A DNA stretch of 64,000 nucleotides, from the sequence record NC_106513.1; one strand, 5' to 3'. The stretch is from Escherichia phage vB_EcoS_ESCO30. Every line of letters begins with the position of its first letter. The first letter of the stretch is position 1. Positions 1-64,000 of this stretch are shown here, one piece after another. The notes below the pieces were generated by a model. That model saw nothing but the letters and a program-made list of their open reading frames with translations, ran no database searches and was not told the origin of the DNA. The translations under genes and the position numbers were made by a program.

Positions 1-2
1 GA

Positions 3-386
3 AGAAGTTCTCCAGTGACTCTGTCCATAGAACTTAACTCCGCTAAAAACCTTAGTGTAGTATCTAATTTTAGAGTAACTAATACTGCTTCTGGAGATGT
101 AACTGAGTTTGTTGGCCCAGATGTGAAACTAGCCTGGGATAAGATACCTGAGGAAGAAATAATTCCAGAAATTTATTATACCCTAGAAATACATGATTCT
201 CAGGATAGAATGCTTCGTAGTATTAGGATAGAGGATGCCTATACTTATGACTATCTATTAACATATAATAAGGCGGATTTTGCTTTGCTGAACTCAGGTG
301 CTCTAGGTATCAATCGTAAATTACGATTTAGAATACGGGCTGAAGGAGAAAGCGGAGAACAATCTGTTAGTTGGGCCACTATTTAA
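3..386 (+). CDS. tail/baseplate protein, C-terminal fragment (ORF open at window edge)
   Basis: Reading frame open from window start with no upstream stop; sits directly upstream of the tail fibre gene block. Confidence 0.4.
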   Translation, partial: RSSPVTLSIELNSAKNLSVVSNFRVTNTASGDVTEFVGPDVKLAWDKIPEEEIIPEIYYTLEIHDSQDRMLRSIRIEDAYTYDYLLTYNKADFALLNSGALGINRKLRFRIRAEGESGEQSVSWATI

Positions 387-2489
387 ATGATTTCAAATAA
401 TGCACCAGCTAAAATGGTTCTAAATAGCGTCTTAACTGGATATACGTTGGCGTATATCCAGCATTCTATTTACTCAGATTATGACGTTATAGGCAGATCT
501 TTTTGGCTAAAAGAAGGTAGTAACATTACTCGTAGAGACTTCACGGGTGTGGATACTTTCTCTGTAACTATTAATAATCTAAAACCTACAACAACTTATG
601 AAGTTCAGGGTGCATTTTATGATTCCATAATAGACTCTGAACTTCTTAATGCACAGATAGGTATTAATCTATCTGATAAACAAACTTTTAAAATGAAATC
701 AGCACCTAGAATCACGGGTGCTCGATGCGAGTCAGAACCAGTAGATGTTGGTGTTGGAGCACCAATAGTTTATATAGACACTACAGGGGAGGCCGATTAT
801 TGTACTATCGAGTTAAAAAATAATTCTAATGCTAATAACCCGTGGGTTAAATATTACGTTGGTGCGCTAATGCCAACTATTATGTTTGGCGGTGTACCAA
901 TTGGATCCTATAAGGTAAGAATTTCTGGTCAAATAAGCCTACCAGACGGTGTTACTATTGATTCGTCTGGGTACTATGAGTATCCTACTGTTTTTGAAGT
1001 TAATTATAATTTTGTTCCTCCTACCGCACCTACTAATATTGAATTTAAAGCAGCGCGTATTGCAGATGGTAAAGAACGCTATGATTTGCGTGTTCAGTGG
1101 GATTGGAATAGGGGTGCAGGTGCTAATGTTCGTGAGTTTGTTCTATCCTATATAGATTCAGCAGAATTTGCTAGAACTGGATGGACTAAGGCACAAAAAA
1201 TTAACGTGGGTGCTGCTCAATCAGCAACAATTATATCATTCCCATGGAAAGTAGAGCATAAATTTAAAGTGTCATCTATTGCCTGGGGACCCGGTGCTCA
1301 AGATGTTACTGATTCCGCAGTACAGACATTTATATTAAATGAGAGCACACCGTTAGATAATAGTTTTGTTAATGAAACTGGTATAGAAGTAAATTACGCG
1401 TACATTAAGGGTAAGATCAAAGACGGCTCTACTTGGAAACAAACTTTCCTGATAGATGCTGCTACTGGTGCAATTAACATTGGACTTCTAGATGCCGAAG
1501 GAAAAGCACCAATATCTTTTGACCCTATTAAAAAGATAGTTAACGTTGATGGAAGTGTAATAACTAAAACCATTAATGCTGCGAACTTTGTCATGACTAA
1601 TTTGACTGGTCAAGACAACCCTGCAATCTATACTCAAGGTAAGACTTGGGGAGATACAAGGTCTGGTATCTGGATGGGCATGGATAATACTACTGCCAAA
1701 CCAAAGCTAGATATCGGTAATGCTACACAATATATCCGCTACGATGGTGATACTCTAAGAATTTCTAGTGGGGTTGTGATTGGTACACCTAATGGCGACA
1801 TTGATATAGCAACAGGTATACAGGGTAAGCAAACAGTATTTATTTATATTCTAGATACTTCATTACCTGCTAAACCAACAAGCCCTGCATACCCACCTTC
1901 TGGTTGGTCTAAAACTCCACCGAATAGAACATCTAATACTCAGAATATTTACTGTTCTACTGGTACTCTGGACCCTGTTACTAATCAATTAGTATCGGGA
2001 ACTAGTTGGTCAGACGTAGTTCAGTGGAGTGGTACAGAAGGTGTTGATGGTAGGCCTGGAGCAGACGGTAAACCAGGTGCCGATGGCAGGCCAGGAGATA
2101 CAGGACAACGTGGTCCTGGAATGTATTCTCTTGCTATCGCTAATTTAACAGCATGGAATGATTCACAAGCTAATTCATTCTTTACATCTAACTTTGGTAC
2201 TGGCCCTGTTAAATATGATGTATTAACCGAGTATAAAAGTGGGGCACCAGGAACAGCGTTTACTAGGCAGTGGAATGGTTCAGCATGGGCTAGCCCTGCA
2301 ATGGTTTTACATGGTGACATGATAGTTAATGGTACAGTAACTGCTAGTAAAATTGTTGCTAATAACGCTTTCTTATCACAAATTGGTGTAAATATTATAT
2401 ATGATCGTGCAGCAGCACTATCCTCTAATCCAGAGGGATCTTACAAAATGAAGATAGACCTGCAAAACGGGTATATCCATATAAGGTAA
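387..2489 (+). CDS. tail baseplate/straight-fibre protein (T5 pb4-like) with collagen-like G-X-Y repeat
   Basis: 700 aa; [24 protein letters not shown] collagen-like stretch; Ser/Thr/Gly-rich beta-type composition; position upstream of L-shaped tail fibre. Confidence 0.55.
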
Positions 2490-2493
2490 AATA

Positions 2494-2916
2494 ATGAGTA
2501 CAGAAAATAGAGTTATTGATTTAGTAGTAGATGAGAACGTACCTTATGGTTTACTTATGCAATTTATGGATGTAGATGATAGTGTTTATCCTGCTACATC
2601 TAAGCCAGTAGATCTTACTGGCTTCTCTCTTAGAGGGAGTATTAAAAGTAGCTTAGAAGATGGAGCTGAAATTTTAGCATCCTTTACCACTTCTATTGTG
2701 GATGCTAGACAAGGTGTAGCGTCTATAAGTCTACCTGTTAATGCTGTAACTACTATTGCATCTAAAGCATCTAAAGAAAGAGATAGATATAACCCTAGAC
2801 AAAGGTTGGCTGGATACTATGATGTAATTATTACTAGAACAGCTGTTGGTAGCGCTACTAGTTCTTTCCGCATTATGGAAGGCAAGGTTTATATTAGTGA
2901 TGGGGTAACTCAATAA
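2494..2916 (+). CDS. small tail protein (possibly collar/Ig-like, T5 p132-like)
   Basis: 140 aa ORF tightly coupled between the two fibre genes (stop/start overlap with next gene). Confidence 0.4.
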
Positions 2917-5900
2917 TGGCTATAACTAAAATAATTTTACAGCAAATGGTCACTATGGACCAGAATAGCATAACTGCAAGTAAGTATCCTAAATATACAG
3001 TTGTGCTTTCTAATTCCATTAGCTCTATTACGGCAGGAGAACTAACTACTGCTATAGAATCCTCTAAAGCTTCTGCTGCAGCAGCTAAACAATCAGAGAT
3101 TAATGCTAAACAGTCAGAGCTAAACGCTAAAGACTCTGAGAATGAAGCAGAAATTTCCGCAGCATCTTCCCAGCAATCTGCAACTCAGTCTGCATCTTCT
3201 GCTACTGCTTCTGCTAATAGCGCTAAAGCTGCTAAGACTTCTGAGACTAATGCAAAAGCTAGTGAGACGGCTGCAAAAACTTCAGAAACCAATGCAAAGG
3301 CTAGTGAAACAGCGGCTAAAACTTCTGAGACCAATGCTAATAGTAGCAAAACTGCTGCTGCTGCATCTGCTTCCGCAGCAAAAACCTCAGAAACTAATGC
3401 TGCTGCATCTGCTTCTGCCGCTAAAACCTCTGAAACTAACGCTAATAGTAGTAAAACTGCTGCTGCTAACAGTGCTAGTGCTGCTAAAGCATCAGAAACC
3501 AATGCTAAGACCTCAGAAACTAATGCGGCTGCTTCTGCTACTAAAGCTGAAAACGCAGCTTCCGGTATGCGTGATTCTATAGGTTTAGGTAATGCCCCCC
3601 GTAATTGTCCTGATATTTCTGGTAATCCTTCTGCGTATATTGGCTTTATGCGTATCATGAGTACTGCGGTAGGCTTTCCATCAATAGCCTCTGGAGAAAG
3701 TAGTCTTACAGGATTTATTAGTCAAGTGGATGGTAGTCCAGCGTACACTGGTGTTTTCCAAGGATGGGCGTCCCGCTCATTATATACATATCGTTGGGCA
3801 AGCAACATAGGCCCACAGTGGACACGTCATGCTCGTAAGAATGAGGTTGATAAGCTCGTCCAACTAAGTTCTGAGACCCACCTATTAAACCCGGGTGATA
3901 ATGCTAAAATAATTATTACTTCCAATAAACTCTGGGGAGCTTATGATATAGAGAATAGGACATACATACCTCTTGCAGTAGGACAGGGAGGTACCGGGGG
4001 TAGATCAGCTGCTGAAGCAAGAGCTAATCTACAGCTAAACCGCTTCCAACGTTCCAGTGATACAAGAACCATCGTTTGTTCAACAGATGTTCAGGCGGAT
4101 GGCTGTTATTTACAGGTTGATGCTAGTGGTCAGTGGGGCGCATTTAATCCTATAACTGGTAAATGGCAACCTCTCGCAATAGCTCAGGGTGGCACTGGTG
4201 CTCTTAATACTTCTGACGCACGTAGAAATCTGGAAGTAATGTATCGTAGATTTTCTACCTTAACAGACCAGAACTTGAATGATCTTACGGGTGAGTCTAC
4301 AGGTTTCTACTACCAGGGTCTATCTGCTAATGCAACTGCAGCCCGTAATTATCCTATTCAAGAAGCGGGAAACTTAATGGTACTACAAAATGGTGCTAAT
4401 GGGGTTGCTGGATGTTGTCAAATATACATTACCTTTAGTACTAATAGGATATACGAACGTAGTTATAACCCAGGTACCTCAACATGGTCTGCCTGGGGAT
4501 CTATCCTTAATAGTTATGATCCTAGCTACTGTAGACAGCTTATTGAGCTAGGTTCCCAGCATGCACCATTATTTGCTGGTCTAGCATTAACTGGATATAG
4601 TAATAGTACGGTAGCTGCTGGAGGTATTATTAATAGCTATCTAAGAGCTACAGATGGTACTCAAAGGGTACGTATGCGCTTATATCCAGAGAAACTTGCT
4701 GATGGGGTTGCGGCTGCAACGCTACAGGTTATGGGGGAAGATACTGGTCCATCTTATAAAACATTCCATTTTAAACACAATGGCCAATTATACGTACCAA
4801 ATGAAATAAATACGGAGACTATATCTGTTAGGGATCTTACTGTAACCCAACGAAATTTAGGTATACCTACTACTGGATTTATGGGTGATTACCAGACTAT
4901 CAATGCACCCGCAGGTGCTGTAGATGGAAAATACTACCCAGTTATATTCTATACTGGAGGTACCAGTGGTTATGGTATTACGCCTGTACCTATATTTGTG
5001 CGTACTCCTGGTAGATCTGCATCCCATGAGATGAACAATAATGTTTTCTCTGGATATGTAGCTTGTGGGGGTTGGAGTGATAGTCCCACTATGGCACACG
5101 GCATGTTTACAACATACGATCCTAATGAACTAGGGATCTTATGTATAAAGGGTAGTAACAAAGACTACTCTCAGCATATAGCAGTGTATGTACACTATAA
5201 GGCATTCCCTGTAAATATTATGACAGACCCTAAGGTTGTGATAACTGTTCCAACTGAGGATTATGTATTGGGTACTAACGGTGTTAAATTTAAGTTTGGG
5301 GTAACAGATGCGGGTGATGGGAACACAGAAGGTAATGTGAGTAATATTCTAAACTTTACTGGTGGTGGTTCTGGTTACTACTCTACCCATCCTTTCCGCC
5401 AGGGATTATCTAATAATTTTGCCCTAACTAATAACCTTAGTACTGGAGATGCTTTTTCTGCTACTGCACCTTCTTTTACTTTTAATGGTAGTGTTGTCGG
5501 TGCTAATAGTTATTCTGCTAGAGGTGATGCTGTAACAAAAAATACGTATATATCTCAACTGGTAAATAGTGCCGATAACATAGTAGGACAGAGTGAGTTT
5601 AGGGCAACCGAAGAAGCAGGACAAATTATTGTTAGGGATATGACTAGTTCTGCTAGTCATAAATTCTTTAATTTTAATAAGGATGGGACCTTTTCAGCTC
5701 CTTCCGGTATTTTATCCTCTACTGGTATAGACTGGAATACACAACATAATATTATCAATAAGTTTTATGGTATTGCTGGTCAAGTTAATAGTCCTGAAAA
5801 CAATGTTGTTTTTGGTGGTGTACATATAGGTTTTAGTGGTAACTTTGCTACTCAACTAGCCGGTAGGGGTAGTAGATATTACCTGAGAAGTATTGAATCT

Positions 5901-6845
5901 GGCACTATAGGTGCATGGAATCGTATAATTACGGATCAATATGCTGATTTTAAAGCACAAATTTTTGCTAACAAAAATGGCGAAGCTATAACCATTAAAT
6001 CGACAGTGAATGACAACTCGGAATCTGGATATATCGCTGGTAGAAATAATACCAATACCCGTTTATGGTACGTAGGAAAATCCGGTCCTCAAGAAACTGT
6101 GGTTATCCGTAATGAGATGAACGGAAACCAAATACTATTAAGGGATGGTGCTGGCGATATAAGCTTGGATACAAAGGGTGGGAATAAGGTCGTATACGCA
6201 AACGCGTCGAACTTTAGGCTTATTAATAGTAACGGAAAGTATACAAGATTAGTAACATCCGGAACTTCAACTCATGCAATTAGCCTGGATAACTGGGGTA
6301 CAACTACAAGACCAACTGTATTTGAATGTAAGTACGAAAATCCTTCTACTTCTGCTAACGTTGGTTGGATATTCTATGGTCAAGTAAATACCGATGGATC
6401 TAGAGTATTTCAAGTTAATGGTGCCGTTAACTGTGTAACTTTAAATCAAAGTTCCGACCGTGATCTTAAAGACAATATTAAACCAATCAAAGACGCAACA
6501 AATGCTTTGCGGAAAATGAATGGTTATACATATACACTTAAAGAAGACGGCTTACCTTATGCGGGTGTTATTGCTCAGGAAGTGATGGAGGCTCTACCTG
6601 AAGCTGTAAGTGGATTTACAAAATATACAGATCTTGAGGGACCTACTCTTACTGGAGAACAATTAGTTGGTGAAGAAAGATTCTACTCAGTAGACTATGG
6701 AGCAATTACCGGGTTATTAGTACAGGTAAGTAGGGAATCTGATAGTAGGATCACAGCTCTAGAATCAGAAGTATCTGATCTTAAAAAGCAAATTGCAGAC
6801 CTAACTCTAGTAGTTAACTCTTTGTTAGCAAATAGGGCACAGTAA
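2916..6845 (+). CDS. ltf: L-shaped tail fibre protein with C-terminal intramolecular chaperone (peptidase S74-like) domain
   Basis: 1309 aa; N-terminal AKTSETNAKASETAAKTSETNA tandem repeats; C-terminal SDRDLKDNIKPI...GYTYTLKEDGLPYAGVIAQEV...coiled-coil chaperone-domain signature. Confidence 0.8.
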   Translation: MAITKIILQQMVTMDQNSITASKYPKYTVVLSNSISSITAGELTTAIESSKASAAAAKQSEINAKQSELNAKDSENEAEISAASSQQSATQSASSATASANSAKAAKTSETNAKASETAAKTSETNAKASETAAKTSETNANSSKTAAAASASAAKTSETNAAASASAAKTSETNANSSKTAAANSASAAKASETNAKTSETNAAASATKAENAASGMRDSIGLGNAPRNCPDISGNPSAYIGFMRIMSTAVGFPSIASGESSLTGFISQVDGSPAYTGVFQGWASRSLYTYRWASNIGPQWTRHARKNEVDKLVQLSSETHLLNPGDNAKIIITSNKLWGAYDIENRTYIPLAVGQGGTGGRSAAEARANLQLNRFQRSSDTRTIVCSTDVQADGCYLQVDASGQWGAFNPITGKWQPLAIAQGGTGALNTSDARRNLEVMYRRFSTLTDQNLNDLTGESTGFYYQGLSANATAARNYPIQEAGNLMVLQNGANGVAGCCQIYITFSTNRIYERSYNPGTSTWSAWGSILNSYDPSYCRQLIELGSQHAPLFAGLALTGYSNSTVAAGGIINSYLRATDGTQRVRMRLYPEKLADGVAAATLQVMGEDTGPSYKTFHFKHNGQLYVPNEINTETISVRDLTVTQRNLGIPTTGFMGDYQTINAPAGAVDGKYYPVIFYTGGTSGYGITPVPIFVRTPGRSASHEMNNNVFSGYVACGGWSDSPTMAHGMFTTYDPNELGILCIKGSNKDYSQHIAVYVHYKAFPVNIMTDPKVVITVPTEDYVLGTNGVKFKFGVTDAGDGNTEGNVSNILNFTGGGSGYYSTHPFRQGLSNNFALTNNLSTGDAFSATAPSFTFNGSVVGANSYSARGDAVTKNTYISQLVNSADNIVGQSEFRATEEAGQIIVRDMTSSASHKFFNFNKDGTFSAPSGILSSTGIDWNTQHNIINKFYGIAGQVNSPENNVVFGGVHIGFSGNFATQLAGRGSRYYLRSIESGTIGAWNRIITDQYADFKAQIFANKNGEAITIKSTVNDNSESGYIAGRNNTNTRLWYVGKSGPQETVVIRNEMNGNQILLRDGAGDISLDTKGGNKVVYANASNFRLINSNGKYTRLVTSGTSTHAISLDNWGTTTRPTVFECKYENPSTSANVGWIFYGQVNTDGSRVFQVNGAVNCVTLNQSSDRDLKDNIKPIKDATNALRKMNGYTYTLKEDGLPYAGVIAQEVMEALPEAVSGFTKYTDLEGPTLTGEQLVGEERFYSVDYGAITGLLVQVSRESDSRITALESEVSDLKKQIADLTLVVNSLLANRAQ

Positions 6846-6851
6846 AAAAGA

Positions 6852-6886
6852 AACCCCAGTGGACAAAATCCACTGGGGTTTTTTCT
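6852..6886. terminator. bidirectional rho-independent terminator
   Basis: AACCCCAGTGG-loop-CCACTGGGGTT hairpin flanked by A-run upstream and T-run downstream, between convergent gene blocks. Confidence 0.7.
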
Positions 6887-6887
6887 A

Positions 6888-7097
6888 TTATTCGCTTCTA
6901 CAACCTTCTATAATACCAAGATTATAAATAGTTAATAGTATTTTTAAATGCTCATTGTCGTTATTAGTACAAAGTTCCACAAAACCTTCAGGATCCCAGA
7001 AAATAACATTACCCTCTTTATCTGTTTTTAGTACAACCATTTCTGGTTCAGTAGTTTTAATCTGATAAGTTGACGCATTAGTATCAATACCTACCAT
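6888..7097 (-). CDS. hypothetical protein
   Basis: Six-frame ORF trimmed to internal Met to avoid overlap with dut. Confidence 0.35.
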   Translation of the reverse strand: MVGIDTNASTYQIKTTEPEMVVLKTDKEGNVIFWDPEGFVELCTNNDNEHLKILLTIYNLGIIEGCRSE

Positions 7098-7113
7098 ATT
7101 AGGATCAACAAAA

Positions 7114-7560
7114 TTACTTGCTTCCTGAGCTTCCAAATCCACCTTCTCCACGAATAGTCTCCCCTAGTTCGTCAACGATTTCAAAATTATGAGTTGAGTA
7201 GTGTGGTACTACTACTAGCTGACAAAGTCTTTCAAAATTTTCCAGAGTTTGAATTTCAGAACCATAGTTATAAAGGTTCATCTTAATAGTTCCACGATAG
7301 TCTGAGTCAATCACTCCTGCGGTGTTTGCAATCATCAGATGACGCTTACCTAAGGAGCTACGAGGGACCACCAAACCGAACCAACCTCGCGGAATTTCTA
7401 CCGCGACACCGGTGTCAATCATAAGAGATTTGCCTGGTGCAATAGCACGTAAATCTGCAGCAGGATTAGTACCAAAGAATGCTCGCAGATCCATACCTGC
7501 TGCATCTTCGGAACCAATCTTAGGCATACAATCTGGATGGGTTAATTTAATTTTAATCAT
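7114..7560 (-). CDS. dut: dUTP diphosphatase
   Basis: 148 aa; dUTPase motifs (AAGMDLRA, IDSDYRG, GGFGSSG). Confidence 0.85.
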   Translation of the reverse strand: MIKIKLTHPDCMPKIGSEDAAGMDLRAFFGTNPAADLRAIAPGKSLMIDTGVAVEIPRGWFGLVVPRSSLGKRHLMIANTAGVIDSDYRGTIKMNLYNYGSEIQTLENFERLCQLVVVPHYSTHNFEIVDELGETIRGEGGFGSSGSK

Positions 7561-8432
7561 TGTCCTGCAATCTCCAAAATATCTTTTGTAAATTTATCTA
7601 ATACATCTTGACCTACCGCAGCAATAGCATCCACACAGTAGGTAGGTAAATCAACCAGAATTAGGTTTCGATAAAGCAATTCTTCTGAAGCATTTAAATT
7701 CTGTATATATTTCTGTTTTCCAGGCAGTGGAAGCTGATCAATAATATCCAGAACGTTACCAAATTCACGAATAATGTTATATCCGCGCTTTGCCCCAATA
7801 CCTTCAACACCTCGGATATTATCTCCTAAATCACCCATAATTGCTTTCAGGGAGATGAACTGCTCTACATCGTCAACATTATGATGCTCATACATATCAC
7901 GAAGATGATATTCACGACGTGTTGTGAAAGAGAAGCGAGAAACTTTGTCAGTTAATAAAGTATCCCAGTCACCATCGGTAGAAATTAGCCAAACATGATC
8001 ATATAGATGCCCAATCAGCTTAACAATATAAGCTGCCATGTCGTCTGCTTCTACGCCCCGAATAGTGAAAGTTGGGAATGTAGTTTCACATAACTCGAAA
8101 GCATCTTTCAAATATTCGAAGAACTGCTCATCTAACGCTTTCTCCTCTTCCGTACGCTGCGAGTATTTCTCATCTCGGTTCCCTTTATACTCGGGGAGAT
8201 GCTCTAGGCGGAATGCGGACTTCCCTTTATCTCCTAAAACTATTGTAGTTCTAGCAGAATAAGATTTTGCTAGAGACTGAATAGTGGAAACATAACTTGA
8301 GGCAAATGGTTTTTTACTATTGTTATGCTTGAAGCGAAAGCCTAAGTTAGTTCCATCGACAATCATTAGGTTACGACGGGAAGCCATTTCAGCTTCCTCT
8401 TCTTCAATAAATTTTCCCCAGGATTTACTCAT
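7557..8432 (-). CDS. flap endonuclease / 5'-3' exonuclease (T5 D15-like)
   Basis: 291 aa; MIVDGTNLGFR N-terminus and acidic-residue pattern of the FEN/5'-nuclease family. Confidence 0.8.
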   Translation of the reverse strand: MSKSWGKFIEEEEAEMASRRNLMIVDGTNLGFRFKHNNSKKPFASSYVSTIQSLAKSYSARTTIVLGDKGKSAFRLEHLPEYKGNRDEKYSQRTEEEKALDEQFFEYLKDAFELCETTFPTFTIRGVEADDMAAYIVKLIGHLYDHVWLISTDGDWDTLLTDKVSRFSFTTRREYHLRDMYEHHNVDDVEQFISLKAIMGDLGDNIRGVEGIGAKRGYNIIREFGNVLDIIDQLPLPGKQKYIQNLNASEELLYRNLILVDLPTYCVDAIAAVGQDVLDKFTKDILEIAGQ

Positions 8433-8914
8433 TATTTAATTAAGTCCTCAACAGATGCATGATGTAGCCACGGCTCAAATAAACCAATTACGATTTCCAT
8501 GTCTTTCTTATTTAACACCATATGGGTACGACTCATTAAGTTGTCAACCATCGGGTCTGAGCTATCCAAAGCTATTAACCACTGTCCTCTGTCTTTTTTG
8601 AATATTAATGCAGGTTTGGAGTTCATCTGCTCACCTTCACGTGAGCACTGCTGCCACCACTTCTCTAGAGTGGATTCACCAACATTAAATAAATTACTTG
8701 ATATATTATCATCTTTATACCACTTAACTTCGAAGCAGTATTTACTAATGTGTCCGCTTTGTGGTGGAAGGTAGATGTCGCCCTTCAGTCCGTGGCTCTG
8801 GCCAAAAGCACCAGAGCCGGGAACACGTTCCCACTCAAGACCTGTACGCTCACGTAAAATATCTCTTACCTGATATTCACCACGTTTACCTTTCTCTCTA
8901 CTATCTACAGCCAT
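8432..8914 (-). CDS. hypothetical protein, possible nuclease/recombination accessory
   Basis: 160 aa ORF between FEN and SbcC-like genes; no confident motif. Confidence 0.4.
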   Translation of the reverse strand: MAVDSREKGKRGEYQVRDILRERTGLEWERVPGSGAFGQSHGLKGDIYLPPQSGHISKYCFEVKWYKDDNISSNLFNVGESTLEKWWQQCSREGEQMNSKPALIFKKDRGQWLIALDSSDPMVDNLMSRTHMVLNKKDMEIVIGLFEPWLHHASVEDLIK

Positions 8915-8917
8915 GTT

Positions 8918-10756
8918 TTATTCTAAGTAGGAAAATCCTTCTGCATCTTTTTTGACAGTAATCTTATGAGCTAATGGATGCGTATGCCCATGAGAAACAA
9001 TGATAGAATTTAGACTTTCTTCCTCATTTAATAGTTCAACGAGAGTATCAAGTCCTTTCGTATCAATAAAGCTAATTACTTCATCAAGGAATAGAAGATT
9101 AATATTAACTTTACTAATAGATGTTAACAGCATCCGAATAGCTAACAGGGTTGCTAGATTAATTCTACTTTGCTGACCAGTAGAGCAGTTCTCCATACTG
9201 GTACGATTTCCATCATTGAAGATTACTACTTGTAATTTCGTTTCATCAAGTTCAAACCCAAGTGCGAATTTACCACCAGTCATAATGGAAAGGTATTTAT
9301 TAATTAGTTCTTCAAATACTTTCACACTATGCTCTAGTTTATACCCCACCAGATTTTTCAAAGCAGCAATTAGAATATCAAGATCAGCTACAGCTTCTGA
9401 TACTCCATCAAGTTTGGAAGTAATTTCAGTCATTTCTGCTTCAGCTTTCTCAATCTGTTCTAGTTTCGCTTTATATTTTGCATTAGCTAATTCGACATTT
9501 GCATTATGCTCTTTGGCAATTGCAACCTTAGAGCGGCCATCAGCGATTTCCTGTTCTAATTGTCGGATTTGCACCTGTAGGATTTGCACATTGAGTTCTT
9601 CAAAAGAAGCATCACTCATTGAATTTTTGAACTCGTCTCTAGCTACCACTGCTTTATCCAAAGCATCCTTTGCTCTAGAATACGCAATGTACTCAAGTTG
9701 TTCTTTTTTCAACTGTCCTAGCTTAGCTTCAAGGGATTGCTTCTCTTTGAACAGAGGATCATATTCTACTCTAGCCATATCCATTGCTTTTTGAGCAGCA
9801 GTTGTATCCAGGTGAGTACCACAAGTAGGGCATTCAGTATTTGAAGCCTCTTGCTTGAACTTCTGATAACGTTTCTTAACTTCGCTCGCACGTGAGGTCA
9901 CAATCGTTAGGTCACGCGTAACACTCGAGATCTCTTCATTTTGGTCGGTGGGCGCGGGCAAATTTTTGAAAGGTTCAAAAGATTGTTCGGCAACTTGTAC
10001 AGCTTTGTCCAAATTACGCAACTTAGTAATATTAGCCTCTTGAGACTTGGCTAATGCCGCCTTAATTTTCGATTCAGTAAGTTCTTGTGCTAATGGCTCT
10101 TCATCAAACTCCGGCACCTCTACAGGTTCCTGCAAAGTTCCTAGATTATTTTTTCCATTAAGGATTTTCGTAATTACAGCCATTTGGCCCTGCAAATTAT
10201 TTAAGGTATTTGCTATTTCTTTACGGTCGGCCTTAATAGTTTCCGACATTTCTTTGTATTGTTCTTGGTTGAACAAGTTAACAAGAAAAGCCTTACGTGT
10301 TGCATCTGTTGCTTTTAGAAAATCTAGATTAGAACCCACTGATTGATAAATCAGTTTGGTGAATGTTTGAAAGTCACCACCCATAATTTCTTCAATCATC
10401 TTATATGTTTGGGTTGCCGTATGCCCACTAATATCTTCTCCATTCTTAATGAGTGTAACCTTAGCAGTTGATTTAACTACTTTATGCAATTCATACTCAT
10501 CTTCATCTTTTGAGAAGTAAGCGTGCATATCATACTCTTTTTTCGGAGAAGACCAAGAGAACAGAGCATCCTTCTTAATACCACGTGAGTTCTTATTATA
10601 GAACAGCTCTTCTATAACCGTGGCGATGGTAGATTTCCCTAGCCCATTGCCCCCGATTAGTTGAGTAACTGGATTCTTATCGAAATGAATTACGATATCC
10701 TTACCGTAAGACATAACGTTACTAAATTTTAGTGTCTTAATTGTAATCTTTGACAT
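8918..10756 (-). CDS. SbcC/Rad50-like recombination ATPase
   Basis: Walker A GGNGLGKST near N-terminus, long coiled-coil middle, CPTCG zinc hook, C-terminal LLFLDE Walker B-like signature; start set at MSKITIK. Confidence 0.75.
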   Translation of the reverse strand: MSKITIKTLKFSNVMSYGKDIVIHFDKNPVTQLIGGNGLGKSTIATVIEELFYNKNSRGIKKDALFSWSSPKKEYDMHAYFSKDEDEYELHKVVKSTAKVTLIKNGEDISGHTATQTYKMIEEIMGGDFQTFTKLIYQSVGSNLDFLKATDATRKAFLVNLFNQEQYKEMSETIKADRKEIANTLNNLQGQMAVITKILNGKNNLGTLQEPVEVPEFDEEPLAQELTESKIKAALAKSQEANITKLRNLDKAVQVAEQSFEPFKNLPAPTDQNEEISSVTRDLTIVTSRASEVKKRYQKFKQEASNTECPTCGTHLDTTAAQKAMDMARVEYDPLFKEKQSLEAKLGQLKKEQLEYIAYSRAKDALDKAVVARDEFKNSMSDASFEELNVQILQVQIRQLEQEIADGRSKVAIAKEHNANVELANAKYKAKLEQIEKAEAEMTEITSKLDGVSEAVADLDILIAALKNLVGYKLEHSVKVFEELINKYLSIMTGGKFALGFELDETKLQVVIFNDGNRTSMENCSTGQQSRINLATLLAIRMLLTSISKVNINLLFLDEVISFIDTKGLDTLVELLNEEESLNSIIVSHGHTHPLAHKITVKKDAEGFSYLE

Positions 10757-11714
10757 ATTTTGCAGCTCTAGCCAAGATTCTATCAATGTCGCCTTGAGAT
10801 AGCTTCTCGACTTCACGGAAGTAAAGTTCAAGTTCGCCCAACATATCAAGATCAACAAGATTTAACTTAGCATCTTTAGTAACTCGATGGTTAATCTTCT
10901 TATCTAATAAATCAGAGTCTTTAATAGACTTTAATTGAACAACGTCACCAGTAACTTCATAGACTACACGATCATAATCACTAGGTTCCATCTCTTCACC
11001 TGCTCCGATTGTTTTACGAATCAGTTGTGGTAAATCACCTAGTTCAATCCATTCTACTTTTAATGTGTCGGTATCAATGATAAAGCAACCATTTGTACCT
11101 TTTGTGCGTTCTCTATGGAACGATGTAGTTAATGGAGACCCTGGGTAGAGAAGTCTAGTAGATCCGATAGTCTGGCTATTAGTATAAGAATGTAAATCTC
11201 CAGCAATTACAGTATCATAACAGTTGTACTTAGTTAGATCAATTTCTGGTTTTACATGTGGAGGGATTTCACCACGAACATGCGTGAAACATAGTTTTGA
11301 TTCAGCAGGTTTCCACTTGGGTTTATGAATCTCATCATATGGGACAATATCAAATTCAGGGGAACGATATGGTTTGGTAATTACTTCCCACTTCCCACTA
11401 GTTACTTTATTAATAACTCCCGCATAATGGTATAGACATGAAATGGTTTTAGTTAACATTTCATGATTTCCAGTAAAGATTTTGCCTGGATGGTCAAGTC
11501 TTGACATGAACTGTTCAAGCAGTTCTATTTCTTCTGACGACGGGTCGGCAACATCAAGTATATCACCACCAGCAATATGAAGATCACAGTTATGATTATG
11601 GAATATATCATTTAACCGTTCTCCTAGCATCAGGAAGCGACGCTTCTGCCATTCCTTTGGAACTTTATCTTGTCCTAGTTTGATATGATGATCAGCACTA
11701 AATAATATTCTCAT
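10737..11714 (-). CDS. SbcD/Mre11-like nuclease
   Basis: MRILFSADHH...GDILD...GNHE calcineurin-like phosphoesterase motifs; adjacent to SbcC-like gene. Confidence 0.75.
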   Translation of the reverse strand: MRILFSADHHIKLGQDKVPKEWQKRRFLMLGERLNDIFHNHNCDLHIAGGDILDVADPSSEEIELLEQFMSRLDHPGKIFTGNHEMLTKTISCLYHYAGVINKVTSGKWEVITKPYRSPEFDIVPYDEIHKPKWKPAESKLCFTHVRGEIPPHVKPEIDLTKYNCYDTVIAGDLHSYTNSQTIGSTRLLYPGSPLTTSFHRERTKGTNGCFIIDTDTLKVEWIELGDLPQLIRKTIGAGEEMEPSDYDRVVYEVTGDVVQLKSIKDSDLLDKKINHRVTKDAKLNLVDLDMLGELELYFREVEKLSQGDIDRILARAAKYVKDYN

Positions 11715-11718
11715 TGGT

Positions 11719-11744
11719 TAAAAAGAAAGGGGCCGAAGCCCCTC
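11719..11744 (-). terminator. rho-independent terminator hairpin
   Basis: AGGGGCTTCGGCCCCT hairpin followed by T-run on minus strand after the 257-aa gene. Confidence 0.55.
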
Positions 11745-11750
11745 TATTTA

Positions 11751-12524
11751 TTAGTCATCCAGATCGCTTGCAGCTTCCTGGTCAATACCTTTCTGGGAAC
11801 CAGCATTGCTGTTACCAGATTTGGCATCATCATCTTTATTCTCACGACCTTCCATGAAGGCTAGAATTGCTTCTTTCTGCTCTTCATAGGTAGGAACCGG
11901 ATAGGTTTGTTCCAGAGAAGGAACTTTTTCGAACTTAATGATGTCGCCATCTTCATCACACATAGCTTCACCGATCAGATCTACATCCGCAGCATATTGC
12001 TTAGATTCCGCACTGTTAGGATCTTGCAGCTTAATCTGGAACTGCATAGCAGCAATCTGCTGTACATCATACTCAGTATCGAAACCTTTACCTTTTTTCT
12101 CGATAGAAATATCAATATCAAACGGAGTTGCCAGGTTCAACTGCTTCATGATAGACTGGATGCCTTTCAGAATAGTAGCCTTGACTTCCATTACTTTCAG
12201 TTTGTTATCAGAACGGTCAATAACAAAGGCGATATAGTTTTTCTTCGGTTTCAGCGGAACACGATTACCATCTTTATCCAGCTCTTTCTCGAAGAAGCCC
12301 ATCTCATGAACCGGATCAGCTTTACCACGAACAAAGCTCTCTTTGTCACGGTTAAAACGGAGACATTCGAAAGGAGCTACGTTACCCTCTTTATTAGTCA
12401 GCCAATAGACATAACGTGGAAGAACACCAGAAACGATACGAACACGAGTGATACCGTTGTTGAACTTCAGGAATTCGATTTTATCGTTAGAACCGCCAGT
12501 AGTTTCGCCCCAAGACTTAGCCAT
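11751..12524 (-). CDS. putative ssDNA-binding protein (acidic C-terminal tail)
   Basis: 257 aa; strongly acidic C-terminus ...QEAASDLDD typical of phage SSBs; replication-module context. Confidence 0.4.
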   Translation of the reverse strand: MAKSWGETTGGSNDKIEFLKFNNGITRVRIVSGVLPRYVYWLTNKEGNVAPFECLRFNRDKESFVRGKADPVHEMGFFEKELDKDGNRVPLKPKKNYIAFVIDRSDNKLKVMEVKATILKGIQSIMKQLNLATPFDIDISIEKKGKGFDTEYDVQQIAAMQFQIKLQDPNSAESKQYAADVDLIGEAMCDEDGDIIKFEKVPSLEQTYPVPTYEEQKEAILAFMEGRENKDDDAKSGNSNAGSQKGIDQEAASDLDD

Positions 12525-12801
12525 ATTTTATTTCCTCTTTAAAGATTAATTTCGATTTGTTAATTGCGATTAGTGGGTTAGTGTCGATTACTAAACGTGG
12601 TATCCATACTGGAACATATTGTATGTCCAAACTGGGATCGTTTGTAAACTTGTATTCGGCATAATTTCGTAGACTTAAAATTCCTAGATATTCTGCCAGT
12701 TGTCTATTAGACAATTTATTTGGATTATCAACTATTGTTGATTCATTCAAAATGAATGAGGAACCTACCAATAATTGGTGAGCATCAGGCTCTGTAAGCA
12801 T
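12517..12801 (-). CDS. hypothetical protein
   Basis: 94 aa ORF downstream of tandem minus-strand promoters. Confidence 0.4.
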   Translation of the reverse strand: MLTEPDAHQLLVGSSFILNESTIVDNPNKLSNRQLAEYLGILSLRNYAEYKFTNDPSLDIQYVPVWIPRLVIDTNPLIAINKSKLIFKEEIKYG

Positions 12802-12908
12802 TCTTTTGAATAGCTTAATAATTAGGTCGGAATTTCCTCTAGCTAGTAAGTATAGCTTTTCATAATCGAAGAATTTAATTTTTGTTTTCTCCTCGAATTT
12901 ATGTATAT

Positions 12909-12938
12909 ATTATACTAGATTTCGAGAGAATTTAGCAA
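12909..12938 (-). promoter_or_regulatory. sigma70-like early promoter (TTGCTA-18-TATAAT)
   Basis: Reverse-complement reads TTGCTA...TATAAT; member of repeated promoter family. Confidence 0.5.
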
Positions 12939-13009
12939 CTAAAATTTTTATTTTTCTGCTTCGGACTTTCTTATCAATCCGAAACTTTCTCTCTCAAATT
13001 TATGTATAT

Positions 13010-13038
13010 ATTATACATCATTTATGAGCTGTTGCCAA
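13010..13038 (-). promoter_or_regulatory. sigma70-like early promoter (TTGGCA-17-TATAAT)
   Basis: Second tandem promoter; -10 followed by conserved ATACATAAATTTGAGAGAG leader. Confidence 0.5.
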
Positions 13039-14374
13039 ATGCAATTTTAGCTAATTGAACTGCTTTCTCAGGAGTCATGGTAATAGTTTTCCACCCATTG
13101 TTACGATATACTGCCATCCGTCCAGAAGCCTGCCTTAGTCCAGTGCCACCTTTCATAATTAGATCTACAACAATAGGGTCGAGTTTACCATCGACAATAC
13201 GTTGAACACGTCCTGCAAGCTGTTCAATGAGAGATTCATTATTAATGAGGCTTCCCATTATTAAACAAGACAGCTCATTAAGGGAAATACCTTCAGAGAA
13301 GATACTTTGAGCTGCTGCAAGTACACAAGGCCCACCTTTTGCTATATCTTCCTGAATTTTTAATCGGTCATCCAAGTGGGTTGCCCCTATAATTTCATAT
13401 GTTGTAACACCACGCTGTGCAAGAGCTTCTAGTACTGTTTGGATTAACTCTGTTCTATCACTTACAATGAGTACTTTATGCCCCATATTCACATATAGAT
13501 GTGCTAGGTTTATAATAGTCTCTCGGTATTCAGGATGGTTATACACATCGTTAGCACGTAATGCCCACGGTACGTTTTGGTTCCCTGATAACTCAACAGG
13601 TACGGAGTATCTATGGATTGTAGGTGCAACAGTATTATTAACCGGTGGGCTAAAGATATTATATCCAAAGAAATCTTTGAACATAACTTGTAGACCATCT
13701 TTACGTTTTAATGTTCCAGATAGCCCAATCTTATAGCGAGCACATGATATTTCTAGGAAGTTAGTGAAAGTTGTAGCCACACAATGGTGAACTTCATCAA
13801 CTATAACAGTACCGAATACTTTAGAAAGATTATTCGCATGTTTATTCACTGTTTGAATATTACTGACCACAATTGGTGGATCAATATTGTATTTTCCAGA
13901 ACCTATGATACCTGGTTCAAACCCAAACCATTTACGAACTTCTGCTGCCCACATCTCACGAATAGATGTGTTAGTACAAATTACCAGAGTTTTCTGGCCA
14001 AATTTATACGCAAGTGCAAGGGCTAGGATAGTTTTGCCAAATCCAGGCTTACCATTAATAATACAGGTATCATCGCATTCTTCGTATATTGGAAGCTGGT
14101 CTTCTTCACGCAGCTTGAACTTAGGTTTTGGTATTTCTACCGGAGCTAATGTGCGTTTATCTACTAATTCGTACTTTACTCCTTTAGCATCTAGTAAATC
14201 CAGACGCGTAATAGGAATCCACTTAATCTCTTTGGCGACAACACCACTATTCTTATACATAATAGGGTATTTACTAGTCATTGTCTCGATGTGATAAGTG
14301 GTTTGTTTACTACAATAATCCCAAAGTTCATCATCGGGCTTGAAATAGGCTTTATTAGATATAACAACCTTCAT
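13022..14374 (-). CDS. SF2 (DEAD/DEAH-box-like) DNA helicase
   Basis: 450 aa; Walker A GKPGFGKT, DEVH box, C-terminal helicase motifs (QLAGRVQR). Confidence 0.75.
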   Translation of the reverse strand: MKVVISNKAYFKPDDELWDYCSKQTTYHIETMTSKYPIMYKNSGVVAKEIKWIPITRLDLLDAKGVKYELVDKRTLAPVEIPKPKFKLREEDQLPIYEECDDTCIINGKPGFGKTILALALAYKFGQKTLVICTNTSIREMWAAEVRKWFGFEPGIIGSGKYNIDPPIVVSNIQTVNKHANNLSKVFGTVIVDEVHHCVATTFTNFLEISCARYKIGLSGTLKRKDGLQVMFKDFFGYNIFSPPVNNTVAPTIHRYSVPVELSGNQNVPWALRANDVYNHPEYRETIINLAHLYVNMGHKVLIVSDRTELIQTVLEALAQRGVTTYEIIGATHLDDRLKIQEDIAKGGPCVLAAAQSIFSEGISLNELSCLIMGSLINNESLIEQLAGRVQRIVDGKLDPIVVDLIMKGGTGLRQASGRMAVYRNNGWKTITMTPEKAVQLAKIAFGNSS

Positions 14375-14868
14375 AATTTTATTCTAAGTCTAGGAATTTC
14401 AGGCTCCTCTTGATGGACTTGATAAATAACAGGGCTATTATTTACCAGAATATAGCTTATATAAGCTGGAACATAGGATAATACAAATGGATATGGAACT
14501 TTAGCTACATAGCATTGGTATTTTCCGTTATAAATTCTAGCTGAATGCAAAACTTTAGAGGTGACAACATCATAGAACGTAGTTTTCTTCCAGTTAATAA
14601 GATTTCCATCAGAATCTATAAATTGGCTACGCTTTGACCCAACTAATTGAGACAACATTGATATTCTACCTCTAATAGGGTAGAGCTTGTATGGTAATTC
14701 TTTCCGTTTCTCAAATAGGATAAGCCTACGTTGAGAAAACGTGCCAGGCAACTTCCTGTTATCTAGCACATATTTATTATATCTTGTTGTAATTACGGAA
14801 TAATCACCTTCTTGCTCAATTGATACAAACGCCCGTAAAGCATATACGGGCAATTTGAAATCAAGCAC
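14371..14868 (-). CDS. hypothetical protein
   Basis: 165 aa ORF translationally coupled between polymerase and helicase genes. Confidence 0.45.
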   Translation of the reverse strand: MLDFKLPVYALRAFVSIEQEGDYSVITTRYNKYVLDNRKLPGTFSQRRLILFEKRKELPYKLYPIRGRISMLSQLVGSKRSQFIDSDGNLINWKKTTFYDVVTSKVLHSARIYNGKYQCYVAKVPYPFVLSYVPAYISYILVNNSPVIYQVHQEEPEIPRLRIKL

Positions 14869-17428
14869 CGAGAATCCTTCTCACGTTATCCAAATCTTTA
14901 CATACAGCAATAAACTTATCATCCTTGTATTTGCTATGATCTGGATGCTCTTTATCCATTGCAGCTAGTTTCTTATACTCGAATTCTGCATCAAGTAATA
15001 CACCCTTGACATAACGAGTGTATTCATCATCATCAATACAAGCGATTGATGGATGCTGCTTCTTCATCTTACCACAAGAGTAGTCACGAGAACCTCCAGC
15101 TTCAGAATCAGAATCAATACCAATCGGACAACCAGGAATACTGATACCACGGTCTTTCTGAATATTACGAATCAGGATTTCATTGTATTGGTCGATCAAG
15201 TCTTCACGAACAATAGCAACTACGGAGTCATGAACCAGCATAACAATCTTCATCTCTTGTTCTAGGCCAAGAGAAATGATCTCATTATCTGTATCTACAG
15301 CACCTAAAAGGAGACTATCAGAAGAAGCAGACTGAATGATTGCGTTAAATCCAGAACGGATTTCTTCACCCTGAACACCACGGTCTTCGGAGTGGATATT
15401 ATGCAGACGACGTTTACGACCAAAGTGACTGTAGATAAATCCATGATTCTTGATCTGATCGTGGCACTTATCAATCCAACGCTTAAGCTGCGGGAACTGA
15501 CCGAAGTAAGTTTCAATGTACTCTTTAGCATCTGCAACAGTACACTCCACAAACGGTTCACCTGTCTTAGCAGCTTGTTCCAGAAGAGCTTCATTAACAG
15601 AATGAGCTACTTTAGCCGGGCCAGAACCGTACAAAATACCGAAGGTGATTGCTTTAGCTGCTTGACGCAGAGCTGGGAATAACTTTTTAACATCACGAGG
15701 CTCGCACTGGAGCTTAAATACCATGTGTGCGATGTTAGAGTGGAAGTCAGGATATTTATCAGGTTCATTTCTCATGTTGATAAATACTTGTTGCATATTT
15801 CTATCCCCAGATAGAACAGCAGCATAATAAACTTCCGCAGTTGTTAAGTCCCATGCGATTACACGATACCGGGGAGGAGCTACTACACAACCCTTGATAA
15901 TAGATTCATCACGAGGTAACTGTTGAAGGTTCAGTTTACCAGAAGAACTCAGACGACCAGAAGTAGTCATGTGTTCGTGGAAGCCAGTACGAATGCAACC
16001 ATCAGCATCAATGCTCAGAAGAATCTTCTCAACGTAAGTAGAGATCAGCTTAGTCAGCTTACGAATCTCTAGCAGAGTTTTAGCAATTGGATGCTGCGTA
16101 GACAGTTCGTTCAGAGCTTCTGCATCTGTAGAGTCCGCTCCAGTATCTGTCAATTTACCTGTTGGAGTTAAGCCAACATAATCAAACAGAAGAACACGCA
16201 GCTGCTTAACAGAGTTTGGGTTAAACGCCTCGTTCTGGTCTTTTTCTAGCTGAACGACTTCTGGATAAGTATACAGTTTCTCACGAGCCTTATTCAGGTT
16301 ATGGGTTAACTGGTACTGTGCTTCTTTCAAGCGATCAATAGAAATTGGTACACCACGATCTTCAACACGTTGCAGGAACACGCAACCAGGCATCAAAACA
16401 TCGTAGTATAGACTGCAAAGTTTTTCATTCTTCTCAATTTTTGGTAAGAAGAAGTTGTGCAAACGTATGGTTGCATCGGTATCTTTTGCAGCGTAAGGCC
16501 ACATAATATCAAACGGAATTAAATCATAGGTGAAATCTTCTTTCTTGATTTTATGTGCTTTGCAGTAATCATCCTTGAACTTATCTAGTTCAAAGTCATA
16601 GTCACCCATATCGGTGTACTTCATTGCTAGAGATTTCAAGCCGTGAGTACCACGACGTTCATCTAGAACATAATGCTGCAACATTGTATCATGGAGCCTG
16701 CGTTCTTTATGTGCTTTATCAAAAGTAAGTCCCAGATGGTACTTATAAAAGTGCATATCAAACTTCAAGTTGTGAAAAACAATAGTGTGGTTTTCACTAT
16801 CCAGAATTTTCTGGAGATAATATACTGCAACCTCTGTGAGACAATCAGAATCGATATACACACCCTGATACTCTTGGTGAGACATAGAAACACCAAGCAG
16901 ATAACCATCTCGACAGTATAGTGCTGAGGTTTCGGAGTCGAATGCTACAGGTCCGATAACCATATTATACACCATCTTGATATATTCTTCCGCCTCGTCA
17001 GGGTCAGTAATAGGGCGGTAATCACCAGCTTTTGCAATCTTCTCGCGACCATTGATAATATCGTGGATATTCTCTACTGTTGCATCAAAAACTGGTTTCA
17101 TTTCAGGCTTAAAGTGTAACTGGGCTGGGCTGATACTCGCAATCCAGTTAGCATATCCATTATACTCTACACGTTTACCAGTATAGTCACCAATGCCTTT
17201 CTTACCTGCGAAGTACAGGAAAGGTTCAGCACCTACTAGTATAACAAAATCGTAATCATTCGGATCAAATGGGTTTTCTGGTGTTCCAATAGTAATATGC
17301 TTTTTAAGCAAACGACCAGATAACTTCTCGTTACACATATGGAATACATCAACTTCCTCGCCGTATAGCTGGAAATGTTTATCGTAACGAGTGTTGTTTA
17401 GCGCTTTATCAACTACTGCGATTTTCAA
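14861..17428 (-). CDS. DNA polymerase, family A (T5-type, with 3'-5' exonuclease domain)
   Basis: 855 aa; Pol A motifs (DYSQ-like region, ...ILYGSGPAKVA..., ...MLVHDS...); size matches T5 polymerase. Confidence 0.85.
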   Translation of the reverse strand: MKIAVVDKALNNTRYDKHFQLYGEEVDVFHMCNEKLSGRLLKKHITIGTPENPFDPNDYDFVILVGAEPFLYFAGKKGIGDYTGKRVEYNGYANWIASISPAQLHFKPEMKPVFDATVENIHDIINGREKIAKAGDYRPITDPDEAEEYIKMVYNMVIGPVAFDSETSALYCRDGYLLGVSMSHQEYQGVYIDSDCLTEVAVYYLQKILDSENHTIVFHNLKFDMHFYKYHLGLTFDKAHKERRLHDTMLQHYVLDERRGTHGLKSLAMKYTDMGDYDFELDKFKDDYCKAHKIKKEDFTYDLIPFDIMWPYAAKDTDATIRLHNFFLPKIEKNEKLCSLYYDVLMPGCVFLQRVEDRGVPISIDRLKEAQYQLTHNLNKAREKLYTYPEVVQLEKDQNEAFNPNSVKQLRVLLFDYVGLTPTGKLTDTGADSTDAEALNELSTQHPIAKTLLEIRKLTKLISTYVEKILLSIDADGCIRTGFHEHMTTSGRLSSSGKLNLQQLPRDESIIKGCVVAPPRYRVIAWDLTTAEVYYAAVLSGDRNMQQVFINMRNEPDKYPDFHSNIAHMVFKLQCEPRDVKKLFPALRQAAKAITFGILYGSGPAKVAHSVNEALLEQAAKTGEPFVECTVADAKEYIETYFGQFPQLKRWIDKCHDQIKNHGFIYSHFGRKRRLHNIHSEDRGVQGEEIRSGFNAIIQSASSDSLLLGAVDTDNEIISLGLEQEMKIVMLVHDSVVAIVREDLIDQYNEILIRNIQKDRGISIPGCPIGIDSDSEAGGSRDYSCGKMKKQHPSIACIDDDEYTRYVKGVLLDAEFEYKKLAAMDKEHPDHSKYKDDKFIAVCKDLDNVRRILGA

Positions 17429-17489
17429 ATTTAATCTCCTCTTGGTAAGTAAGTATAACTTCAGTGTTTCTTCTCTAACTTACCAATAT

Positions 17490-17519
17490 ATTATACCAAA
17501 TCTTTAAGCGATTCAGCAA
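17490..17519 (-). promoter_or_regulatory. sigma70-like promoter (TTGCTG-18-TATAAT) upstream of polymerase gene
   Basis: Consensus hexamers on minus strand overlapping the 3' end of the primase ORF. Confidence 0.45.
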
Positions 17520-18381
17520 CTAAAATTTCAATACGTTTTGCTAACATATCAATTTCATCTTTGTTTAAATCACCCGGATCTTTACCTTCAGGCAGAAGAA
17601 AGTTAGCAACTACAGGTATTAAACGCGTTTTTGTACGAATTAACTTGGCCAACGCTTGTGCAGCCTTATTACCAGAAGCATCATTATCTAGTAAGATAAC
17701 AACAACTTTTACACCAGCAATAATATAAGGGCTGAACTTATCCGCAATGTTATCCGAAGTAAACTGATGTGTACCAAAGCAGCAAGAAGCGTAGTCTATA
17801 CCACTATCTTCTAGATTCAGCATATCAAAGATACCCTCAACTAGAATAAGAACTGGAGTATTATATCGTACAGGAAAAATTGGTGGTGAAACTTGTTTTG
17901 GTTTTACTAAGTATTTAGGAGGGGCAGAACTGTTTATAGAACGACCCAAAAATAGGATATTGCGTCCAACAGCATCTGTGATTGGGAATACAATTCTGCC
18001 TTCCCAGTCTGCTTGGTGTTGGAAAGCAAAATATTTCTTCAAGGTCTTAGAACTTATACCTCGGAAATCACCTTCGAAAAGGTAAGCAGATTCAGGAATT
18101 GCAAGATTCGTTGATCCATTCCTAATCTCTGAAATCTTTTTACGTACTTGCGATAGCCTTGGGGACTGTCGGTACTGAGTCTCATTAAAATAATGGTAAA
18201 TGCTCGGTATACCTTTACCGAAGCCACAACTCAAGCAGTGCATAATACCTGTTTCAGGGTCAATACGCAAACTTGGGTGTTTATCGTCATGATCTGGATT
18301 TAAGCAACAGATTAAAATATCTCCACCAGTATCTTTATACTCAATTCCCTTAAGATCAAGTAATTCTGTTATTCTACTCAT
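17491..18381 (-). CDS. DNA primase (DnaG-like, zinc-binding + TOPRIM)
   Basis: CCLNPDHDDKHPSLRIDPETGIMHCLSCG zinc ribbon; TOPRIM-like EG...DND acidic motifs. Confidence 0.75.
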   Translation of the reverse strand: MSRITELLDLKGIEYKDTGGDILICCLNPDHDDKHPSLRIDPETGIMHCLSCGFGKGIPSIYHYFNETQYRQSPRLSQVRKKISEIRNGSTNLAIPESAYLFEGDFRGISSKTLKKYFAFQHQADWEGRIVFPITDAVGRNILFLGRSINSSAPPKYLVKPKQVSPPIFPVRYNTPVLILVEGIFDMLNLEDSGIDYASCCFGTHQFTSDNIADKFSPYIIAGVKVVVILLDNDASGNKAAQALAKLIRTKTRLIPVVANFLLPEGKDPGDLNKDEIDMLAKRIEILVAESLKDLV

Positions 18382-18908
18382 GAATTTAGCTCCTCCAGTG
18401 AAGGATACTTAGTTGGATCAAAGATCTCTTGAACAGCATTTTCTCCATGTAATTGTAGACGTAGTTCATTGGCTTTAGTGACTGCAAGCTTTAGATCTGC
18501 GTAATTAAAGAGCCCACCGTGAACTTTTTCTCCCGTAGAATTTACTACTCTTACATGCCATTTGTGATCCCGCTTAAACCAGAAAACTCCCAAGTATCCA
18601 GATTTACTTCTAGCTGTTTTATTTCTACTATTTTCTTGCCGGGTGGATGGCCTAATATTAATCCATCTATTATCCCAAGTAATTCGATTAATATGGTCTA
18701 CTTCCTCTGGCATATATCCTTCCATATATAGGAAGGCTAGTTGGTGTGCAAAGTATAATTTTCTATCTACCTTTATCCGTATGTATCCACTATCTAGAGT
18801 ACCCGCAATACTACCAGCTTTCTGATTGCCTCTAGATACTTTTCTAGTAAACTCCCCAGTCTCTGGGGAGTAGTCAAACAGTTCTTTTAGTCGTTCCTGT
18901 GTTATCAT
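18378..18908 (-). CDS. HNH homing endonuclease (HNH + AP2-like DNA-binding domain)
   Basis: HINRITWDNRWINIR HNH core and GYLGVFW AP2-like motif; paralog of ORF at 42536-43090; inserted between primase and helicase. Confidence 0.75.
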   Translation of the reverse strand: MITQERLKELFDYSPETGEFTRKVSRGNQKAGSIAGTLDSGYIRIKVDRKLYFAHQLAFLYMEGYMPEEVDHINRITWDNRWINIRPSTRQENSRNKTARSKSGYLGVFWFKRDHKWHVRVVNSTGEKVHGGLFNYADLKLAVTKANELRLQLHGENAVQEIFDPTKYPSLEELNS

Positions 18909-20377
18909 ATATCGCTGGCCTGTTCACCTGTTGAATTTTCAGTTTTGTCTTTCTTAGCACGTTTAGGTTGAGCCGGCTTATCCTTCTCAATAGGGATAAC
19001 GAACTCAGCTTCCATTTGAGATATATCTTCCATTGCTAGGTTGGTAGTGTTATCCATTCGCAGAGTTTCCCAGTTCATCTTAGGCATAAACTTCACGCTA
19101 TCAGAAGAACGAGTTTTAACGAAGTCAAACATAATAGCACCTTGGCCATTATCAGCTTTTGCAGCATTAAGATTAGCAGCCATGTCTGCAGAATCAAGAA
19201 TCCCCTTTGACATACGTGTTCTACCATCTTGATCGATCTGGTAAGGAGCTACGCCAGCCACGTTATGTTTCTGGCAGATAGATTTGAAAGACGAGCTAAC
19301 AACCATCTGTTCTTTCCAGTCATACATATCAATGGTTTTAGAATCTGGAAGTCGGGTTTGGTTAATATAGTCCAGTAAAGCTACTGTAACTTTATCACCA
19401 TATCTAGCAACTAATTTATTTAGTTCTACGTCAACTGTTGTAATGGACAGCTCAGGATCATAAACAATAATCATAGGAGTATGTAGTTCATATCCCTCTA
19501 TTAGCTTACTCTCCATATCGTAGAAATCACTCATCTTAGCCATTGTGTACTGTTTAACGAAGTTATCAAAAAGCTCTTCACCTCCATTAAACATTCTAGC
19601 TCTAGTTCTGGCCAATCTCAACAGAGCTGCACCTTCTAGAGTATTATTACGCATTGCTAATGCTGATACACCAGCTAACATGGCTAGATTACGTCTAAAT
19701 ACTTCATGTTCTTTCATCTCAATTGAGAAGTATGGAGCAATATCTCCATTCAAATATTGCTGAACCTGTATGTTTGAACAGATAATGGATTTACCAGTAC
19801 CACGCCAACCACCAAGCAGTAACGTTTCTGTGCGAGCTAAACCGATTTGAGCGTCGAACTCATTACAAATACCAAGAGCGATTAAGTTCAGTTTGGTATC
19901 TTCTTCTCTCTGGAAAATACGCATGTTATCTGCGTTGAATACTTTTCCAGTATTCGTTACTTTCTCTTCTAATTTTAAGTGAAGGGAGGCAACTCGGTTG
20001 AGAATTTCTCCCTGATCCAGCATTGTTAAATCTTGAAGCACGTCTGTTTCTAGAAGCTTCAGGAATAAATCCTGTGTATATTCGGCTTCTAGGACTTCAA
20101 GTGCCTGTTCCATGCTCACTTCTGGAATTTGAGTGTTAGCTAAGACGACTAGAGCTTGAGAAAGGCGGGCGTTCCTATTAGCTTCAAGCATAAGTGCGTC
20201 AATGGACGGCATTGTGTTATATTTTTTATAATAATTCTGGACGGCTTGGTAAATTGAGGAGAAAGCGTCATTAAAATGATCTTTATGCAGTTTTGAGAAT
20301 GTTTCCAATGCTATTTGCTTCTGTTCGGAAGCTAGAAGCATCTTCAACACTACAGCTTGCACGTTAAACAAGGTCAT
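18905..20377 (-). CDS. DnaB-like replicative helicase (RecA-fold ATPase)
   Basis: GGWRGTGKS Walker A-like motif; start set at MTLFNV, which follows an AGGAG SD. Confidence 0.6.
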   Translation of the reverse strand: MTLFNVQAVVLKMLLASEQKQIALETFSKLHKDHFNDAFSSIYQAVQNYYKKYNTMPSIDALMLEANRNARLSQALVVLANTQIPEVSMEQALEVLEAEYTQDLFLKLLETDVLQDLTMLDQGEILNRVASLHLKLEEKVTNTGKVFNADNMRIFQREEDTKLNLIALGICNEFDAQIGLARTETLLLGGWRGTGKSIICSNIQVQQYLNGDIAPYFSIEMKEHEVFRRNLAMLAGVSALAMRNNTLEGAALLRLARTRARMFNGGEELFDNFVKQYTMAKMSDFYDMESKLIEGYELHTPMIIVYDPELSITTVDVELNKLVARYGDKVTVALLDYINQTRLPDSKTIDMYDWKEQMVVSSSFKSICQKHNVAGVAPYQIDQDGRTRMSKGILDSADMAANLNAAKADNGQGAIMFDFVKTRSSDSVKFMPKMNWETLRMDNTTNLAMEDISQMEAEFVIPIEKDKPAQPKRAKKDKTENSTGEQASDI

Positions 20378-20459
20378 TCTCCTTTGCACGCTTTCGTGCC
20401 TTCTAAATGCAAAAAGGGGAAGGAGCATAGCCCCCTCCCCTTAGGTTTAATTTACCAGA

Positions 20460-21227
20460 TTATTCAGCAGCCGCAGCTTTTGCATCCAGTTTAGCACGCT
20501 TAGCGGCACCATCATAGTCCTTAGCAACCAGACCACGACGAGACAGCATAGATTTAACACCGCGCTCAGATTTACCAGTTTTCTCAGCGATCTCAGCAAC
20601 AGTCATGTTAACCAGATCCAGGCCTTCTAACAGATCTTCACGAGTTTTAGCACTTGAGGTTTCCTGTACCGGCATAGCAGCGATACGACCTTCACGAAGC
20701 AGACTCAGAGCTTTACCGCGGATCTGCTTGATATTACGACCGAAGTGAGCAGCGATAGCTTCAATAGTAGCACCAGCAACAACCTGATTAACAAAATCAG
20801 TTTCTTCATCCGGAGTGAAGGAACGAACAGCAGCAGCTTTTTCGGTTGGCTTAACAGAAGCGGTCATTTCCAGACTCAGGATCTTACCCTGTACCTGTTT
20901 AGCACCGAACTGACCACCAGCTACAGCAGCAGCGATTTCAGCATAGGTATACTGACCAGCATGAGCATTCAGGAAATCAACCAGTTCAGCTTCCTGCTCA
21001 GGAGTCCACGGGGATTTCTGTACTTCGTTAGCTTTTTGTACTTCGAAACCTTCTTTACGCAGCTTAGAGCCAACAGAGCGAGCGGTAACGTCTTTGCCAG
21101 TTTCAGCAGCCAGTTCAGCGGCGATAGCAGCTACTTGTTCTTGAGAGATTACATCAACACCCAGAGCAGTGGCTTTTGCTTTCAGAGACTCGGTTACACC
21201 TTCTACGTTCCAGTTCAGTTTAGACAT
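20460..21227 (-). CDS. putative DNA-binding protein with repeated HTH-like modules (T5 D5-like?)
   Basis: 255 aa, Ala/Lys-rich, repeated xIAxxTGKxxxxVxSKLRxxG modules. Confidence 0.35.
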   Translation of the reverse strand: MSKLNWNVEGVTESLKAKATALGVDVISQEQVAAIAAELAAETGKDVTARSVGSKLRKEGFEVQKANEVQKSPWTPEQEAELVDFLNAHAGQYTYAEIAAAVAGGQFGAKQVQGKILSLEMTASVKPTEKAAAVRSFTPDEETDFVNQVVAGATIEAIAAHFGRNIKQIRGKALSLLREGRIAAMPVQETSSAKTREDLLEGLDLVNMTVAEIAEKTGKSERGVKSMLSRRGLVAKDYDGAAKRAKLDAKAAAAE

Positions 21228-21999
21228 TATTATTTTTCTCCAATAGTTCTTTAATCGACAGGATTTCTATCCCATTCGTTTCGGCTTTCTTATAAGATGA
21301 GGAAGAACGCTTCGATTCATCCTCACAGATTAGGTATTTGACGTCTTTGGTAACGGATTTCTTAACCGTATATCCTAGACCTTCTAAATAGTTTGTTGCA
21401 TCCGTTCTATTTGCAAAATCTTGCAAAGATCCGGTAATACACACCGTGATTCCATTTGGCTGGGCAACTAATTCATCTGTAATGATGTCAGCTTTAGCAC
21501 CCTTAATACCATTTGAGAATTTCCACGGTAGTTCGATAACATCCTTGCCTTGTGGGGAACTTAGCCAGGCTTTATAATTTTCTCCAGCCTTGCCGTCAGC
21601 CTTCACATCGTGGAAGCTAGTGCAATTTTGGGATAATTTCTTTGCTGCAACCTCTCCAATTAGAGGGATTCCTAAAGAACCGAGAACTGAACCAAAGTCA
21701 ATGTCTCCGCGAACTTTAGTATTTAATTCGCTAATTAACTTAGCGGCAACCTTGCTACCCACGGCTCTAACCAAATCTTCTTCGGTTAGGTAAAACAGTT
21801 CTGAAATCTTCGTCAGCTCCAGCTTCTCAATAGTTTTTGGGCCAAAGCCCTTTAACTTCATTTTTGAACAGAAGTTCTCAATTAACTTACTTGATTGCGC
21901 TGGACAGTTGGACTTATTCCGACAGAATAATTGTCCGTTGACAAGATCTAGCTTAGAACCACAAGAGGGACATTGTGTTGGAATTTCGATTTTCATCAA
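21220..21999 (-). CDS. NAD-dependent DNA ligase, C-terminal subunit (Zn-finger, HhH, BRCT-like)
   Basis: CPSCGSKLDLVNGQLFCRN zinc finger followed by HhH-like GFGPKTIEKL; begins 200 bp after the adenylation-domain gene. Confidence 0.75.
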   Translation of the reverse strand: MMKIEIPTQCPSCGSKLDLVNGQLFCRNKSNCPAQSSKLIENFCSKMKLKGFGPKTIEKLELTKISELFYLTEEDLVRAVGSKVAAKLISELNTKVRGDIDFGSVLGSLGIPLIGEVAAKKLSQNCTSFHDVKADGKAGENYKAWLSSPQGKDVIELPWKFSNGIKGAKADIITDELVAQPNGITVCITGSLQDFANRTDATNYLEGLGYTVKKSVTKDVKYLICEDESKRSSSSYKKAETNGIEILSIKELLEKNNNV

Positions 22000-22026
22000 A
22001 TTTCTTCCTTATCAATTTATATAAAT

Positions 22027-22055
22027 ATTATAGCAAGTATTTAAGCATTTAGCAA
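22027..22055 (-). promoter_or_regulatory. sigma70-like early promoter in the ligase inter-subunit spacer
   Basis: Minus strand TTGCTA-17-TATAAT. Confidence 0.5.
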
Positions 22056-22198
22056 CTACAATTTTAACTAACTTTGCTTACCCTCGCCATAACTTTCTAT
22101 CCCTCAACTGAATGATAATAGTATATACCTAAGCGGCGAAAATGTCAATAACCACTTTATAATTCCGATATGGTAGATGGGTAGCAAAGGGTTATGTA

Positions 22199-23170
22199 TT
22201 AATCGTATACTCTCTCTACTATGCACGGGATTACACCACCAGCACGAATCACTCGAATCTGGCAACCGATCTCTAGATCAAGAGAGTTAATATAATCAAC
22301 GTTATTAAGAGTCGCTTTAACAATTGTAGCATCATCAATAATTACCGGTTCGAAATAACCAACTGGAGTTACTTTACCAGAAGCCCCTACCTGCCATTCA
22401 ACTTTAGTAAGAGTTGTAATCTCGCCTTCTTCATCCTCTTTAATAGCGAATGCCCCGCGAGGGAATTTATTAGTCCAGCCTTCTCGGAAGAATTTGTTGT
22501 TGTCATTAATACGAACAACTTTACCATCCGTCGGAATCCATTTAAAGAAGGAACGCACATTAACAACTGTTAAGAAGTTCTCATTCTCTAGCCAGAGCAT
22601 ATCTTTTAAATACGATTCTGTAATACCTACAGATTCAGCAGAACATTGGATACCGTATGCAACGAAGATTAAACCACCTTCCCCGATACGTTGTGCGAAA
22701 TCATCGCTATCTTTGAGGTTAATAGCACCAGAGGCAAAGTTACGTTTATTTTCTACTTCTTTTGTAATTAGAACTTCACCAGTGATTTGAGTAGGTACTT
22801 TTTGGGAAATCTTTTTAGGGATGTTCAGCAATCTTACGTTGCTTGTGACATCATTCCCTAGAATACCATTACCACGAGTTAGCGCTTGAACAAATTCGCC
22901 ATTAATATATAACAGAGAAATCGCACAACCATCTAACTTATCAGTTTCTACCTGACCTAATGGGTTAAACGGAGGTTTATCTCCACGATTATAATAAACT
23001 TTCTGTAAAGAATACATACGATACAGATGTGGAATATCACCCTTAGGCCCGATCTCTTCCTCTAATGGGAAGCGTTTTACCAGGCGATCATATTCTTCAT
23101 CAGAGATTAAAGACATGCCTTGATAATATGCTTCTTGACAGCGTTTAATAAATTCTTTTACATTGGTCAT
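22199..23170 (-). CDS. NAD-dependent DNA ligase, N-terminal subunit (adenylation + OB domain)
   Basis: KLDG adenylation-site lysine motif (VETDKLDGCAISL), NAD-ligase Ia-like N-terminus. Confidence 0.8.
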   Translation of the reverse strand: MTNVKEFIKRCQEAYYQGMSLISDEEYDRLVKRFPLEEEIGPKGDIPHLYRMYSLQKVYYNRGDKPPFNPLGQVETDKLDGCAISLLYINGEFVQALTRGNGILGNDVTSNVRLLNIPKKISQKVPTQITGEVLITKEVENKRNFASGAINLKDSDDFAQRIGEGGLIFVAYGIQCSAESVGITESYLKDMLWLENENFLTVVNVRSFFKWIPTDGKVVRINDNNKFFREGWTNKFPRGAFAIKEDEEGEITTLTKVEWQVGASGKVTPVGYFEPVIIDDATIVKATLNNVDYINSLDLEIGCQIRVIRAGGVIPCIVERVYD

Positions 23171-23201
23171 TTATTTATATCTCTCATTAATTTATATAAA
23201 T

Positions 23202-23230
23202 ATTATATAACAAAACTGAGTTGAAAGCAA
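23202..23230 (-). promoter_or_regulatory. sigma70-like early promoter
   Basis: Minus strand TTGCTT-17-TATAAT followed by conserved leader. Confidence 0.5.
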
Positions 23231-23236
23231 ATACAT

Positions 23237-23548
23237 TTATTCTTTTTCCGCCAGGCGTCTAGCTTCTTTTTCTACTTCTAATAAAACCTCACTATTAGAC
23301 AATATTTTAGTAAATGCCTTAAATAAATGAGATGTTGTTTCTAGAGTGTATGGCATACTGAATCCACTTTTTGTTGGAAACCATTCGCCTTCTATATCTT
23401 GGAGCCAGTACCTAATTCCTAAGTATAGATTCCCCCTAAACTCAGATACAGTTAGCCTAACCTGTTGGCCATCTTCTCTTTCCCAGATAACTATGGACTG
23501 ATCATCTACATGCCCAACATAATCCTGATTTACATTATCTCCCGACAT
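23237..23548 (-). CDS. hypothetical protein
   Basis: 103 aa ORF. Confidence 0.4.
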   Translation of the reverse strand: MSGDNVNQDYVGHVDDQSIVIWEREDGQQVRLTVSEFRGNLYLGIRYWLQDIEGEWFPTKSGFSMPYTLETTSHLFKAFTKILSNSEVLLEVEKEARRLAEKE

Positions 23549-24195
23549 TTTATTGCTCCCTGACTTAGGAGATATTCCTCTGCCTCCTCTGGTTGAATAT
23601 TAAAAAACTCAGTAGAACCATCAAATATTGATTCTGTAAATATCTGTGTAGTACTAAAAAATCTATGAGCTTTATTTTCTAGATTATACGCTGACTCATC
23701 ATAAGAGTATACTCCATGTATACTCAAGTCCTCCAGATTAGAGTCTTTTTTGATCTCTAAAAGTCTTCTATCTGGACTTTTAGATGTTCCTATTTTTGTT
23801 CCTAACCGTGGACTATAGAATATATACAAATAGCTTGTAGTTACACAAATAGGACAAGACCTTCCTGCATTTTTAACTTTATCCACGCTACTAGTCCACC
23901 TATGCCCCTCTGCACACTCGAATACTGCTTGACTATGTGCATTGATATAGGGAGGTATAAGTTTTATGCCTCTATTGGCTAATTGTTGATTTATTTGCTC
24001 TATAGTAAGTTTAGCTTTACCGCTACAATGTGGGCAACCACTGCCTTTTCTTATATTATTTAGGTATGCCTTCCACTGGTGGCCTTTTGAGCATCTAAAT
24101 ATGGCGGGTGTTCTTATGTTAATCCACTCACTTACTATACTAAAACCTCGCGGCTCTAATTCTTTATTTATTTGCTTTACTGTTAACTTTTTCAC
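23530..24195 (-). CDS. T5orf172-domain protein (GIY-YIG-related) with tandem zinc ribbons
   Basis: Two CxxGHxW...CPxC zinc-ribbon repeats followed by ...KIGTSKSPDRRLLEIK... T5orf172-type motif. Confidence 0.65.
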   Translation of the reverse strand: MKKLTVKQINKELEPRGFSIVSEWINIRTPAIFRCSKGHQWKAYLNNIRKGSGCPHCSGKAKLTIEQINQQLANRGIKLIPPYINAHSQAVFECAEGHRWTSSVDKVKNAGRSCPICVTTSYLYIFYSPRLGTKIGTSKSPDRRLLEIKKDSNLEDLSIHGVYSYDESAYNLENKAHRFFSTTQIFTESIFDGSTEFFNIQPEEAEEYLLSQGAIKCREIM

Positions 24196-24200
24196 TATAA

Positions 24201-24240
24201 CCCATATACAGCAAAGGAGAGCCGAAGCTCTCCTTTTCTT
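24201..24240. terminator. terminator-like hairpin
   Basis: AAAGGAGAGC-CGAA-GCTCTCCTTT hairpin flanked by T/A runs. Confidence 0.45.
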
Positions 24241-24242
24241 TA

Positions 24243-24533
24243 TTATTTTTTGCCTACTGGCGTAGCTCTATCAAGTTCACTAGACAATGAAGTGATACGT
24301 TTCACCTTATTTACAGGAATAAATCGGAAGCTGTCATTAGTGCGACTAAACACTAGAATTTCGTCATCTTTTGGTTGACGGATACGCTCCTGAGCAAAAC
24401 GTTTACTTAGGTACTTATCAGAAAAATCCATAGTACCCTGAAGGTACGTAGTACCTTTTTGGCGTAGTTTCTCATAATGAAGGTAGAACTCATTATGGGC
24501 TTCACATGCGGAGATAATTTCTTGTTTGTTCAT
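24243..24533 (-). CDS. hypothetical protein
   Basis: 96 aa ORF. Confidence 0.4.
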   Translation of the reverse strand: MNKQEIISACEAHNEFYLHYEKLRQKGTTYLQGTMDFSDKYLSKRFAQERIRQPKDDEILVFSRTNDSFRFIPVNKVKRITSLSSELDRATPVGKK

Positions 24534-24547
24534 GTATAATCTCCCTA

Positions 24548-24958
24548 TTACTTAGTGATAGCTCGGATCGCTTCTGCCAGATGAGCAGCCGCTTTACCGG
24601 TCAGTTTGTCGATAATTGCATCATCCAGAAAATCTGGTGCTAAGCCAGCATCAGAGAATGCTGAACGAAGGTCGGCATGGGCTTGAGCTTTGGAGGTACG
24701 AGAGCCACCGGAAGCTTTTTCTCCAGTAGATGCGCTAGATTTAGAAGCAGAACCAGCAGCTTTCTTAATATACAAGCCCGCTTTAGTCAGCTTCATACGA
24801 AAACCGTTCGGAGTTACACCATTTTCCTGGGCAATTTCGCTAACAATTTCCATGCTAACACTCGGACGTTCATCCTCTGGGAATTGCTCCATACGAGCAA
24901 CGTATTCGGAAGACATTTTTTCGAACAGTTCATCAGTCCACTGAGTTGGAGTAGTCAT
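24548..24958 (-). CDS. hypothetical protein with HTH-like module (related to the 20460-21227 product)
   Basis: 136 aa; shares VSEIAQENGVTPNGFRMKLTKAGL module type with the 255-aa protein. Confidence 0.4.
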   Translation of the reverse strand: MTTPTQWTDELFEKMSSEYVARMEQFPEDERPSVSMEIVSEIAQENGVTPNGFRMKLTKAGLYIKKAAGSASKSSASTGEKASGGSRTSKAQAHADLRSAFSDAGLAPDFLDDAIIDKLTGKAAAHLAEAIRAITK

Positions 24959-25015
24959 ATTTTATATTTCCTTAATTAAGAATTAAACAGAATAGTTCTT
25001 TCAAACTATGAGAAT

Positions 25016-25044
25016 ATTATATCAAGAATTGTAGGATTAAGCAA
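25016..25044 (-). promoter_or_regulatory. sigma70-like early promoter
   Basis: Minus strand TTGCTT-17-TATAAT. Confidence 0.5.
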
Positions 25045-25064
25045 CTGAAATTTTTCGGTAATTG

Positions 25065-25325
25065 CTACACGTCTAGCTCAACAATCTCCCAATCATCCGC
25101 TAGAGCTTCATCTAGAGTTAATTCAACCTCTTCATCACTGGGCAGCAGCGTAGTATCTGAAGGCATCCACACGTACTGGCGTACAGTATTGCTGTCTACG
25201 TCAAATTTCAATAGTACAGTATACTCTCTATTATTTTCCCAGCTATCCCGCTGGAGATATTTTACTTCCCCATCTTTAAGTAAATCAGTTAGTCTACTCA
25301 CGGCGTTTTCCTTTTTCTTTATCAA
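25065..25325 (-). CDS. hypothetical protein
   Basis: 86 aa acidic ORF. Confidence 0.4.
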   Translation of the reverse strand: MIKKKENAVSRLTDLLKDGEVKYLQRDSWENNREYTVLLKFDVDSNTVRQYVWMPSDTTLLPSDEEVELTLDEALADDWEIVELDV

Positions 25326-25998
25326 GTTTCAAGGCGGCCTTAACAGCTTCGTTAATCAACGTAATGACTTCTTCCCGAGTCCACTTATACCCCAGAGACT
25401 TTACATCAACCCCTAACTTTTCCAGGTGTTTAACAGAAGCCAGTTCATAATTCATATAATGAACGTTCTGTTGTTTGCCTTCTGATAGAAGCCATACACG
25501 GTAACAACCAACAGGGTTATCCATTGCTTTTTTGATTTCACCGATACACTGGTATCCAGGAACCCAAACAAGCTCACCTACCTCAAATTCTTCTGCTACA
25601 GCATCGTCAGGAATAATTGGTGGATTCAATGGATCTACAATATCGTTCAAACGAAGTAGAGCACCATATCGTTCCAGAACAGATTTAACCATTGCTACAG
25701 AGCGATAATTACGATCGGCAATCTCTTCAAAAGAATCACCAGATAAATACTGCTCAATAACGTTGGCTAACTCAATGCCTTCAATGAGTGTGCCACGTTT
25801 CTTTTTCTTCATCTCGGCAACTTGAATTTGGCGATCTTGCCACTCTTCAATCATCCTTTCCATAGTTGGATTGGAGGATACTCCGAGCATTTCACATGCT
25901 GCTTTCTTAGTACCACCGTTCTCCAGATGCTCTATAACTTTTTTAAAGACTTCATCCGGGATTTCATGGATATGTTTCTTTCTGCGAGAACCAGCCAT
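25294..25998 (-). CDS. hypothetical protein, possible HTH regulator
   Basis: 234 aa; N-terminal ...GGTKKAACEMLGVSSNPTMERM... HTH-like segment. Confidence 0.4.
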   Translation of the reverse strand: MAGSRRKKHIHEIPDEVFKKVIEHLENGGTKKAACEMLGVSSNPTMERMIEEWQDRQIQVAEMKKKKRGTLIEGIELANVIEQYLSGDSFEEIADRNYRSVAMVKSVLERYGALLRLNDIVDPLNPPIIPDDAVAEEFEVGELVWVPGYQCIGEIKKAMDNPVGCYRVWLLSEGKQQNVHYMNYELASVKHLEKLGVDVKSLGYKWTREEVITLINEAVKAALKLDKEKGKRRE

Positions 25999-26029
25999 AT
26001 TTAAACTCCTCTCTCAAATTTATGAATCT

Positions 26030-26058
26030 ATTATACAGAAAAATTTTCCTGAAAGCAA
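26030..26058 (-). promoter_or_regulatory. sigma70-like early promoter
   Basis: Minus strand TTGCTT-17-TATAAT plus conserved leader ending in SD. Confidence 0.5.
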
Positions 26059-26066
26059 ATAAATTT

Positions 26067-26300
26067 TTACGATTCCTTGAGCAAAGAAGAAAGTTCAGCA
26101 TATACTTTATCTAATTCAAACCCTATGCGAAGAGATACGTTAGTCCTCCGTTGTTTAAGTAACCACTCGGATATGTTAGGGATGCCAGCTAGTCTGTGTG
26201 GTACCACCCTACATAGCTTTTCCGAAGTATCGTAAGCAGGAACTTTACGCTCTTTTACTGGAAACTTCCTTGTTTCCCATTTTTTATTCTTCACTGTCAT
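26067..26300 (-). CDS. hypothetical protein
   Basis: ORF trimmed to internal Met to limit overlap with upstream HNH gene. Confidence 0.3.
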   Translation of the reverse strand: MTVKNKKWETRKFPVKERKVPAYDTSEKLCRVVPHRLAGIPNISEWLLKQRRTNVSLRIGFELDKVYAELSSLLKES

Positions 26301-26814
26301 ATCTCTCCGAGGGATTAAATTCACCAAACAGCTCTTTAACTCCCCTAAGGTATAGCTGATGGGCTTCTTCCGGGGTATCTCGTCTACCAAAAATATGCTG
26401 CTTTCCATCGCAGTAAGCGTAGGCCATATACCTATTACCTCGTTTTACAACTCCAGTGAATCCGGTAGAATTAGTAGAACACTTCTTATTCTTTCCATTT
26501 TCGGAATAGGTAGCCTTACGTAAATTATCCCACAAGTTATTTAAACTATCACCGTCTTTATGGTCGATAGTTTTATCTCCAGGATCTTCGCCTGTCTTTA
26601 TAAACCAGATTATTCTATGGGCTAAGTAAGCTGTCCGCTCCCCATTTATCGTAAACTCTAGTTGTCTCCCAGTTTTCATTTTGGAGCCCGCTACCTTTCC
26701 CTTCCTTGGGCCAGATAACCAAATTAAGTCCCCAGTACTTTCGTCATACCTAAGCTTTTCTAGGATAAATGCCATAGGAGGCATTGGTTTATGCGTCTTC
26801 ATTAGTTGCTCCAA
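26284..26814 (-). CDS. HNH homing endonuclease (HNH + AP2-like domain)
   Basis: ...IDHKDGDSLNNLWDNLR... HNH core, ...TGFTGV... AP2-like motif. Confidence 0.65.
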   Translation of the reverse strand: MEQLMKTHKPMPPMAFILEKLRYDESTGDLIWLSGPRKGKVAGSKMKTGRQLEFTINGERTAYLAHRIIWFIKTGEDPGDKTIDHKDGDSLNNLWDNLRKATYSENGKNKKCSTNSTGFTGVVKRGNRYMAYAYCDGKQHIFGRRDTPEEAHQLYLRGVKELFGEFNPSERYDSEE

Positions 26815-29653
26815 GTTCTGACAGTACTTCTTCTGCCATAGCCTTCTCTTCCTCTGTCATGAATTTGAAAGGAATCGGCATACACTCGATTTTACAATAG
26901 GTTCTGTACCAGTCTACTATATTTTCAGTGTTCATATCCTTACCAATACCCATCATACCAAGATACATTCTAGCATATTTTGGGTTAGCACTCTGACCTG
27001 TTTTAAGGAAGAAGTCTTTCTTCTTACCTTTCAGAGCTTCTATGAAGGGTTTAATGGTTACATTTGAACACTTCTTAATGTCTTCCCAGAACATCTCGTG
27101 CATCTTATGGAAGAATGCAGCTCGATCGTTCGGCTTATCTTTGATATATTGTTCAACATGCTCAACTGTTACATCTTTAATAGACTCAAGATGATAATAG
27201 CGAACAAGAAGTAGTTTAGCTTCATACGCATCCGCATGACGTGGAGCACAATAATCTGGAGTTGAATGCAGAATAGCTTTGATTCGCTCTTCTGTGTACT
27301 CTTTACCAGCACCTTCGATAGTTCCCCAGCTTTCACTGAAAATATCAATAGTTGCACCTTGATCAAGTAAGTAATAACGTAAAGTACTAGTATAGTTCCT
27401 AGATTCCAGCTCCCTGCGACGTGCGTATAATTGCTGTGCTAATTCCAGCCAGCCTTCATCAATATTATATTGTTCAGAACCTGCGGAGAATCCACTCGTA
27501 GATTTATCAATAAAATAATAGATGTTCTGGGCACCACGGTCGCGCCTGATTGCTTGGAAACGCATGTTCGGCGCTTGATTACTGGTTCTAGTAATAACAA
27601 ATACGTTATCAAAATAGTTGAAGTCAACGCCACTCGTTACGGATGGACTACATAATAAACAGTCAATCTGTTGGTCAATTAGCTCATTAGTTGTATAATC
27701 CAGAATACGTCGAATATCCACATCTGAGGTGGAGTTTGAATGGATTTCCTTAACTAACGCACCAGTATTACGACGTAGTGCCATACCCTTCTCATTCAGC
27801 TCATCAGGGCCACAATCAGATACCAGAATAGATTTCTCACCCATCTCTAGAGAAGTCTGAAGTGCAACCCAAATACTGGATTCATCAGGGAACTCATAAG
27901 CATGAGCTTTTGACAGCATCTTACGGTGATGATTATAGAATGCAACTGGTTTATCGAACTCAATCAAAGAACCATATGCTTCAATTGTTTCCGCACTAAT
28001 ATCACCATCGGATAGTATAATGATTTTTGCAGTTGCAAGAATATCCCGAAGAACCTGAATACACTCGCGACGTTGCTTAACAACCGGGGCGAATAATAGG
28101 TCATTCATTACTGCATCACATTCATCAATAAAGATTGCATCAATTTGACCAATAAAACTTTTGAACTTATGTAAAGAGTGAATAGTTGTGGACATACGAT
28201 CAATAGCACCACGCTTGAAATTAAGCATATCTACAGACTTATCATATTGTCCTGCACTAAATTTCTTGGCATTTGAAGATACCAGTGCTCTAGTATTTGT
28301 AATTGCTAAGAAATTACCTTTAATAACCCCTGAATCTAACCAACGCACAACCGCCGTGGTTTTACCTGTGCCTAGACTTGCTTTTACAAAAGTCATATGA
28401 CCTTCTGGTGGCACAGTGTTTAATTTCAAGAAATTATCTGTTTCTAGAGAGTTAGTTTCTAGCTTTTTAAGTGGAATACCTTTTAAAACATCAGGTATAT
28501 CACGTTTAGAATTATTAACAAATGCTTTCAGAGCCTGTTTTCGACCGTTATTAAAGTAATCTTGAATATTACGACTATTATCTTTAGTTGCAATATACTC
28601 AGATAAAGCTGGGCGGATCTCCTTCTCTAGCCAACCAAAATCTACACCATCCTCTAACGCTCGGTGATAGAGTTTAGGAATAATACGTAGATACACTCCA
28701 TCTTCAGCTTCTTCTAGTTCGCTGATAGTTTCCTCTACTTTATCAGAGGCAGCTTTTTTACCTTTAATTTGATCGAGTAAAGAGTAGAATTCCTCTTTAA
28801 ACTCTCCTCTAGTTGTTTCATAGTCAACTAGATTATTAGGTAAATTTACTTTTGAGCCTTTAACAAATACCAGACGTGAAGCACCATCCGCTTTAAACGG
28901 ATCAACTATACCATCAGTAAATAAAGGATCTGCAAAATAGTGGAGCTGTACTGAAGAGTAATAAGCTAAGTCGGCAATATCAAAACCATACTTTTGTCTA
29001 CTACTTTCGTTGATAGATGTAAATAAGAACTTGATCTGACCCTGTGTAACTTTAACATTAGATTCTAGTATTAAGTGCATTCGGATACCTGGTTTTAGTC
29101 CAGCCGAAGACGATGCATGAGCAATAAACCCTGCATCAAGAGGAAACATATCCTCACTAATACTATTCAACATCCTAATAATATGACGCGCCATGCCAAC
29201 AAGATCAAACTTGTTACAACCTCCTGTATCTACAATACCATCCACATCCATTGCGATTATATGACTTGGATTAGATACATTAAAGTTGCCCTTCTTACGT
29301 CGCACATTATTTTTAGGTGCAAGACATCGACCTCGTACCACAACGATATGAGGGTCAGACGTTAAACGTCTCATAAGAGGAAGCATTTCTACTAGGGTTT
29401 GAGGATCAACTTCATCAATTACATCAAACTTGAAGGGCATTGAAGCTGGTTTACCTTCAGGATGCTTTGAGGAAAATCTTTTAGCAAAAAGATAATCTTC
29501 TGCTTTAACTTCTCGCCAATTGCCTGTGGCTAAATCGCGATGAAATCCTGCATGACCTTGTAGGATTGAAAACACAACAATACTCCTGTGTTGGAAATGA
29601 AATAAATTTTCTTTAGGACTATTCAGAAAGAATAGAACAACTGTTACTGTCAA
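26789..29653 (-). CDS. replication ATPase/helicase with N-terminal primase-polymerase-like domain
   Basis: 954 aa; N-terminal HIIAMDVDG acidic motif; Walker A SLGTGKTT, Walker B IFIDECD; start codon choice uncertain. Confidence 0.55.
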   Translation of the reverse strand: MTVTVVLFFLNSPKENLFHFQHRSIVVFSILQGHAGFHRDLATGNWREVKAEDYLFAKRFSSKHPEGKPASMPFKFDVIDEVDPQTLVEMLPLMRRLTSDPHIVVVRGRCLAPKNNVRRKKGNFNVSNPSHIIAMDVDGIVDTGGCNKFDLVGMARHIIRMLNSISEDMFPLDAGFIAHASSSAGLKPGIRMHLILESNVKVTQGQIKFLFTSINESSRQKYGFDIADLAYYSSVQLHYFADPLFTDGIVDPFKADGASRLVFVKGSKVNLPNNLVDYETTRGEFKEEFYSLLDQIKGKKAASDKVEETISELEEAEDGVYLRIIPKLYHRALEDGVDFGWLEKEIRPALSEYIATKDNSRNIQDYFNNGRKQALKAFVNNSKRDIPDVLKGIPLKKLETNSLETDNFLKLNTVPPEGHMTFVKASLGTGKTTAVVRWLDSGVIKGNFLAITNTRALVSSNAKKFSAGQYDKSVDMLNFKRGAIDRMSTTIHSLHKFKSFIGQIDAIFIDECDAVMNDLLFAPVVKQRRECIQVLRDILATAKIIILSDGDISAETIEAYGSLIEFDKPVAFYNHHRKMLSKAHAYEFPDESSIWVALQTSLEMGEKSILVSDCGPDELNEKGMALRRNTGALVKEIHSNSTSDVDIRRILDYTTNELIDQQIDCLLCSPSVTSGVDFNYFDNVFVITRTSNQAPNMRFQAIRRDRGAQNIYYFIDKSTSGFSAGSEQYNIDEGWLELAQQLYARRRELESRNYTSTLRYYLLDQGATIDIFSESWGTIEGAGKEYTEERIKAILHSTPDYCAPRHADAYEAKLLLVRYYHLESIKDVTVEHVEQYIKDKPNDRAAFFHKMHEMFWEDIKKCSNVTIKPFIEALKGKKKDFFLKTGQSANPKYARMYLGMMGIGKDMNTENIVDWYRTYCKIECMPIPFKFMTEEEKAMAEEVLSELGATNEDA

Positions 29654-30074
29654 TTTCTCAACAAATTAATCGCAAATACTGAAGTGGGGTGGCAACTTCC
29701 ACTTTCACGCTACACTGCCGCTTCACTATACCGCACAAATCCTTGAGGATGGCCGCTAAGCCAGATTTGCTCACCTAATGCTTCATGTACTAGCTCATAC
29801 TAGATGTAGTATACCTTACGTCATCACTTCTCAGAGTTTTTCACTCTTCCCGTCTCACTTCACAACCACCTCACACTAGGTTGCTTCGAGGCCTTACCAG
29901 GGTTCCTACGGGATGTAGATCGCTAAGTATTCTATTAATTATTTGTTTAAAAACTAACACGTAACAGTTAAAACAACCCTTAATGGGGCAGCCTAACTGT
30001 TCCGTATCGCGGATTGTAAACAAGAAAAATTAGCAAAATCAATTTTTACTAATGTCTCTCAATTCAATATAAAT

Positions 30075-30103
30075 ATTATATCAAGATTTTGAGCATCGTG
30101 CAA
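30075..30103 (-). promoter_or_regulatory. sigma70-like early promoter
   Basis: Minus strand TTGCAC-17-TATAAT. Confidence 0.45.
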
Positions 30104-30179
30104 GTAAATTTTTAAAGAGAATGCTATCATTGGTCTTGAGTACGGATAAAACCGAGCCAAAATGACTCGGTTACGTGGA

Positions 30180-30377
30180 TTAGACACTTAAAATACTTCT
30201 AATCTCTTCTATATACTTATCTACTTTTTTAGCATCTACTTTGCTTAGTTTTTCTATATCAAAATTAGGATCAGTAAACATTCTAGCTATCTCTATCTCT
30301 AGAGACTTACTAATTTTCCCTGTAGTATTCCACTTAGAAATCTTCCCTTTTATTTTCCAAAATTCCTTATTCATCAT
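30180..30377 (-). CDS. hypothetical protein
   Basis: 65 aa ORF. Confidence 0.35.
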   Translation of the reverse strand: MMNKEFWKIKGKISKWNTTGKISKSLEIEIARMFTDPNFDIEKLSKVDAKKVDKYIEEIRSILSV

Positions 30378-30759
30378 TTAATCCCGGAACATAAATCCCA
30401 ACACGATTTAATTGTTCTTTAGCTTCTGCGAGAATATCTGGAGTGTACTCCCAAATATCATTTTCCACCTGTAAAAGATGGGGCGAACAACCGTCATCAG
30501 GCACACGACATATGGCCAAACCACGTGGATGGAACAAAGAGAAATTTAGTGCAACAATTAAACCCATAGCAGACAACTCATTCCAATCCAATTCCCATTC
30601 CCTAGCGTAGCCTGATAGGAAAACACCAATACAGGGATAGTCTATTTGCTGCTTCGGAAAAGTGAAGGAAGCTTGTCTTACCCCCAACCAACGTTGTAGC
30701 AGCTTCTCCGCACGCTTCACCAAACTAGGATCAATCTGACGCCAATATACTTGTTCCAT
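30367..30759 (-). CDS. hypothetical protein (paralog A of tandem pair)
   Basis: 130 aa; shares PCIG...W.ELD.MGL..ALN..LF.P... and C-terminal G(I/Y)xxPGL with neighbour. Confidence 0.5.
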   Translation of the reverse strand: MEQVYWRQIDPSLVKRAEKLLQRWLGVRQASFTFPKQQIDYPCIGVFLSGYAREWELDWNELSAMGLIVALNFSLFHPRGLAICRVPDDGCSPHLLQVENDIWEYTPDILAEAKEQLNRVGIYVPGLNDE

Positions 30760-30768
30760 TGTGCCCCC

Positions 30769-31197
30769 TTAGGCAGTTAAACCAGGAATCTGATAACCAA
30801 AACGACGAAGTTTCTGGATACCATCATTTACCTCTTCCGGCGAGTAAGACCAACCGTAGTGTTCATTAACTTGAAAGCCCGGAGATTCACTGGTTTTATA
30901 ATTAACAACAATACGGTGTTTATTGGGCATAAATAGCTTATAGTTTAATGCAAAAACCAATCCCATTTCATCCAGCTCTTTCCATCCGACAATCTCTTCA
31001 AGACCATCCTCTACCTGCACAATTAAACCAATACAGGGAGCCTCTTCAATCTCACCTTTAAAAGCAAAGGAGATTTCATTATTCTCACACCATATTTTCA
31101 GAGCATTAATAGCCTCGTTGTACAGGTTGGCTGGAAGAGTACGCCAAAAATTAACCAATATTGGGTTAGCTTCTTTAGAAAATACATTATTGAACAT
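30769..31197 (-). CDS. hypothetical protein (paralog B of tandem pair)
   Basis: 142 aa; same motif pattern as 30367-30759. Confidence 0.5.
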   Translation of the reverse strand: MFNNVFSKEANPILVNFWRTLPANLYNEAINALKIWCENNEISFAFKGEIEEAPCIGLIVQVEDGLEEIVGWKELDEMGLVFALNYKLFMPNKHRIVVNYKTSESPGFQVNEHYGWSYSPEEVNDGIQKLRRFGYQIPGLTA

Positions 31198-31199
31198 AT

Positions 31200-31706
31200 T
31201 TACACCTTAAATTGTTGTAGGGCTTTACACATTTCAAGATCTGGACTAAATTCTAACATATAGCTAACAGCTCTTAAATCTTGAAGATTTATTCCAGTCC
31301 TACCGTTGACTATAACCGTTGGATACTGATACATCATAGCACCCGCATCATCAAGCACACACCAATGTTTGAGCTTATGCTTTTCAACGAAACGAAGAAC
31401 AGAATTACCCCTAGATAATCCACCCCCAGTAAAATCCGTTGTACCAAGAAAACGATCGATAAGACCTAATCCGGTCATAATCTGAACGTTCTCCATCTCA
31501 TTTCTGACAGAGAACCAAGATGATACTCCAACAATCATTATCGGAGAAGGACGAATAAAGTCCTGAAAAGCCTTGAGAAGCGGTTTAAAAACCCAGTCAC
31601 TTCCAAAGAAAATCTTTTCATCATCAGGTGCATGGTGATGAGAGATGCTCGAGTTGAGTACCCCATCAATATCTAGAAAAATAATTGGAGTATTACTTAT
31701 TTCCAT
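31200..31706 (-). CDS. HAD-superfamily hydrolase (possible 5'-deoxynucleotidase)
   Basis: IIFLDIDGVLN motif I of HAD phosphatases; later VLDD acidic motif. Confidence 0.55.
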   Translation of the reverse strand: MEISNTPIIFLDIDGVLNSSISHHHAPDDEKIFFGSDWVFKPLLKAFQDFIRPSPIMIVGVSSWFSVRNEMENVQIMTGLGLIDRFLGTTDFTGGGLSRGNSVLRFVEKHKLKHWCVLDDAGAMMYQYPTVIVNGRTGINLQDLRAVSYMLEFSPDLEMCKALQQFKV

Positions 31707-31875
31707 TTTTGTCCCTTTCTAAGAACGTATCATACTCAACCGTATCAACATATATGACACCATAGTCATCAGATTTATAGTCCATTTCCCATAGCTCACA
31801 TCGATAACACCAACTACCATCCGCCCATACAAATATATCATCGGGATGTGTATATACAGATTTAACTATGGACAT
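31693..31875 (-). CDS. hypothetical protein
   Basis: 60 aa ORF overlapping neighbours by a few codons (translational coupling). Confidence 0.3.
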   Translation of the reverse strand: MSIVKSVYTHPDDIFVWADGSWCYRCELWEMDYKSDDYGVIYVDTVEYDTFLERDKNGNK

Positions 31876-32698
31876 ATCTGTTTCCCCTCATCTCCGGTAC
31901 ATAAGGTCTACCCTCTAGATGGGCTTCTACACGAGCAATAAAATCAGGGTCACTGAAAGCATCTACCGCACCTTTACTCCAGTAAGGGATACCGCGTTCT
32001 TCCAACTGGTACATCTCACTACGAGTCATACCTTGATAGCCTGGTTCCGCCGCTAGGGCACTATCGTAGTAGTTAACTACCATAAGTTTCGCAGCAGTAC
32101 GATTAAGAGTAGGAAATAGTTCCCAGTAGAAGTTAATTACTTGGTTAGAGCAACCAACTACAACGATCATATCTTGACTGGTAATACCATCAAAAATATT
32201 GTACATTTCTGCGTACGCTGGAGCATGCTCACCAAAGAAGATTACATTAGGTTTAACCCATTTATAATCATCTGGGTCAATAGAGTTATACCCAACATCA
32301 ATAACTCGTTTATTACTACTATTGTAGCTGTCAGCTACAACAACCTCTTTTAAATATCCGTGAATGTGCAGAATGTCACTATGTGGAACACCAGCACGCT
32401 CAATAAGATCATCAACGTTAGTAGTCAAATTTACTACTTGACCCGGATATTTCTTATACCATTCACCAATACGCAGGTGTGCAAGATTGGGTTCAACAGT
32501 TTCTAACTCTTCACGACGTTTGTTGTAAAACGTGTGGGTTTTATGATAAAAATTACCACGAAAGGCATGAATATTACATATCTCTTCTAAGTCATAATCA
32601 TCCCACAATGCTTTACCACTAGCAGTATCAGTACGGAAGGCTCGTACACCACTTTCAACACTCAAACCTGCACCGCTAATAATAATTAATCTACGCAT
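31862..32698 (-). CDS. Sir2-like (sirtuin-family) protein lacking zinc-ribbon cysteines
   Basis: GAGLSVESGVRAFR matches sirtuin NAD-binding motif GAGxSxxSGIPxFR; catalytic HG (HIHGYL); no CxxC pairs. Confidence 0.6.
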   Translation of the reverse strand: MRRLIIISGAGLSVESGVRAFRTDTASGKALWDDYDLEEICNIHAFRGNFYHKTHTFYNKRREELETVEPNLAHLRIGEWYKKYPGQVVNLTTNVDDLIERAGVPHSDILHIHGYLKEVVVADSYNSSNKRVIDVGYNSIDPDDYKWVKPNVIFFGEHAPAYAEMYNIFDGITSQDMIVVVGCSNQVINFYWELFPTLNRTAAKLMVVNYYDSALAAEPGYQGMTRSEMYQLEERGIPYWSKGAVDAFSDPDFIARVEAHLEGRPYVPEMRGNRYVHS

Positions 32699-32912
32699 TT
32701 TTCACCTGTTCTCTGAAGTTTTTACTAAGGTTATGGAGTATATCAGATACTTCTGGATGGGCTTTCCCAACTACAGAATTAGCCATAATATCCATTATTT
32801 TTGCACAAGATTCAACCCCATCCTTATACCCAGCCTCCCACTGCTGCATCAATGCATTTTCCAGCGCAGCATTTAAGCCGTTATCGGGTAGCATCGGCTT
32901 CGAGAATGCCAT
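32691..32912 (-). CDS. hypothetical protein
   Basis: 73 aa ORF. Confidence 0.35.
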   Translation of the reverse strand: MAFSKPMLPDNGLNAALENALMQQWEAGYKDGVESCAKIMDIMANSVVGKAHPEVSDILHNLSKNFREQVKNA

Positions 32913-33084
32913 AAAGTTTCTCCTCTAGTTCCATAATACGACTTTCATAAGAAGCACGCAACTTTTCAATTGCTAGCGCACGCACCATAACCTCATTAGA
33001 GTTAATAGCTAATTGAGCTAGCTCTTCAGTTTCCATACGTCCGTTATAGATTAAGCGATATTTAAGGTGTTTTACGTTTTTCAT
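32881..33084 (-). CDS. hypothetical protein
   Basis: 67 aa ORF. Confidence 0.3.
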   Translation of the reverse strand: MKNVKHLKYRLIYNGRMETEELAQLAINSNEVMVRALAIEKLRASYESRIMELEEKLYGILEADATR

Positions 33085-33293
33085 TCTATGTCCTCAAACA
33101 ATTCAATTTCTGCATTTGCAATTAAAAGAGCTGGTTCCGATAAGCATATGCCTGATCTAGGGTCAATCTTCTCCTTATCCATCCAAGTATTTATTAAGCA
33201 AAATTTAGTAACATCTTCTCTTAGAATAGATCCATATGCTCCTGAGTCCATAACAAAATAGATACGATCTTTATCTACCTTATGAATCCTCAT
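33081..33293 (-). CDS. hypothetical protein
   Basis: 70 aa ORF directly downstream of conserved promoter/leader. Confidence 0.4.
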   Translation of the reverse strand: MRIHKVDKDRIYFVMDSGAYGSILREDVTKFCLINTWMDKEKIDPRSGICLSEPALLIANAEIELFEDIE

Positions 33294-33321
33294 ATCTTTC
33301 TCCTCTCAAATTTATAAATCT

Positions 33322-33350
33322 ATTATACATATATTTTTAGCTGAAAGCAA
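33322..33350 (-). promoter_or_regulatory. sigma70-like early promoter
   Basis: Minus strand TTGCTT-17-TATAAT plus conserved leader. Confidence 0.5.
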
Positions 33351-33392
33351 ATAAAATAAAAGCCAGGTCGACTAGCAACCTGGCTGATTATC

Positions 33393-35219
33393 TTACTTAA
33401 GATTTAAGTGTTTTACTCTACCAAGCACTTCTTTTTGTTTCCCAGAATTGAAAGGCCTACTGCCCGGGGATCCCAGGTACCCGCAAACCCTACGTGTAAC
33501 CTCTATTTCTTCAGACCCACAACTTGGACATACAAACCCACGCTCAGAGGCAATAGATTCACCCATATATCCGCAGTTGAAACACTCGTCAATCGGTATA
33601 TTAACACCGATATAATGGCTACACTCTAGTCCCTTATCTACTACGTATTCAAGAGCTTTATGGAATTTTTTCATTTGTGGTAATTCCACAAACGATATAT
33701 TACCCCCATTAGCTATTTTGGTAAAATGAGCTTCGTACTCAAATTTAGTATCTGGGGCTACCTTCTCTCTTACGTCCAAATGGTGACTATTAGTAAGATA
33801 GCCTTTGTCTGTTAACCAAGAATACTCTGGGAATCTACGTTCTAGTAATTTATTAAAACGATTACATAGAGACTCACTAGGAGTAGCGTATAAGCTAAAT
33901 CCAAGATTAGTCTCATTAGCTTTAACTTCGCAACGATTTTTTAAGTGAGTGAGAACTTCCTCTGTAAATTCAATACAGTCCCTATGAGTCTGTGGTAAAC
34001 TAAACATTATTTGGCACATCTCATAGACTCCAATATACCCAAGAGATACAGAAGATCTACCCTCAAAAATAGGCCATACATATTCTTCCCCCTCTAAACG
34101 TACACCAAAACCACCGTGCATATAAAGAATAGGGGCTTGTTTAGCCTTCACTTTCTTAAGTCTATCCAAGAAAAAATCATGAGCTTCAAAAGCCTCATCC
34201 ACATATTTGTCCAGAATATCCCAGAAATCTTCAAAAACCCCATCTGCCTCAGCAGCAACCATAGGTAGATTAATAGACACTACACCTAAATTATTGCGCC
34301 CTGCAATTTCTCCGGAGGGGATAGCAGATAAAAAGCTACGACAACCCATAGGGGCTTTAAAATCACCAGTAACAGCTACAACTTTCTCATAGCTTAAATA
34401 GTCTGGGTACATACGGGTAGCAGAACACTCAAGTGCTAGCTGTTTTATATCGTAGTTAGGATCGCCTGGATTTTTATTTAACCCTTCTTTAACTGAGAAT
34501 ACTAGTTTAGGGAAGATAGGGGTTGACTCAGCAGCACCTAAACCTTTAATACGATTTTGGAGGATGGCTTTCTGAATCATCCTTTCCTCCCACTCCTGAC
34601 CTAATCCAAAGCCAAGCGTAACAAAAGGGGTCTGCCCATTAGAGTTAAATAATGAATTAGTTTCATACTCTAGAGCTTGGAATGCATCATAACACTCTTT
34701 TTCAGTAAGCTCAGTGGCATACACAGCAGCTTTTCTTTCATCCTTGAGCCAACGTAGCCCACGACCCAGATGTTTATTGTAAGACTTTCTGACATACGGG
34801 GCTAGAACCTCGTCGATACGATCAATAGAGGTGCCACCATACTGAGCACCAGATACTTGGGCAATAATCTGAGCAGTGATTGCACATGCAGTAGTTATGG
34901 ATTTAGGAGTTTCAATATTTGCATTACCAATTTTAGTACCATTCTTCAGCATGCCACCAAGGTCTACTAAGCAACAGTTAGTGTACCCCTGCGCCCTGTA
35001 ATCCATATCATGAATGTGTATCTTACCTAGATTATGGGCGTCTAATAGATGTTTGGGTAATTCCTGCGATACTAAATACTTGTTGATTTCTCCGGCCAAT
35101 AAGTCTCTTTGAGTATGGAACATCTCACTAGGCTTATTAGCATTATTATGTTGTAAGTCTTTATCCGCAGTTAGAGTGAGCAGACCTTTGCAATTCTCAA
35201 TTAATTCATTCTCTGTCAT
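33393..35219 (-). CDS. nrdD: anaerobic ribonucleoside-triphosphate reductase (class III)
   Basis: 608 aa; C-terminal zinc site CxxC...CPxC and glycyl radical motif RVCGYLG. Confidence 0.85.
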   Translation of the reverse strand: MTENELIENCKGLLTLTADKDLQHNNANKPSEMFHTQRDLLAGEINKYLVSQELPKHLLDAHNLGKIHIHDMDYRAQGYTNCCLVDLGGMLKNGTKIGNANIETPKSITTACAITAQIIAQVSGAQYGGTSIDRIDEVLAPYVRKSYNKHLGRGLRWLKDERKAAVYATELTEKECYDAFQALEYETNSLFNSNGQTPFVTLGFGLGQEWEERMIQKAILQNRIKGLGAAESTPIFPKLVFSVKEGLNKNPGDPNYDIKQLALECSATRMYPDYLSYEKVVAVTGDFKAPMGCRSFLSAIPSGEIAGRNNLGVVSINLPMVAAEADGVFEDFWDILDKYVDEAFEAHDFFLDRLKKVKAKQAPILYMHGGFGVRLEGEEYVWPIFEGRSSVSLGYIGVYEMCQIMFSLPQTHRDCIEFTEEVLTHLKNRCEVKANETNLGFSLYATPSESLCNRFNKLLERRFPEYSWLTDKGYLTNSHHLDVREKVAPDTKFEYEAHFTKIANGGNISFVELPQMKKFHKALEYVVDKGLECSHYIGVNIPIDECFNCGYMGESIASERGFVCPSCGSEEIEVTRRVCGYLGSPGSRPFNSGKQKEVLGRVKHLNLK

Positions 35220-36111
35220 TGATTATTTCCTCGATAAACTTTATAGCTACTTTTGGTTCAATATTGAAGAATTCCGTAGCGCCGTCAAAATCTTTGTACT
35301 GGCAATTCTGCTCTTTAAAGTAGTTATGGGCTAATTTTTCTATTCGAACTGCACTACTATATTCTCCAATTTCAAATACTTTAATTATTTCCAAATCAGT
35401 AAGGTGGCTACTAGATCTAATTTGTAGAAGCCTACGCTCTGGGTTGTTAGATCTACCTATTTTAACCCCATGTGAGGGGCTATGCATAATATATATCCTA
35501 GTACTTTCTAAATCTCTATAATTACAGTAAGGACAACCGTTCCCTCTTAATACAGATCCTGGAGTAGCTTCCCACCTATGCCCTGCACCACAAAGAAAGG
35601 CGGTCTTAGTATTCGCGTTACTATACTCACCCACTATTCTGATATTTCTGGCAGCAAGACGATCATTTATAGTATTAACACTAAGTTTTTGTTTATTAGT
35701 AGCACAAGATGGGCAGCCACTACCTCTATTAATTATACTATTAAGTGTAGTAGCCCACTCATGACCACAAACACACCTAAATTTAGTATTTATATCGGCA
35801 CTATTTTTATAGCCGTTCAACAATGTAATACCTCTGTCCTGTAATACAGTATTAATTCTATCAATATCTAGTTTACGGCTACTAATAGAGCAAGTAGGAC
35901 AATTGGTCTTTCCATTCCTAATAGCGTCAAATTTAGCTGTCCATTGGTGACCGTATTCACACTGATACGTATGCCTATACCTAGAATTTTGATATGGCTT
36001 ATCCACCATAGTAAAACCACGCTCGGCTAGGCATTTATCTACTTCTTCTTGAGTTAATTTTTTCGGCATTCCACTTCTCCACAGAATTTTTACGGCATTC
36101 CACTTCTCCAC
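35206..36111 (-). CDS. T5orf172-domain protein with three zinc-ribbon repeats
   Basis: Three CxxGHxW...CPxC repeats, then ...VKIGRSNNPERRLLQIR... T5orf172-type motif; true start probably the internal Met (MPKKL). Confidence 0.6.
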   Translation of the reverse strand: MEKWNAVKILWRSGMPKKLTQEEVDKCLAERGFTMVDKPYQNSRYRHTYQCEYGHQWTAKFDAIRNGKTNCPTCSISSRKLDIDRINTVLQDRGITLLNGYKNSADINTKFRCVCGHEWATTLNSIINRGSGCPSCATNKQKLSVNTINDRLAARNIRIVGEYSNANTKTAFLCGAGHRWEATPGSVLRGNGCPYCNYRDLESTRIYIMHSPSHGVKIGRSNNPERRLLQIRSSSHLTDLEIIKVFEIGEYSSAVRIEKLAHNYFKEQNCQYKDFDGATEFFNIEPKVAIKFIEEIINDRE

Positions 36112-36123
36112 AGAATTTTTACA
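36064..36123. repeat. perfect 30-bp tandem direct repeat (2 copies)
   Basis: CGGCATTCCACTTCTCCACAGAATTTTTAC occurs twice back to back. Confidence 0.9.
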
Positions 36124-36292
36124 CCTATTATACTAAACATTATCCACTATGTCAATTAAAATTTTCTTTCGTCATCTAATACTGTAATATTTCGCATATA
36201 AATAAATGATTATCTAGTATCATATTTCTACCTTTATAAGCAAGTAAATTTTTTACTTAAAAGCAATATCATAGGTTTATTTAAAATTATAC

Positions 36293-36321
36293 TTGCTTTT
36301 TGCTGTAAACCTTGTTATAAT
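36293..36321 (+). promoter_or_regulatory. sigma70-like early promoter (TTGCTT-17-TATAAT)
   Basis: Consensus hexamers with AT-rich upstream region, upstream of phoH. Confidence 0.5.
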
Positions 36322-36397
36322 ATATTTGTAAGTTGATAAACAAGATCTCTTTGTTGATCCTCTGTTAGAAGCGAAGTACACTATAGGAGTGTTATTT

Positions 36398-37150
36398 ATG
36401 GGAAAAGCACGTCAAAAAAGAGAGAACCGCAATGGTTCAAGAAAGCGTGGCAACAAATATGAGAATAACGTAATTCAGGCTGATTTTTCTAATGATTACG
36501 CTAATCCAGTTGCTAAATCCCTAGTAGGTAAAAACCGCGAGCAAAAATCATATATCAATATGATCAAGAACAACACAGTGACTGTGGGTATTGGTGAGCC
36601 AGGTACAGGTAAAACCTTTATTCCGTCTGTTCTTGCAGCTCAGGAACTCGTAGACATTCACTCAGATATTGAGCAAGTGATCCTCGTACGTCCTAATGAA
36701 CCTCTAGGTAAGTCTCTTGGTATGCTTCCTGGTGATCTAGCGGAAAAGCTAGAGCCTTGGTTAGAGCCAATAGCTGATGGTATGAAATGGGCCATCGGTG
36801 ATCATGCCTATAAGGGATATGTCGAACGTCAGAAAATTAAATTTTTGGCTATAGAACATGCTCGTGGCAGAACTTTCAACAACTCCTATGTAATTGTCGA
36901 TGAAGCTCAGAATATTTCCGTTGAGGCAATGGTTTGTCTCCTAACTCGTGTAGGACAAGACTGCCGTTTAATTATCTGCGGAGATATAGCTCAGAAAGAC
37001 ATTAAAGGTGACTCAGGTCTAGCACTACTTATGGAAGTCTATGAGAAATACGAAAATGCCCCATTCTCAATGATCGAATTGATTGATAACGTTCGTTCTG
37101 TTGAGTCTAAAGCATTCTATGATATTTTTAAAGACATGGGGAAGGTGTAA
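36398..37150 (+). CDS. phoH: PhoH-like ATPase
   Basis: Walker A GEPGTGKTF, Walker B VIVDEAQN; start set at ATG after TAGGAG SD. Confidence 0.8.
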   Translation: MGKARQKRENRNGSRKRGNKYENNVIQADFSNDYANPVAKSLVGKNREQKSYINMIKNNTVTVGIGEPGTGKTFIPSVLAAQELVDIHSDIEQVILVRPNEPLGKSLGMLPGDLAEKLEPWLEPIADGMKWAIGDHAYKGYVERQKIKFLAIEHARGRTFNNSYVIVDEAQNISVEAMVCLLTRVGQDCRLIICGDIAQKDIKGDSGLALLMEVYEKYENAPFSMIELIDNVRSVESKAFYDIFKDMGKV

Positions 37151-37151
37151 T

Positions 37152-37349
37152 ATGGGAAACGTCGTACATCTACACCGTAAAACTAAAATACATCGTACTT
37201 CACTGAGTGCTGCTAATATGATTACACGTAAGGAAGGGGAAGAAAGTCCTAAGACTACCCTAGCGTGGAAAATTGTAACCTCAAATCCAAATCGGCCCTT
37301 CAATTATAATGAACTAAGTACCTCAATAGATATTCTGCTGAGAACTTAA
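37152..37349 (+). CDS. hypothetical protein
   Basis: Small ORF starting 1 nt after phoH stop (MGNVVHLHRK...). Confidence 0.35.
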   Translation: MGNVVHLHRKTKIHRTSLSAANMITRKEGEESPKTTLAWKIVTSNPNRPFNYNELSTSIDILLRT

Positions 37350-37494
37350 GTGGCCAAAAACTAGACTGACAACACAGAAGGCCTGGGTATGAAAATACTC
37401 GGGCCTTTTCTATCAGAAAATTTTATTTGCCAAATGACTGAGAATAAAGTAAACTATTTCCTAAATCCCGATAACCATAAAAAAGGAAAACCAA

Positions 37495-39825
37495 ATGAGC
37501 CATCGCATTGAAAAAGTAATTAAACGTGACGGTACTGTAGAAGACTTTGCTCCTGAAAAACTCAATGGTTGGGCAGAGTATGGTTGCAAAACAGTTGATG
37601 TAAGTTGGTCAGCCATTACTATGGCTGCTCAAAAAACTCTGCCTAAAGGGGTTGTAGATTCCGATACTCTGATGGATGCGTTAATTAAAGCTGCTGAAAG
37701 TCTTATCAAAGATAATCCAGCATACGACGTACCAGCAAAGGAACTACGTCTTGCGCAGATGCGTAAACGTCTTTATGATTCCTTCGAACCACCTTCTCTA
37801 CGCTTCTTCCACGATCATATGGTTAGTGTAGGTGCATGGGAAGACATGAGTGCATGGATTACCGATGAGCAGTTTGAGGCTTTGAATCAGGTTATTGACC
37901 ATGATCGCGACCGACTTTTTACTAGTGGTGGACTGAAGCAGTTCTTTGATAAGTATTCCCGTCGTAACATAGCCACTGGTGAAATTTATGAAACTCCGCA
38001 GTTTGCCTACATGGGTATGGCAATGGCGATGCTATCTCAACCTAACTGGACAATTCTAGATGCAATCGACCTCTACAACGCAATGTCACTCCACAAAATC
38101 AACGTTCCTACGCCGCCACTGGTTGGTCTGCGCTCTAGTGACCGTGGATTTGCTAGTTGTTGCCTCGTTGATTCCACTGACACATTGGATTCAATCGACA
38201 CAGCCGAGCACATCGTCTTCAAAATGGTCGCAGCCAGAGCGGGAATCGGGTATCATCTTGAAAGCCGATCAATTGCTGATCCGGTGCGAAATGGGGCATT
38301 CCCGCATTCCGGAAAACTGCCATATTATCGACACATTGACCGCTCAGTAAAGGCCAATACTCAGCAAACTCGTGGTGGTTCTGCTACAGTGTCTTATTCA
38401 TACTTTGACCCTGAAATCATTCAATTGATGCAGGTTAAGCAGCAACGTGCTACAGATGAGAATAAAATCGATAAGATGGATTATTCTCTGAGCTTCAACA
38501 ATCTTTTGTTAAAACGTTATCTGAAAAATGAAGATATTACGCTAATGTCATACTTCTATGCTCCAGAAGTTCATGAAGCGTTTTATAGTGATGACGAGGC
38601 TAAATTTGAAGAAATCTATGTGGCAGCGGAGAAACGTGTGGCATCTCTTACAAAGATCGACCACGAAGGAAAAACAGTTCCAGCAGCTCCTAAAGTCTCT
38701 GCAAAAGAAATCCTAGATACTTGGCTACGTATCCGAATGGAAACAGGACGTATGTATGCCCACCACATCGGGGAATCTAATCGTCACGGTAACTTCCTTG
38801 ATCCGATCCGTATGACAAACCTTTGTGTTGAGATTACTCAGCCTACACGCCCGTTCCATCATATCACGGAACTGTATAAAACAAAAGAACAACTTGATCA
38901 AATGAAGCCGGAGGATATTGGTGAAGTATCTCTGTGTAACTTAGGTGGTGTTGTACTTGGACGCATGGAATCTCTGGCTGAGTGGGAAAAAACTTGCTAC
39001 ATCCTTCTGAAATTCGTTGATACAATTATCGAAATTCAGGATTATCCGTTCCCAACTATGGAATATACGGCTAAGAAACGTCGTAATGTTGGTATTGGCC
39101 TAATGAACGCAGCAGGTGCAATGGCCGCAGAAGGTCTGGCTTACGAAGGTATTGAAGCCCGTAACTGGATTCACCGTGAGGCTGAAAAACTGTCCTACTT
39201 CCTGCATAAAGCCTCTGTACGCCTAGCTAAAGAACAGGGTGCATGTGAGTGGTTTGATCGTACTAAACCATCTAAAGGAATTCTGGTAATCGACACGTAC
39301 AAGAAAACTGTTGATGAACTGGTATCCGTAGGTCTAGAAATGGATTGGGAGTCTCTACGTGCAGATATTCTGAAATATGGTATGCGTAACTCTGTTCTGA
39401 CTGCTCAGATGCCGGGAGAAAGTTCTTCTGTTCTGTTAGGTGTTACTAACTCTATCGAACCACCACGTAAGATTGTATCTATCAAGGGTAGTGCAGTAAA
39501 TAAAGTAATTGCAATTGCTCCAGGTGCAACCGATTGGGAAACGTTAATGAGCTATAAACTGGCTTATGATGTAGATCGTATCGAGTGGATCAAATGGGTA
39601 GCAACTATGCAGAAATTCTTCAGTCAGTCTATCAGTACGAATATGTACTATGACTACACCAAGTTTGAGAATGAAATCATTCCTGGCCCAGTAGTAGTTC
39701 GTGATTTCATGACTGCTGTTAAGTATGGGTGGAAAACCTTCTACTACGCAAACTTCAACACCGAAAATGGTGGGGGTGCTGGAGAAGAAGCAGCCGGTTG
39801 TGCATCCGGTGGTTGTACTATTTAA
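37495..39825 (+). CDS. nrdA: ribonucleoside-diphosphate reductase large subunit (class Ia)
   Basis: 776 aa; N-terminal ATP-cone-like segment, catalytic-core motifs, C-terminal CxxGGC...redox tail. Confidence 0.85.
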   Translation: MSHRIEKVIKRDGTVEDFAPEKLNGWAEYGCKTVDVSWSAITMAAQKTLPKGVVDSDTLMDALIKAAESLIKDNPAYDVPAKELRLAQMRKRLYDSFEPPSLRFFHDHMVSVGAWEDMSAWITDEQFEALNQVIDHDRDRLFTSGGLKQFFDKYSRRNIATGEIYETPQFAYMGMAMAMLSQPNWTILDAIDLYNAMSLHKINVPTPPLVGLRSSDRGFASCCLVDSTDTLDSIDTAEHIVFKMVAARAGIGYHLESRSIADPVRNGAFPHSGKLPYYRHIDRSVKANTQQTRGGSATVSYSYFDPEIIQLMQVKQQRATDENKIDKMDYSLSFNNLLLKRYLKNEDITLMSYFYAPEVHEAFYSDDEAKFEEIYVAAEKRVASLTKIDHEGKTVPAAPKVSAKEILDTWLRIRMETGRMYAHHIGESNRHGNFLDPIRMTNLCVEITQPTRPFHHITELYKTKEQLDQMKPEDIGEVSLCNLGGVVLGRMESLAEWEKTCYILLKFVDTIIEIQDYPFPTMEYTAKKRRNVGIGLMNAAGAMAAEGLAYEGIEARNWIHREAEKLSYFLHKASVRLAKEQGACEWFDRTKPSKGILVIDTYKKTVDELVSVGLEMDWESLRADILKYGMRNSVLTAQMPGESSSVLLGVTNSIEPPRKIVSIKGSAVNKVIAIAPGATDWETLMSYKLAYDVDRIEWIKWVATMQKFFSQSISTNMYYDYTKFENEIIPGPVVVRDFMTAVKYGWKTFYYANFNTENGGGAGEEAAGCASGGCTI

Positions 39826-39831
39826 TAAAAA

Positions 39832-39866
39832 CAAGGAGATCTTCGGGTCTCCTTTTTCTTTGAAAT
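39832..39866 (+). terminator. rho-independent terminator after nrdA
   Basis: AAGGAGA-loop-TCTCCTT hairpin followed by TTTTTCTTT. Confidence 0.6.
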
Positions 39867-39871
39867 TTTAC

Positions 39872-39900
39872 TTGCTAATCGCTATCAGATTTGCTATAAT
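39872..39900 (+). promoter_or_regulatory. sigma70-like promoter (TTGCTA-17-TATAAT) upstream of nrdB
   Basis: Consensus hexamers. Confidence 0.5.
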
Positions 39901-39931
39901 ATTCCTGAAATAGTGAGAAAGAGGAAAATCA

Positions 39932-41077
39932 ATGACTACTTTACTAAACCTGAATTGGGATCATACTAACGCTGACCTTTTCCTGGGAGATTCTCTCGGT
40001 ATCGCAGATTATGTACGTGTAGCACATCCAGAACTAGAACGTCTGGCACTTCTGCAACGCTCTCAATTTTGGACTGAGACAGAAATCAGTCTGGAGGCAG
40101 ATAAGAAACAATGGCCTAATCTCCCGCGTGAAATTCAGGAAATTACACTCCTGAACTTAGCATGGCAGACTCAAACTGATTCCTTTATCAGTCGTGCCCC
40201 TGAAGCAGCTATTATGCCACTTGTAAGTCGTCCAGAATTGGAAGGTATGCTCAAACAGTGGAGCTATTTTGAAGACCTGCATAGTCGTGCTTATAGCAAT
40301 ATTATTCGTAATGTGCTGACTGATCCAGCAGAATTTATTGATTCTGTAACCAAAAACCAAGAAGCATTCGCGCGCATCGCTGATTCTGTTGAACTATTCG
40401 ATGAACTGTACCAGTTAGGTCAGTATTTCATCGCAGTACGCGATCATCGTGGCGACAATACATACCCAGAAACGGAGTTCCCTGAAGTTAAACGTGAAAC
40501 TCAGGCTAAACTATTAGACGCTTACTTTGCGATCTATGGTCTGGAAGCAATGCAGTTTTACGCATCCTTTGCATGTACCTTTGCATTAGCAGAGAACGAT
40601 ATTCTGCAAGGTATTGCTAAAAATCTGCAATTAATCGCTAAAGATGAAGCTCTGCACACTCAGATGTCAAAAGCAATCATCCAGATTATGTTTCAGCAAT
40701 TTGACAAAGATCTGGTAGATGAGGCAGTGGCTAAAGCACCAGCACAGCTCCTGAAAACTCTGAAAACTGAAATTGAATGGGGTCATTTCATTTTCAAAGG
40801 TCGTAGTCTGATTGGCTTGAATGCAGAACTTCTAGAAGAATATCTGTACTTTGTGGGGCGCAATGCATTTATGCACATCGGTATAGAATGGCCAAGTAAT
40901 CTGCCGGTAATCACCAAAAACCCTATTCCGTGGATCATGAACTGGTTGGATACTACTTCTCTACAGCCTGCTCCGCAAGAAATCCAGATTGGTGCAGCTT
41001 ACCGTGTAGGTCAGGTAACTGAGACCTCTACTGATACTCTGAAAGATCTGGGCAATGAATTTGGAGATTTCCTATGA
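39932..41077 (+). CDS. nrdB: ribonucleoside-diphosphate reductase small subunit
   Basis: 381 aa; di-iron ligand pattern (E...EALH...) and conserved tyrosyl-radical region. Confidence 0.85.
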   Translation: MTTLLNLNWDHTNADLFLGDSLGIADYVRVAHPELERLALLQRSQFWTETEISLEADKKQWPNLPREIQEITLLNLAWQTQTDSFISRAPEAAIMPLVSRPELEGMLKQWSYFEDLHSRAYSNIIRNVLTDPAEFIDSVTKNQEAFARIADSVELFDELYQLGQYFIAVRDHRGDNTYPETEFPEVKRETQAKLLDAYFAIYGLEAMQFYASFACTFALAENDILQGIAKNLQLIAKDEALHTQMSKAIIQIMFQQFDKDLVDEAVAKAPAQLLKTLKTEIEWGHFIFKGRSLIGLNAELLEEYLYFVGRNAFMHIGIEWPSNLPVITKNPIPWIMNWLDTTSLQPAPQEIQIGAAYRVGQVTETSTDTLKDLGNEFGDFL

Positions 41078-41607
41078 TTACAGCAATGTATGCAGTTGGG
41101 CCGAATGGGGAGTTCGGCCTCCGAGGTAAGCTTCCCTGGGGTTCTTTTAAAGAAGAACTAGATGCTTTTTATTCACAATTAGATGTACTAAATCCTGATA
41201 ATATTATTATTGGGGCGGGTACTTATTTAGCTCTTCCATATGCCGTTAGGGAACGTATGATTGGAGCTTCTGACCTATTTATTCGTGCTGATCGTCCACT
41301 GCCAGACGATATTACACATGATATTTACACCCCAATTTCTAAGATTGGGGATACATTGCCCACGTTCTTAAAAGATCAACAGACAGTGGTTTTAGGTGGC
41401 GCAACATTACTGTACGAAATGTATATTCATGGTCATATTGAAAGTGCTTTCGTATCCACAATCTTTAGTAATCAAAAACTAGAGGCAGATGTACATCTGG
41501 ATAATACGATTCTAGATTACAACTATGAATCTACTCGTTTAGTTTACGCAACTGGCGCAAACAGTGATAACAGCCTGCGATTTGTACAGGAATTGGTTAC
41601 TTATTAA
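41074..41607 (+). CDS. dihydrofolate reductase
   Basis: 177 aa; [15 protein letters not shown]...LPW N-terminal DHFR signature. Confidence 0.75.
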
Positions 41608-42461
41608 TGGATCAGTATATCGAAGTTGGAAAACGTATTCTATCAGAGGGTCAGTGGGTAACGAATCCTAGAACAGGGGTTCGTTGCCTCACTATTATTG
41701 ACGCAGACTTTACTTTTAACGTAGGTGCAGGGGAATTCCCCCTTATTACTACTCGTAAGGCGTTTGCAAAACAAGCAATAATGGAAATGATTGGGTATCT
41801 ACGTGGGTATGACTCAGCAGCACAATTCCGCGCTATTGGTGTTAACACATGGAATGCTAATGCAAATGAAAACTTAGCTTGGCTAGACAATCCATACCGT
41901 AAAGGTGAGGATGATATGGGACGAGTCTATGGTGTTCAAGGACGTCAGTGGACTAATTCCGATGGTCTTATGTTTGACCAATTAGCCAAGATTTATCATA
42001 ATCTGAAAAAGGGCATTGATGATCGTGGGGAAATTCTAACCTTCTGGAATCCTGGAGAGTTCTCGAAAGGTTGCTTACGTCCATGTATGCATACTCATCA
42101 GTTCTCTATTTTGGGGGGTACATTATACCTGAACTCTTTCCAGAGATCTAATGACTTCCTGTTAGGCCAAGTATTTAACATGGTTCAGTGCTATACGCTT
42201 CTAGCATTAATGGCACAGATTACGGGCCTTAAACCAGGAATTGCACGCCAGAAGATTATCAATCTTCATATCTATGAGGATCAGTATAATGTTTTGATGG
42301 AGCACAAGCAATTCGATCGTGAACCTTTTGCACTCCCAACTCTAGAAATTAATCCAAATATTAAGACTTTAGATGACGTATTGACTTGGGTAAGTAAGGA
42401 TGATTTTACTGTTCAAGGTTATGAACATCATCCAGCTATTGCATATCCATTCACTGTTTAA
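41607..42461 (+). CDS. thyA: thymidylate synthase
   Basis: 284 aa; ...FWNP... and [10 protein letters not shown] active-site region. Confidence 0.8.
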
Positions 42462-42474
42462 TTTAAAATATTAT

Positions 42475-42504
42475 TTGCTTTAATCCCAGTACTTATAGTA
42501 TAAT
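42475..42504 (+). promoter_or_regulatory. sigma70-like promoter (TTGCTT-18-TATAAT)
   Basis: Consensus hexamers; followed by SD-containing hairpin CTCCTATA-loop-TATAGGAG. Confidence 0.45.
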
Positions 42505-42535
42505 ATCTCCTATATACATTATAGGAGATATATTT

Positions 42536-43090
42536 ATGATCGTACAAGAGGGGTGGACAAAAGAATCCGCACGTAATAGGTTTATCTATAATCCTCTTAC
42601 TGGGGAGATTTTAAATAGAATTAACAGTGGTAGGGCTAAGAAAGGACAGACAGCCGGGTACCTCGACAAGTCTACTGGATATATTCGGGTAACATTGGCA
42701 GGAAAAAGAATGAAAGGACATCAGTTAGCCTTCTTATACATGGAAGGATATATACCTGATACTATAGATCACATCAACAGAATAAAATCTGATAATAGAT
42801 GGTGTAATTTAAAGGAATCTTCACCCCAAGAGAATGCTAGAAATATTAAAGCAAGAAGTAAATCTGGTTATTTAGGGGTTGGGTGGCATAAGCCAAGTCA
42901 AAAATGGTGGGTATATACTAAAGATGTAAAAGGAGCGCAGATTAATGGTGGTTACTTTGATTATACGAAATTAGAGGAAGCAGTCAATAAAGCTAATGAA
43001 CTCCGTCAGCAATTACATGGACATACTGCTATTTTAGAAGTTTTTAATCCTGATCAACCAATACCTACCATAGAGGAACTTAATAAATGA
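42536..43090 (+). CDS. HNH homing endonuclease (HNH + AP2-like domain)
   Basis: HINRIKSDNRWCNL HNH core and GYLGVGW motif; paralog of 18378-18908; inserted between thyA and RNase H. Confidence 0.75.
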   Translation: MIVQEGWTKESARNRFIYNPLTGEILNRINSGRAKKGQTAGYLDKSTGYIRVTLAGKRMKGHQLAFLYMEGYIPDTIDHINRIKSDNRWCNLKESSPQENARNIKARSKSGYLGVGWHKPSQKWWVYTKDVKGAQINGGYFDYTKLEEAVNKANELRQQLHGHTAILEVFNPDQPIPTIEELNK

Positions 43091-43563
43091 GTGTTTTCCA
43101 CATTTACACAGATGGTGCTTGTAAGTCTAATCCAGGTCCAGGTGCTTGGGGTTTTATTGTCTATGATGATAACGACGATCGTTTAGGTTCTAAATCTGGT
43201 TATAATCCTAAAACCACAAATAACGAGATGGAACTCACAGCTATTGTAGAAGCTCTACGTTGGTCCGTTAAAAAAGATAATAGACCAATTGCTATCTATA
43301 CTGACTCTGCTTATTGCAAAAATGGTATGGAAAGTTGGATGTTTTCTTGGCAAAAGAAAGGCTGGAAGAAAGCAGATGGTGAAATCCCTCTTAATCTAGA
43401 ACTTTGGCAAGAAGCATTTAAATTAACTCAGCAATACATTAACTTCCACAATACTAATCCTACTTTTATTAAAGTAAAAGGGCACTCAGGAATTAGTGGT
43501 AATGAAGCTGTAGATGCACTATGTAATACAGTTATTACTGAAGCTGAAATGGCTGAGATGTGA
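43087..43563 (+). CDS. ribonuclease H
   Basis: 158 aa; MSVFHIYTDGACKSNPGPGAWG RNase H1 N-terminal signature, later acidic catalytic residues. Confidence 0.8.
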   Translation: MSVFHIYTDGACKSNPGPGAWGFIVYDDNDDRLGSKSGYNPKTTNNEMELTAIVEALRWSVKKDNRPIAIYTDSAYCKNGMESWMFSWQKKGWKKADGEIPLNLELWQEAFKLTQQYINFHNTNPTFIKVKGHSGISGNEAVDALCNTVITEAEMAEM

Positions 43564-43583
43564 TAAATAAATTAAAAATTTTC

Positions 43584-43612
43584 TTGCTTAAAGCCCTTTA
43601 ATTTAGTATAAT
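43584..43612 (+). promoter_or_regulatory. sigma70-like early promoter
   Basis: TTGCTT-17-TATAAT. Confidence 0.5.
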
Positions 43613-43638
43613 ATTCGTATTGAAAGTGAGGGGGCTTT

Positions 43639-43917
43639 ATGCGAATTTATAACTCAAATTCATTAGGATTTAAACCGTTGAGAAAACGTGCGCAATCACC
43701 TCGTCAAATAAGAAAGGCTAATATTGGTGAACCAGAAACACGTCTTCCACCTCCCCCAGAACAACGTTTAGTTTATCTGGATGAAGAATTAGCTGAACGC
43801 GAAAGAAAAGCTCAAGAAGAGATTGAGCGTAAGAAAATGTGTACTGCTCCAGCGTATAATAAAGGAGCGTATCAATACGTTTCTGATGAAGAACAAGCTA
43901 AGCTGGTCGGCAGATAA
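43639..43917 (+). CDS. hypothetical protein
   Basis: 92 aa ORF with SD. Confidence 0.45.
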   Translation: MRIYNSNSLGFKPLRKRAQSPRQIRKANIGEPETRLPPPPEQRLVYLDEELAERERKAQEEIERKKMCTAPAYNKGAYQYVSDEEQAKLVGR

Positions 43918-43933
43918 TTTTTAAAAAATTCAT

Positions 43934-43962
43934 TTGCTAAACGCTTCAAATTCTCGTATAAT
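43934..43962 (+). promoter_or_regulatory. sigma70-like early promoter
   Basis: TTGCTA-17-TATAAT plus conserved leader. Confidence 0.5.
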
Positions 43963-44000
43963 ATACTTCATAAATTGATAAACAAAAAGGAAAACAAATA

Positions 44001-44516
44001 ATGGCTAAGCAGAAAAACGCAAAAACTCAAGCAGCTACTACAGTTAAAACTTTCCCGCAGACTGAGGCTAACCGCAAAGCTCGTCTGGAACGCCACCTAC
44101 GCAAGCACCCTACTGATGCTCAGGCTGCACAGGCACTGAATCGTCCGGCCCCGATTCGTCAAAAGCCGAAGGCTAAGAATGCTACTCGTTCTGTAGCCCG
44201 CCTTGTGACCTATGTACAGGGTTATGGTCACAAATCTGTTCCAGTAACACTGAGTTTCAATGCTGGAGCTGAATTGTTCTCTCGTAATGGCATGGCCATG
44301 AAAGATTATGAGAAAGCAGTTAACCAGAAACGTAAACCAACGGCAGATGTACTGCGTGATACTCGTGGCCAGTTTGGTTCTGTTAAGCCAAATATCTTTG
44401 GCGTAGAATATAGCAAGGATAATGTTCGTGCTCTGTGTTACGGTGTGGGTATTAAATTCACAGGCGATTCTGCTCGTAAATCTGCTAAACCAGCTCGCAA
44501 ACGTAAAGTGAAGTAA
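44001..44516 (+). CDS. hypothetical basic protein
   Basis: 171 aa Lys/Arg-rich ORF with SD. Confidence 0.45.
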   Translation: MAKQKNAKTQAATTVKTFPQTEANRKARLERHLRKHPTDAQAAQALNRPAPIRQKPKAKNATRSVARLVTYVQGYGHKSVPVTLSFNAGAELFSRNGMAMKDYEKAVNQKRKPTADVLRDTRGQFGSVKPNIFGVEYSKDNVRALCYGVGIKFTGDSARKSAKPARKRKVK

Positions 44517-44575
44517 TAGATAGGGGCGAAAGCCCCTACAGTCAACTAATTCTCTAACCAATCAAGGATATTTTT

Positions 44576-44791
44576 ATGTTCTCTAAGAAACCACGTTCCG
44601 TTACTGAAATCGTTGCTTCCTTTACTACTATTACTGATGAACTTCAAGCTCGTATTGAGGCTGATCAGAAAATTGCTGCTGATATTCAGAAACAACAGGA
44701 AGAACTTGCCCTGAAACTGGCCGAAACTACTAAGAGTGAAAAATCTGCCCAAACTATTATGGAAAATATCCTTAAACTGCTGGGCAAGTAA
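44576..44791 (+). CDS. hypothetical protein
   Basis: 71 aa coiled-coil-like ORF. Confidence 0.4.
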   Translation: MFSKKPRSVTEIVASFTTITDELQARIEADQKIAADIQKQQEELALKLAETTKSEKSAQTIMENILKLLGK

Positions 44792-44833
44792 TTTAAGTTA
44801 GGGGGCGAAAGCCCCTCTTAGTTTGGAGAAACT

Positions 44834-45070
44834 ATGCGTAATTTTGTAGCAAAGAATGATTTTAACCGTGCTAGCACTCATAAGTCCGCTAGAGATTATA
44901 CACGACTTTCTAGTCATGAGGTAATGGATACCTGTTATGAAGAGCTGGAAGATAACTGGAATGAATGGCCAGACTTTTCTATGGAAGAAAACTGGGATGT
45001 CAGTGAGGATATGCTTCCTAGTTTTAAAGACCCCAAGAAGTGGGAGTCTATTAAAGAGACAGCTCTTTAA
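44834..45070 (+). CDS. hypothetical protein
   Basis: 78 aa ORF. Confidence 0.4.
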   Translation: MRNFVAKNDFNRASTHKSARDYTRLSSHEVMDTCYEELEDNWNEWPDFSMEENWDVSEDMLPSFKDPKKWESIKETAL

Positions 45071-45098
45071 TAGTTTTCTACACAATAAAGGATAAGTT

Positions 45099-45800
45099 AT
45101 GAAAGTAAAACCATTTGGTATGTTAGATATTGAATCTCTAGGAACCCCAGGAGATTGTGGTACTACTCATATCGTAATGCCTTCTTTCGCTTTTGTGGCT
45201 ATGCATGGAATTGATAAAGATCCTGATCTAGTGTTTGTTACTTTGGATGTACAAGATCAGCTTAATTCTGGAGCCAAAGTTACGGCATCTACTCTAGCAT
45301 TCTGGATGGATCAAGCTAAAAATAGCCCATCAGCTCTCCATATTATGGAAGCTATGAAGGAATGCAATCCAAAGCTGATTGCTTTTCAAGATGGTAAACA
45401 TCACTGTACTAATAAGCTTGGCTCTAACTATGCAGCTTATTCTATGGCTAAAAACATTATGGAGTTGGCTCTAGGCGAAAATACTTTGTATTATGGCAAT
45501 GGCCCAGAATTTGATATGACTATCTATTCTGCAAATACGTTCCATGCTGGAACCAATGAAGAGGTAATTCCGTGGAAATTCTGGAATTTGGGTAATGTTC
45601 GATCTCTTCGTAATCTCTGGATGCAAGCTGGATATAGTTACAAAGACCTAGAAGCTGAGGGGATTAGCTGGGCAAAAGCTAAGATGGAGAAGATGGACAC
45701 CATTCGTTATGGGATCTATCCGGTTAAGCATGATCCTGCATTTGATGCCTTAGTTGAAAGCTATTGTGTTGCAGCTATGATCGAAAAAATGAAAATTTGA
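45099..45800 (+). CDS. putative 3'-5' exonuclease (DEDDh family)
   Basis: MLDIESLG (Exo I D-x-E), NGPEFD (Exo II), HDPAFD (Exo III H-x4-D) motif order. Confidence 0.5.
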   Translation: MKVKPFGMLDIESLGTPGDCGTTHIVMPSFAFVAMHGIDKDPDLVFVTLDVQDQLNSGAKVTASTLAFWMDQAKNSPSALHIMEAMKECNPKLIAFQDGKHHCTNKLGSNYAAYSMAKNIMELALGENTLYYGNGPEFDMTIYSANTFHAGTNEEVIPWKFWNLGNVRSLRNLWMQAGYSYKDLEAEGISWAKAKMEKMDTIRYGIYPVKHDPAFDALVESYCVAAMIEKMKI

Positions 45801-45801
45801 T

Positions 45802-45830
45802 TTGCTTCCGGCTCCAAAATTCTGTATAAT
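45802..45830 (+). promoter_or_regulatory. sigma70-like early promoter
   Basis: TTGCTT-17-TATAAT plus conserved leader. Confidence 0.5.
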
Positions 45831-45870
45831 ATATTCATAAATTTGAGAAAACAATAAAAGGAAAACAAAT

Positions 45871-46053
45871 ATGCCAGTATCTAAAAATGTTCGTAAAAAT
45901 GGTAAGAAAGCTACTCGTAATCTTGGTATCCGTCGTATGGCTGAACGTCAATCAGGTATCCAGAAAATCTTTGATCTGTTAAATCGTGCTAATCCTAAAA
46001 TTGATAACAGTAATGATACTGTTCTGCGCACTCTGCTGGCAATTGGTCTGTAA
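45871..46053 (+). CDS. hypothetical protein
   Basis: 60 aa ORF with SD. Confidence 0.35.
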   Translation: MPVSKNVRKNGKKATRNLGIRRMAERQSGIQKIFDLLNRANPKIDNSNDTVLRTLLAIGL

Positions 46054-46106
46054 TAGATCAAATTTAAACAAATTCAAATCTCAAACTTCATATAAGGAAG
46101 CAAATA

Positions 46107-46745
46107 ATGACTACTCGTATTTCTAAAACTCGCGCTCTGGCAACTATCAAATCTCTGGAAGCTAAAATCCGTAAAGCTACTGAACAACAGCTTCTGATCG
46201 CTGTTGGTGAAGGTAAGGATAAAAATAAGGTTGTAGTTGGCGCTGCAATCGAAGTAGACGATCTGTCTAATCGTATTAGGACAGATTTCCAGTCTCTGCT
46301 GGATATGATGTCCCAGCGTGACCGAATCAAAGCAGCTTTGATTAAGAGCAATGCGGAAACAATCGTTGAGATTGGTTCTCGTAAAATGACTGTTGCAGAA
46401 GCAATTGAAGCTAAACGTTCTATGGAGCTTAAAGCTCAGTTGCTGGCTAATATGCGTAAGCAGTTCCATGCCGCTACGGTTAAGTTTAATACGCAGAAAG
46501 CACAGTTTGATGCTAAATATGAGCGTTTGCAGGATAGCATGGCTACCCGCGATAAGAAAACTTCCGAAGATGAAGTTAAAATGCAGCTCAACCTGCTGGA
46601 ACTCAAGAATACTCCATTCTTGATTGATCCGCTGGAACTGGAGAAGCTGATTAAACAGCATGACGAGGAATACCAGGACTTTGCAACAAATGTTGACTTT
46701 GTTCTGTCCGAGTCTAACGCCTCTACTTTCATTGAAGTAGAGTAA
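46107..46745 (+). CDS. hypothetical coiled-coil protein
   Basis: 212 aa ORF with AAGGAAG SD; plus strand chosen over the overlapping minus-strand ORF. Confidence 0.5.
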   Translation: MTTRISKTRALATIKSLEAKIRKATEQQLLIAVGEGKDKNKVVVGAAIEVDDLSNRIRTDFQSLLDMMSQRDRIKAALIKSNAETIVEIGSRKMTVAEAIEAKRSMELKAQLLANMRKQFHAATVKFNTQKAQFDAKYERLQDSMATRDKKTSEDEVKMQLNLLELKNTPFLIDPLELEKLIKQHDEEYQDFATNVDFVLSESNASTFIEVE

Positions 46746-47128
46746 TAATTTAAAAGCTAGTAAATCGGTAGACGAAAGCCCAAGCATCTTACCTCGCAGC
46801 AGCGGTTGAAATACGAGGTTAAATAAGACCGCTGACCATACTATAAAGTATAATCTATTGGAGATTATGTTTATTACATCAGACATTTAATCTGACACGT
46901 AAAAACAAAGCGTCGTTGATATTACCGACACAACTTCAAAGATCAACATTTAAGTATGAAAGCTGAAAAGTTTAAAGAACTCAAACTTCTAAACTTCTAA
47001 AGCTAAAAGATGCAAAGTATTCGTTGATGATTCAAACCCTAGATCAAAGGTACATGGCTCGTAAGATATGGCCTGTGGCGCCTCTAGGCTGTTTATCGGT
47101 TTACTAGTTTCACAATTTAAAAATGTAT

Positions 47129-47157
47129 TTGCTAATTTATTAAGTTTTCTGTATAAT
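47129..47157 (+). promoter_or_regulatory. sigma70-like early promoter
   Basis: TTGCTA-17-TATAAT. Confidence 0.5.
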
Positions 47158-47187
47158 ATATTTTTAAATTGATGAAACGAGGCTATT

Positions 47188-47505
47188 ATGACTTTTCATA
47201 TTTTGATTGATGATGTGCGTAATCTTCACGGAATGGACATTATCATTCGAACCCCAGAAGCCGCTGTCGAGTTTCTGAATAAAACTGATACCACAGGCCA
47301 CTTCGTTTATATGGATAATGACTTGGCTGTAGATGGTATGGAAGGTTATCAAATTCTTCGTTTACTCTTAGAATTTGGGCAGAGACCAAAGAAAGTGGTA
47401 CTAGTAACCTCGAATCCCGTAGCTAAGCAAACTATGCGTAATGATTTGCTTGACTTGGGATACAAAGAAAACCCCAATCGTATTGAATATGATTGGCAGG
47501 AGTAA
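47188..47505 (+). CDS. hypothetical protein with receiver (CheY-like) domain-like motif pattern
   Basis: ILIDDV N-terminal acidic pair, YMDNDLAVDGMEG mid acidic pocket, VVLVTS, downstream Lys: order typical of REC domains. Confidence 0.35.
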   Translation: MTFHILIDDVRNLHGMDIIIRTPEAAVEFLNKTDTTGHFVYMDNDLAVDGMEGYQILRLLLEFGQRPKKVVLVTSNPVAKQTMRNDLLDLGYKENPNRIEYDWQE

Positions 47506-47510
47506 AAAGA

Positions 47511-47960
47511 ATGAAGGCAGCTTTGCTTTTAGTAGCTGCCCTTACCTTCAGCTTTAGTAGTCAGGCATCGCACGATGCAAAAGAAATAGATTGCATTGCT
47601 AAAAATATCTATTTCGAAAGTCGTGGTGAGGGCATAAAGGGAATGACGGCGATTGCACATGTTACTAAAAACCGTGTAAACTCCGGTAAATTCCCAGATT
47701 CCTACTGTAAAGTAGTATATCAGTCTAACCAGTTCTCTTGGGTATCTAAGAGACCAAAAGTTGATAAAACTGATGAGGCTTGGCAAACCGCTAAGAATTT
47801 AGCTAGAGTGATATACTACGTTGATTTACCACAAGATCCTACATATGGAGCACTTTACTTCCATAGTGGTAAAGATAAACCTTACTGGACAAAGAAGTTT
47901 AAGAAAACAACTAAGATTAAGGGACATACGTTTTATAAACCTGTTGTCACTAAAACTTAA
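47511..47960 (+). CDS. secreted SleB/CwlJ-like cell wall hydrolase (Hydrolase_2 family)
   Basis: Signal peptide MKAALLLVAALTFSFSSQA; IAKNIYFESRGE...AIAHVTKNRV motif block. Confidence 0.55.
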   Translation: MKAALLLVAALTFSFSSQASHDAKEIDCIAKNIYFESRGEGIKGMTAIAHVTKNRVNSGKFPDSYCKVVYQSNQFSWVSKRPKVDKTDEAWQTAKNLARVIYYVDLPQDPTYGALYFHSGKDKPYWTKKFKKTTKIKGHTFYKPVVTKT

Positions 47961-47968
47961 AAATTTAC

Positions 47969-47997
47969 TTGCTTAAATACTTAAATTTCCGTATAAT
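47969..47997 (+). promoter_or_regulatory. sigma70-like early promoter
   Basis: TTGCTT-17-TATAAT. Confidence 0.5.
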
Positions 47998-48028
47998 ACT
48001 TCCATAAATTAATGAGAGGAAGCGAAAT

Positions 48029-48198
48029 ATGAAATCAGTTGTAATTATTGGTGTTAACACTCGCGGTATTCGTACTACGAAAACTGTTAAAACTTCTAAC
48101 GTTGCTGAGATCACTACGAACCCTAAAAAGTTTGATTTCGCCAAAGTCTCAGCAGTTATGACAGAACAATCTTTTAACCAAGCGTTAGGAATGAAATA
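48029..48198 (+). CDS. hypothetical small protein
   Basis: 56-codon ORF with GAGGAAG SD, coupled to next gene. Confidence 0.3.
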
Positions 48199-48642
48199 AT
48201 GGAAGAGAATATTTTAGATGTTTTGCGTAGAGCTTTGCAGGATTCTAAGTTTAATGGTTCTGATAAAGAAGTCGCTAAAAGCTATCAGACCATAATCGGG
48301 GATCTTCAGCGTATTGATAAAGATTTCATCACTTCTGAACAATTTGTGTCTTATCTCAAAGCTCAACTAAAAAGCATTAACCAGATGAAAGCTAAACTTC
48401 ATGGTCAAGATCTTGATAGTTATAGCTTGCAGTCCGCTCAGTATGAATACATTCTAAATAAGTGGTTGCAGGAGTATCTGCCTCCTCAGTTATCTGATAC
48501 TGAGATTCGTAAATACTTTGCAGAATTAGTTAAGCTAAACCCTGGAATTACAAAAGGTATGCTGATGAAAGCGATTAAGGAAGAATTTCCTGGGCGTTAT
48601 GATGGTGGTACTGCTGCTCAGATTGCTGGCGAATTTAATTAA
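48199..48642 (+). CDS. GatB/YqeY-domain-like protein
   Basis: 147 aa; YLPPQLSDTEI and KGMLMKA...G..DG motif pattern resembling bacterial YqeY. Confidence 0.45.
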   Translation: MEENILDVLRRALQDSKFNGSDKEVAKSYQTIIGDLQRIDKDFITSEQFVSYLKAQLKSINQMKAKLHGQDLDSYSLQSAQYEYILNKWLQEYLPPQLSDTEIRKYFAELVKLNPGITKGMLMKAIKEEFPGRYDGGTAAQIAGEFN

Positions 48643-48650
48643 AAATTTAT

Positions 48651-48679
48651 TTGCTAAATGCTTATAAATTCTGTATAAT
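48651..48679 (+). promoter_or_regulatory. sigma70-like early promoter
   Basis: TTGCTA-17-TATAAT. Confidence 0.5.
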
Positions 48680-48902
48680 ATATTCATAAATTAGAGAACA
48701 GCGAGCCGATTACGCTGAGTGCAGAATCCCAACCGGAGCGCATTGAATAGAGTCGGTGGGTTAGTTGGAAAACTAGTACACAGGGGGCGGCAATCCCGGT
48801 TAGTGGCTAGAACGTGTAAAATGAGGCGTCTGAAACCTCTCCCCTAAACTCTTCTCTAATTTACTGATAGTGGGGTGTGGAAATCACTTATGTAGTAACA
48901 CT

Positions 48903-48974
48903 GCCGATCTAGTATAAACGGTATTATCAAGCCGTAACTGGTGGAAGATGTAGGTTCGAATCCTACGGTCGGTA
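48903..48974 (+). tRNA. tRNA-like element (anticodon not assignable)
   Basis: 7-bp acceptor pairing (2 G-U) and consensus T-arm GTAGG-TTCGAAT-CCTAC; D and anticodon arms do not fold canonically. Confidence 0.3.
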
Positions 48975-49476
48975 AGAACTGGATAACTGGTGCTTTTAAC
49001 GTAAAAGCTTCCGAGGTTAGTTGCGCACTGCCTAAACCACGCGGTAGTTGGTTCCAGACTAACCAACCAGTCTGCTGAATAGTTTTATTACGATTTAACT
49101 ATGTCCAGGCATAAAGAAGAACTTTAGAAGGTATTCTAGGTAGTGAAGTTTTTCCTCCATATCGGAGTAGTTTTTCAAGCTATCCACAAAGTGGGAAATG
49201 ATGGCATGAGAGATGCCACTAATGGTGCACAATAGCACAGGTAATTCGCGATAACCCCTGTTGAGTAGCAGCAAAAAGGTGGGGAGTCATGACCCTAACC
49301 TAACCGAGTCCTCAGTATACCGCAGGACATAACCACTAAGTCACCTTGACTTAAACTGGAAAATAATAGACGTTACTGTATTTTGTCTTGAAATACTTAA
49401 TGAGTGAGACTTATGACTCTCCCGGTATCGTCTGTATTTTTAAGAGTTTTTACGAGAGTTCTTAAAAATACTTAAA

Positions 49477-49548
49477 CGGGGTGTAGTCTAAGGGAGAGGC
49501 AGGAGTCTTCTAAATTCCTTTATGCAGGTTCGAATCCTGTCACCTCGG
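49477..49548 (+). tRNA. tRNA-Arg (anticodon TCT)
   Basis: Hand-folded cloverleaf; loop CTTCTAA; T-arm GCAGG-TTCGAAT-CCTGT; encoded CCA. Confidence 0.6.
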
Positions 49549-49585
49549 CCAATTTTATTAACTGTAACTAAGACAAAGGAAATAT

Positions 49586-50533
49586 ATGTTTAATACTAAA
49601 AATATGAAAGAACTGACTTCTGAGCAAAAAGTAATTCGCACTATTAAACGTTGGGGTATTGGTGCTGTAGTTGGTTTAGCAGGTTTAATCCTAGCTTTTA
49701 ATTCATATACTATTGTTTCTGATGGTACGGTTAAAACCCAAACATTTCTGGGTAAAGTAGATCCTAACCCAGTATTACCTGGTTTCCATCTTGTAAACCC
49801 ATTTGCATCTTTCGATACTTTTAGTACAAAAGATATTGCTGTAAAATTAGATAAACTTCAGGTTCCTAGCCAGGATAAGTTTAAATCCACTGTTGACCTG
49901 ACTGTTATGTTACAATTTGATGGTTCTAAGGCACCGATCAACCGTATTAACGCAGGTACTCAGGATCAGGCGTTAGATAAGTATGTAACTGAGAAATTGC
50001 TATCTACTATTCGTGAATTTGGTAAGTCTGTTCCTAAAGCACAAGATTTGTTTGACGCTAAAATTCAGGCACAATTGCAAACCGCAATTCAACAGGAAGT
50101 TGAAGAGTATGCACGCCCCTATGGTTACACAGTTAAGCAAGTATTCCTTCAGGATATTACATTGCCACCGGTAATTATGGAACAGGTACAGAATACCAAA
50201 GTTCGTGAAGAACAAGTTAATGCTGCGAAAGCTGAATTGGCTCGTGTTGAACAAGAAGCACAGCAGAAGGTTAAACAAGCAGAAGCAGATCGTGAAGCTC
50301 GTAACAACCAAGCTATTGCAAACGAACGTGATGCAGATGCTAAACTGTACGCAGCTAAGAAAGAAGCTGAAGCTAACGCTGCTCTGCAACGTACTATTAC
50401 TCCTGAGATGATTCGTTGGAAACAACTAGAAGTTGAAATGATTCGTGCTCAGAAATATCAAGGTGGTGTACCGCAAACAGTAGTTGGCACTGGTTACGAT
50501 GGCCAGATGATTATGGATATGCGTAACAAGTAA
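49586..50533 (+). CDS. SPFH/band-7 (prohibitin/HflC-like) domain membrane protein
   Basis: N-terminal TM helix, ...PGFHLVNPF... SPFH start motif, long C-terminal coiled coil. Confidence 0.55.
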   Translation: MFNTKNMKELTSEQKVIRTIKRWGIGAVVGLAGLILAFNSYTIVSDGTVKTQTFLGKVDPNPVLPGFHLVNPFASFDTFSTKDIAVKLDKLQVPSQDKFKSTVDLTVMLQFDGSKAPINRINAGTQDQALDKYVTEKLLSTIREFGKSVPKAQDLFDAKIQAQLQTAIQQEVEEYARPYGYTVKQVFLQDITLPPVIMEQVQNTKVREEQVNAAKAELARVEQEAQQKVKQAEADREARNNQAIANERDADAKLYAAKKEAEANAALQRTITPEMIRWKQLEVEMIRAQKYQGGVPQTVVGTGYDGQMIMDMRNK

Positions 50534-50557
50534 TACCCACATGTAATATTCGAAGTA

Positions 50558-50596
50558 AGCCCTGCGTTCCCTGGAGAGCGCAGGGCTTTTCTGTAT
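50558..50596 (+). terminator. rho-independent terminator
   Basis: GCCCTGCG-loop-CGCAGGGC hairpin followed by TTTTCTG. Confidence 0.65.
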
Positions 50597-50607
50597 TTAA
50601 GGTAAAA

Positions 50608-50645
50608 GAAAAGCCCCTAAGTCTTTCGACTAGGGGCTTTATTGT
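50608..50645. terminator. second hairpin terminator (bidirectional)
   Basis: GCCCCTAG-TCTTTCGA-CTAGGGGC hairpin with A-run upstream and T-run downstream. Confidence 0.6.
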
Positions 50646-50653
50646 TTGGTTCT

Positions 50654-50848
50654 TTAGAACCATATACTCTTATTACAGCAACCACCCATACGGGAGGCCA
50701 ATCTTGACTGAAAATCTACTCTAGGGGGCAGGATAAGAGTAGGCTTAAAGGCAAAGGGATTGAACGCCGGTATTTGTGTAAACATTGCTGGAGAGCAACA
50801 ACGTGCTACAGGCATTGGGCAGCACGAAACAGATTTTCTGCAACACAT
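50654..50848 (-). CDS. hypothetical Cys-rich small protein (uncertain)
   Basis: 64 aa ORF, 8 Cys, immediately downstream of Gln-rich gene; may be non-coding. Confidence 0.2.
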   Translation of the reverse strand: MCCRKSVSCCPMPVARCCSPAMFTQIPAFNPFAFKPTLILPPRVDFQSRLASRMGGCCNKSIWF

Positions 50849-50857
50849 AATTCCTCC

Positions 50858-51274
50858 TTAGGAGTTATTATCACCATTTTGAGCTTTTGCAACTTGGCTT
50901 TGGCAGAAGCTATTAAACTTACCCATAAGTGATACAAGCTGTTTCCCATCCTCTGTCTTTGCGAAGTCTTCGAAAAGGGCTAGTACTGCCTGTCCTTCCG
51001 CAGAAACCTGCGGTTGTTGGGTTTGTTGCTGAACTTGCTGCTGAGCCACCTGTTGCTGCATTTGTTGAGGCATTTGCGACTGCCCGCTCATTTGCTGCAT
51101 CATTTGCATAGGACTCACACTTCCAGGGTTTTGCTGGAGTTGTTGCTGCATCTGTTGCGCTTCTGCTAAACGCTGTTGCAACTGTTGTAGGTAAGGGTTA
51201 TCCAGTCCCGGAACGGGCTGCTGGGAGCCCATTTGTTGATTAAATCCGTTGTTTACAAAACCATATTTACTCAT
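50858..51274 (-). CDS. Gln-rich low-complexity protein
   Basis: 138 aa; extended QQ/QM repeats; SD upstream. Confidence 0.5.
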   Translation of the reverse strand: MSKYGFVNNGFNQQMGSQQPVPGLDNPYLQQLQQRLAEAQQMQQQLQQNPGSVSPMQMMQQMSGQSQMPQQMQQQVAQQQVQQQTQQPQVSAEGQAVLALFEDFAKTEDGKQLVSLMGKFNSFCQSQVAKAQNGDNNS

Positions 51275-51295
51275 AATGGGCTCCTCCCCTTAATT

Positions 51296-52276
51296 TTAAG
51301 CCGGCAGTTTAGCCTGCAGACCAGCCAGAGTCTGAGTGATAGCACCAAGACTTACAGCGATTTGGTTGATTACCTGACCGTTTGCACCACTACCTGCAGC
51401 GATTGCTTCGCGCAGACGGCATTCATTCAGTTCGTCCTGGATACGTGCAGTAGTTACACCAGCGATTGCAGTCTGAAGCTCACAGCAACATTCAGCAAGC
51501 TGACGTTCGATAGCGTTCTGGTTAGCACACATCTGAGCCTGAACAGCGGCAAACTGGTTGTTGGTCTGAATAGACTGCTGGAAAGCAATCTGAGCAGAGT
51601 CAAACTTATCTTGAGCACGTGCTATCTGGTTAGCAGCGAAAGACTGATCCATCTGACGAGAAAGATCGAACTGACCCTGAATAACGTTACGAGTTTCAGC
51701 ACAGATCTGATTTGACAGATTAGCACCTGTACCATAGATAGTAGTCAGAACTTGCTGAGTGCTAGCAGCTTGAGCAGCTCCCACACCGTTTACTGCGCTT
51801 AGAACAGCCCCAGTGCCCTGGTTAGCTTCTGTACGAGTAGTATTGATTGCAGCTAGAATACTTGCAGTATCTTGGTTAGAAAGGATCGCGTCCACAGCAG
51901 TTCCTTCAGCGGCAACACCAACACCGCGACCAAAACCACCAAAACCACCAAATCCGCCTGTTAATAGAGCACCGATTAGGATAGCTCCGAATAGACCCAT
52001 ACCTTCTCCACCGAAAGCACTTGCGTTAGCTGGGAATGCACCCATGCCAGGGAAGCCGTTAGTAAATACGTTTACTGGTTCTTGCATTTTATGTTTTCCA
52101 TATTTATGACAATGTTCATCATCGTCATCTTCTTCATCTTTATCATCGTGTTCACGATGTTCTTCTTCGTAGGCTTTGACTTTCTCCCACTTTTTCTTAT
52201 CTGATTCCTCGTGACGATGCAGTTCTGCTGCTACGCTAGCGACGGTTTCAGGACTCTTAGCTACTTCTTCTGTCAT
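51296..52276 (-). CDS. hypothetical protein with acidic/His-rich N-terminus and Gly-rich hydrophobic segment
   Basis: Start set at MTEEV after strong AGGAGGTG SD; GLFGAILIGALLTGGFGGFGGFG segment; Ala/Gln-rich coiled C-terminus. Confidence 0.55.
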   Translation of the reverse strand: MTEEVAKSPETVASVAAELHRHEESDKKKWEKVKAYEEEHREHDDKDEEDDDDEHCHKYGKHKMQEPVNVFTNGFPGMGAFPANASAFGGEGMGLFGAILIGALLTGGFGGFGGFGRGVGVAAEGTAVDAILSNQDTASILAAINTTRTEANQGTGAVLSAVNGVGAAQAASTQQVLTTIYGTGANLSNQICAETRNVIQGQFDLSRQMDQSFAANQIARAQDKFDSAQIAFQQSIQTNNQFAAVQAQMCANQNAIERQLAECCCELQTAIAGVTTARIQDELNECRLREAIAAGSGANGQVINQIAVSLGAITQTLAGLQAKLPA

Positions 52277-52483
52277 TTTTTGACACCTCCTAGTATATAG
52301 AAAATGTGTGTCTCTTTGATCACTCATCCATAACATATACTTTACACTACCCCGGCGAAAATGTCAAGGGGTCTTTAAAAATTGCCCCCGGATTTTTAGT
52401 GGGGTCACAAATTTTGGTCCTCACCACTTATCTGCTACCCTTAAGTGCCCTATGATTTTCCCCTAAAAAGTTAAAAAATTTGA

Positions 52484-52512
52484 TTGCTTGAATGCTAAAT
52501 TCTCTGTATAAT
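52484..52512 (+). promoter_or_regulatory. sigma70-like early promoter
   Basis: TTGCTT-17-TATAAT plus conserved leader. Confidence 0.5.
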
Positions 52513-53061
52513 ATATCTATAAATTTGAGAGAGGAACCAAATATGAATGTTGATGAGCTAACACAGCACCTCTTATCTAGGGGATTTGATACTGATAAAT
52601 ATCATTGCTGGTTAAGTCCGGAAGGATGGCTAACAGTCCCGTTGTATGATTTCTCTGGGATGTTGAGGGGCTATCAAACTTATAATCCTTCTGCTCCAAA
52701 AGGTCATGGTAAGTGCCCCCTTGAAGCTAAATACTTTACTTATTCTACCACCCAGTGTGTATGGGGACTAGAAACTCTCAATGGAGATGAAAAAGTAGTA
52801 TTGATCGCTGAATCTGTATTTAAGGCAGTTGCGTTACATAACGCTGGTTATCCAGCCATAGCAATGTTGGGTTCTTCTCCAGGAAAAGCGTTATTAAAGC
52901 AACTAAAATTACTACCTTTTAAATTGGTAGCTGTTGGTGATAATGATCCTGCTGGTGAAAAATTTGCTAGAAAATTAAACGGTTTTGTTTCTCCCGTAGA
53001 TGTGGATGAGATGTCTACCGAAAACTTGAAAAATTTTCTTGCTATGAAGCTAAATTTCTAA
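52492..53061 (+). CDS. hypothetical protein
   Basis: 189 aa ORF; probable start at internal Met MNVDELT after GAGAGAGG SD. Confidence 0.45.
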   Translation: MLNSLYNISINLREEPNMNVDELTQHLLSRGFDTDKYHCWLSPEGWLTVPLYDFSGMLRGYQTYNPSAPKGHGKCPLEAKYFTYSTTQCVWGLETLNGDEKVVLIAESVFKAVALHNAGYPAIAMLGSSPGKALLKQLKLLPFKLVAVGDNDPAGEKFARKLNGFVSPVDVDEMSTENLKNFLAMKLNF

Positions 53062-53081
53062 TATAATATATCTTATAAATT

Positions 53082-53168
53082 CGGAAGAATAGCATAACGG
53101 TATTGCAGCAGATTGCTAATCTGTCGGTTTGAAATATAGCCTTGTGGGTTCGATTCCCACTTCTTCCG
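53082..53168 (+). tRNA. tRNA-Ser (anticodon GCT), type II
   Basis: Loop TTGCTAA; long variable arm; T-arm GTGGG-TTCGATT-CCCAC; encoded CCA. Confidence 0.6.
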
Positions 53169-53177
53169 CCAGATTTT

Positions 53178-53252
53178 GGTTCTCAAGCTCATATGGTATG
53201 AGCACCCGGCTCATAACCGGAAGGTACGTAGGTTCGAATCCTCGGGGAGCCA
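53178..53252 (+). tRNA. tRNA with CAT anticodon (Met or Ile-lysidine)
   Basis: Acceptor and D-arm fold well; loop CTCATAA; T-stem has mismatches. Confidence 0.45.
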
Positions 53253-53275
53253 CCAACTTAATTAGGGGATTACAA

Positions 53276-53464
53276 GTGGAATTATACATAGTTTATGTTG
53301 TGTTCATTCAAGATAGAGAATACCCTGATGAATATAAAAAAGGATATAGATTAGCCAGAGCTACCTCTGAAGCCCAAGCTATGGATAAAGTGGCAGATTA
53401 TATGATTACGGTAGAAAACGTACACTATATCGACTACCTTGAAGCCTCAAAAGTAATTGACTAG
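53276..53464 (+). CDS. hypothetical small protein (GTG start, uncertain)
   Basis: Portion of the 53129-53464 ORF not overlapping tRNAs; AGGGG SD 7 nt upstream of GTG. Confidence 0.25.
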   Translation: MELYIVYVVFIQDREYPDEYKKGYRLARATSEAQAMDKVADYMITVENVHYIDYLEASKVID

Positions 53465-53473
53465 GGAGACTAT

Positions 53474-53659
53474 ATGTCTAAGTTTCAAGAACTCAAGCAA
53501 GAGCTAGAAGAATGTGCCTGCCCTGAATGTCTGGGGATTGGAGAAAGTTCTGATGCAGAAGCAGGAGATACTTTTTGCAATATCTGGGTTTGCCCAAATT
53601 GCAATGGTACAGGTATTAATCCTAACTGTGGTATTTCTCTAGATATTGAAAGAGGATAA
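53474..53659 (+). CDS. hypothetical Cys-rich zinc-ribbon-like small protein
   Basis: 61 aa; CACPEC...CPNCNGTG cysteine pairs. Confidence 0.4.
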   Translation: MSKFQELKQELEECACPECLGIGESSDAEAGDTFCNIWVCPNCNGTGINPNCGISLDIERG

Positions 53660-53761
53660 TACCTGTGAAACTAAAAGATTATTATATTGGTTGGTTTGTG
53701 GGACTAGTAGTAGGATTTTCACTAGGCTATAATATGTATCAACTAATAAACTGATTACACG

Positions 53762-53835
53762 GGGGGTGTAATCGAATTGGCATAGGTACTGGACTTAAAA
53801 TTCAGGTTTTGTGGGTTCGAATCCCACCACCCCTA
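53762..53835 (+). tRNA. tRNA with TAA anticodon (Leu-type anticodon, short variable loop)
   Basis: Acceptor GGGGGTG/CACCCCT; loop CTTAAAA; T-arm GTGGG-TTCGAAT-CCCAC; encoded CCA. Confidence 0.45.
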
Positions 53836-54013
53836 CCAAATTAAGGAAATAAGATGTATAGACATCCACCTCCGCCAACACGTCGTTCTAGGGAAGTCAT
53901 CCTTATGGAATTGACTAAAAACTTCAAGGCAACTCTTGAAGATAGAGATCTAGGCACGGATGAAGATATTGATTTTATTTGTAGACTATTAAAGATGAAA
54001 CTGGAGAAACAAC

Positions 54014-54220
54014 ATGGCTAATCCTGAAATTACCGCACAACGTTTCATGCTTAAAGGCATGATTGCTGAGGCAGGTATAACTCAAGAGGTTGCAGATTTT
54101 CATAAGCAATTTCTTGACATTATAACTCTAGCTAAAGAGACTGGAGAAAAAGAACATGGAGCGGCAATTATGGCTATATCTCTTATTAGTCTAGACTTGG
54201 CTGAAGAATCTGGAGTTTAG
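54014..54220 (+). CDS. hypothetical protein
   Basis: 68 aa ORF. Confidence 0.4.
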   Translation: MANPEITAQRFMLKGMIAEAGITQEVADFHKQFLDIITLAKETGEKEHGAAIMAISLISLDLAEESGV

Positions 54221-54250
54221 CTCCTCCAAACAGAATTTTTAAAAATGTAC

Positions 54251-54280
54251 TTGCCTTTTGCTTTAAATTTCTGATATAAT
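54251..54280 (+). promoter_or_regulatory. sigma70-like early promoter
   Basis: TTGCCT-18-TATAAT plus conserved leader. Confidence 0.45.
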
Positions 54281-54310
54281 AGTTATATAAATTGATGAAG
54301 GAGTTAACGA

Positions 54311-54586
54311 ATGCAAAATCGTGTTATAGCAGCTGGTATTGAAAGTGCAATCTGTAAATCCTGGGAAGGCTGGGAAGGTGAGATTGAATGGCTTTATTTC
54401 TATGATGTAGAACTTCTGCCGGAAGTTAAAGCTAAATGTGTTAAAGCTGGCATGGCTCCGGATGCAAAAGCTGATATTGATATTTCAATGTCTGAACTTA
54501 AAGGTCGTGTAGTTACCGTTAGTAATGAGGGGGAAGAAGTTTTCGAACTTCCATTCTCCTTAACTGTCACTCCTAAGTTCGACTAA
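54311..54586 (+). CDS. hypothetical protein
   Basis: 91 aa ORF with GGAG SD. Confidence 0.45.
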   Translation: MQNRVIAAGIESAICKSWEGWEGEIEWLYFYDVELLPEVKAKCVKAGMAPDAKADIDISMSELKGRVVTVSNEGEEVFELPFSLTVTPKFD

Positions 54587-54622
54587 CTAATACAGCACTG
54601 AGCAAGTTCTTTAAAATTTGAC

Positions 54623-54651
54623 TTGCTCAGTGCCTTAAAACTTGGTATAAT
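54623..54651 (+). promoter_or_regulatory. sigma70-like promoter inside terminator-like hairpin
   Basis: TTGCTC-17-TATAAT; -35 lies within GCACTGAGCAAG...CTTGCTCAGTGC inverted repeat. Confidence 0.45.
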
Positions 54652-54716
54652 AGTTATCTAATTTGGAAACATATTTAAAAGTGTTTAAATTAGAATTTTT
54701 GAATACTTCTAAATAT

Positions 54717-54801
54717 GGGCGTTTATTCCGTAAGTGGTAGCGGAGGGGATTGTAAATCCCTGGTCATTGCGACTCGAGTGGTTCGACTCCATTAACGCCC
54801 A
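54717..54801 (+). tRNA. tRNA-Tyr (anticodon GTA), type II
   Basis: Acceptor GGGCGTT/AACGCCC; loop TTGTAAA; long variable arm; T-arm AGTGG-TTCGACT-CCATT; encoded CCA. Confidence 0.6.
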
Positions 54802-54821
54802 CCAAATTAAAGGTAAAGGAT

Positions 54822-55313
54822 ATGTATATTGATCGGATAATTCAAGAAGCTGCAAATAGAGGTATTATACAGTTGGGTTCACCAGCTGATATAAATAAAG
54901 ATCTAATATTAGAAAGCCTCACATTTGGTACAGCTAACTTTGGTCGCGATAGTAATCGTCGATATAGCTTGAAGTTATCTGCACTATCTTTTATCAAGTA
55001 TAACAAAAGTATTGGAGAAAAATCCAGCTGTGGTTTTATTTACGCAATAACTAACCCAGCTTGGGATAACTATGTAAAAATTGGTATGTCTTCTGATCCT
55101 AAAACAAGATTAAGAAATTACCAAACCTATTCTCCTTTACGTGATTATAAGTTAATACATTGGTCATTTTGGTTTAATGCTAGAGAAGCGGAGAAAATGC
55201 TTCATAATAGCTTTCCTGAACGGCTTAATGAATGGGTAGTGTTAGACAGAGGTGTAGACGAAATACTTTCCGAGTTTAACAATTTATCCAATAAGCAATT
55301 TAAGTCCTGTTAG
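54822..55313 (+). CDS. T5orf172/GIY-YIG-related domain protein
   Basis: GFIYAITNPAWDNYVKIGMSSDPKTRLRNYQT motif block. Confidence 0.55.
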   Translation: MYIDRIIQEAANRGIIQLGSPADINKDLILESLTFGTANFGRDSNRRYSLKLSALSFIKYNKSIGEKSSCGFIYAITNPAWDNYVKIGMSSDPKTRLRNYQTYSPLRDYKLIHWSFWFNAREAEKMLHNSFPERLNEWVVLDRGVDEILSEFNNLSNKQFKSC

Positions 55314-55377
55314 ACAAACTGGTAAAGTCACTACCCTTTCAAGGTAGGATTTGCGGGTTCGATCCCCGCACAGGACG
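55304..55377 (+). tRNA. tRNA-Glu (anticodon TTC)
   Basis: Acceptor GTCCTGT/ACAGGAC; loop CTTTCAA; T-arm GCGGG-TTCGATC-CCCGC; 5' end overlaps stop codon of upstream CDS. Confidence 0.6.
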
Positions 55378-55386
55378 CCAATTTCT

Positions 55387-55462
55387 GCATTCCTAGAGTG
55401 TTACTGGACAGCATGTCGGTCTCCAAAACCGTACGGTCTAGGTTCGAGTCCTAGTAGGTTTG
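55387..55462 (+). tRNA. tRNA-like gene, possible Trp (CCA anticodon), acceptor stem unresolved
   Basis: T-arm CTAGG-TTCGAGT-CCTAG and CGGT-CTCCAAA-ACCG anticodon hairpin; acceptor pairing not found by eye. Confidence 0.3.
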
Positions 55463-55471
55463 CCAAAATTT

Positions 55472-55543
55472 GCACCTTTAGCTGAGATGGATTAGCGCTT
55501 GCCTGAAGAGCTTGAGAGGTTCGTTCGATTCGAACAGGGTGCA
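55472..55543 (+). tRNA. tRNA (possibly Phe, GAA), anticodon stem imperfect
   Basis: Acceptor GCACCTT/AGGGTGC; D-arm and T-arm GTTCG-TTCGATT-CGAAC fold; loop CTGAAGA with two stem mismatches. Confidence 0.4.
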
Positions 55544-55557
55544 CCAATTTGAAGGAG

Positions 55558-55836
55558 ATGCTGATGCATCCTGAAAACTTCTTTATTTACTGCGCGGATA
55601 AGTCGCTGAAACGTAGAATTAATAAAGTCTATCATTATCGTGCTAGTCAACAGCCTTATGTATATGCTTTTGACGGTGATCACATCCCACTAGAACAATT
55701 ATCTTGTGATTACATGATATTGAAGAACTTTGACGAGACGAAGATCTCAAGCGTTCATAATCGACAGAATCCTTTAACGTGGAAATATAAGAGGAAAAAG
55801 AAAGGCATCAAATTCTTAAAAAATGTAGTTGCTTAG
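55558..55836 (+). CDS. hypothetical protein
   Basis: ORF beginning after tRNA; GGAG SD upstream. Confidence 0.4.
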   Translation: MLMHPENFFIYCADKSLKRRINKVYHYRASQQPYVYAFDGDHIPLEQLSCDYMILKNFDETKISSVHNRQNPLTWKYKRKKKGIKFLKNVVA

Positions 55837-55857
55837 TTTCCAAAAGTTCTGTATAAT
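55829..55857 (+). promoter_or_regulatory. sigma70-like early promoter
   Basis: TTGCTT-17-TATAAT; overlaps 3' end of upstream ORF. Confidence 0.5.
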
Positions 55858-55886
55858 AATTACATAAATTGAACTGGAGAAGCGAC

Positions 55887-56111
55887 ATGACAGAACAAGA
55901 ATTGAATGAACGTAAGTTGGTAATGCTTCGCTTACTAAATATTTTCTCTGGTATGGATGGTGGAATTGACTTTGTTCATCTACGTTCTTTCGTAGAAGAA
56001 GCCGAGGGCGAATCTATCACTAAAATCCTTAAACACATGGGATTACTTTTAGACGCTGCTAATGTGGCTACTGAATATAAACTAGAAGATCTACCAGAGC
56101 GTGTTAAATGA
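55887..56111 (+). CDS. hypothetical protein
   Basis: Start at MTEQEL after GGAGAAG SD. Confidence 0.45.
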   Translation: MTEQELNERKLVMLRLLNIFSGMDGGIDFVHLRSFVEEAEGESITKILKHMGLLLDAANVATEYKLEDLPERVK

Positions 56112-56299
56112 AACGATTAGTTAGATTTAAGTGTTGTGGTTCCGAGCACATTTTCACACATCTTCGTGAATTTAAAATGTGCGATTGTGGTAAATCAGGC
56201 TATGACTCAGGAGATGGGTTCTACACCCGTACTCTAGGGAACTTCAATGATCTAGAATTTGAAGATCTCGAAAAACAAGATAAATCGACCGTTGGCTGA
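56108..56299 (+). CDS. hypothetical Cys-containing small protein
   Basis: 63 aa; CCGSEH...CDCG motif; translationally coupled. Confidence 0.4.
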   Translation: MKRLVRFKCCGSEHIFTHLREFKMCDCGKSGYDSGDGFYTRTLGNFNDLEFEDLEKQDKSTVG

Positions 56300-56358
56300 A
56301 TGGCTTAGGCGAAGGATTGCAAATCCTTTTTATGTGAGTTCAAATCTCATGCGGTCGT
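56286..56358 (+). tRNA. tRNA-Cys (anticodon GCA)
   Basis: Acceptor CGACCGT/GCGGTCG; loop TTGCAAA in AAGGA/TCCTT stem; T-arm GTGAG-TTCAAAT-CTCAT; overlaps 3' end of upstream CDS. Confidence 0.6.
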
Positions 56359-56513
56359 CCAATTTGCTGAAAGAATTGTTAAATCAATTCAGGCACGCGT
56401 AGGAACACTGTCTCCGTAATTGAAAGATGAGGCACGGTTTGGAGAGGTATGCCGCTACACGCTACGGTGCTAACTCCGTCTAGGTGAAAATCCTAGTCAG
56501 CAATATAAATTTA

Positions 56514-56593
56514 GGGTCGTTAGCCAAGCGGTTTGGCGGTGGACTGTTAATCCATGTCGAAAGACAACGTAGGTTCGAATCCTACACGGCCCG
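56514..56593 (+). tRNA. tRNA with GTT (Asn) anticodon and extended variable arm
   Basis: Acceptor GGGTCGT/ACGGCCC; D-stem GCCA/TGGC; loop CTGTTAA; 13-nt variable hairpin GTCGAAAGAC; T-arm GTAGG-TTCGAAT-CCTAC. Confidence 0.5.
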
Positions 56594-56698
56594 CCAAATT
56601 CTGTGTAGAGTTAAGTAAACCGGTAGCCAACCAGCTATCATTGCTGACATCGAATTCAGCCACAGATACCATTTTCATTAATAATTGAGGAAACAAGC

Positions 56699-56884
56699 AT
56701 GTCCAAGAATGTAATTGCACAGCTAGAAGTTCATCGTGATAGCACTATCAACAATATTGAAGTTGAGAAGAAATACATCGAAGAACTTAAACATGATATA
56801 CTAGTAAGTCTCAATCGTCTTAATGTACGAAAAGAGTTTCTTAAAGAACTTAATGCAGCTATTGAAAAACTCAAAGCTGAGTAA
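56699..56884 (+). CDS. hypothetical coiled-coil small protein
   Basis: 61 aa ORF with GAGGAAA SD. Confidence 0.4.
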   Translation: MSKNVIAQLEVHRDSTINNIEVEKKYIEELKHDILVSLNRLNVRKEFLKELNAAIEKLKAE

Positions 56885-56893
56885 ATAAATTAT

Positions 56894-56967
56894 GCGACCG
56901 GGGCTGGCTTGGTAATGGTACTCCCCTGTCACGGGAGGGAATGTGGGTTCAAATCCCATCGGTCGCG
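56894..56967 (+). tRNA. tRNA-Asp (anticodon GTC)
   Basis: Perfect acceptor GCGACCG/CGGTCGC; CTCCC-CTGTCAC-GGGAG anticodon arm; T-arm GTGGG-TTCAAAT-CCCAT; encoded CCA. Confidence 0.65.
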
Positions 56968-56995
56968 CCAAATTAATTTAGTATGAGAATATACT

Positions 56996-57343
56996 ATGCG
57001 TAATGCCAAAGAAGAGTTGTTACTTGCCTTAAAAAATACTAATTCTGAAGTTAAGTGTATTAAAATAGAATTCGGGTATTATGGGGATAAAAAAGTTTGG
57101 GTATTACCTTTAGGTTATACAGAAGAAGACATTGAGGATTTTCTTAATAACCTAGACTTTGAATATGATTCTGGATATGGTGGACAATTACTTTATGGTA
57201 ATGTATGGTTTGCCGACGGAACTTGGCTAGAACGTGGGGAATATGACGGTGCTGAGTGGTGGGAATACAAGGCCACCCCGGCAATCCCAGAGGAATGCCG
57301 AACAATTAATGGTGAAGTAGACAATACTTTACGGTTAAACTAA
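56996..57343 (+). CDS. hypothetical protein
   Basis: 115 aa ORF. Confidence 0.45.
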   Translation: MRNAKEELLLALKNTNSEVKCIKIEFGYYGDKKVWVLPLGYTEEDIEDFLNNLDFEYDSGYGGQLLYGNVWFADGTWLERGEYDGAEWWEYKATPAIPEECRTINGEVDNTLRLN

Positions 57344-57351
57344 TAAAATTT

Positions 57352-57424
57352 CAGTGCGTAGCGCAGTTGGTAGCGTGGGATCCTTGGATGATTCGGGTCG
57401 CAGGTTCGAGTCCTGCCGCACTGA
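57352..57424 (+). tRNA. tRNA-Pro (anticodon TGG)
   Basis: Acceptor CAGTGCG/CGCACTG; GGATC-CTTGGAT-GATTC anticodon arm; T-arm GCAGG-TTCGAGT-CCTGC; encoded CCA. Confidence 0.65.
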
Positions 57425-57433
57425 CCAAACAAT

Positions 57434-57506
57434 TGCGGGTGGGAGGCATAGAGTTCTTCTTAGTCTCATAAGCTAAGTAAGTCCAGGGCAGTACTGGAAC
57501 CCGCTA
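57434..57506 (+). tRNA. tRNA-like gene with CAT anticodon and non-canonical T-loop
   Basis: 6-bp acceptor pairing; loop CTCATAA; T-arm TCCAG-GGCAGTA-CTGGA lacks TTCRA consensus. Confidence 0.35.
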
Positions 57507-57527
57507 CCAATTTCAAGAAAAACGCAG

Positions 57528-57556
57528 TTGCTTAATGCTTAATTTCTTGTTATAAT
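57528..57556 (+). promoter_or_regulatory. sigma70-like promoter driving an untranslated leader into tRNA genes
   Basis: TTGCTT-17-TATAAT; followed by GATGAGGAGAAATCCTCATC hairpin, no ORF before tRNA-Ala. Confidence 0.5.
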
Positions 57557-57794
57557 ATTTATATAAATTGATGAGGAGAAATCCTCATCATAGTTCACTA
57601 AGGTATTAGCTCGACCTAGGACTGGCTGCCAAAAAGCACGATCCCTACTATTTGGGAGAAGTTCTAGATTAGTCCACTAGATTCAGCGGCAACTGAATAG
57701 TGTATTGGGTTTGCGAGATGACGCAGTTCCTTCCGCTCGAAGCGAAGGTGCTGTAGTTACGCCGAGCTAATAGCCTTAGTAAACTAAAGAATTT

Positions 57795-57866
57795 GGGCGA
57801 ATAGTGTCAGCGGGAGCACACCAGACTTGCAATCTGGTAGGGAGGGTTCGAGTCCCTCTTTGTCCA
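57795..57866 (+). tRNA. tRNA-Ala (anticodon TGC)
   Basis: Acceptor GGGCGAA/TTTGTCC (G-U pairs); D-stem GTGT/GCAC; CCAGA-CTTGCAA-TCTGG; T-arm GAGGG-TTCGAGT-CCCTC; encoded CCA. Confidence 0.65.
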
Positions 57867-57874
57867 CCAAATTC

Positions 57875-57956
57875 GGGGCTATGCTGGAACTGGTAGACAA
57901 TACGGCCTTAGATTCCGTAGCTTAAATGCGTGGGAGTTCGAGTCTCCCTAGCCCCA
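57875..57956 (+). tRNA. tRNA-Leu (anticodon TAG), type II
   Basis: Perfect acceptor GGGGCTA/TAGCCCC; loop CTTAGAT; long variable region; T-arm GGGAG-TTCGAGT-CTCCC; encoded CCA. Confidence 0.5.
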
Positions 57957-57976
57957 CCAACTCATAGGATTTATGT

Positions 57977-58561
57977 ATGCAGTTTGTACCAGTAAAAGAT
58001 GCACCAGGGTATTTAGTAAATGAGGCGGGGGATGTGTTCTCTACATTTACTAATAAAGTTTTATCAAGATATATAGTTGATGGATACCCTGCTGTAAAAT
58101 TACAGATAAATGGTAAACAAACCTCTGTACTTATACACCGAATTATTTCTCATGTATTTGGGGACTTATATAATCTATTTGACCCTGAATTAGAGGTAGA
58201 TCATAAGGATAGAGATAGACTGAATCTATCTAAAGATAATCTTCAAGTCCTATCAAAAATAGAACATCAGAGGAAAACTAATAAAGATAATGGGTGGTCT
58301 GACAGTAGAGTACCTTGCCCCCTATGTGGGAGTCTAATGCTTCAGAGATCTGTAACATGTACAAATTGTAAGCCAAAACCTACAGGAAGGTTGATAAAAC
58401 CAGAATTGTCTTTAGACGACATAACTGAAAAGGTTTTATTAATGGGGTGGGTTAAGGCAGCTAAAGAGTTAGAAGTATCAGAGTCCACTTTGCGCAGGAG
58501 GTATACTAAACTAACTGGATTAAGCCCAAAAGTATTAACAGAACAACGGAAAAGCAAATAG
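57977..58561 (+). CDS. HNH homing endonuclease (NUMOD-like N-terminus + HNH)
   Basis: ...LIHRIISHVFGDL...EVDHKDRDRLNLSKDNLQVLSKIEHQRK... HNH core; embedded in tRNA cluster. Confidence 0.65.
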   Translation: MQFVPVKDAPGYLVNEAGDVFSTFTNKVLSRYIVDGYPAVKLQINGKQTSVLIHRIISHVFGDLYNLFDPELEVDHKDRDRLNLSKDNLQVLSKIEHQRKTNKDNGWSDSRVPCPLCGSLMLQRSVTCTNCKPKPTGRLIKPELSLDDITEKVLLMGWVKAAKELEVSESTLRRRYTKLTGLSPKVLTEQRKSK

Positions 58562-58638
58562 ACTGGCGACTAAACCCGATTGGAAATCGGTTGAGTAATA
58601 GCAATATTGCCTTATGGGTTCAACTCCCATCTTTTCCG
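58548..58638 (+). tRNA. tRNA-Ser (anticodon GGA), type II
   Basis: Perfect acceptor GGAAAAG/CTTTTCC; ACCGA-TTGGAAA-TCGGT anticodon arm; long variable arm; T-arm ATGGG-TTCAACT-CCCAT; overlaps 3' end of HNH CDS. Confidence 0.5.
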
Positions 58639-58648
58639 CCAAACAAAT

Positions 58649-58735
58649 GGAAGATAGGACGTAGTGGTACGTAACTGGTCTTGAAAACCAGCCCGCTGTA
58701 GTGATACGGTGATGGTTCGACTCCATTATCTTCTG
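58649..58735 (+). tRNA. tRNA-Ser (anticodon TGA), type II
   Basis: Acceptor GGAAGAT/ATCTTCT; perfect CTGGT-CTTGAAA-ACCAG anticodon arm; long variable arm; T-arm GATGG-TTCGACT-CCATT; encoded CCA. Confidence 0.6.
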
Positions 58736-58754
58736 CCAACTTATAGGGTAATAT

Positions 58755-58937
58755 ATGTCTTTAACGAAAACTGTGAAGGTTACACTAACTGATGGCACAG
58801 AGTTTAGTGCACAAATAACCTTACTAGAAGACGGTTATTGGGAAGTATATCTTCCACACGTTAATTCTACTGGTAGAGGATGGACTCAACAACAGGCTAT
58901 TGTTGATGCTTTAAATGAGGCTTCCGCTGGTTTATAA
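58755..58937 (+). CDS. hypothetical protein
   Basis: 60 aa ORF. Confidence 0.4.
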   Translation: MSLTKTVKVTLTDGTEFSAQITLLEDGYWEVYLPHVNSTGRGWTQQQAIVDALNEASAGL

Positions 58938-59304
58938 AAATTCTTGGAATATGCCGGAATTGGTAGACGGGACTGCCCAATAGGTTTACTAGGAACATCC
59001 ACTCCTAGAAATATACCTTAAAAGCGGTTGAGTTAAATGGTCTAACTCATGAAGGTTCAAGTCCTTCTGCTTCTTGATACATCTATGGCTCAAAGTGTAA
59101 CGGTGCTATTTGATGCTCTTGGAAAGACTTTCCCGACAGGCGTTCGGGGGTAAGCTTCTGAGGCTAGAATAGAAGAGTTTCTGAGAGCCGCCACAATTGA
59201 AAATTCGTACTCGTCTTGAGCTGCGTGCAATAGGAGATAACTTGATTAGTATTCTAGAACATGCTAATTGAGGATGGTTTCGCTAACCCTGCGAGTTTTC
59301 AATT

Positions 59305-59378
59305 GTGGCTATATCATAATTGGTTAATGATCCTGATTGTGAATCAGGCCTATGTGGATTCGAATTCCACTAGCCACC
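59305..59378 (+). tRNA. tRNA-His (anticodon GTG)
   Basis: Perfect acceptor GTGGCTA/TAGCCAC; CCTGA-TTGTGAA-TCAGG anticodon arm; T-arm GTGGA-TTCGAAT-TCCAC; encoded CCA. Confidence 0.65.
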
Positions 59379-59406
59379 CCAAATTAACTTAAATAGGAAA
59401 TAAAAT

Positions 59407-59604
59407 ATGGCTGATTTCTGCAAACAATGCTCCATTGATATGTGGGGCAGAGATACTGGTGATCTTTCTGGTTTGATTACAGAAGCCGAAGTCAAAGAAG
59501 GTTATGGTGCAGTTGTGATTTGCGAAGGATGCGGAGTTATTCGAGTAGATCATGAAGGCAAACGTTTAGAAGAACCGGAAAATTTAGGAGAAACAAATGA
59601 GTAA
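59407..59604 (+). CDS. hypothetical Cys-containing small protein
   Basis: 65 aa; CKQCS...CEGCG cysteine pairs. Confidence 0.4.
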   Translation: MADFCKQCSIDMWGRDTGDLSGLITEAEVKEGYGAVVICEGCGVIRVDHEGKRLEEPENLGETNE

Positions 59605-59833
59605 TGCTTTAATTAGTGAAATTATGTTAACACGTCTTGCAGAACTGCAAACTCTTCGAGATGAATCTCAGAATAACTTAGCCTATCATAAACAGATGGT
59701 AGATACTCTTACTACTCGTATTGAAACTTACGAGCGTGATATTGCAGCATTACAAGCTCTTTTCTCTGTATCAGCACCAGATACATTAGAACAGCCTGCC
59801 GTATCTCAGCCGGTAGAAACAGCATCTAGTTAA
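59597..59833 (+). CDS. hypothetical protein
   Basis: 78 aa ORF overlapping previous by 8 nt. Confidence 0.4.
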   Translation: MSNALISEIMLTRLAELQTLRDESQNNLAYHKQMVDTLTTRIETYERDIAALQALFSVSAPDTLEQPAVSQPVETASS

Positions 59834-59842
59834 TAGCATTCT

Positions 59843-59915
59843 TGGAGTGTAGATCAATTGGCAGATCGTCGGCCTCTGACTCCGAAGGTTCCTGGTTCGA
59901 TCCCAGGCACTCCAG
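59843..59915 (+). tRNA. tRNA-Gln (anticodon CTG)
   Basis: Perfect acceptor TGGAGTG/CACTCCA; loop CTCTGAC; T-arm CCTGG-TTCGATC-CCAGG; encoded CCA. Confidence 0.5.
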
Positions 59916-59924
59916 CCAAACAAT

Positions 59925-59997
59925 TGGAGAGTAGTGTAACGGTTAGCACAACGGCCTTTGACTCCGTTAATGGTAGGTTCGATTCCTCCTTCTCCAG
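59925..59997 (+). tRNA. tRNA-Gln (anticodon TTG)
   Basis: Acceptor TGGAGAG/TTCTCCA; D-stem GTGT/GCAC; loop CTTTGAC; T-loop TTCGATT; encoded CCA. Confidence 0.5.
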
Positions 59998-60008
59998 CCA
60001 AACAATAA

Positions 60009-60081
60009 GCGGTTAAGCACACGGGTTGTGTCGCAGGCCTTCCAAGCCTCGCTGAGTAGGGTTCGATTCCCTCTAGCCGCT
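60009..60081 (+). tRNA. tRNA-Gly (anticodon TCC)
   Basis: Acceptor GCGGTTA/TAGCCGC; AGGC-CTTCCAA-GCCT anticodon hairpin; T-loop TTCGATT; encoded CCA. Confidence 0.5.
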
Positions 60082-60100
60082 CCAACTTTAAGGAAACGTT

Positions 60101-60322
60101 ATGCACGTTTTTGAGTTTCGTAATAAAAGTACCAATAAACGAGTTATTGTTATTGGGGAAACATATCGAGCATATGAACAAACTGACGGCTCTGTTATCT
60201 TGAATGATGAGAAAGGGGGTTTTAGCTTTTATCCAGAAGAAACGTATGAGGGGTTTCGTACTAAGTTTCTTTTACCAGACTGGCTAGCAGTAGCCGAGCA
60301 ACGAGAATCCGAAGATGGCTGA
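60101..60322 (+). CDS. hypothetical protein
   Basis: 73 aa ORF. Confidence 0.4.
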   Translation: MHVFEFRNKSTNKRVIVIGETYRAYEQTDGSVILNDEKGGFSFYPEETYEGFRTKFLLPDWLAVAEQRESEDG

Positions 60323-60479
60323 TAACCTAAAATTAAGAGTTGACAAACAAAAGAAATACGTTGAGGTTGAATTAGGCGAAGAACGCTTAAAGCTAACTTT
60401 CGAGTTTCTTCAGCAGTTGGCTATGACAGTTATGACTGATAAGTCTCCTGTTATTGAAAAAGAAATCCCGTTGAAATAA
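60315..60479 (+). CDS. hypothetical small protein
   Basis: 54-aa ORF overlapping previous stop (ATGGCTGA), coiled-coil-like. Confidence 0.3.
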   Translation: MADNLKLRVDKQKKYVEVELGEERLKLTFEFLQQLAMTVMTDKSPVIEKEIPLK

Positions 60480-60489
60480 CGGGATTATC

Positions 60490-60561
60490 GCTCCTAAAGC
60501 ATTGCTGGCGATGCAGCTGCCTTGTAAGCATCTGAACCGGGTTCGATTCCTGGTGGGAGCA
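60490..60561 (+). tRNA. tRNA-Thr (anticodon TGT)
   Basis: Acceptor GCTCCTA/TGGGAGC; D-arm GCAT...ATGC; loop CTTGTAA; T-arm CCGGG-TTCGATT-CCTGG; encoded CCA. Confidence 0.55.
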
Positions 60562-60579
60562 CCAAATTTAAAAATTCAT

Positions 60580-60608
60580 TTGCCTTCTCTCTTATTTCTT
60601 GTTATAAT
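60580..60608 (+). promoter_or_regulatory. sigma70-like early promoter
   Basis: TTGCCT-17-TATAAT plus conserved leader. Confidence 0.5.
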
Positions 60609-60638
60609 ATTTATATAAGTTAATGAGAGGGAAACCAA

Positions 60639-60932
60639 ATGAAACGTTATCTTTCTGTTGTGTTCCAAACTGGTGGTCAACGCTATACCTATGAATTTCC
60701 TAGCTCTTGGAAGATCAAAGAAGGTGATCAAGTAGTAGTGTTAACACCGCGTGAGGGTTTCAAGGTAGTAACGGTTAAGCAAGTATTTCCAAAAGAGCAT
60801 GAACCAGCTAAAGGCATTCGCTATAAGATGATTCATGGTGTAGTTCGTCAAGTACCACGAGTGGAGGTCGAAATCAAAGTAGATAAAGATGGTAAACTTA
60901 AATATACCTCTTGCTTAGACGAGTTGCTATAA
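60639..60932 (+). CDS. hypothetical protein
   Basis: 97 aa ORF with GAGAGGG SD. Confidence 0.45.
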   Translation: MKRYLSVVFQTGGQRYTYEFPSSWKIKEGDQVVVLTPREGFKVVTVKQVFPKEHEPAKGIRYKMIHGVVRQVPRVEVEIKVDKDGKLKYTSCLDELL

Positions 60933-61138
60933 TGAGGATTACTTTTACAGAAAAGATCATGAGTAATGGTGTTATGATCATTACCGCATGGGATGGCAAT
61001 CAGTGGTGTAGTGTTTCAGGTATTAAGCCTGAAAAACAAACACTAGAAAATATCTCAAAGATTAAGCGAAGAATGGCAGAACGTGCACGACTTCCAGGTG
61101 CACCTAGAAATGGCAAACGTTCTGCTGTAAAATGTTAA
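60932..61138 (+). CDS. hypothetical protein
   Basis: Start at MRITFTEK overlapping previous stop (TAATG). Confidence 0.4.
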   Translation: MRITFTEKIMSNGVMIITAWDGNQWCSVSGIKPEKQTLENISKIKRRMAERARLPGAPRNGKRSAVKC

Positions 61139-61139
61139 T

Positions 61140-61213
61140 GCTTCGGTAGCTTAGCGATCTAAAGCACTCGGCTGATAACCGAGAGATCGGGGGTTTAAAT
61201 CCCTCCCGGAGTA
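61140..61213 (+). tRNA. tRNA-Ile (anticodon GAT)
   Basis: Acceptor GCTTCGG/CCGGAGT; D-stem GCTT/AAGC; perfect CTCGG-CTGATAA-CCGAG; unusual T-loop TTTAAAT; encoded CCA. Confidence 0.55.
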
Positions 61214-61312
61214 CCAAATTTAGGAATTAAGACTATGCGTCCAGGAAAGTTTAAAAAAGCTAATTGGACTAAAGAGTATAAAGAATACTTACTTAGCCTA
61301 ATAAAACATAAT

Positions 61313-61385
61313 AGTTAGTTGGCAGAGTGGTTATGCACCTCCTTCATACGGAGCGACTACAGTGGTTCAAATCCACTACTAACTA
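61313..61385 (+). tRNA. tRNA with CAT anticodon (Met or Ile-lysidine)
   Basis: Perfect acceptor AGTTAGT/ACTAACT; loop TTCATAC; T-arm AGTGG-TTCAAAT-CCACT; no encoded CCA. Confidence 0.5.
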
Positions 61386-61425
61386 TCATTAAAAGAGCTA
61401 GAGATAGCTAACTTTAGGAGCAGCT

Positions 61426-61620
61426 ATGTTAACAATTAAAATAATGTCAGCCAAGAATGGGGAACAGATTCATACAGGCAAAAGTGTAAGCTTTAATCCT
61501 AGAAATAAAAGATTGGCTATAGTTGGAGTAGACCAAGCCATCTTTTTAAAAGAAGATGAAGTAGCATATGTCATGAACCAAACTGGTAAGACAGTTTCCG
61601 TATACTATGGAAAAGTATAA
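61426..61620 (+). CDS. hypothetical protein
   Basis: 64 aa ORF with AGGAG SD. Confidence 0.45.
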   Translation: MLTIKIMSAKNGEQIHTGKSVSFNPRNKRLAIVGVDQAIFLKEDEVAYVMNQTGKTVSVYYGKV

Positions 61621-61662
61621 AGAATAAATAGCTGAGCCAAATTCTAACATCGGGGAGATCTA

Positions 61663-62031
61663 ATGAAAGCATATCAAAATCTTAAATCTGGCGTAATTAA
61701 CCTTGTTCATGAAAATCAGATTATTCAGCTATACTCCGACAATGGTGAACTTAAACAGAAAGTTCTAGTTGAAGATCTAGAAGGTATCACACCACAATTC
61801 GATCCAGAAGCCTTCCGTGAAGTCAAAGTGGAAGTCGCCCCTCAAATCGAAGGTGGTCAGCACCTAAATGTCAATGTATTAAGCCGTGATCAGCTTTTGG
61901 ATGCACAGAAACATCCTGAAAAATACCCTCAATTAACTATCCGTGTTTCAGGGTACGCTGTACGTTTTAATGCACTGACTCGTGAACAGCAGAACGACGT
62001 TATTAGTCGTACATTTACTCAGGCGATGTAA
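61663..62031 (+). CDS. grcA: autonomous glycyl radical cofactor (GrcA/YfiD-like)
   Basis: 122 aa; C-terminal ...[56 protein letters not shown] closely matches E. coli YfiD glycyl-radical region. Confidence 0.75.
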
Positions 62032-62112
62032 TGGGGTTTGGATACGATTTCTCCGAACTACGTGAGGTAGTCGAGCAAATTCCATTTATCTCCCAAGTTT
62101 TAGGAGAAATGT

Positions 62113-62418
62113 GTGGATCGAGCATTAAGACGCCATCATCGGCAACGTGTGAAGAACAACCGCAAGAAGTATTGGACAGTCTTCCCACATGAAGAAAGCC
62201 CTAAGCGGTTAGGTATTATCACTACTACTCCTTGCATTTGTTCTTGTTGGATGTGTGGGAACCCTCGCAAATACTATAAAAATAGTAAAGCAGGTATGAA
62301 AACCTCGGAGATCAGGAAAATGGAAGCGATGATTGCGGACATCACCTATACTGGTGGTATTTCAAATGATGAATTTGATGGCTTCGTAGCGTTCGAAGAT
62401 GAACGTCCCGATCTGTAA
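62113..62418 (+). CDS. hypothetical Cys-containing protein (GTG start)
   Basis: 101 aa; CICSCWMCG motif; TAGGAGA SD 5 nt upstream. Confidence 0.4.
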   Translation: MDRALRRHHRQRVKNNRKKYWTVFPHEESPKRLGIITTTPCICSCWMCGNPRKYYKNSKAGMKTSEIRKMEAMIADITYTGGISNDEFDGFVAFEDERPDL

Positions 62419-62427
62419 TTAATAACA

Positions 62428-62466
62428 AACCCCAGCTATTGAATAAGTAGTCTGGGGTTTTTCTGT
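62428..62466 (+). terminator. rho-independent terminator
   Basis: CCCCAG-loop-CTGGGG hairpin followed by TTTTTCTGT. Confidence 0.65.
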
Positions 62467-62539
62467 ATACAGGAAAATAGTTTATGTATAATAAAATTCA
62501 TCCACATTAGGTTAATTTAAAAGACTTAATGGAGGTAAT

Positions 62540-62887
62540 ATGAGCCGTACTTATCGTAGACAATCTGGTGATCAGTGGTGGAAGTCTAAAGAACAATTCT
62601 CTCAAGAATATTCTTTCCTTAAAGAAAATGGCTACTGGATTCGTGTTATTTATGCTAAATCCTGGGATGATGTAGAACAGGAAATGAAGGAAGCAACCAT
62701 TCGTAATGAGAAAAAGGATGGTTATAACTGGAATTCTATTAGTAAGAATGTTAAGTGGCATTCTAATAAAATGGTTCGTCAAGGGAATCGTCAAGAACTC
62801 CACCGCGTGATGAAAGATCCAGAAAATGATGATTATAATCGCGATCATGACATGCGTAAGCGTGGGTTATGGTGGCGCTATGACTAA
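62540..62887 (+). CDS. hypothetical protein
   Basis: 115 aa ORF with GGAGG SD. Confidence 0.45.
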   Translation: MSRTYRRQSGDQWWKSKEQFSQEYSFLKENGYWIRVIYAKSWDDVEQEMKEATIRNEKKDGYNWNSISKNVKWHSNKMVRQGNRQELHRVMKDPENDDYNRDHDMRKRGLWWRYD

Positions 62888-62904
62888 ATTCTGAAATAAT
62901 TCAT

Positions 62905-62933
62905 TTGCTAAACCTCTCTTTTCTTGCTATAAT
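62905..62933 (+). promoter_or_regulatory. sigma70-like early promoter
   Basis: TTGCTA-17-TATAAT plus conserved leader. Confidence 0.5.
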
Positions 62934-62963
62934 ATGTTTATAAATTGATGAGAGAGGTTTGAA

Positions 62964-63245
62964 ATGAAAACTCGTCTAGACTGTGCTGTTCATGTTCTTG
63001 AACATGATGTTGCGGGAACCTGTATGTCTTACCACGAAGCAGGTCGTTTAATTAAAGAACGTGTGGCAGATGTGTGCGGATTGAAGATTACTGCTGAGGA
63101 AGCTGATGATCTTTTAGGTCAAGCACTGGAGAAAACCGAAATGTTTCTCTGCGATTCTTGTTCTTGGTGGTGTGAAGCTCACGAACGTTCTTTCAACGAT
63201 TATGATGTATGTCGTGATTGTAGTGGGGAGGATGAAGATGAATAA
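62964..63245 (+). CDS. hypothetical Cys-rich protein with acidic C-terminus
   Basis: 93 aa; CDSCSWWCEAHE...CRDCSGEDEDE. Confidence 0.45.
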   Translation: MKTRLDCAVHVLEHDVAGTCMSYHEAGRLIKERVADVCGLKITAEEADDLLGQALEKTEMFLCDSCSWWCEAHERSFNDYDVCRDCSGEDEDE

Positions 63246-63537
63246 GTTTATTATTGCACTGATGATCTCCGCAGTTAGTTTCGGTTCTCTGGCGTCTACC
63301 AAAGTTTCTATGAAAAATGGTAATGTTAAAGTCCAACAGAACGGCATTATTACAGAGTATGGTAAAGTTCGTGATGTTAAGGAACGTAATGGTAAAGTAG
63401 AAATATATACTAATAAAAACTTCTCTACTCCGGCTGTTACTGTTAGCAAACGTGGTGAGATAACTACTCAACGTACTAATAGCTCTAGTTCTTTTACTTG
63501 TCGTTATGATTGCGACTTCGAAGGTGAAGATGAATAA
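63232..63537 (+). CDS. hypothetical secreted protein (signal peptide)
   Basis: Start MKMNKFIIALMISAVSFGSLAS; overlaps previous ORF; ends CRYDCDFEGEDE. Confidence 0.45.
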   Translation: MKMNKFIIALMISAVSFGSLASTKVSMKNGNVKVQQNGIITEYGKVRDVKERNGKVEIYTNKNFSTPAVTVSKRGEITTQRTNSSSSFTCRYDCDFEGEDE

Positions 63538-63925
63538 TTTAGATCCTAGAATTAAATTTGCAATTACAGAAATCCAAGATCAAATTGATGAGGACTTCAC
63601 TGTTTGGTCAAGGTCCGGTAATGGGGAATACTGCCAGCTTTATAGCATGAAAATGGGCATTTCAATCGAGCTTAACATTAACTCTGAAGGTAGAGTAGAA
63701 GCCCAACCACTATTCAGTGTTCCAGGCTTCTCTGGATTTGTTGCAGGTATGAAATTGTGTCTACCAAATAACCATCTTCATCGAGTTATTTGTCAGCTAG
63801 AGACTATTAAACATTTCTTGCCAGAAGGTAACATTAATGACTACTACCATGAAGTTGTAGCAGCTCATATGATGAAAGAACGCAAACGTCGGAGAGAAGA
63901 ACGTGAAAAAGCTAAACATCAATAG
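63530..63925 (+). CDS. hypothetical protein
   Basis: Start MNNLDPRIKF overlapping previous stop (ATGAATAA). Confidence 0.45.
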   Translation: MNNLDPRIKFAITEIQDQIDEDFTVWSRSGNGEYCQLYSMKMGISIELNINSEGRVEAQPLFSVPGFSGFVAGMKLCLPNNHLHRVICQLETIKHFLPEGNINDYYHEVVAAHMMKERKRRREEREKAKHQ

Positions 63926-64000
63926 CACAGTGCAGATTCCAGCAACTAAGGACATCTTAACATTCCTGCGTAGTGAGAATACACAATTTTGGCATGACTA

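What the first reader, a model, noticed from the sequence alone, without database searches (positions are those of the whole stretch)
50858..52276. Minus-strand gene pair encoding a Gln-rich protein and a Gly-rich membrane protein with His/acidic N-terminus, embedded in the plus-strand tRNA region
Two genes are transcribed against the surrounding plus-strand block, with a strong SD but no member of the repeated promoter family upstream. One product is dominated by poly-Gln/QM repeats. The other combines a His/Asp/Glu-rich N-terminus, a GxxxG-rich hydrophobic segment (GLFGAILIGALLTGGFGGFGGFG) and an Ala/Gln-rich coiled C-terminus. The composition resembles membrane-active or condensate-forming proteins; function is unknown.
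Basis: partly seen in the sequence, partly recalled or inferred. Interest (0 to 1): 0.55.

Follow-up and report, generated by a model that had tools for sequence, protein, structure and literature searches.

The report
Uncharacterised three-gene accessory cassette of phage T5

Summary
The window is a T5/BF23-like coliphage, about 98% identical over this stretch. The finding is the annotated "hypothetical" genes T5.077 (326 aa) and T5.078 (138 aa).

It is incomplete in two ways:
- A third co-transcribed gene, T5.079 (64 aa, four Cys-Cys pairs), lies at 50654-50848.
- The operon does have a promoter. It is T5 "P12", a diverged member of the phage's early-promoter family. A strong terminator follows the operon.

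All three genes co-occur strictly (221/221/220 phage records). They are cleanly absent from about 128 other T5 relatives. They recur in the same order in the unrelated Pseudomonas phage KPP23.

They are dispensable: "Not Fit" in the published T5 CRISPRi-ART screen, and disrupted in the viable T5Mos deletion strain.

T5.077 belongs to a wider uncharacterised phage superfamily (358 representative clusters). Its members share a Gly-rich hydrophobic anchor, a roughly 200-residue helical domain and an invariant CCC. No Pfam, NCBIfam, PADLOC, PDB or fold match exists for any of the three proteins.

Best guess, which is inference only: an abundant membrane-tethered, cysteine-linked complex with a conditional role in host envelope interaction or competition.

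The genes are known but their function is open. Interest is moderate to low.

The parts
52339..52385 (-). Promoter P12 of the operon. It has an UP-like TTTTTAAAGA, -35 TTGACA (52367-52362), a 17-nt spacer and -10 TAAAGT (52344-52339). The discriminator ATATG and a GATGAG box follow just downstream.
   Evidence: Consensus scan gives 10/12 matches. It is annotated as promoter P12 in T5 and BF23 and as a putative early promoter in AY587007. Its modules are shared with the plus-strand TTGCTA-17-TATAAT-ATATT family. PMC7472727 states that T5 early promoters carry ATATT in the discriminator.
51296..52276 (-). Gene 1, the T5.077 orthologue (326 aa). It has a charged N-domain, a Gly-rich hydrophobic anchor, a helical domain of about 200 residues and an invariant CCC.
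   Evidence: ORF list and sequence. PHROG 8119, E 1e-197. dN/dS 0.07-0.23. Fop 0.637, rank 7/84. The upstream in-frame ATG at 52336 lies at the -10 element, so it is not in the transcript; distant orthologues start at MT(E/D)E.
52085..52276 (-). N-terminal charged His/Asp/Glu-rich domain of gene 1 (residues 1-64). It contains a confidently predicted helix (12-44) followed by a variable acidic/His low-complexity stretch.
   Evidence: AF2 pLDDT is 90-97 for residues 11-40. Length and His content vary between relatives, for example HHYHHHHHEH in some and no His run in L004 or KPP23.
51929..51997 (-). Gly-rich hydrophobic segment of gene 1 (residues 94-116, GLFGAILIGALLTGGFGGFGGFG), the putative membrane anchor.
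   Evidence: Kyte-Doolittle 19-residue mean is 1.72. G92 and G113 are nearly invariant across the superfamily.
51482..51490 (-). Invariant Cys-Cys-Cys (residues 263-265) in the helical domain of gene 1.
   Evidence: These are the only invariant columns in the 41-sequence superfamily alignment. They are nearly invariant in the 78-sequence alignment.
50858..51274 (-). Gene 2, the T5.078 orthologue (138 aa). It has a conserved N-helix (NPYLQQLQQRLxEAQxMQQQL), a variable Gln/Met/Pro linker and a conserved C-terminal domain of about 45 residues with an invariant Cys124.
   Evidence: PHROG 7894, E 1e-79. dN/dS 0.10-0.34.
50654..50848 (-). Gene 3, the T5.079 orthologue (64 aa, net charge +7, 12.5% Pro). 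It has four vicinal Cys pairs at residues 2-3, 9-10, 17-18 and 57-58.
   Evidence: ORF with SD AAGGAGG. It is annotated in T5 and BF23. It is found in 220 phage records, mostly unannotated. MCC...CC ORFs of 60-69 aa sit in the same position in L004, L009 and Pseudomonas phage KPP23.
50602..50640 (-). Intrinsic terminator of the operon: a 13-bp G+C-rich hairpin followed by a U-tract. It lies back to back with the plus-strand terminator of the SPFH gene at 50557-50588.
   Evidence: RNA fold -21.9 kcal/mol, z = -4.6. It is annotated as a bidirectional terminator in T5 and BF23. It is the only part retained in relatives that lack the cassette.

Best explanation
**Shown**
- This is the T5.077-T5.078-T5.079 operon of a T5/BF23-like phage.
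- It is a self-contained transcription unit with its own sigma-70 early-type promoter (P12) and its own terminator. It runs opposite to the surrounding tRNA block.
- It behaves as a mobile accessory cassette. The three genes always occur together. Many close relatives lack them cleanly. An unrelated Pseudomonas phage carries them in the same order. T5 does not need them in the laboratory.

**Inferred**
- T5.077 is probably made in large amounts early in infection.
- It is probably tethered to the cytoplasmic membrane by its Gly-rich hydrophobic segment.
- It projects a helical domain of about 200 residues with few charges, carrying an invariant Cys-Cys-Cys.
- T5.078 (helix, flexible Gln/Pro linker, 45-residue domain with one invariant Cys) and T5.079 (a basic 64-residue peptide with four Cys-Cys pairs) are its partners.
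- The conserved cysteines of all three hold the complex together, through bound metal if the domain faces the cytoplasm, or through disulfides if it faces the periplasm.

**Most likely role**
A conditional one at the cell envelope, such as excluding competing phages, evading a membrane-linked host defence, or stabilising the infected envelope. A role in replication, assembly or canonical lysis is unlikely.

**How sure**
The identity and anatomy are near certain. The confidence given (0.4) is for the inferred complex and role.
For: **Identity and anatomy**
- 96-98% DNA identity to T5, BF23 and OSYSP. The annotation there gives promoter P12, three CDS with RBSs, and a bidirectional terminator.
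- Promoter modules are shared with the early family. Terminator fold z = -4.6.

**Coding**
- Third-position-dominated variation and dN/dS well below 1.
- Gene 3's MCC...CC pattern is retained at very different DNA composition in KPP23.

**Functional linkage**
- 221/221/220 phage records carry the three proteins.
- The same gene order is seen in distant T5-like contigs L004 and L009 and in the 62.8-kb Pseudomonas siphovirus KPP23.
- Some single-gene relatives carry a Cys-rich tail fused at their C-terminus, for example ...NCGCGGNNGCC. This suggests the Cys-rich peptide acts at that end.

**Accessory status**
- The cassette is cleanly absent, with only the terminator kept, in TrudiRoth and about 128 other Markadamsvirinae records.
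- All three genes are "Not Fit" in the T5 CRISPRi-ART screen (PMC11879866 supplements).
- The viable T5Mos deletion 30661-38625 removes P12 and the 5' part of T5.077 (PMC11464382; T5 coordinates).
- The cassette has 46-47% G+C against 39% for the window.

**Abundance**
- T5.077 has Fop 0.637, rank 7 of 84 ORFs, about 2.3 sd above the median.

**Membrane anchor and helical domain**
- Hydropathy 1.72.
- AF2 with a 78-sequence alignment predicts helices 136-165, 173-273 and 277-323.
- CCC is invariant across the superfamily.

**Not canonical lysis**
- T5-like phages already have a holin, an endolysin and Rz-like spanins elsewhere (PMC4342426 and PMC11664485).
Against: - Nothing here shows expression, localisation, complex formation or any phenotype. 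The function is pure inference.
- Topology is unresolved.
  - Short family members have no Lys/Arg before the hydrophobic segment and one Arg after it, which suggests N-out/C-in.
  - The T5-type N-domain has 93 residues and 12 Lys/Arg, which argues against its export.
- AF2 does not model the Gly-rich segment as a full transmembrane helix. Overall confidence is modest (pLDDT 64, pTM 0.28).
- Heptad periodicity is not significant.
- T5.078 and T5.079 have no signal peptides. A periplasmic disulfide-linked complex would therefore need some other export route.
- For gene 3, dN/dS is 0.23-0.66 on few changes, and its dS is lower than in its neighbours. An extra nucleotide-level constraint cannot be excluded.
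- No hit in PADLOC or any other library supports a defence or counter-defence role.
Confidence: 0.4

Rival explanations
1. Auxiliary envelope-fusion or lysis device, analogous to spanins or class I fusion proteins. T5.077 would sit N-in/C-out and extend a long helical, disulfide-linked (CCC) domain across the periplasm. It would act late to destabilise or fuse the membranes, or to regulate lysis timing.
For: - The architecture of cytoplasmic N-domain, single hydrophobic segment and long helical domain with conserved Cys resembles the i-spanin Rz (established knowledge).
- The 100-residue helix 173-273 would be about 15 nm long.
- The C-domain has few charges (13% charged), as in many exported proteins.
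- Gene 3 is small and Pro-rich, like o-spanins.
- The T5 endolysin gene is about 3 kb away.
Against: - T5-like phages already encode Rz-like inner- and outer-membrane spanins in their lysis cassette.
- Gene 3 has no signal peptide or lipobox: its N-terminus is MCCRKSVSCCPMPVARCC (read directly).
- The promoter is of the early type.
- Knock-down has no fitness effect.
- Short family members have no positive charge N-terminal of the anchor, which argues against N-in/C-out.
Confidence: 0.1
2. Soft-metal handling module. The His/acidic N-domain of T5.077, the Met-rich tract of T5.078 and the vicinal Cys pairs of T5.079 plus CCC would bind or buffer Cu(I), Zn, Cd or similar ions at the membrane during infection.
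For: - 7 His in the N-domain, expanding to HHYHHHHHEH in some relatives.
- 7% Met in MxxM-like spacing in T5.078.
- 8 Cys in CC pairs in a 64-aa peptide, plus the invariant CCC.
- Vicinal Cys pairs are the metal ligands in MerT/MerF/MerA and Cox17, and Met-rich motifs bind Cu(I) in CusF, PcoC and Ctr1 (established knowledge, recalled, not tested).
Against: - The His run and the Met-rich tract are not conserved in L004, L009 or KPP23. Only the cysteines are conserved.
- No Pfam or NCBIfam metal-binding family is hit.
- Cys content of 12.5% is low for a metallothionein.
- There is no obvious reason for a lytic phage to need this.
Confidence: 0.12
3. One reading: prion-like or condensate-forming proteins. 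The Gln-rich T5.078 and the FG/Gly-rich T5.077 would phase-separate to organise a compartment in the infected cell.
For: - T5.078 is 28% Gln.
- T5.077 has (GGF)3 and a Gln/Asn-rich domain.
- High-expression codon usage of T5.077.
Against: - The poly-Gln tract shrinks to a short Pro/Gln linker in orthologues (L004: GKLPALPTPQPAQPQ; P0146 and P0147 have almost none). The flanking helix and C-domain stay nearly invariant.
- The Gln/Asn-rich part of T5.077 is predicted helical and carries conserved motifs, not disorder.
- The conserved hydrophobic core IGALL(x)GG looks like a membrane anchor.
Confidence: 0.06
4. Not functional genes: chance ORFs or decaying remnants on the antisense strand of the tRNA region.
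For: - All are annotated only as hypothetical.
- Gene 3 is unannotated in most records.
- The genes are dispensable.
Against: - Purifying selection on the ORFs.
- Shine-Dalgarno sequences, a promoter and a terminator.
- Conservation of all three ORFs across genera and in a Pseudomonas phage.
- A superfamily of 358 representative clusters.
Confidence: 0.02

Closest known systems
T5.077 / T5.078 / T5.079 of phage T5 (NC_005859), equivalent to ORF 326aa / 138aa / 64aa of BF23 (NC_042564); PHROGs 8119 and 7894
   Same: These are orthologues: 96-98% DNA identity, with the same promoter P12, RBSs, gene order and bidirectional terminator. PHROG matches are E 1e-197 and 1e-79.
   Different: Nothing substantive differs. 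These records give no function. One T5 record (AY587007) splits gene 1 into two ORFs and mislabels gene 2 as a cAMP-dependent protein kinase subunit.
Two-component spanins (lambda Rz/Rz1 type)
   Same: The overall look is similar: a bitopic protein with a long helical domain bearing conserved Cys, plus a small Pro-rich, Cys-containing partner encoded just downstream.
   Different: - No sequence or fold similarity.
- The small partner lacks a signal peptide and lipobox.
- There is an extra middle gene.
- The promoter is early.
- The genes are dispensable.
- T5 has bona fide spanins elsewhere.
Phage morons / accessory cassettes (self-contained promoter-gene-terminator units)
   Same: - Its own promoter and terminator, in opposite orientation.
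- Presence/absence polymorphism at a fixed site.
- Higher G+C than the genome.
- Dispensable, and horizontally shared with an unrelated phage.
   Different: Classical morons are defined in temperate phages and are expressed from the prophage. This cassette is in a strictly virulent phage and is expressed from an early lytic promoter.
Glycine-zipper membrane segments (Pfam Gly-zipper_Omp, Gly-zipper_OmpA, Gly-zipper_YMGG, Rick_17kDa_Anti)
   Same: A Gly-rich hydrophobic stretch containing small-xxx-small motifs.
   Different: No Pfam hit even at E <= 1. Gly spacing in the core is every fifth residue, and the tail is a (GGF)3 repeat.

Membership tests
T5.077-079 orthologous cassette (PHROG 8119 + PHROG 7894 + MCC peptide) | Full-length profile match of gene 1 to PHROG 8119 and of gene 2 to PHROG 7894 | tested here: met
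   E 1.4e-197 over 1-326 and E 1e-79 over 1-138.
T5.077-079 orthologous cassette (PHROG 8119 + PHROG 7894 + MCC peptide) | Same gene order, promoter P12 and bidirectional terminator, located between the Toprim gene and the SPFH gene | tested here: met
   Annotated T5 and BF23 regions align over 100% of the stretch at 96-98% identity.
Two-component spanin (Rz/Rz1) | The outer-membrane subunit has a lipoprotein signal peptide with a lipobox Cys | tested here: not met
   Gene 3 begins MCCRKSVSCCPMPVARCC, with no hydrophobic h-region and no [LVI][ASTVI][GAS]C box. Gene 2 begins MSKYGFVNNGFNQQ.
Two-component spanin (Rz/Rz1) | The inner-membrane subunit has an N-terminal transmembrane domain, N-in/C-out, with a periplasmic coiled coil | tested here: inconclusive
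   A hydrophobic segment is present (KD 1.72) and a helical C-domain is predicted. The charge distribution gives conflicting topology signals, and heptad periodicity is not significant.
Two-component spanin (Rz/Rz1) | It is the phage's outer-membrane disruption function, located in the lysis cassette | tested here: not met
   T5-like phages have separate Rz-like spanins next to the holin and endolysin (PMC4342426 and PMC11664485). Knock-down of the cassette is scored "Not Fit".
cAMP-dependent protein kinase catalytic subunit (the 'kapc' label on gene 2 in AY587007 and derived records) | Protein kinase catalytic domain | tested here: not met
   No Pkinase or any other Pfam domain above threshold in the 138-aa protein. 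No PDB hit with the family profile. The label is presumably a low-complexity Gln-rich artefact (inference).
Glycine-zipper Pfam families | Match to a Gly-zipper profile | tested here: not met
   0 Pfam families at E <= 1 for gene 1. Among 41 superfamily members there were only two chance hits to unrelated families.
Known anti-phage defence proteins (PADLOC) | Match to any PADLOC model | tested here: not met
   No hit at E <= 0.1 for any of the three proteins or for their KPP23 counterparts.
Accessory (moron-like) cassette | Autonomous promoter and terminator, presence/absence polymorphism at a conserved site, dispensability | tested here: met
   (signals). (present in TrudiGerster and EscoHU1; absent in TrudiRoth at the same site). 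(dispensable).
Prion-like / condensate-forming Gln-rich proteins | The Gln-rich low-complexity tract is the conserved, function-bearing element | tested here: not met
   The tract varies from about 10 to about 60 residues in length and varies in composition, while the flanking segments are nearly invariant.

The most novel reading that the evidence does not exclude
The cassette encodes a previously unrecognised kind of phage membrane complex. It would consist of an abundant anchor protein whose invariant Cys-Cys-Cys, together with a peptide bearing four vicinal Cys pairs and a third single-Cys subunit, forms a metal- or disulfide-bridged assembly at the inner membrane. It would be the founding characterised member of a superfamily of at least 358 clusters spread among virulent phages, and it would act in inter-phage competition or in evasion of a membrane-linked defence.
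Probability: 0.3. Interest if true: 0.6.

Novelty: already known. Interest (0 to 1): 0.35.

Why it matters
T5 is a model phage, yet this operon has sat in the databases for about 20 years without a function. It is probably highly expressed, strictly co-inherited and exchanged between phages.

This analysis adds the following:
- It is a three-gene unit.
- The small Cys-pair peptide is real, and it is usually unannotated or, in KPP23, annotated in the wrong frame.
- The cassette moves between unrelated phages.
- T5.077 represents a large uncharacterised phage superfamily marked by an invariant CCC.

If the cassette turns out to mediate exclusion or counter-defence at the membrane, it would explain part of the accessory gene content of the T5 tRNA region, where other genes are already known to counter PARIS and retrons. 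It would also annotate hundreds of metagenomic phage proteins. If it has no phenotype, it is ordinary phage dark matter.

Tried and rejected
**Library and structure searches that found nothing**
- Pfam, NCBIfam and PADLOC scans of all three proteins and of distant relatives: no hits.
- PHROGs: only unknown-function families 8119, 7894, 9288 and 16490.
- Profile searches against PDB sequences: best E 0.07 to an uncharacterised protein for gene 1, nothing for gene 2.
- AF2 with a 19-sequence alignment was poor (pLDDT 48).
- AF2 with 78 sequences was better (pLDDT 64), but Foldseek against PDB and BFVD gave no match below E 0.8.
- Rfam on 50400-52600: nothing near threshold, so no evidence that the gene 3 region is an RNA gene.
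- Scan of 185,579 bacterial species genomes for the short family type: none found, so it is not a prophage or host family at that sensitivity.
- tblastn of a short-type member against isolated phages: one weak hit only. That branch is essentially metagenomic.

**Contexts and literature that did not help**
- Genomic contexts of short-type relatives are inconsistent: after a tail fibre in one contig, after the capsid gene in another, near Cro-like genes in a third. They give no functional clue.
- No paper discusses these genes apart from the CRISPRi-ART tables.
- The Bas33 RNA-seq/proteome table is truncated in the held copy, and the cassette genes could not be found in it.
- The phiR2-01 virion proteome is irrelevant, because tblastn with gene 1 hit no Yersinia phage record.

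**Hypotheses rejected**
- The spanin hypothesis: no lipobox, and T5 has its own spanins.
- The "kapc" protein kinase annotation: no kinase domain.
Full report
**What the window is**

The stretch 50600-52500 is 96-98% identical to phages OSYSP, BF23, T5_ev219 and T5. 216 phage records cover at least 80% of it. The window's plus strand is the reverse complement of the T5 reference in this region.

In NC_005859 the finding corresponds to three CDS:
- T5.077 (966 nt)
- T5.078 (417 nt)
- T5.079 (195 nt)

"Promoter P12" precedes them and an "efficient bidirectional rho-independent terminator" follows them. On one side lies the Toprim protein T5.076, on the other the SPFH "lipoprotein" T5.080. All three are labelled hypothetical. 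The BF23 tRNA-region record annotates the same three ORFs (326, 138 and 64 aa), each with an RBS. A second T5 record (AY587007) splits the first gene into two ORFs and calls the second "cAMP-dependent protein kinase catalytic subunit".

**Checking the observation**

22 plus-strand tRNA genes surround them.
- Composition matches the description: 28% Gln and 7% Met in the 138-aa protein. The 326-aa protein has an N-terminal 64 residues with 22 Asp/Glu, 12 Lys/Arg and 7 His, and the segment GLFGAILIGALLTGGFGGFGGFG with a 19-residue hydropathy of 1.72. Its 210-residue tail has 40 Ala and 42 Gln+Asn.
- The ORFs are not chance. Against eight relatives, variable sites by codon position are 67/41/184 for gene 1 and 29/28/74 for gene 2. 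Pairwise dN/dS is 0.07-0.23 and 0.10-0.34.

1. A third gene (50654-50848, 64 aa) starts 9 nt after gene 2, behind AAGGAGG. It encodes MCCRKSVSCCPMPVARCCSP...GGCCNKSIWF, with four vicinal Cys pairs.
2. There is a promoter.
   - TTGACA-17-TAAAGT lies at 52367-52339, matching the consensus at 10 of 12 positions.
   - Set beside the plus-strand TTGCTA-17-TATAAT-ATATT promoters of the window, it shows the same upstream TTTTTAAAGA element, an ATATG discriminator and a downstream GATGAG box.
   - ATATT in the discriminator is the published hallmark of T5 early promoters (PMC7472727).
   - P12 is therefore a diverged member of the repeated family, not an exception to it.

The operon ends in a hairpin at 50640-50610 followed by a U-tract (-21.9 kcal/mol, z = -4.6).

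**Is the third ORF real?**

Within T5-like phages it is very conserved. It has few substitutions (dN/dS 0.23-0.66), and its dS is lower than in the neighbouring genes, which on its own is ambiguous.

The decisive evidence comes from distant relatives:
- Two divergent T5-like metagenomic contigs carry an ORF of 69 or 63 aa in the same position, starting MCC and holding a second CC. These contigs share 37-45% identity in gene 1.
- The Pseudomonas phage KPP23 carries a 60-aa ORF MCCNQPVPQCCGPF...GRCCKKFDCC, again with four CC pairs. It sits behind an SD and directly after the gene 2 homologue. The KPP23 record annotates a different frame there.
- Rfam finds no RNA family in the region.

**Linkage and mobility**

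- tblastn finds genes 1, 2 and 3 in 221, 221 and 220 phage records.
- A sensitive blastn shows about 128 further Markadamsvirinae records that match only the terminator end of the query.
- In TrudiRoth (Bas30) the NMN adenylyltransferase gene abuts the terminator and the SPFH gene with no cassette between them. TrudiGerster (Bas27) and EscoHU1 are both classified in the same genus, Epseptimavirus, and have the cassette at exactly that site.
- KPP23 is an unrelated 62.8-kb Pseudomonas siphovirus. It has the three genes in the same order at the head of a rightward gene block that also holds a putative exonuclease, and it has its own terminator.
- Cassette G+C is 46-47%, against 39% for the window.

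Together these show a co-inherited, horizontally exchanged accessory module.

**Dispensability**

- In the published transcriptome-wide CRISPRi-ART screen of T5, T5.077, T5.078 and T5.079 are each scored "Not Fit" and annotated "unknown function" (PMC11879866, supplementary files 8 and 16).
- The viable laboratory strain T5Mos carries the deletion 30661-38625 (PMC11464382). In NC_005859 coordinates this removes P12 (37954-38028) and the first about 560 nt of T5.077 (38064-39029). That the deletion coordinates refer to this reference is my inference from the genome paper they cite.

**What the proteins look like**

Gene 1:
- HMMER against 1.84 billion representative proteins with a family profile gives 358 clusters at E <= 1e-3 and 66 at E <= 1e-10.
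- Most are metagenomic Caudoviricetes proteins of 240-300 aa. They lack the charged N-domain and begin almost directly with the Gly-rich hydrophobic segment.
- They continue with Asn/Gln/Ser/Thr-rich helices bearing motifs such as NFTTLSSINGLGRD and TRALINDLNVQNLQAQL.
- The only invariant columns in a 41-sequence alignment are the three consecutive cysteines.
- These relatives fall into PHROGs 8119, 9288 and 16490, all of unknown function, and have no Pfam family.
- AF2 with 78 sequences (pLDDT 64) predicts a confident N-terminal helix (12-44), a disordered region 54-134 that includes the Gly segment, and helices 136-165, 173-273 and 277-323.
- No PDB or viral fold match is better than E 0.8.
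- A Fourier test for heptad spacing is not significant overall. Only the last about 70 residues show an a/d-like pattern by eye, which puts Cys264 in a core position.
- Codon usage is that of a highly expressed gene: Fop 0.637, rank 7 of 84 ORFs, against a median of 0.43.

Gene 2:
- The conserved parts are an N-terminal helix (NPYLQQLQQRLxEAQxMQQQL) and a C-terminal domain of about 45 residues (EGQAVLALFEEFAKTEDGKQLVSxMGKFNSFCQS) with an invariant Cys.
It varies from about 10 to about 60 residues and becomes Pro/Gln-rich or nearly vanishes in distant orthologues.

His run of gene 1:
- It is likewise lineage-specific. It is expanded to HHYHHHHHEH in some phages and absent in L004 and KPP23.

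**Topology is unresolved**

- Short family members have no Lys/Arg in their N-tails and a conserved single Arg just after the hydrophobic segment. The positive-inside rule then suggests N-out/C-in.
- The T5-type N-domain (93 residues, 12 Lys/Arg) is an unlikely export substrate.
- Genes 2 and 3 have no signal peptides.
- Some short members carry Cys-rich C-terminal tails.

I therefore slightly favour a cytoplasm-facing helical domain with metal-bridged cysteines. This is inference.

**Comparison with known systems**

- *Spanins.* The nearest architectural analogue is the two-component spanin, but membership fails. There is no lipobox in the small protein, no sequence or fold similarity, an early promoter and no fitness effect. 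T5-like phages have canonical Rz-like spanins elsewhere.
- *Other labels.* Glycine-zipper Pfam families, protein kinase ("kapc") and PADLOC defence models are all negative.
- *Moron-like cassette.* By organisation it behaves as one, although it is in a virulent phage.

**Verdict**

The finding is real and somewhat richer than described, but it is an already annotated operon of a model phage. Its function cannot be derived from sequence.

My working model is an abundant, membrane-tethered, cysteine-linked three-protein complex with a conditional role at the envelope. I hold the mechanistic part at about 0.4 confidence.

Rival explanations:

| Rival | Confidence |
|---|---|
| Metal-handling module | 0.12 |
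| Spanin-like or lysis accessory | 0.10 |
| Non-functional ORFs | 0.02 |

Interest is moderate to low (0.35). A specialist would not be surprised that T5 has uncharacterised accessory genes. The invariant CCC superfamily, the vicinal-Cys peptide and the cross-family mobility still make it a reasonable target for a deletion and competition study.

Noticed in passing
L020:6969-7151 (Pseudomonas phage KPP23, AB910392): The record annotates ORF072 in a GTG-initiated frame (6971-7165). The overlapping ATG ORF behind an SD encodes the conserved MCC...CC...CC...CC peptide. In most T5-like records the 64-aa gene is not annotated at all.
   Followed up: yes
window 50858-51274; AY587007 and derived records (ESCO40, EH3, UTK0010): Gene 2 carries a propagated mis-annotation, "cAMP-dependent protein kinase catalytic subunit (kapc)". 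No kinase domain is present. AY587007 also splits gene 1 into two ORFs (ORF072 and ORF073).
   Followed up: partly
window 48902-48975: ARAGORN calls a tRNA-Ser with the odd anticodon ACT. It lies upstream of tRNA-Arg(TCT), in the stretch that T5 and BF23 annotate as rnaX, a roughly 720-nt "stable RNA with unknown functions".
   Followed up: no
window about 50557-50600: T5 and BF23 annotate a major single-strand DNA interruption (nick) between the SPFH gene and the cassette terminator. Here the plus-strand terminator hairpin (50557-50588) and the minus-strand one (50640-50610) lie back to back.
   Followed up: no
window 52492-53061 (+): This is the Toprim-domain protein (T5.076 orthologue, annotated DNA primase). 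The CRISPRi-ART annotation table lists it as "subverts retron-mediated defense" and scores it Semi-Fit. The cassette's divergent neighbour is therefore an anti-defence gene.
   Followed up: no
window 20460-21227 (-): A 255-aa ORF has by far the highest fraction of E. coli optimal codons in the window (Fop 0.82, G+C 0.48). It is presumably a very abundant phage protein. Its identity was not checked.
   Followed up: no
window 50654-50848: Synonymous divergence of gene 3 between T5-like phages (dS 0.07-0.19) is lower than in gene 1, and than in gene 2 in three of five comparisons (0.35-0.96). This hints at an additional nucleotide-level constraint or at recent recombination.
   Followed up: partly
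P0343 (L011:5001-5798), P0167, P0166, P0158: Several short-type relatives of gene 1 end in Cys-rich tails, for example ...NCGCGGNNGCC and ...CCACG. This may be the fused equivalent of the separate Cys-pair peptide.
   Followed up: partly
window 49586-50533 (+): The convergent neighbour is an SPFH/Band-7 membrane protein (Pfam E 2e-17) that also has high-expression codon usage (Fop 0.57, rank 10). It is retained in relatives that lack the cassette, so the two are not obligately linked.
   Followed up: partly

What the first reader, a model, noticed from the sequence alone, without database searches (positions are those of the whole stretch)
58938..59304. Unresolved tRNA-like region with Leu-type D-arm, orphan T-arm and a 14-bp inverted repeat reaching into tRNA-His
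The region contains a canonical Leu-type D-arm sequence (GCCGGAATTGGTAGACGGG, 58953-58972) and a perfect T-arm (GAAGG-TTCAAGT-CCTTC, 59051-59067), but no acceptor pairing at tRNA spacing. It also contains GCCACAATTGAAAA (about 59193-59206), whose exact reverse complement TTTTCAATTGTGGC runs into the 5' acceptor strand of tRNA-His. Possibilities include an intron-containing or permuted tRNA, a processing signal, or degenerate tRNA remnants.
Basis: seen in the sequence. Interest (0 to 1): 0.45.

Follow-up and report, generated by a model that had tools for sequence, protein, structure and literature searches.

The report
Known phage T5 stable RNA genes
The "unresolved" stretch holds three small stable RNA genes already annotated in phage T5 (a tRNA-shaped RNA1, then RNAI and RNAIII), and the inverted repeat is a conserved RNA helix that most likely serves as a cutting site between RNAI and tRNA-His; what these RNAs do is still unknown.

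Summary
The window is a T5-like phage (Tequintavirus). Region 58938-59304 matches, base for base, three misc_RNA genes annotated in RefSeq T5 (NC_005859):
- RNA1, "tRNA-like stable RNA with unknown functions", window 58943-59086.
- RNAI, 59087-59193.
- RNAIII, 59198-59303.

**Observation.** It is real. The claim of "no acceptor pairing" is wrong in general. A 7-position acceptor helix exists and covaries in relatives. In this window alone it carries one G.U pair and one A x C mismatch.

**RNA1.** It has a type II (Leu-like) tRNA body. A 40-nt covarying hairpin replaces the anticodon loop, position 1:72 is U.U, and no CCA is encoded. In 28 distinct sequences, 94.8% of cells are paired and 13 of 37 pairs change on both sides.

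**Inverted repeat.** It is a ~20-bp RNA helix that starts at the NCCA end of RNAI and ends inside tRNA-His. It keeps pairing across 11 sequence versions (12 of 19 pairs change on both sides, with strand-specific G.U pairs), while its apical insert is hypervariable. The annotated RNAIII ends leave a 2-nt 3' overhang, which is the RNase III signature.

**Verdict.** Already known and ordinary in kind. Function is unknown and the RNAs are absent from Rfam.

The parts
58943..59086 (+). RNA1 gene: tRNA-like stable RNA, 144 nt, with ends taken from the T5 annotation
   Evidence: It aligns end to end with misc_RNA rna1 of AY692264 and NC_005859, described there as 'tRNA-like stable RNA with unknown functions'. 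The covariance model built on 28 homologues scores it 159.7 bits.
58945..58951 (+). RNA1 acceptor helix, 5' strand (TGGAATA). It pairs with 59068-59074.
   Evidence: A3 columns 6-12 pair with 130-136. Four of the 7 pairs change on both sides across relatives, and U1.U72 is conserved. In this window the pairs are G.U at 3:70 and A x C at 5:68. OSYSP has TATTCCT and T5 has TGTTCCT, both fully complementary.
58954..58970 (+). RNA1 D arm (CCG-GAATTGGTAGA-CGG), Leu type with a 3-bp stem
   Evidence: It is invariant or nearly so in 28 sequences. It aligns with the phage's own tRNA-Leu(TAG) D arm.
58972..59028 (+). RNA1 expanded 'anticodon' arm. Basal stem 58972-76 / 59024-28, middle stem 58982-85 / 59015-18, apical stem 58989-94 / 59003-08, and an 8-nt loop ACATCCAC at 58995-59002.
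   Evidence: All three stems show changes on both sides (3, 2 and 3 pairs respectively). The loop is identical in every relative retrieved by similarity except RefSeq T5, which has ACATCCGC.
59029..59049 (+). RNA1 long variable arm (TGAGTTA-AATGGTC-TAACTCA): 7-bp stem with a 7-nt loop
   Evidence: 99% of cells are paired. Pair 95:107 occurs as A-U, U-A and C-G, and the loop is invariant.
59051..59067 (+). RNA1 T arm (GAAGG-TTCAAGT-CCTTC)
   Evidence: 100% of cells are paired, and the loop has the tRNA-type TTCRA sequence.
59068..59074 (+). RNA1 acceptor helix, 3' strand (TGCTTCT). It is followed by TTGATA rather than CCA.
   Evidence: The window-specific substitutions cluster at 59069-59084, and the best database identity over RNA1 is 97.5%.
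59087..59193 (+). RNAI gene: 107-nt stable RNA with a 5-bp closing helix GGCTC/GAGCC followed by G-CCA
   Evidence: It aligns end to end with misc_RNA rnaI of T5. The closing helix and central hairpin covary (CCCGA/TCGGG versus CCTGG/CCAGG; GGCTC/GAGCC versus GGCCC/GGGCC). The helix-N-CCA register is kept in Pectobacterium and Klebsiella phages.
59190..59209 (+). 5' arm of the long-range processing helix. It starts at the discriminator and CCA of RNAI.
59198..59303 (+). RNAIII: 106-nt stable RNA, the apical part of the hairpin closed by the inverted repeat
   Evidence: It aligns end to end with misc_RNA rnaIII of T5. The 5' end 59198 pairs with 59301, so the 3' end at 59303 is a 2-nt overhang. 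The content of this insert differs completely among relatives, from 14 to 123 nt in at least 9 versions.
59290..59309 (+). 3' arm of the processing helix. Its last 5 nt are positions 1-5 of tRNA-His.
   Evidence: The helix is 20 bp with two U.G pairs. In alignment A6, 98.1% of cells are paired and 12 of 19 pairs change on both sides.
59304..59381 (+). tRNA-His(GTG). T5 records annotate it as 78 nt including U at position -1; ARAGORN gives 59305-59381.

Best explanation
The interval is a segment of the phage T5-type tRNA operon. It encodes three small stable RNAs, already catalogued for T5 as RNA1, RNAI and RNAIII, immediately upstream of tRNA-His.

**RNA1.** It is a derivative of a type II (leucine-like) tRNA.
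- It keeps the acceptor helix, D arm, long variable arm, T arm and the tertiary-core nucleotides.
- Its anticodon loop is replaced by a 40-nt two-stem extension capped by a nearly invariant 8-nt loop.
- Position 1:72 is U.U, position 73 is U, and no CCA is encoded.
- It therefore has the shape of a tRNA but cannot decode, and is unlikely to be charged.

**RNAI.** It is a 107-nt hairpin-type RNA with a tRNA-like end (5-bp helix, one nucleotide, then CCA).

**The inverted repeat.** It is an RNA helix of about 20 bp formed in the primary transcript. It pairs the trailer of RNAI, starting at its discriminator and CCA, with the leader plus the first five nucleotides of tRNA-His.

Inferred mechanism:
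1. Host RNase III cuts this helix with a 2-bp stagger.
2. The cut releases the apical part as RNAIII.
3. It leaves a 4-nt trailer on RNAI, which exonucleases trim back to CCA.
4. It frees the 5' acceptor strand of tRNA-His so that the tRNA can fold.
5. RNase P cutting at the 5' end of RNAI defines the 3' end of RNA1.

**Shown versus inferred.**
- Shown: identity with the T5 genes, the secondary structures, and their conservation.
- Inferred: the enzymes involved.
- Unknown: the biological roles. My best guess for RNA1 is a tRNA-shaped mimic that occupies a host factor recognising the tRNA body.
For: **Identity with T5 genes**
- The interval is 99% identical to T5-like phages.
- It aligns end to end with the misc_RNA features rna1, rnaI and rnaIII of AY692264 and NC_005859.

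**RNA1 structure**
- In 28 distinct sequences, 94.8% of cells are paired against 39-51% when partners are slid.
- 13 of 37 pairs change on both sides, and 0 of 500 shuffles reach the observed values.
- RNAalifold independently recovers the same arms, and ARAGORN -i draws the same cloverleaf.
- Besides RNA1 itself, the RNA1 covariance model scores tRNA-Leu(TAG) best, at 38 bits.

**The helix**
- It is 17-21 bp in nearly all versions.
- 98.1% of cells are paired and 12 of 19 pairs change on both sides.
- G.U and U.G pairs occur that would be A-C mismatches on the other strand.
- It is kept in Sugarlandvirus, where both the tRNA-His 5' end and the helix sequence differ.
- The folding z-score is -4.4.

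**RNase III reading**
- Pairing obeys i+j = 118499, so RNAIII (59198-59303) has exactly a 2-nt 3' overhang.
- A 4-nt gap separates RNAI and RNAIII in the annotation.
- A second T5 stable RNA, RNA2H (window 57604-57775), has the same geometry: its 5' U pairs with G184 and its 3' end lies 2 nt further.
- A role for RNase III in phage T4 tRNA synthesis is on record (McClain 1979, cited in PMC4810235).
Against: - The RNA ends come from database annotation. I could not read the primary papers, so I cannot confirm that the ends were mapped experimentally.
- No RNA-seq or RNase III mutant data were available.
- One relative (L022) has only a 14-bp helix with a 14-nt loop, which is short for RNase III.
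- In Sugarlandvirus the helix reaches only to nucleotide 2 of tRNA-His. The cut position relative to the tRNA cannot therefore be the same everywhere.
- The internal fold of RNAI is ambiguous. Two different consensus folds were obtained, and its folding energy is not unusual (z from -1.3 to +0.3).
- Nothing here tests any function for RNA1. In this window its acceptor helix is weakened.
Confidence: 0.8

Rival explanations
1. RNA1 is a genuine intron-containing tRNA-Leu(UAA) gene. A 40-nt intron is removed from the anticodon loop and the product is charged and used in translation.
For: GenBank record JLBYU40 annotates the homologue as tRNA-Leu(taa), 134 nt. In the T5 lineage the 3' side of the loop reads CTTAAAA, a good Leu(UAA) loop.
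Against: - In other lineages the same program infers Phe(aaa) or Val(aac), with the intron at positions 35-39. No consistent anticodon exists.
- The 'intron' carries covarying stems and the most conserved loop of the molecule.
- The insertion point (32/33) is not the canonical 37/38.
- The insert has no group I intron features and there is no Rfam hit. From general knowledge, bacteria lack the splicing endonuclease for short tRNA introns.
- No CCA is encoded, position 73 is U, and position 1:72 is U.U.
- T5 RefSeq lists the 144-nt unspliced molecule as a stable RNA.
- The phage already has a tRNA-Leu(taa) at 53762-53838.
Confidence: 0.04
2. The region is decaying tRNA pseudogene debris plus a chance palindrome, with no function.
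For: Default tRNA predictors and Rfam find nothing. The acceptor helix in this window has a mismatch.
Against: The region is conserved in about 500 Demerecviridae genomes down to 72-74% identity, with compensatory changes in every helix. T5 records list stable RNAs here.
Confidence: 0.02
3. The interval encodes small proteins, as several genome records annotate 'hypothetical protein' here, and the conservation is protein-level.
For: ORFs exist at 59049-59153 (34 aa) and 59197-59271 (24 aa). GreteKellenberger and SuperGirl annotate CDSs across RNAI and RNAIII.
Against: A 7-nt indel separates the T5-type and Epseptimavirus-type RNAI, while nucleotide similarity resumes after it. The reading frame is therefore not kept. 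The window ORF starting at the ATG of 59085 stops after 22 codons. No Shine-Dalgarno sequence precedes it. Substitutions are compensatory in helices.
Confidence: 0.03
4. The inverted-repeat helix is real, but its role is not RNase III cleavage. It could delay tRNA-His folding, guide RNase P or RNase E, protect RNAIII as a stable hairpin RNA with its own function, or act at the DNA level.
For: The helix sequesters positions 1-5 of tRNA-His. The L022 version is short, at 14 bp. The cut register relative to tRNA-His differs in Sugarlandvirus. I have no enzymatic data.
Against: - The helix length is held near 20 bp while the insert changes completely.
- The annotated ends give a 2-nt 3' overhang here and at RNA2H.
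- G.U pairs rule out a DNA cruciform or a function on the other strand.
- No T-run follows the helix, so it is not a terminator.
- The RNAIII sequence is not conserved between genera, so a conserved RNAIII function is unlikely.
Confidence: 0.15

Closest known systems
Phage T5 stable RNAs RNA1, RNAI and RNAIII (misc_RNA rna1, rnaI, rnaIII in NC_005859 and AY692264; Ksenzenko et al. 1982, Biochim Biophys Acta 697:235, cited in PMC8084836)
   Same: They occupy the same genomic position between tRNA-Ser(UGA) plus a small ORF and tRNA-His. The sequence is nearly identical, and the lengths (144, 107 and 106 nt) map end to end onto the window.
   Different: This window's RNA1 has a 3' acceptor strand of the AKFV33 type (TGCTTCT) opposite a T5-type 5' strand, giving one G.U pair and one A x C mismatch. 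No database record is more than 97.5% identical over RNA1.
Phage T4 species 1 and species 2 RNAs (rnaC, rnaD)
   Same: They are two small stable RNAs of unknown function, co-transcribed with the phage tRNA cluster. rnaC also has a T arm (CCGGG-TTCGAAT-CCCGG), a long arm before it, a long hairpin in place of the anticodon arm, and a closing helix with tandem U.U. rnaD ends in CCA, like RNAI.
   Different: No detectable sequence or profile similarity: the RNA1 covariance model does not hit rnaC. rnaC lacks a recognisable Leu-type D arm. The gene order is reversed. This is analogy, not shown homology.
Type II tRNA-Leu (the phage's own tRNA-Leu(TAG) at 57875-57959)
   Same: Colinear cloverleaf with a near-identical D arm (TATGC[C/T]GGAA[T/C]TGGTAGAC), a long variable arm and a T loop TTCRAGT.
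   Different: There is no 7-nt anticodon loop (40 extra nt), position 1:72 is U.U, position 73 is U rather than A73, no CCA is encoded, and the closing helix continues beyond position 1:72.
RNase III processing helices that bracket stable RNAs (rRNA operon stems; phage T7 early and T4 tRNA precursor sites)
   Same: A long-range helix of ~20 bp is formed by sequences flanking an RNA that is excised, and the products carry 2-nt 3' overhangs.
   Different: Here the helix is built from the CCA end of one stable RNA and the first nucleotides of a tRNA. Cleavage has not been demonstrated for this site, as far as I could find.
T5 RNA2 and RNA3 (other 'tRNA-like stable RNAs' in NC_005859)
   Same: RNA2 also has an 8-bp acceptor helix, a D arm, a T arm and an expanded anticodon arm. 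T5 therefore carries a small class of anticodon-less tRNA look-alikes.
   Different: Different sequence. RNA2 is absent from this window at the corresponding place.

Membership tests
T5 RNA1 / RNAI / RNAIII stable RNA genes | Sequence homology and synteny with the annotated T5 features | tested here: met
   The three T5 features align end to end with window 58943-59086, 59087-59193 and 59198-59303, and the flanking genes are the same.
T5 RNA1 / RNAI / RNAIII stable RNA genes | Accumulation as discrete stable RNAs in infected cells | not testable with these tools
   This rests only on the wording of the database annotation ('stable RNA'). The primary papers were not readable here.
Canonical tRNA (Rfam RF00005 / ARAGORN default) | Detected by standard predictors | tested here: not met
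   There is no ARAGORN or Rfam hit at 58938-59304 in the window. ARAGORN also finds nothing at the homologous place in T5 or 8 relatives.
Canonical tRNA (Rfam RF00005 / ARAGORN default) | Acceptor helix, D arm, T arm and tertiary-core nucleotides at tRNA spacing | tested here: met
   Cloverleaf arms show covariation and the ARAGORN -i drawing agrees. U8, A14, G18G19, A21 and T54-T55-C56 can be read in the sequence.
Canonical tRNA (Rfam RF00005 / ARAGORN default) | 7-nt anticodon loop with U33 and a consistent anticodon | tested here: not met
   A 47-nt segment lies between the stem strands. The inferred anticodon is taa, aaa or aac depending on lineage.
Canonical tRNA (Rfam RF00005 / ARAGORN default) | Single-stranded N73-CCA 3' end (encoded or added) | tested here: not met
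   The 3' strand is followed by TTGATA, which pairs further with the 5' flank (pairs 3:139 and 4:138). The annotated RNA1 runs on for 12 more nt, to 59086. Post-transcriptional addition cannot be tested here.
Intron-containing tRNA (group I or short endonuclease-type intron) | Recognisable intron class at a conserved position, with exon anticodon loop conserved | tested here: not met
   There is no Rfam intron hit, the insert is only 40 nt, and the insertion position and anticodon are inconsistent between lineages.
Permuted or split tRNA | 3' half encoded upstream of the 5' half, or halves at separate loci | tested here: not met
   All arms are colinear within 58945-59074.
RNase III substrate | About two turns of double-stranded RNA | tested here: met
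   The helix is 20 bp in the window and 17-21 bp in 10 of 13 versions listed. It covaries.
RNase III substrate | Products with 2-nt 3' overhangs | tested here: inconclusive
   The annotated RNAIII ends fit exactly (59198 pairs with 59301; the 3' end is 59303), and so do those of RNA2H. However, the ends are taken from annotation, not from data I could inspect.
RNase III substrate | Cleavage dependent on the enzyme | not testable with these tools
   This needs an rnc mutant host or an in-vitro cleavage assay.
T4 rnaC / rnaD family | Detectable homology | tested here: not met
   Model R1 gives no hit on T4 rnaC or rnaD. Neither they nor the T5 RNAs are in Rfam.

The most novel reading that the evidence does not exclude
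The conserved helix may do more than separate transcripts.
- By cutting one nucleotide upstream of G1, RNase III rather than RNase P would create the extra 5' nucleotide (U-1) of the phage tRNA-His. The gene lacks the G-1 that E. coli encodes. This would give the phage tRNA the 8-nt 5' strand that histidyl-tRNA synthetase expects.
- In parallel, RNA1, together with T5 RNA2 and RNA3, would be an anticodon-less tRNA decoy that titrates a host factor recognising the Leu-type tRNA body, such as LeuRS, a modification enzyme or a tRNA-directed defence nuclease.
Probability: 0.12. Interest if true: 0.6.

Novelty: already known. Interest (0 to 1): 0.25.

Why it matters
The finding itself is explained by existing annotation of phage T5.

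Practical value:
- These three genes are missing from most of the ~500 related genome records. There they are left blank, called hypothetical proteins, or mis-called as intron-containing tRNA-Leu.
- They are absent from Rfam.
- The covariation-supported structures given here could seed Rfam families and correct those annotations.

Biological value:
- The roles of phage-encoded tRNA look-alikes (T5 RNA1/2/3, T4 RNAC/RNAD) have been open for decades.
- They have gained relevance now that phage tRNAs are known to counter tRNA-targeting defences.
- The processing-helix model gives a simple, testable link between RNase III and maturation of the phage tRNA-His.

Tried and rejected
- **Rfam at E<=1** over 48000-64000 returned only tRNAs and nothing in the interval. 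T4 rnaC and rnaD are likewise not in Rfam.
- **Group I intron or permuted tRNA:** rejected.
- **Homology of RNA1 with T4 rnaC:** the covariance model gives no hit.
- **First guess for the Sugarland RNAI homologue:** I took the sequence immediately downstream of Sugarland RNA1 as the homologue. This was wrong. The true homologue lies ~1.7 kb away, next to tRNA-His.
- **Targets complementary to the two conserved RNA1 loops in the window:** no more than chance.
- **Bacterial chromosomal homologues:** 4 chance pattern matches, none confirmed by the model.
- **Metagenome and IMG/VR scans:** they added only T5-like sequences. These loci were fetched with a pattern containing the loop motif, so they cannot be used to argue that the loop is invariant.
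- **blastn of an 'intron-less' RNA1 against E. coli genomes:** no match.
- **Promoter and terminator scan:** nothing convincing, consistent with co-transcription with the tRNAs.
- **Literature searches for T5 stable RNAs:** the held library gave only reference-list citations.
- **Internal fold of RNAI:** a rod-like and a cloverleaf-like consensus were both obtained, and I could not decide between them.

Full report
**Origin of the window**

The 681 bases around the finding are 99.1% identical to Escherichia phages OSYSP and IrisVonRoten, and 567 phage records match. All the relatives I looked up are Demerecviridae: Tequintavirus, Epseptimavirus and Sugarlandvirus. The window therefore carries the tRNA gene cluster of a T5-like phage. 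ARAGORN finds 22 tRNAs on the + strand.

**Check of the observation**

- The D-arm string is at 58953-58971 and the T arm at 59051-59067, as reported.
- Default ARAGORN and an Rfam scan at E<=1 find nothing between tRNA-Ser(tga) (ends 58738) and tRNA-His (starts 59305).
- The perfect 14-bp inverted repeat is at 59190-59203 / 59296-59309, 3 nt left of the coordinates given.
- The repeat finder extends it to 18 nt at 94%. With U.G pairs it is a 20-bp RNA helix.
- Only seven inverted repeats of this size class occur in the whole window.

The statement that there is no acceptor pairing is incorrect.
- TGGAATA (58945-58951) and TGCTTCT (59068-59074) lie at exact tRNA spacing.
- In this window they form U.U, G-C, G.U, A-U, A x C, U.G, A-U.
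- That weak pairing is why a reader working by eye missed it.

**What is already annotated**

RefSeq T5 (NC_005859) and the T5 st0 record (AY692264) annotate three misc_RNA genes exactly here:

| T5 feature | Annotation text | Length |
|---|---|---|
| rna1 | "RNA1, tRNA-like stable RNA with unknown functions" | 144 nt |
| rnaI | "RNAI, stable RNA with unknown functions" | 107 nt |
| rnaIII | "RNAIII, stable RNA with unknown functions" | 106 nt |

They are followed by a 78-nt tRNA-His. Aligned to the window they correspond to 58943-59086, 59087-59193 and 59198-59303, with tRNA-His starting at U59304.

Another T5 record (AY587007) and almost all relatives carry no such annotation. The stretch is left blank or called "hypothetical protein". 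One record calls RNA1 a 134-nt tRNA-Leu(taa).

The existence of work on cloned T5 stable RNA genes is confirmed by a citation: Ksenzenko et al. 1982, BBA 697:235. I could not read the paper itself.

**RNA1**

I collected homologues by similarity search and by pattern scans and aligned 28 distinct sequences.

The proposed structure is a cloverleaf with a three-helix extension in place of the anticodon loop. Its statistics:
- 94.8% of cells are paired, against 39-51% when the 3' partners are slid by 1-3 columns.
- 13 of 37 pairs change on both sides.
- No shuffle out of 500 reaches the observed values.

RNAalifold independently recovers the same arms.

*Acceptor helix.* It covaries clearly, always with U1.U72:

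| Lineage | 5' strand | 3' strand |
|---|---|---|
| T5 lineage | TGGAATA | TGTTCCT or TATTCCT |
| Most others | TGAAGTA | TGCTTCT or TACTTCT |
| Pectobacterium phage DU_PP_V | TGGAGTA | TACTCCT |

The helix continues past two U.U oppositions (pairs 3:139 and 4:138). In Sugarland it is 12 positions long.

*Other arms.*
- The D arm is Leu type. It matches the phage's own tRNA-Leu(TAG), which is the best non-self hit of the RNA1 covariance model at 38 bits.
- The basal stem of the extension changes from ACTGC/GCGGT to GCTTC/GAGGC.
- The apical stem changes among CTAGGA/TCCTAG, GGGGA/TCCCC, AGAGGA/TCCTC and GCAGA/TCTGC.
- The 8-nt loop ACATCCAC is unchanged in all similarity-retrieved relatives except RefSeq T5, which reads ACATCCGC.
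- Loci fetched by pattern required that loop motif, so they do not count as evidence for its invariance.

*Ends.* No CCA follows the 3' strand, and position 73 is U.

**Is RNA1 an intron-containing tRNA?**

With introns allowed, ARAGORN calls tRNA-Leu(taa) with a 40-nt intron at 58945-59075, in the window and in T5. On the same cloverleaf in other lineages it calls:
- Phe(aaa), with the intron at positions 35-37;
- Val(aac), with the intron at position 39.

A type II body with a Phe or Val anticodon, and an anticodon that changes with lineage while the "intron" stays conserved and structured, is the behaviour of a program fitting a model. It is not the behaviour of a spliced gene.

Together with the missing CCA, U73, U1.U72 and the annotated 144-nt stable form, this leads me to reject the intron reading. 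The CTTAAAA remnant in the T5 lineage does suggest descent from a tRNA-Leu(UAA) gene.

**RNAI**

RNAI runs from 59087 to 59193.

*Closing helix and 3' end.* A 5-bp closing helix (GGCTC/GAGCC) is followed by one nucleotide and CCA. The helix is GGGCC/GGCTC in DU_PP_V and GGCCC/GGGCC in Sugarlandvirus.

The helix-N-CCA register is constant even where the register relative to tRNA-His shifts. This argues that the CCA is a true tRNA-like 3' end.

*Central hairpin.* It covaries: CCCGA/TCGGG versus CCTGG/CCAGG versus TTGGG/CTAAG.

*Remaining fold.* It is not settled. Two different consensus folds came out, and the folding energies are unremarkable.

*Protein-coding reading.* It is unlikely. A 7-nt indel separates the two main sequence types, and the window's frame stops after 22 codons.

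**The inverted repeat**

In every lineage the 5' arm starts at the discriminator or CCA of RNAI, and the 3' arm ends within the first 2-5 nucleotides of tRNA-His.

The helix is 17-21 bp in 10 of the 13 versions found. The sequence it encloses ranges from 14 to 123 nt and is unrelated between versions.

On an alignment of 11 versions:
- 98.1% of cells pair;
- 12 of 19 pairs change on both sides, for example CAATTG/CAATTG to CAAGTG/CACTTG, CAATTA/TAATTG and AAATTT/AAATTT;
- no shuffle reaches the observed values.

Several versions contain G.U or U.G pairs. These would be A-C mismatches on the opposite strand or in DNA, so the helix acts in the + strand RNA. It is not followed by a T-run.

*Cleavage geometry.* Using the T5 annotation, the RNAIII 5' end (59198) pairs with 59301 and its 3' end is 59303. 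This is a 2-nt 3' overhang. The complementary product, RNAI plus CAAU, also has a 2-nt 3' overhang. This is the geometry left by RNase III.

A second T5 stable RNA present in the window, RNA2H (57604-57775), is likewise closed by a long helix and has a 2-nt 3' overhang. RNase III involvement in phage T4 tRNA synthesis has been reported (McClain 1979, cited).

I therefore infer that the helix is an RNase III site with four consequences:
- it separates RNAI from tRNA-His;
- it releases the variable apical part as RNAIII;
- it leaves a trailer on RNAI for exonucleolytic trimming to CCA;
- it frees the 5' acceptor strand of tRNA-His.

This step is inferred, not demonstrated.

**Modularity**

In Sugarlandvirus the RNAI-helix-tRNA-His unit is intact, whereas RNA1 lies about 1.7 kb away after other tRNAs. 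RNA1 and the RNAI/helix unit are therefore separate modules.

**Distribution**

About 500 of 50,697 phage records carry RNA1. A scan of one genome per bacterial species found no confirmed homologue.

**Peculiarity of this window**

Four of the few differences from its closest relatives cluster at 59069-59084. They convert the 3' acceptor strand to the type found in the AKFV33 lineage. No database record exceeds 97.5% identity over RNA1. This looks like a short recombination patch that weakens the helix.

**Comparison and verdict**

The feature is a member of the known T5 stable RNA genes. The nearest analogues elsewhere are T4 RNAC and RNAD. These are also encoded in the tRNA cluster, are also of unknown role, and RNAC has a similar architecture. 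No homology could be shown.

The finding is real but already known. The remaining open question is function, which these tools cannot address.

Noticed in passing
window 57604-57775: This is the homologue of T5 stable RNA RNA2H (172 nt, 'unknown functions'). It is closed by a long helix (folding z-score -5.9). Its annotated ends also give a 2-nt 3' overhang, suggesting a second RNase III-excised RNA.
   Followed up: partly
window 59304-59309; L050 2861-2864: The phage tRNA-His genes have U, not G, at position -1. Sugarlandvirus additionally has U73. T5 records annotate the tRNA as 78 nt including U-1. How this tRNA satisfies the usual G-1 requirement of HisRS is unclear.
   Followed up: partly
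window 59069-59084: A cluster of 4 substitutions relative to OSYSP and IrisVonRoten swaps the RNA1 3' acceptor strand to the AKFV33-lineage version. This creates G.U and A x C oppositions. It is probably a micro-recombination patch.
   Followed up: partly
window 53178-53252 and 60008-60081: Rfam reports tRNA-like matches here that ARAGORN did not call (40.3 bits to tRNA; 30.9 bits to the tRNA-Sec model). The second lies where T5 has tRNA-Gly.
   Followed up: no
window 56971-57351 and 57428-57603: T5 RNA2 ('tRNA-like stable RNA') and RNAIV are not present between tRNA-Asp and tRNA-Pro in this window; other sequence lies there instead. ARAGORN also finds no counterpart in the window of the T5 tRNA fMet/Lys/Val block.
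   Followed up: partly
L051 6963-7087 (T5 rna2): T5 RNA2 also folds as a tRNA look-alike: an 8-bp acceptor helix CATTCTAG/CTAGGATG, D and T arms, and an expanded anticodon arm. T5 therefore carries a small class of anticodon-less tRNA mimics, RNA1, RNA2 and RNA3.
   Followed up: partly
window 57977-58561: An HNH homing-endonuclease ORF (194 aa) overlaps the start of tRNA-Ser(gga) at 58548. It matches the T5 hegC position.
   Followed up: no
L006 and L019, between RNA1 and RNAI: Some Epseptimavirus-like phages carry an extra ~120-nt insert between RNA1 and RNAI. Its content differs between the two phages. Together with the variable RNAIII region, this shows that the junctions between stable RNA genes are insertion hot spots.
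   Followed up: no
NC_005859 (L052), RNA1 loop: RefSeq T5 reads ACATCCGC in the RNA1 apical loop, where AY587007, AY692264 and all other relatives read ACATCCAC. This is either a strain difference or a sequencing error.
   Followed up: no

What the first reader, a model, noticed from the sequence alone, without database searches (positions are those of the whole stretch)
61663..62031. GrcA (YfiD) glycyl-radical cofactor homolog, distant from nrdD and with no nrdG in the window
The 122-aa product ends in a near-canonical glycyl-radical motif ([13 protein letters not shown]) and aligns by eye along most of E. coli YfiD. The phage also encodes class III RNR NrdD (33393-35219, glycyl motif RVCGYLG), but no radical-SAM activase (no CxxxCxxC protein of suitable size). 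A phage spare-part glycyl-radical domain may rescue oxygen-damaged glycyl-radical enzymes, or compete for the host activase.
Basis: partly seen in the sequence, partly recalled or inferred. Interest (0 to 1): 0.6.

Follow-up and report, generated by a model that had tools for sequence, protein, structure and literature searches.

The report
Phage spare-part for pyruvate formate-lyase
This T5-like phage gene encodes a small "spare-part" protein of a kind already shown in phage T4 and E. coli to repair the host's oxygen-damaged pyruvate formate-lyase, so the finding is real but ordinary and already annotated.

Summary
The ORF at 61663-62031 (+) is real and encodes a 122-aa GrcA/YfiD-type autonomous glycyl-radical protein. 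It is 74% identical to E. coli GrcA over 74 aa and 79% identical to the last 62 aa of PflB, and it keeps the RVSGYAV glycyl loop. The window is a T5-like phage (Demerecviridae). The gene is the ortholog of T5.056, belongs to the same phage family (phrog_1209) as T4 vs.6/Y06I, and occurs in about 1,580 phage records. Y06I was shown in 2001 to be activated by the host PFL activase and to restore activity to O2-cleaved PFL. The gene is under strong purifying selection (dN/dS 0-0.11). No NrdG or PflA activase exists in the window or in a complete close relative, but nrdD without nrdG in T5-type phages is already published. The PFL-type Gly loop argues against rescue of NrdD or competition for NrdG. 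One modest new point: in jumbo and Aeromonas phages the gene sits inside nrdD-nrdG clusters. That fits a role in keeping PFL supplying formate, the reductant of class III RNR, but this is inference. Verdict: confirmed, already known, low interest.

The parts
61663..62031 (+). GrcA/YfiD-type autonomous glycyl-radical ('spare part') protein gene, 122 aa plus stop; ortholog of T5.056 and a family member of T4 vs.6/Y06I
61663..61827 (+). N-terminal half (codons 1-55). It is a phage-type sequence sharing 'MKAYQ' with T4 vs.6 and ends in the GrcA-type linker [10 protein letters not shown]. It probably acts in docking to cleaved PFL, by analogy with YfiD residues 1-60
   Evidence: dN/dS 0.02-0.21; role of the YfiD N-terminus from PMC8683613
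61828..62028 (+). C-terminal glycyl-radical domain (codons 56-122), equivalent to YfiD 61-127 and PFL 693-759: beta-strand, Gly loop and C-terminal helix
   Evidence: dN/dS <=0.04; domain limits from PMC8683613
61951..61953 (+). Codon for Gly97, the predicted radical-bearing glycine (equivalent to PflB Gly734) within RVSGYAV
   Evidence: read from the sequence and alignments
61652..61657 (+). Shine-Dalgarno GGGGAG, 5 nt upstream of the ATG
   Evidence: read from the sequence
60580..60608 (+). Sigma-70 promoter-like site (TTGCCT-17-TATAAT with TG). It is the likely start of the transcription unit and sits at the position of T5 promoter P11
   Evidence: T5 annotation. Inferred, not shown
62427..62465 (+). 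Rho-independent terminator hairpin plus U-run that ends the unit, after the ORF at 62113-62418
   Evidence: sequence; dG -19 kcal/mol, z -4.9; T5 annotates a terminator at the same position
33393..35219 (-). Context only: class III RNR NrdD without an ATP-cone, E. coli-type PMGCRSFL finger loop, RVCGYLG Gly loop. Inferred consumer of the formate made by PFL; it needs host NrdG

Best explanation
The gene encodes a T5-lineage member of the GrcA/YfiD/Y06I family of autonomous glycyl-radical 'spare part' proteins. Proposed mechanism, by homology to the characterised E. coli and T4 proteins: (1) the protein is made early in infection from a unit shared with tRNA genes; (2) its N-terminal half helps it dock onto host pyruvate formate-lyase (PflB) whose own C-terminal glycyl-radical domain has been cleaved at Gly734 by oxygen, or is otherwise inactive; (3) its C-terminal 67 residues replace that domain; (4) the host radical-SAM activase PflA installs the radical on Gly97 in the RVSGYAV loop, which restores PFL activity (pyruvate + CoA -> acetyl-CoA + formate). 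The phage encodes no activase, so the protein depends on host PflA that was already present before infection. Inferred physiological rationale: virulent phages that shut down or destroy the host genome cannot rely on new host PflB or GrcA synthesis, so they carry their own repair part. This keeps fermentative ATP and acetyl-CoA production going and keeps formate available, and formate is the reductant of the phage's E. coli-type class III RNR (NrdD). Shown here: homology, motif conservation, purifying selection, absence of an activase, and gene context. Inferred: activation by PflA, docking to PflB, and the link through formate to NrdD.
For: The domain is 74% identical to GrcA over 74 aa and 79% identical to PflB 699-760, and RVSGYAV is intact. 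The GrcA-specific linker REVxVEVxP is present and is absent from PflB. The full-length match to phrog_1209 has E=8e-48, and T4 vs.6/Y06I belongs to that PHROG. Y06I and YfiD are activated by PFL-AE and rescue O2-cleaved PFL (PMC8683613). PFL-AE accepts RVSGYAV and not RVCGYLG (PMC13450708). dN/dS against 27 T5-like alleles is 0-0.11, <=0.04 in the radical domain and 0.02-0.21 in the N-terminal half. Nucleotide identity to host grcA/pflB is 69-73%, about half of the conserved codons are synonymously changed, and GC is phage-like, so this is an old resident gene that is maintained. No NrdG or PflA is present in the window or in a complete relative. For the formate link: formate is the H-donor of E. 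coli-type NrdD (PMC13450708 and PMC4493059). The window NrdD passes the NF006732 equivalog cutoff and has the PMGCRSFL finger loop. GrcA-like genes lie inside nrdD/nrdG clusters in Aeromonas phage AsFcp_4 and in 4 of 80 IMG/VR loci from two lineages, and all of those keep the PFL-type loop.
Against: No biochemistry exists for any T5-lineage protein. The protein scores below the NCBIfam GrcA cutoff (121 against 170 bits), although the validated T4 Y06I does too (153). The N-terminal ~45 aa do not align significantly with GrcA, so docking could differ. In the radical domain the protein differs from both PflB and GrcA at 10 of 62 positions (7 of the 14 positions where those two differ, plus 3 where they agree), and the effect on fit to host PflB is untested. 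The link to NrdD rests on clustering in a minority of lineages. In T5-like and T4-like phages the genes are unlinked, and genome-wide co-occurrence was not computed.
Confidence: 0.8

Rival explanations
1. Decoy or competitor: the phage protein soaks up host PflA (or occupies PflB unproductively) to reduce or redirect host fermentation, and does not repair PFL.
For: The phage has no activase and must use host PflA. The radical domain has 10 lineage-specific substitutions relative to PflB and GrcA.
Against: The T4 family member restores PFL activity and does not inhibit it (PMC8683613). PflA acts catalytically, so titrating it is an inefficient strategy. Every catalytically relevant motif is conserved, with dN/dS <=0.04 across the whole docking domain, as expected for a part that must fit and function. 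Clustering with nrdDG in other phages fits formate supply, not formate loss.
Confidence: 0.06
2. Spare part for the phage's own class III RNR (NrdD), or a substrate or competitor of the NrdG activase.
For: The phage carries NrdD. In some phages the gene sits between or beside nrdD and nrdG.
Against: The Gly loop is RVSGYAV and not RVCGYLG, and activase specificity follows the loop sequence. The domain is homologous to the PFL C-terminus (79%) and shows no detectable similarity to the Zn-ribbon-containing C-terminus of NrdD. All homologs inside nrdDG clusters also keep the PFL-type loop.
Confidence: 0.02
3. The main target is another PFL-like host enzyme, such as 2-ketobutyrate formate-lyase TdcE, and not PflB.
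For: Several GenBank records name the protein '2-ketobutyrate formate-lyase'. TdcE is a close PflB paralog that also produces formate (PMC5600444, title and abstract).
Against: Those names are automatic similarity labels. Only PFL rescue has been demonstrated for the family. TdcE was not compared here.
Confidence: 0.08
4. A decaying fragment of a captured host pflB or grcA gene with no function.
For: It matches only the C-terminal 62 aa of a 760-aa enzyme and is often annotated 'pyruvate formate-lyase'.
Against: The ORF is intact with a good SD. It is present in ~430 T5-like records at >=90% identity and ~1,580 phage records overall. dN/dS is 0-0.11, with up to 33 synonymous but few non-synonymous changes. 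The T4 family member has demonstrated activity.
Confidence: 0.01

Closest known systems
T4 Y06I (gene vs.6), autonomous glycyl radical cofactor
   Same: Same phage family (phrog_1209). Similar length (120 against 122 aa), shared 'MKAYQ' start, REVxVE linker, RVSGYAV loop, 52.7% identity over the full length. Encoded by a virulent enterobacterial phage that also has NrdD. Y06I was shown to be activated by PFL-AE and to reconstitute O2-fragmented PFL.
   Different: The last 60 codons of T4 are a recent host-derived copy of E. coli grcA (177/180 nt identical). The window gene is an old, separately diverged lineage (69% nt identity to grcA). T4 encodes its own NrdG and T5-like phages do not. The N-terminal halves are only loosely similar.
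E. coli GrcA (YfiD), PDB 6owr
   Same: Small standalone protein. The C-terminal 74 aa are 74% identical, with the linker motif and radical loop conserved. Domain plan: N-terminal docking half plus a C-terminal PFL-like radical domain.
   Different: The N-terminal ~45 aa are not detectably similar. The protein scores 121 bits on TIGR04365 (cutoff 170), where GrcA scores 234. It has a 2-aa shorter linker. It is phage-encoded and expressed with tRNA genes in an early phage unit.
C-terminal glycyl-radical domain of PflB (residues 693-759), PDB 1h16 / 2pfl
   Same: 79% identical over 62 aa with no gaps. This is the part of PFL lost on O2 cleavage that the spare part replaces.
   Different: The protein is not a PFL. 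It lacks the ~690-aa catalytic barrel with Cys418/419 (TIGR01255 85.9 bits against a cutoff of 994). The GenBank label 'pyruvate formate-lyase' is therefore a misnomer.
T5.056 of phage T5 (NC_005859)
   Same: Direct ortholog: 95% identical, same neighbours (tRNA-Ile, tRNA-Met upstream; T5.055 downstream; terminator).
   Different: Annotated only as 'putative acetyltransferase-related protein' from an InterPro domain match. No functional study was found.

Membership tests
[quoted passage not shown] | Small (~14 kDa) standalone protein | tested here: met
   122-aa ORF with its own SD and stop
[quoted passage not shown] | C-terminal ~65 aa homologous to PFL 693-759 (beta-strand, Gly loop, C-terminal helix) | tested here: met
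   Pfam PF01228 E=3.7e-18; PflB 698-759 E=5e-27, 79% identity; GrcA 6owr E=1.4e-30
[quoted passage not shown] | PFL-type radical loop RVSGYAV, the PFL-AE recognition sequence | tested here: met
   RVSGYAV at residues 94-100; specificity statement from PMC13450708
[quoted passage not shown] | GrcA-type linker (Y/F)REVxVEVxP before the radical domain, absent from PflB | tested here: met
   [10 protein letters not shown] at residues 51-60
[quoted passage not shown] | N-terminal half homologous to GrcA residues 1-50 | tested here: inconclusive
   No significant direct alignment. Linked only transitively: T4 vs.6 aligns to TIGR04365 positions 25-126, and metagenomic phage variants bridge the motifs
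[quoted passage not shown] | Score above the curated NCBIfam equivalog cutoff (170 bits) | tested here: not met
   121 bits. The biochemically validated T4 Y06I also fails (153.3) and E. coli GrcA scores 234, so the cutoff defines bacterial GrcA and not the function
[quoted passage not shown] | Glycyl radical installed by PFL-AE (PflA) | not testable with these tools
   Needs EPR with purified proteins
[quoted passage not shown] | Restores activity to O2-cleaved PFL | not testable with these tools
   Needs an enzyme assay with PflB(1-733)
Phage Y06I/vs.6 family (phrog_1209) | Full-length match to the family profile, which contains T4 vs.6 | tested here: met
   E=8e-48, residues 1-122 on profile positions 1-121; T4 vs.6 is tagged phrog 1209
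Pyruvate formate-lyase (formate C-acetyltransferase, TIGR01255), the common GenBank label | ~750-aa catalytic barrel with the Cys418/Cys419 active site | tested here: not met
   Only profile positions 683-744 match; 85.9 bits against a cutoff of 994
Class III RNR glycyl-radical domain (a possible NrdD spare part) | RVCGYLG loop preceded by a Cys4 Zn-ribbon | tested here: not met
   The loop is RVSGYAV and there is no Cys cluster
Phage-encoded GRE activase (NrdG/PflA radical-SAM) | CxxxCxxC motif in a protein of >=150 aa homologous to NrdG or PflA, somewhere in the genome | tested here: not met
   The only CxxxCxxC is in a 101-aa ORF of unknown family. tblastn best E is 0.16-0.59. HMM best is 7.8 bits against a 239-bit control

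The most novel reading that the evidence does not exclude
The phage GrcA-like protein works in practice as an accessory of phage anaerobic nucleotide reduction. After host shutoff it keeps host PFL alive under microaerobic conditions, so formate, the reductant of the phage's class III RNR, keeps flowing. On this reading T5-like phages run two glycyl-radical systems (phage GrcA on host PflB, and phage NrdD) entirely on host activases (PflA and NrdG) that were already present. The embedding of grcA-like genes in nrdD-nrdG operons of jumbo and Aeromonas phages would be the genomic trace of this coupling.
Probability: 0.35. Interest if true: 0.45.

Novelty: already known. Interest (0 to 1): 0.2.

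Why it matters
It matters little for discovery. The protein kind was characterised in 2001 (E. coli YfiD and T4 Y06I), and the T5 ortholog has been in GenBank since the T5 genome was deposited. It has some practical value:
- Hundreds of T5-like records mislabel this 122-aa protein as 'pyruvate formate-lyase', '2-ketobutyrate formate-lyase', 'acetyltransferase-related' or even 'ribonucleotide reductase subunit'. PHROGs lists the family as 'unknown function'. All of these could be corrected to 'autonomous glycyl radical cofactor (GrcA/Y06I family)'.
- The T5 lineage is a naturally diverged spare part, with 10 of 62 domain positions unlike both PflB and GrcA. Groups studying how spare parts recognise damaged PFL could use it.
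- The clustering with nrdDG in other phages gives a testable hypothesis linking PFL repair to formate supply for phage class III RNR.

Tried and rejected
1. Cryptic activase next door. The only CxxxCxxC motif in the window and in the whole S131 genome is in the 101-aa ORF at 62113-62418, 82 nt downstream of the gene. I rejected it as an activase for four reasons. It is too small for a radical-SAM fold. It has no Pfam, NCBIfam or PDB match. Its family (phrog_4499) also occurs in Erwinia, Rhizobium, Acinetobacter and Psychrobacter phages. T4 vs.6 has different neighbours.
2. Recent capture from the host. Rejected for the window gene: 69-73% nt identity to host genes and phage-like GC. It is true for the 3' 180 nt of T4 vs.6.
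3. Independent capture of the pflB 3' end, as opposed to GrcA ancestry. Rejected because of the GrcA-type linker and the shared phage N-terminus. At the 14 positions where PflB and GrcA differ, the window protein is PflB-like at 4, GrcA-like at 3 and like neither at 7.
4. Single-sequence AlphaFold2 model. Mean pLDDT was 34.4, which is uninformative, so no fold search was run. Alignment-based prediction needed sequences from the large protein search.
5. Literature on the T5-lineage protein, on vs.6 plus formate, or on T5 nrdG. Nothing specific was found. Wei et al. 2014 (PMC4246965) is not held.
6. Rfam scan of 60000-64000 found only tRNAs. Minus-strand ORFs overlapping the gene are 33-57 aa; I did not search them for homologs and treated them as spurious.

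Full report
**The observation**

A GGGGAG Shine-Dalgarno sequence lies 5 nt upstream.

- It matches Pfam Gly_radical (PF01228, E=3.7e-18).
- It matches the solved structure of E. coli GrcA (6owr, E=1.4e-30) and residues 698-759 of pyruvate formate-lyase (E=5e-27).
- Pairwise BLASTP against E. coli K-12 GrcA gives 55/74 identities (E=3e-39). Identity to PflB 699-760 is 79% with no gaps.

One correction: only residues ~46-122 align significantly with GrcA, and the first ~45 do not. NrdD is at 33393-35219 (-) with RVCGYLG, as stated.

**What the window is, and how common the gene is**

The region is 96-98% identical at the DNA level to many T5-like phages (Demerecviridae, Tequintavirus) of Salmonella and E. 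coli.

- The protein is 100% identical to that of Salmonella phages Th1 and S131, and 95% identical to T5.056 of phage T5.
- tblastn finds homologs in 1,583 phage records. About 430 are T5-like at >=90% identity. About 1,000 are T4-like at ~53%, where the gene is vs.6.
- The protein matches phrog_1209 over its full length (E=8e-48), and T4 vs.6 belongs to the same PHROG.
- GenBank labels vary: 'pyruvate formate-lyase', '2-ketobutyrate formate-lyase', 'acetyltransferase-related', 'autonomous glycyl radical cofactor'.

**What is known about the family**

Knappe's group showed that E. coli YfiD (GrcA) and T4 Y06I (= vs.6) are converted to the radical form by the PFL activase and restore activity to O2-fragmented PFL. 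These remain the only two validated spare-part proteins (Wagner 2001, as cited in PMC8683613; also PMC13450708).

YfiD residues 61-127 have the fold of PFL 693-759. Residues 1-60 are disordered but are needed for binding cleaved PFL and for efficient radical installation. By ungapped alignment from the C-terminus, window residues 56-122 correspond to YfiD 61-127, and Gly97 corresponds to PflB Gly734.

**Membership**

The protein meets these criteria:
- small standalone size;
- a PFL-type C-terminal domain;
- the RVSGYAV loop;
- the GrcA-specific linker (F/Y)REVxVEVxP, which PflB lacks.

It fails the curated TIGR04365 cutoff (121 against 170 bits). The validated T4 Y06I also fails it (153 bits), while E. 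coli GrcA scores 234. That cutoff therefore marks bacterial GrcA and not the function.

It is not a PFL. Only the last 62 profile positions match (85.9 bits against a cutoff of 994).

**Is it a maintained gene?**

Against 27 distinct T5-like alleles, dN/dS is 0-0.11 overall. It is <=0.04 in the radical domain and 0.02-0.21 in the N-terminal half. Both halves are therefore constrained, which fits a docking role for the N-terminus.

Compared with host grcA and pflB, the last 62 codons are 77-79% identical in protein but only 69-73% in DNA. About half of the conserved codons are synonymously changed, and GC (0.40) matches the phage (0.39) and not E. coli grcA (0.48). This is an old resident phage gene.

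At the 14 positions where PflB and GrcA differ, it is PflB-like at 4, GrcA-like at 3 and like neither at 7. It also differs at three positions where PflB and GrcA agree.

**The 'no nrdG' part**

- A CxxxCxxC scan of the window finds only a 101-aa ORF (62113-62418) and an implausible frame.
- The complete 110,091-bp S131 genome has that same single hit.
- tblastn with E. coli NrdG, E. coli PflA and T4 NrdG finds nothing better than E=0.16 in the window or in S131.
- An HMM built from seven NrdG sequences gives at most 7.8 bits, against 239 bits for the T4 control.
- The S131 annotation lists nrdD, nrdA, nrdB and a thioredoxin, but no nrdG.

This arrangement is already published. Dwivedi et al. 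[quoted passage not shown] The window has the same layout.

Consistent with use of host NrdG, the last ~50 aligned residues of T5-like NrdD are 63-68% identical to E. coli NrdD. The figure is 48% for T4 NrdD, which has its own activase. All three are ~50% identical over the last 125 residues.

**Which enzyme does it serve?**

Activase specificity follows the Gly loop. PFL-AE acts on the RVSGYAV peptide but not on RVCGYLG (PMC13450708). The window protein has the first loop and the window NrdD has the second. This argues against rescue of NrdD and against competition for NrdG.

**Context**

In T5 the ortholog lies in a unit: promoter P11 - T5.058 - tRNA-Ile - T5.057 - tRNA-Met - T5.056 - T5.055 - terminator. 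The window has these equivalents:
- a promoter-like site at 60580-60608;
- the two tRNAs;
- a terminator hairpin at about 62427-62465 (dG -19 kcal/mol, z -4.9).

Elsewhere the context is more telling. Aeromonas phage AsFcp_4 has nrdD-nrdG-vs.6-nrdC-nrdH. In a survey of 80 IMG/VR loci, four have the GrcA-like gene inside the nrdD/nrdG cluster. Three of these are 345-357 kb jumbo phages and one is a 235 kb phage. All four keep RVSGYAV. Ten other loci were simply full-length bacterial-type PflB. The rest, T5-like and T4-like phages among them, have no RNR gene within 10 kb.

Formate, the product of PFL, is the hydrogen donor of E. coli- and T4-type NrdD. The window NrdD is an E. coli-type equivalog (793 bits against a cutoff of 657) with the PMGCRSFL finger loop. 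I therefore infer, but have not shown, that one benefit of the spare part is a continued formate supply for phage dNTP synthesis. From general knowledge of T5 and T4 biology (host DNA degradation and host transcription shutoff), a phage copy makes sense because host pflB and grcA can no longer be expressed after infection.

**Verdict**

It is wrong or unsupported about NrdD rescue and activase competition. The case is already known and annotated. The formate/NrdD coupling is the only mildly new angle, and it remains a hypothesis.

Noticed in passing
window 62113-62418 (+): A 101-aa basic, Cys-rich ORF (…TTTPCICSCWMCGNPRKYY…) holds the only CxxxCxxC motif in the window and in the entire S131 genome. 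It belongs to phrog_4499 (E=9e-40), has no Pfam, NCBIfam or PDB match, and equals T5.055. The S131 annotation truncates it to 55 aa. Homologs occur in Erwinia, Rhizobium, Acinetobacter and Psychrobacter phages. Function unknown, possibly a small zinc-binding protein.
   Followed up: partly
window 62031-62192 (+): A 53-aa ORF (phrog_31464, E=3.8e-33) whose ATG overlaps the GrcA-like stop codon (TAATG), which suggests translational coupling. It overlaps the next ORF (62113-62418) by 80 nt in another frame, so at least one of the two start sites is uncertain.
   Followed up: no
window 33393-36111 (-): The window NrdD allele is only ~60% identical to the NrdD of S131 and most T5-like phages, although the GrcA-like proteins are 100% identical. 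Only 49 phage records carry this allele at >=95%. A 301-aa endonuclease-like ORF (T5orf172/MUG113 plus DUF4379 zinc fingers; phrog_681) at 35206-36111 overlaps the nrdD start by 14 nt. This looks like allele replacement linked to a homing endonuclease.
   Followed up: partly
L001:4181-4360 (T4 vs.6) against L004 (E. coli grcA): The last 180 nt of T4 vs.6 are 177/180 identical to E. coli K-12 grcA. Identity falls to background (7-15 of 30) immediately upstream. T4 vs.6 is therefore a mosaic of a phage-type 5' half and a recently host-derived 3' half. The window gene shows no such tract.
   Followed up: partly
L012:365-3953; L042-L044 and L072 around 7000-12000: GrcA-like genes are embedded in anaerobic RNR clusters: nrdD-nrdG-vs.6-nrdC-nrdH in Aeromonas phage AsFcp_4, and nrdD-grcA-nrdG in three 345-357 kb jumbo-phage contigs. 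All keep the PFL-type RVSGYAV loop.
   Followed up: partly
window 60008-60081 (+): A tRNA that ARAGORN did not call. It is identical to T5's annotated tRNA-Gly(UCC) (T5t04). Rfam gives only a sub-threshold tRNA-Sec-model hit (30.9 bits). This would bring the window's tRNA array (48902-61387) to 23 genes.
   Followed up: yes
window 33393-35219 (-) against E. coli and T4 NrdD: T5-like NrdD proteins, which have no phage NrdG, keep a more host-like glycyl-radical tail than T4 NrdD, which has its own NrdG. Identity to E. coli NrdD over the last ~50 aligned residues is 63-68% against 48%. This fits dependence on the host NrdG activase.
   Followed up: partly
window 31862-32698 (-), 36389-37150 (+), 37495-41077 (+): A SIR2-family protein, PhoH, and class Ia RNR NrdA/NrdB flank nrdD. 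This is the same nrdD-phoH-nrdAB layout reported for T5, SPC35 and EPS7.
   Followed up: no
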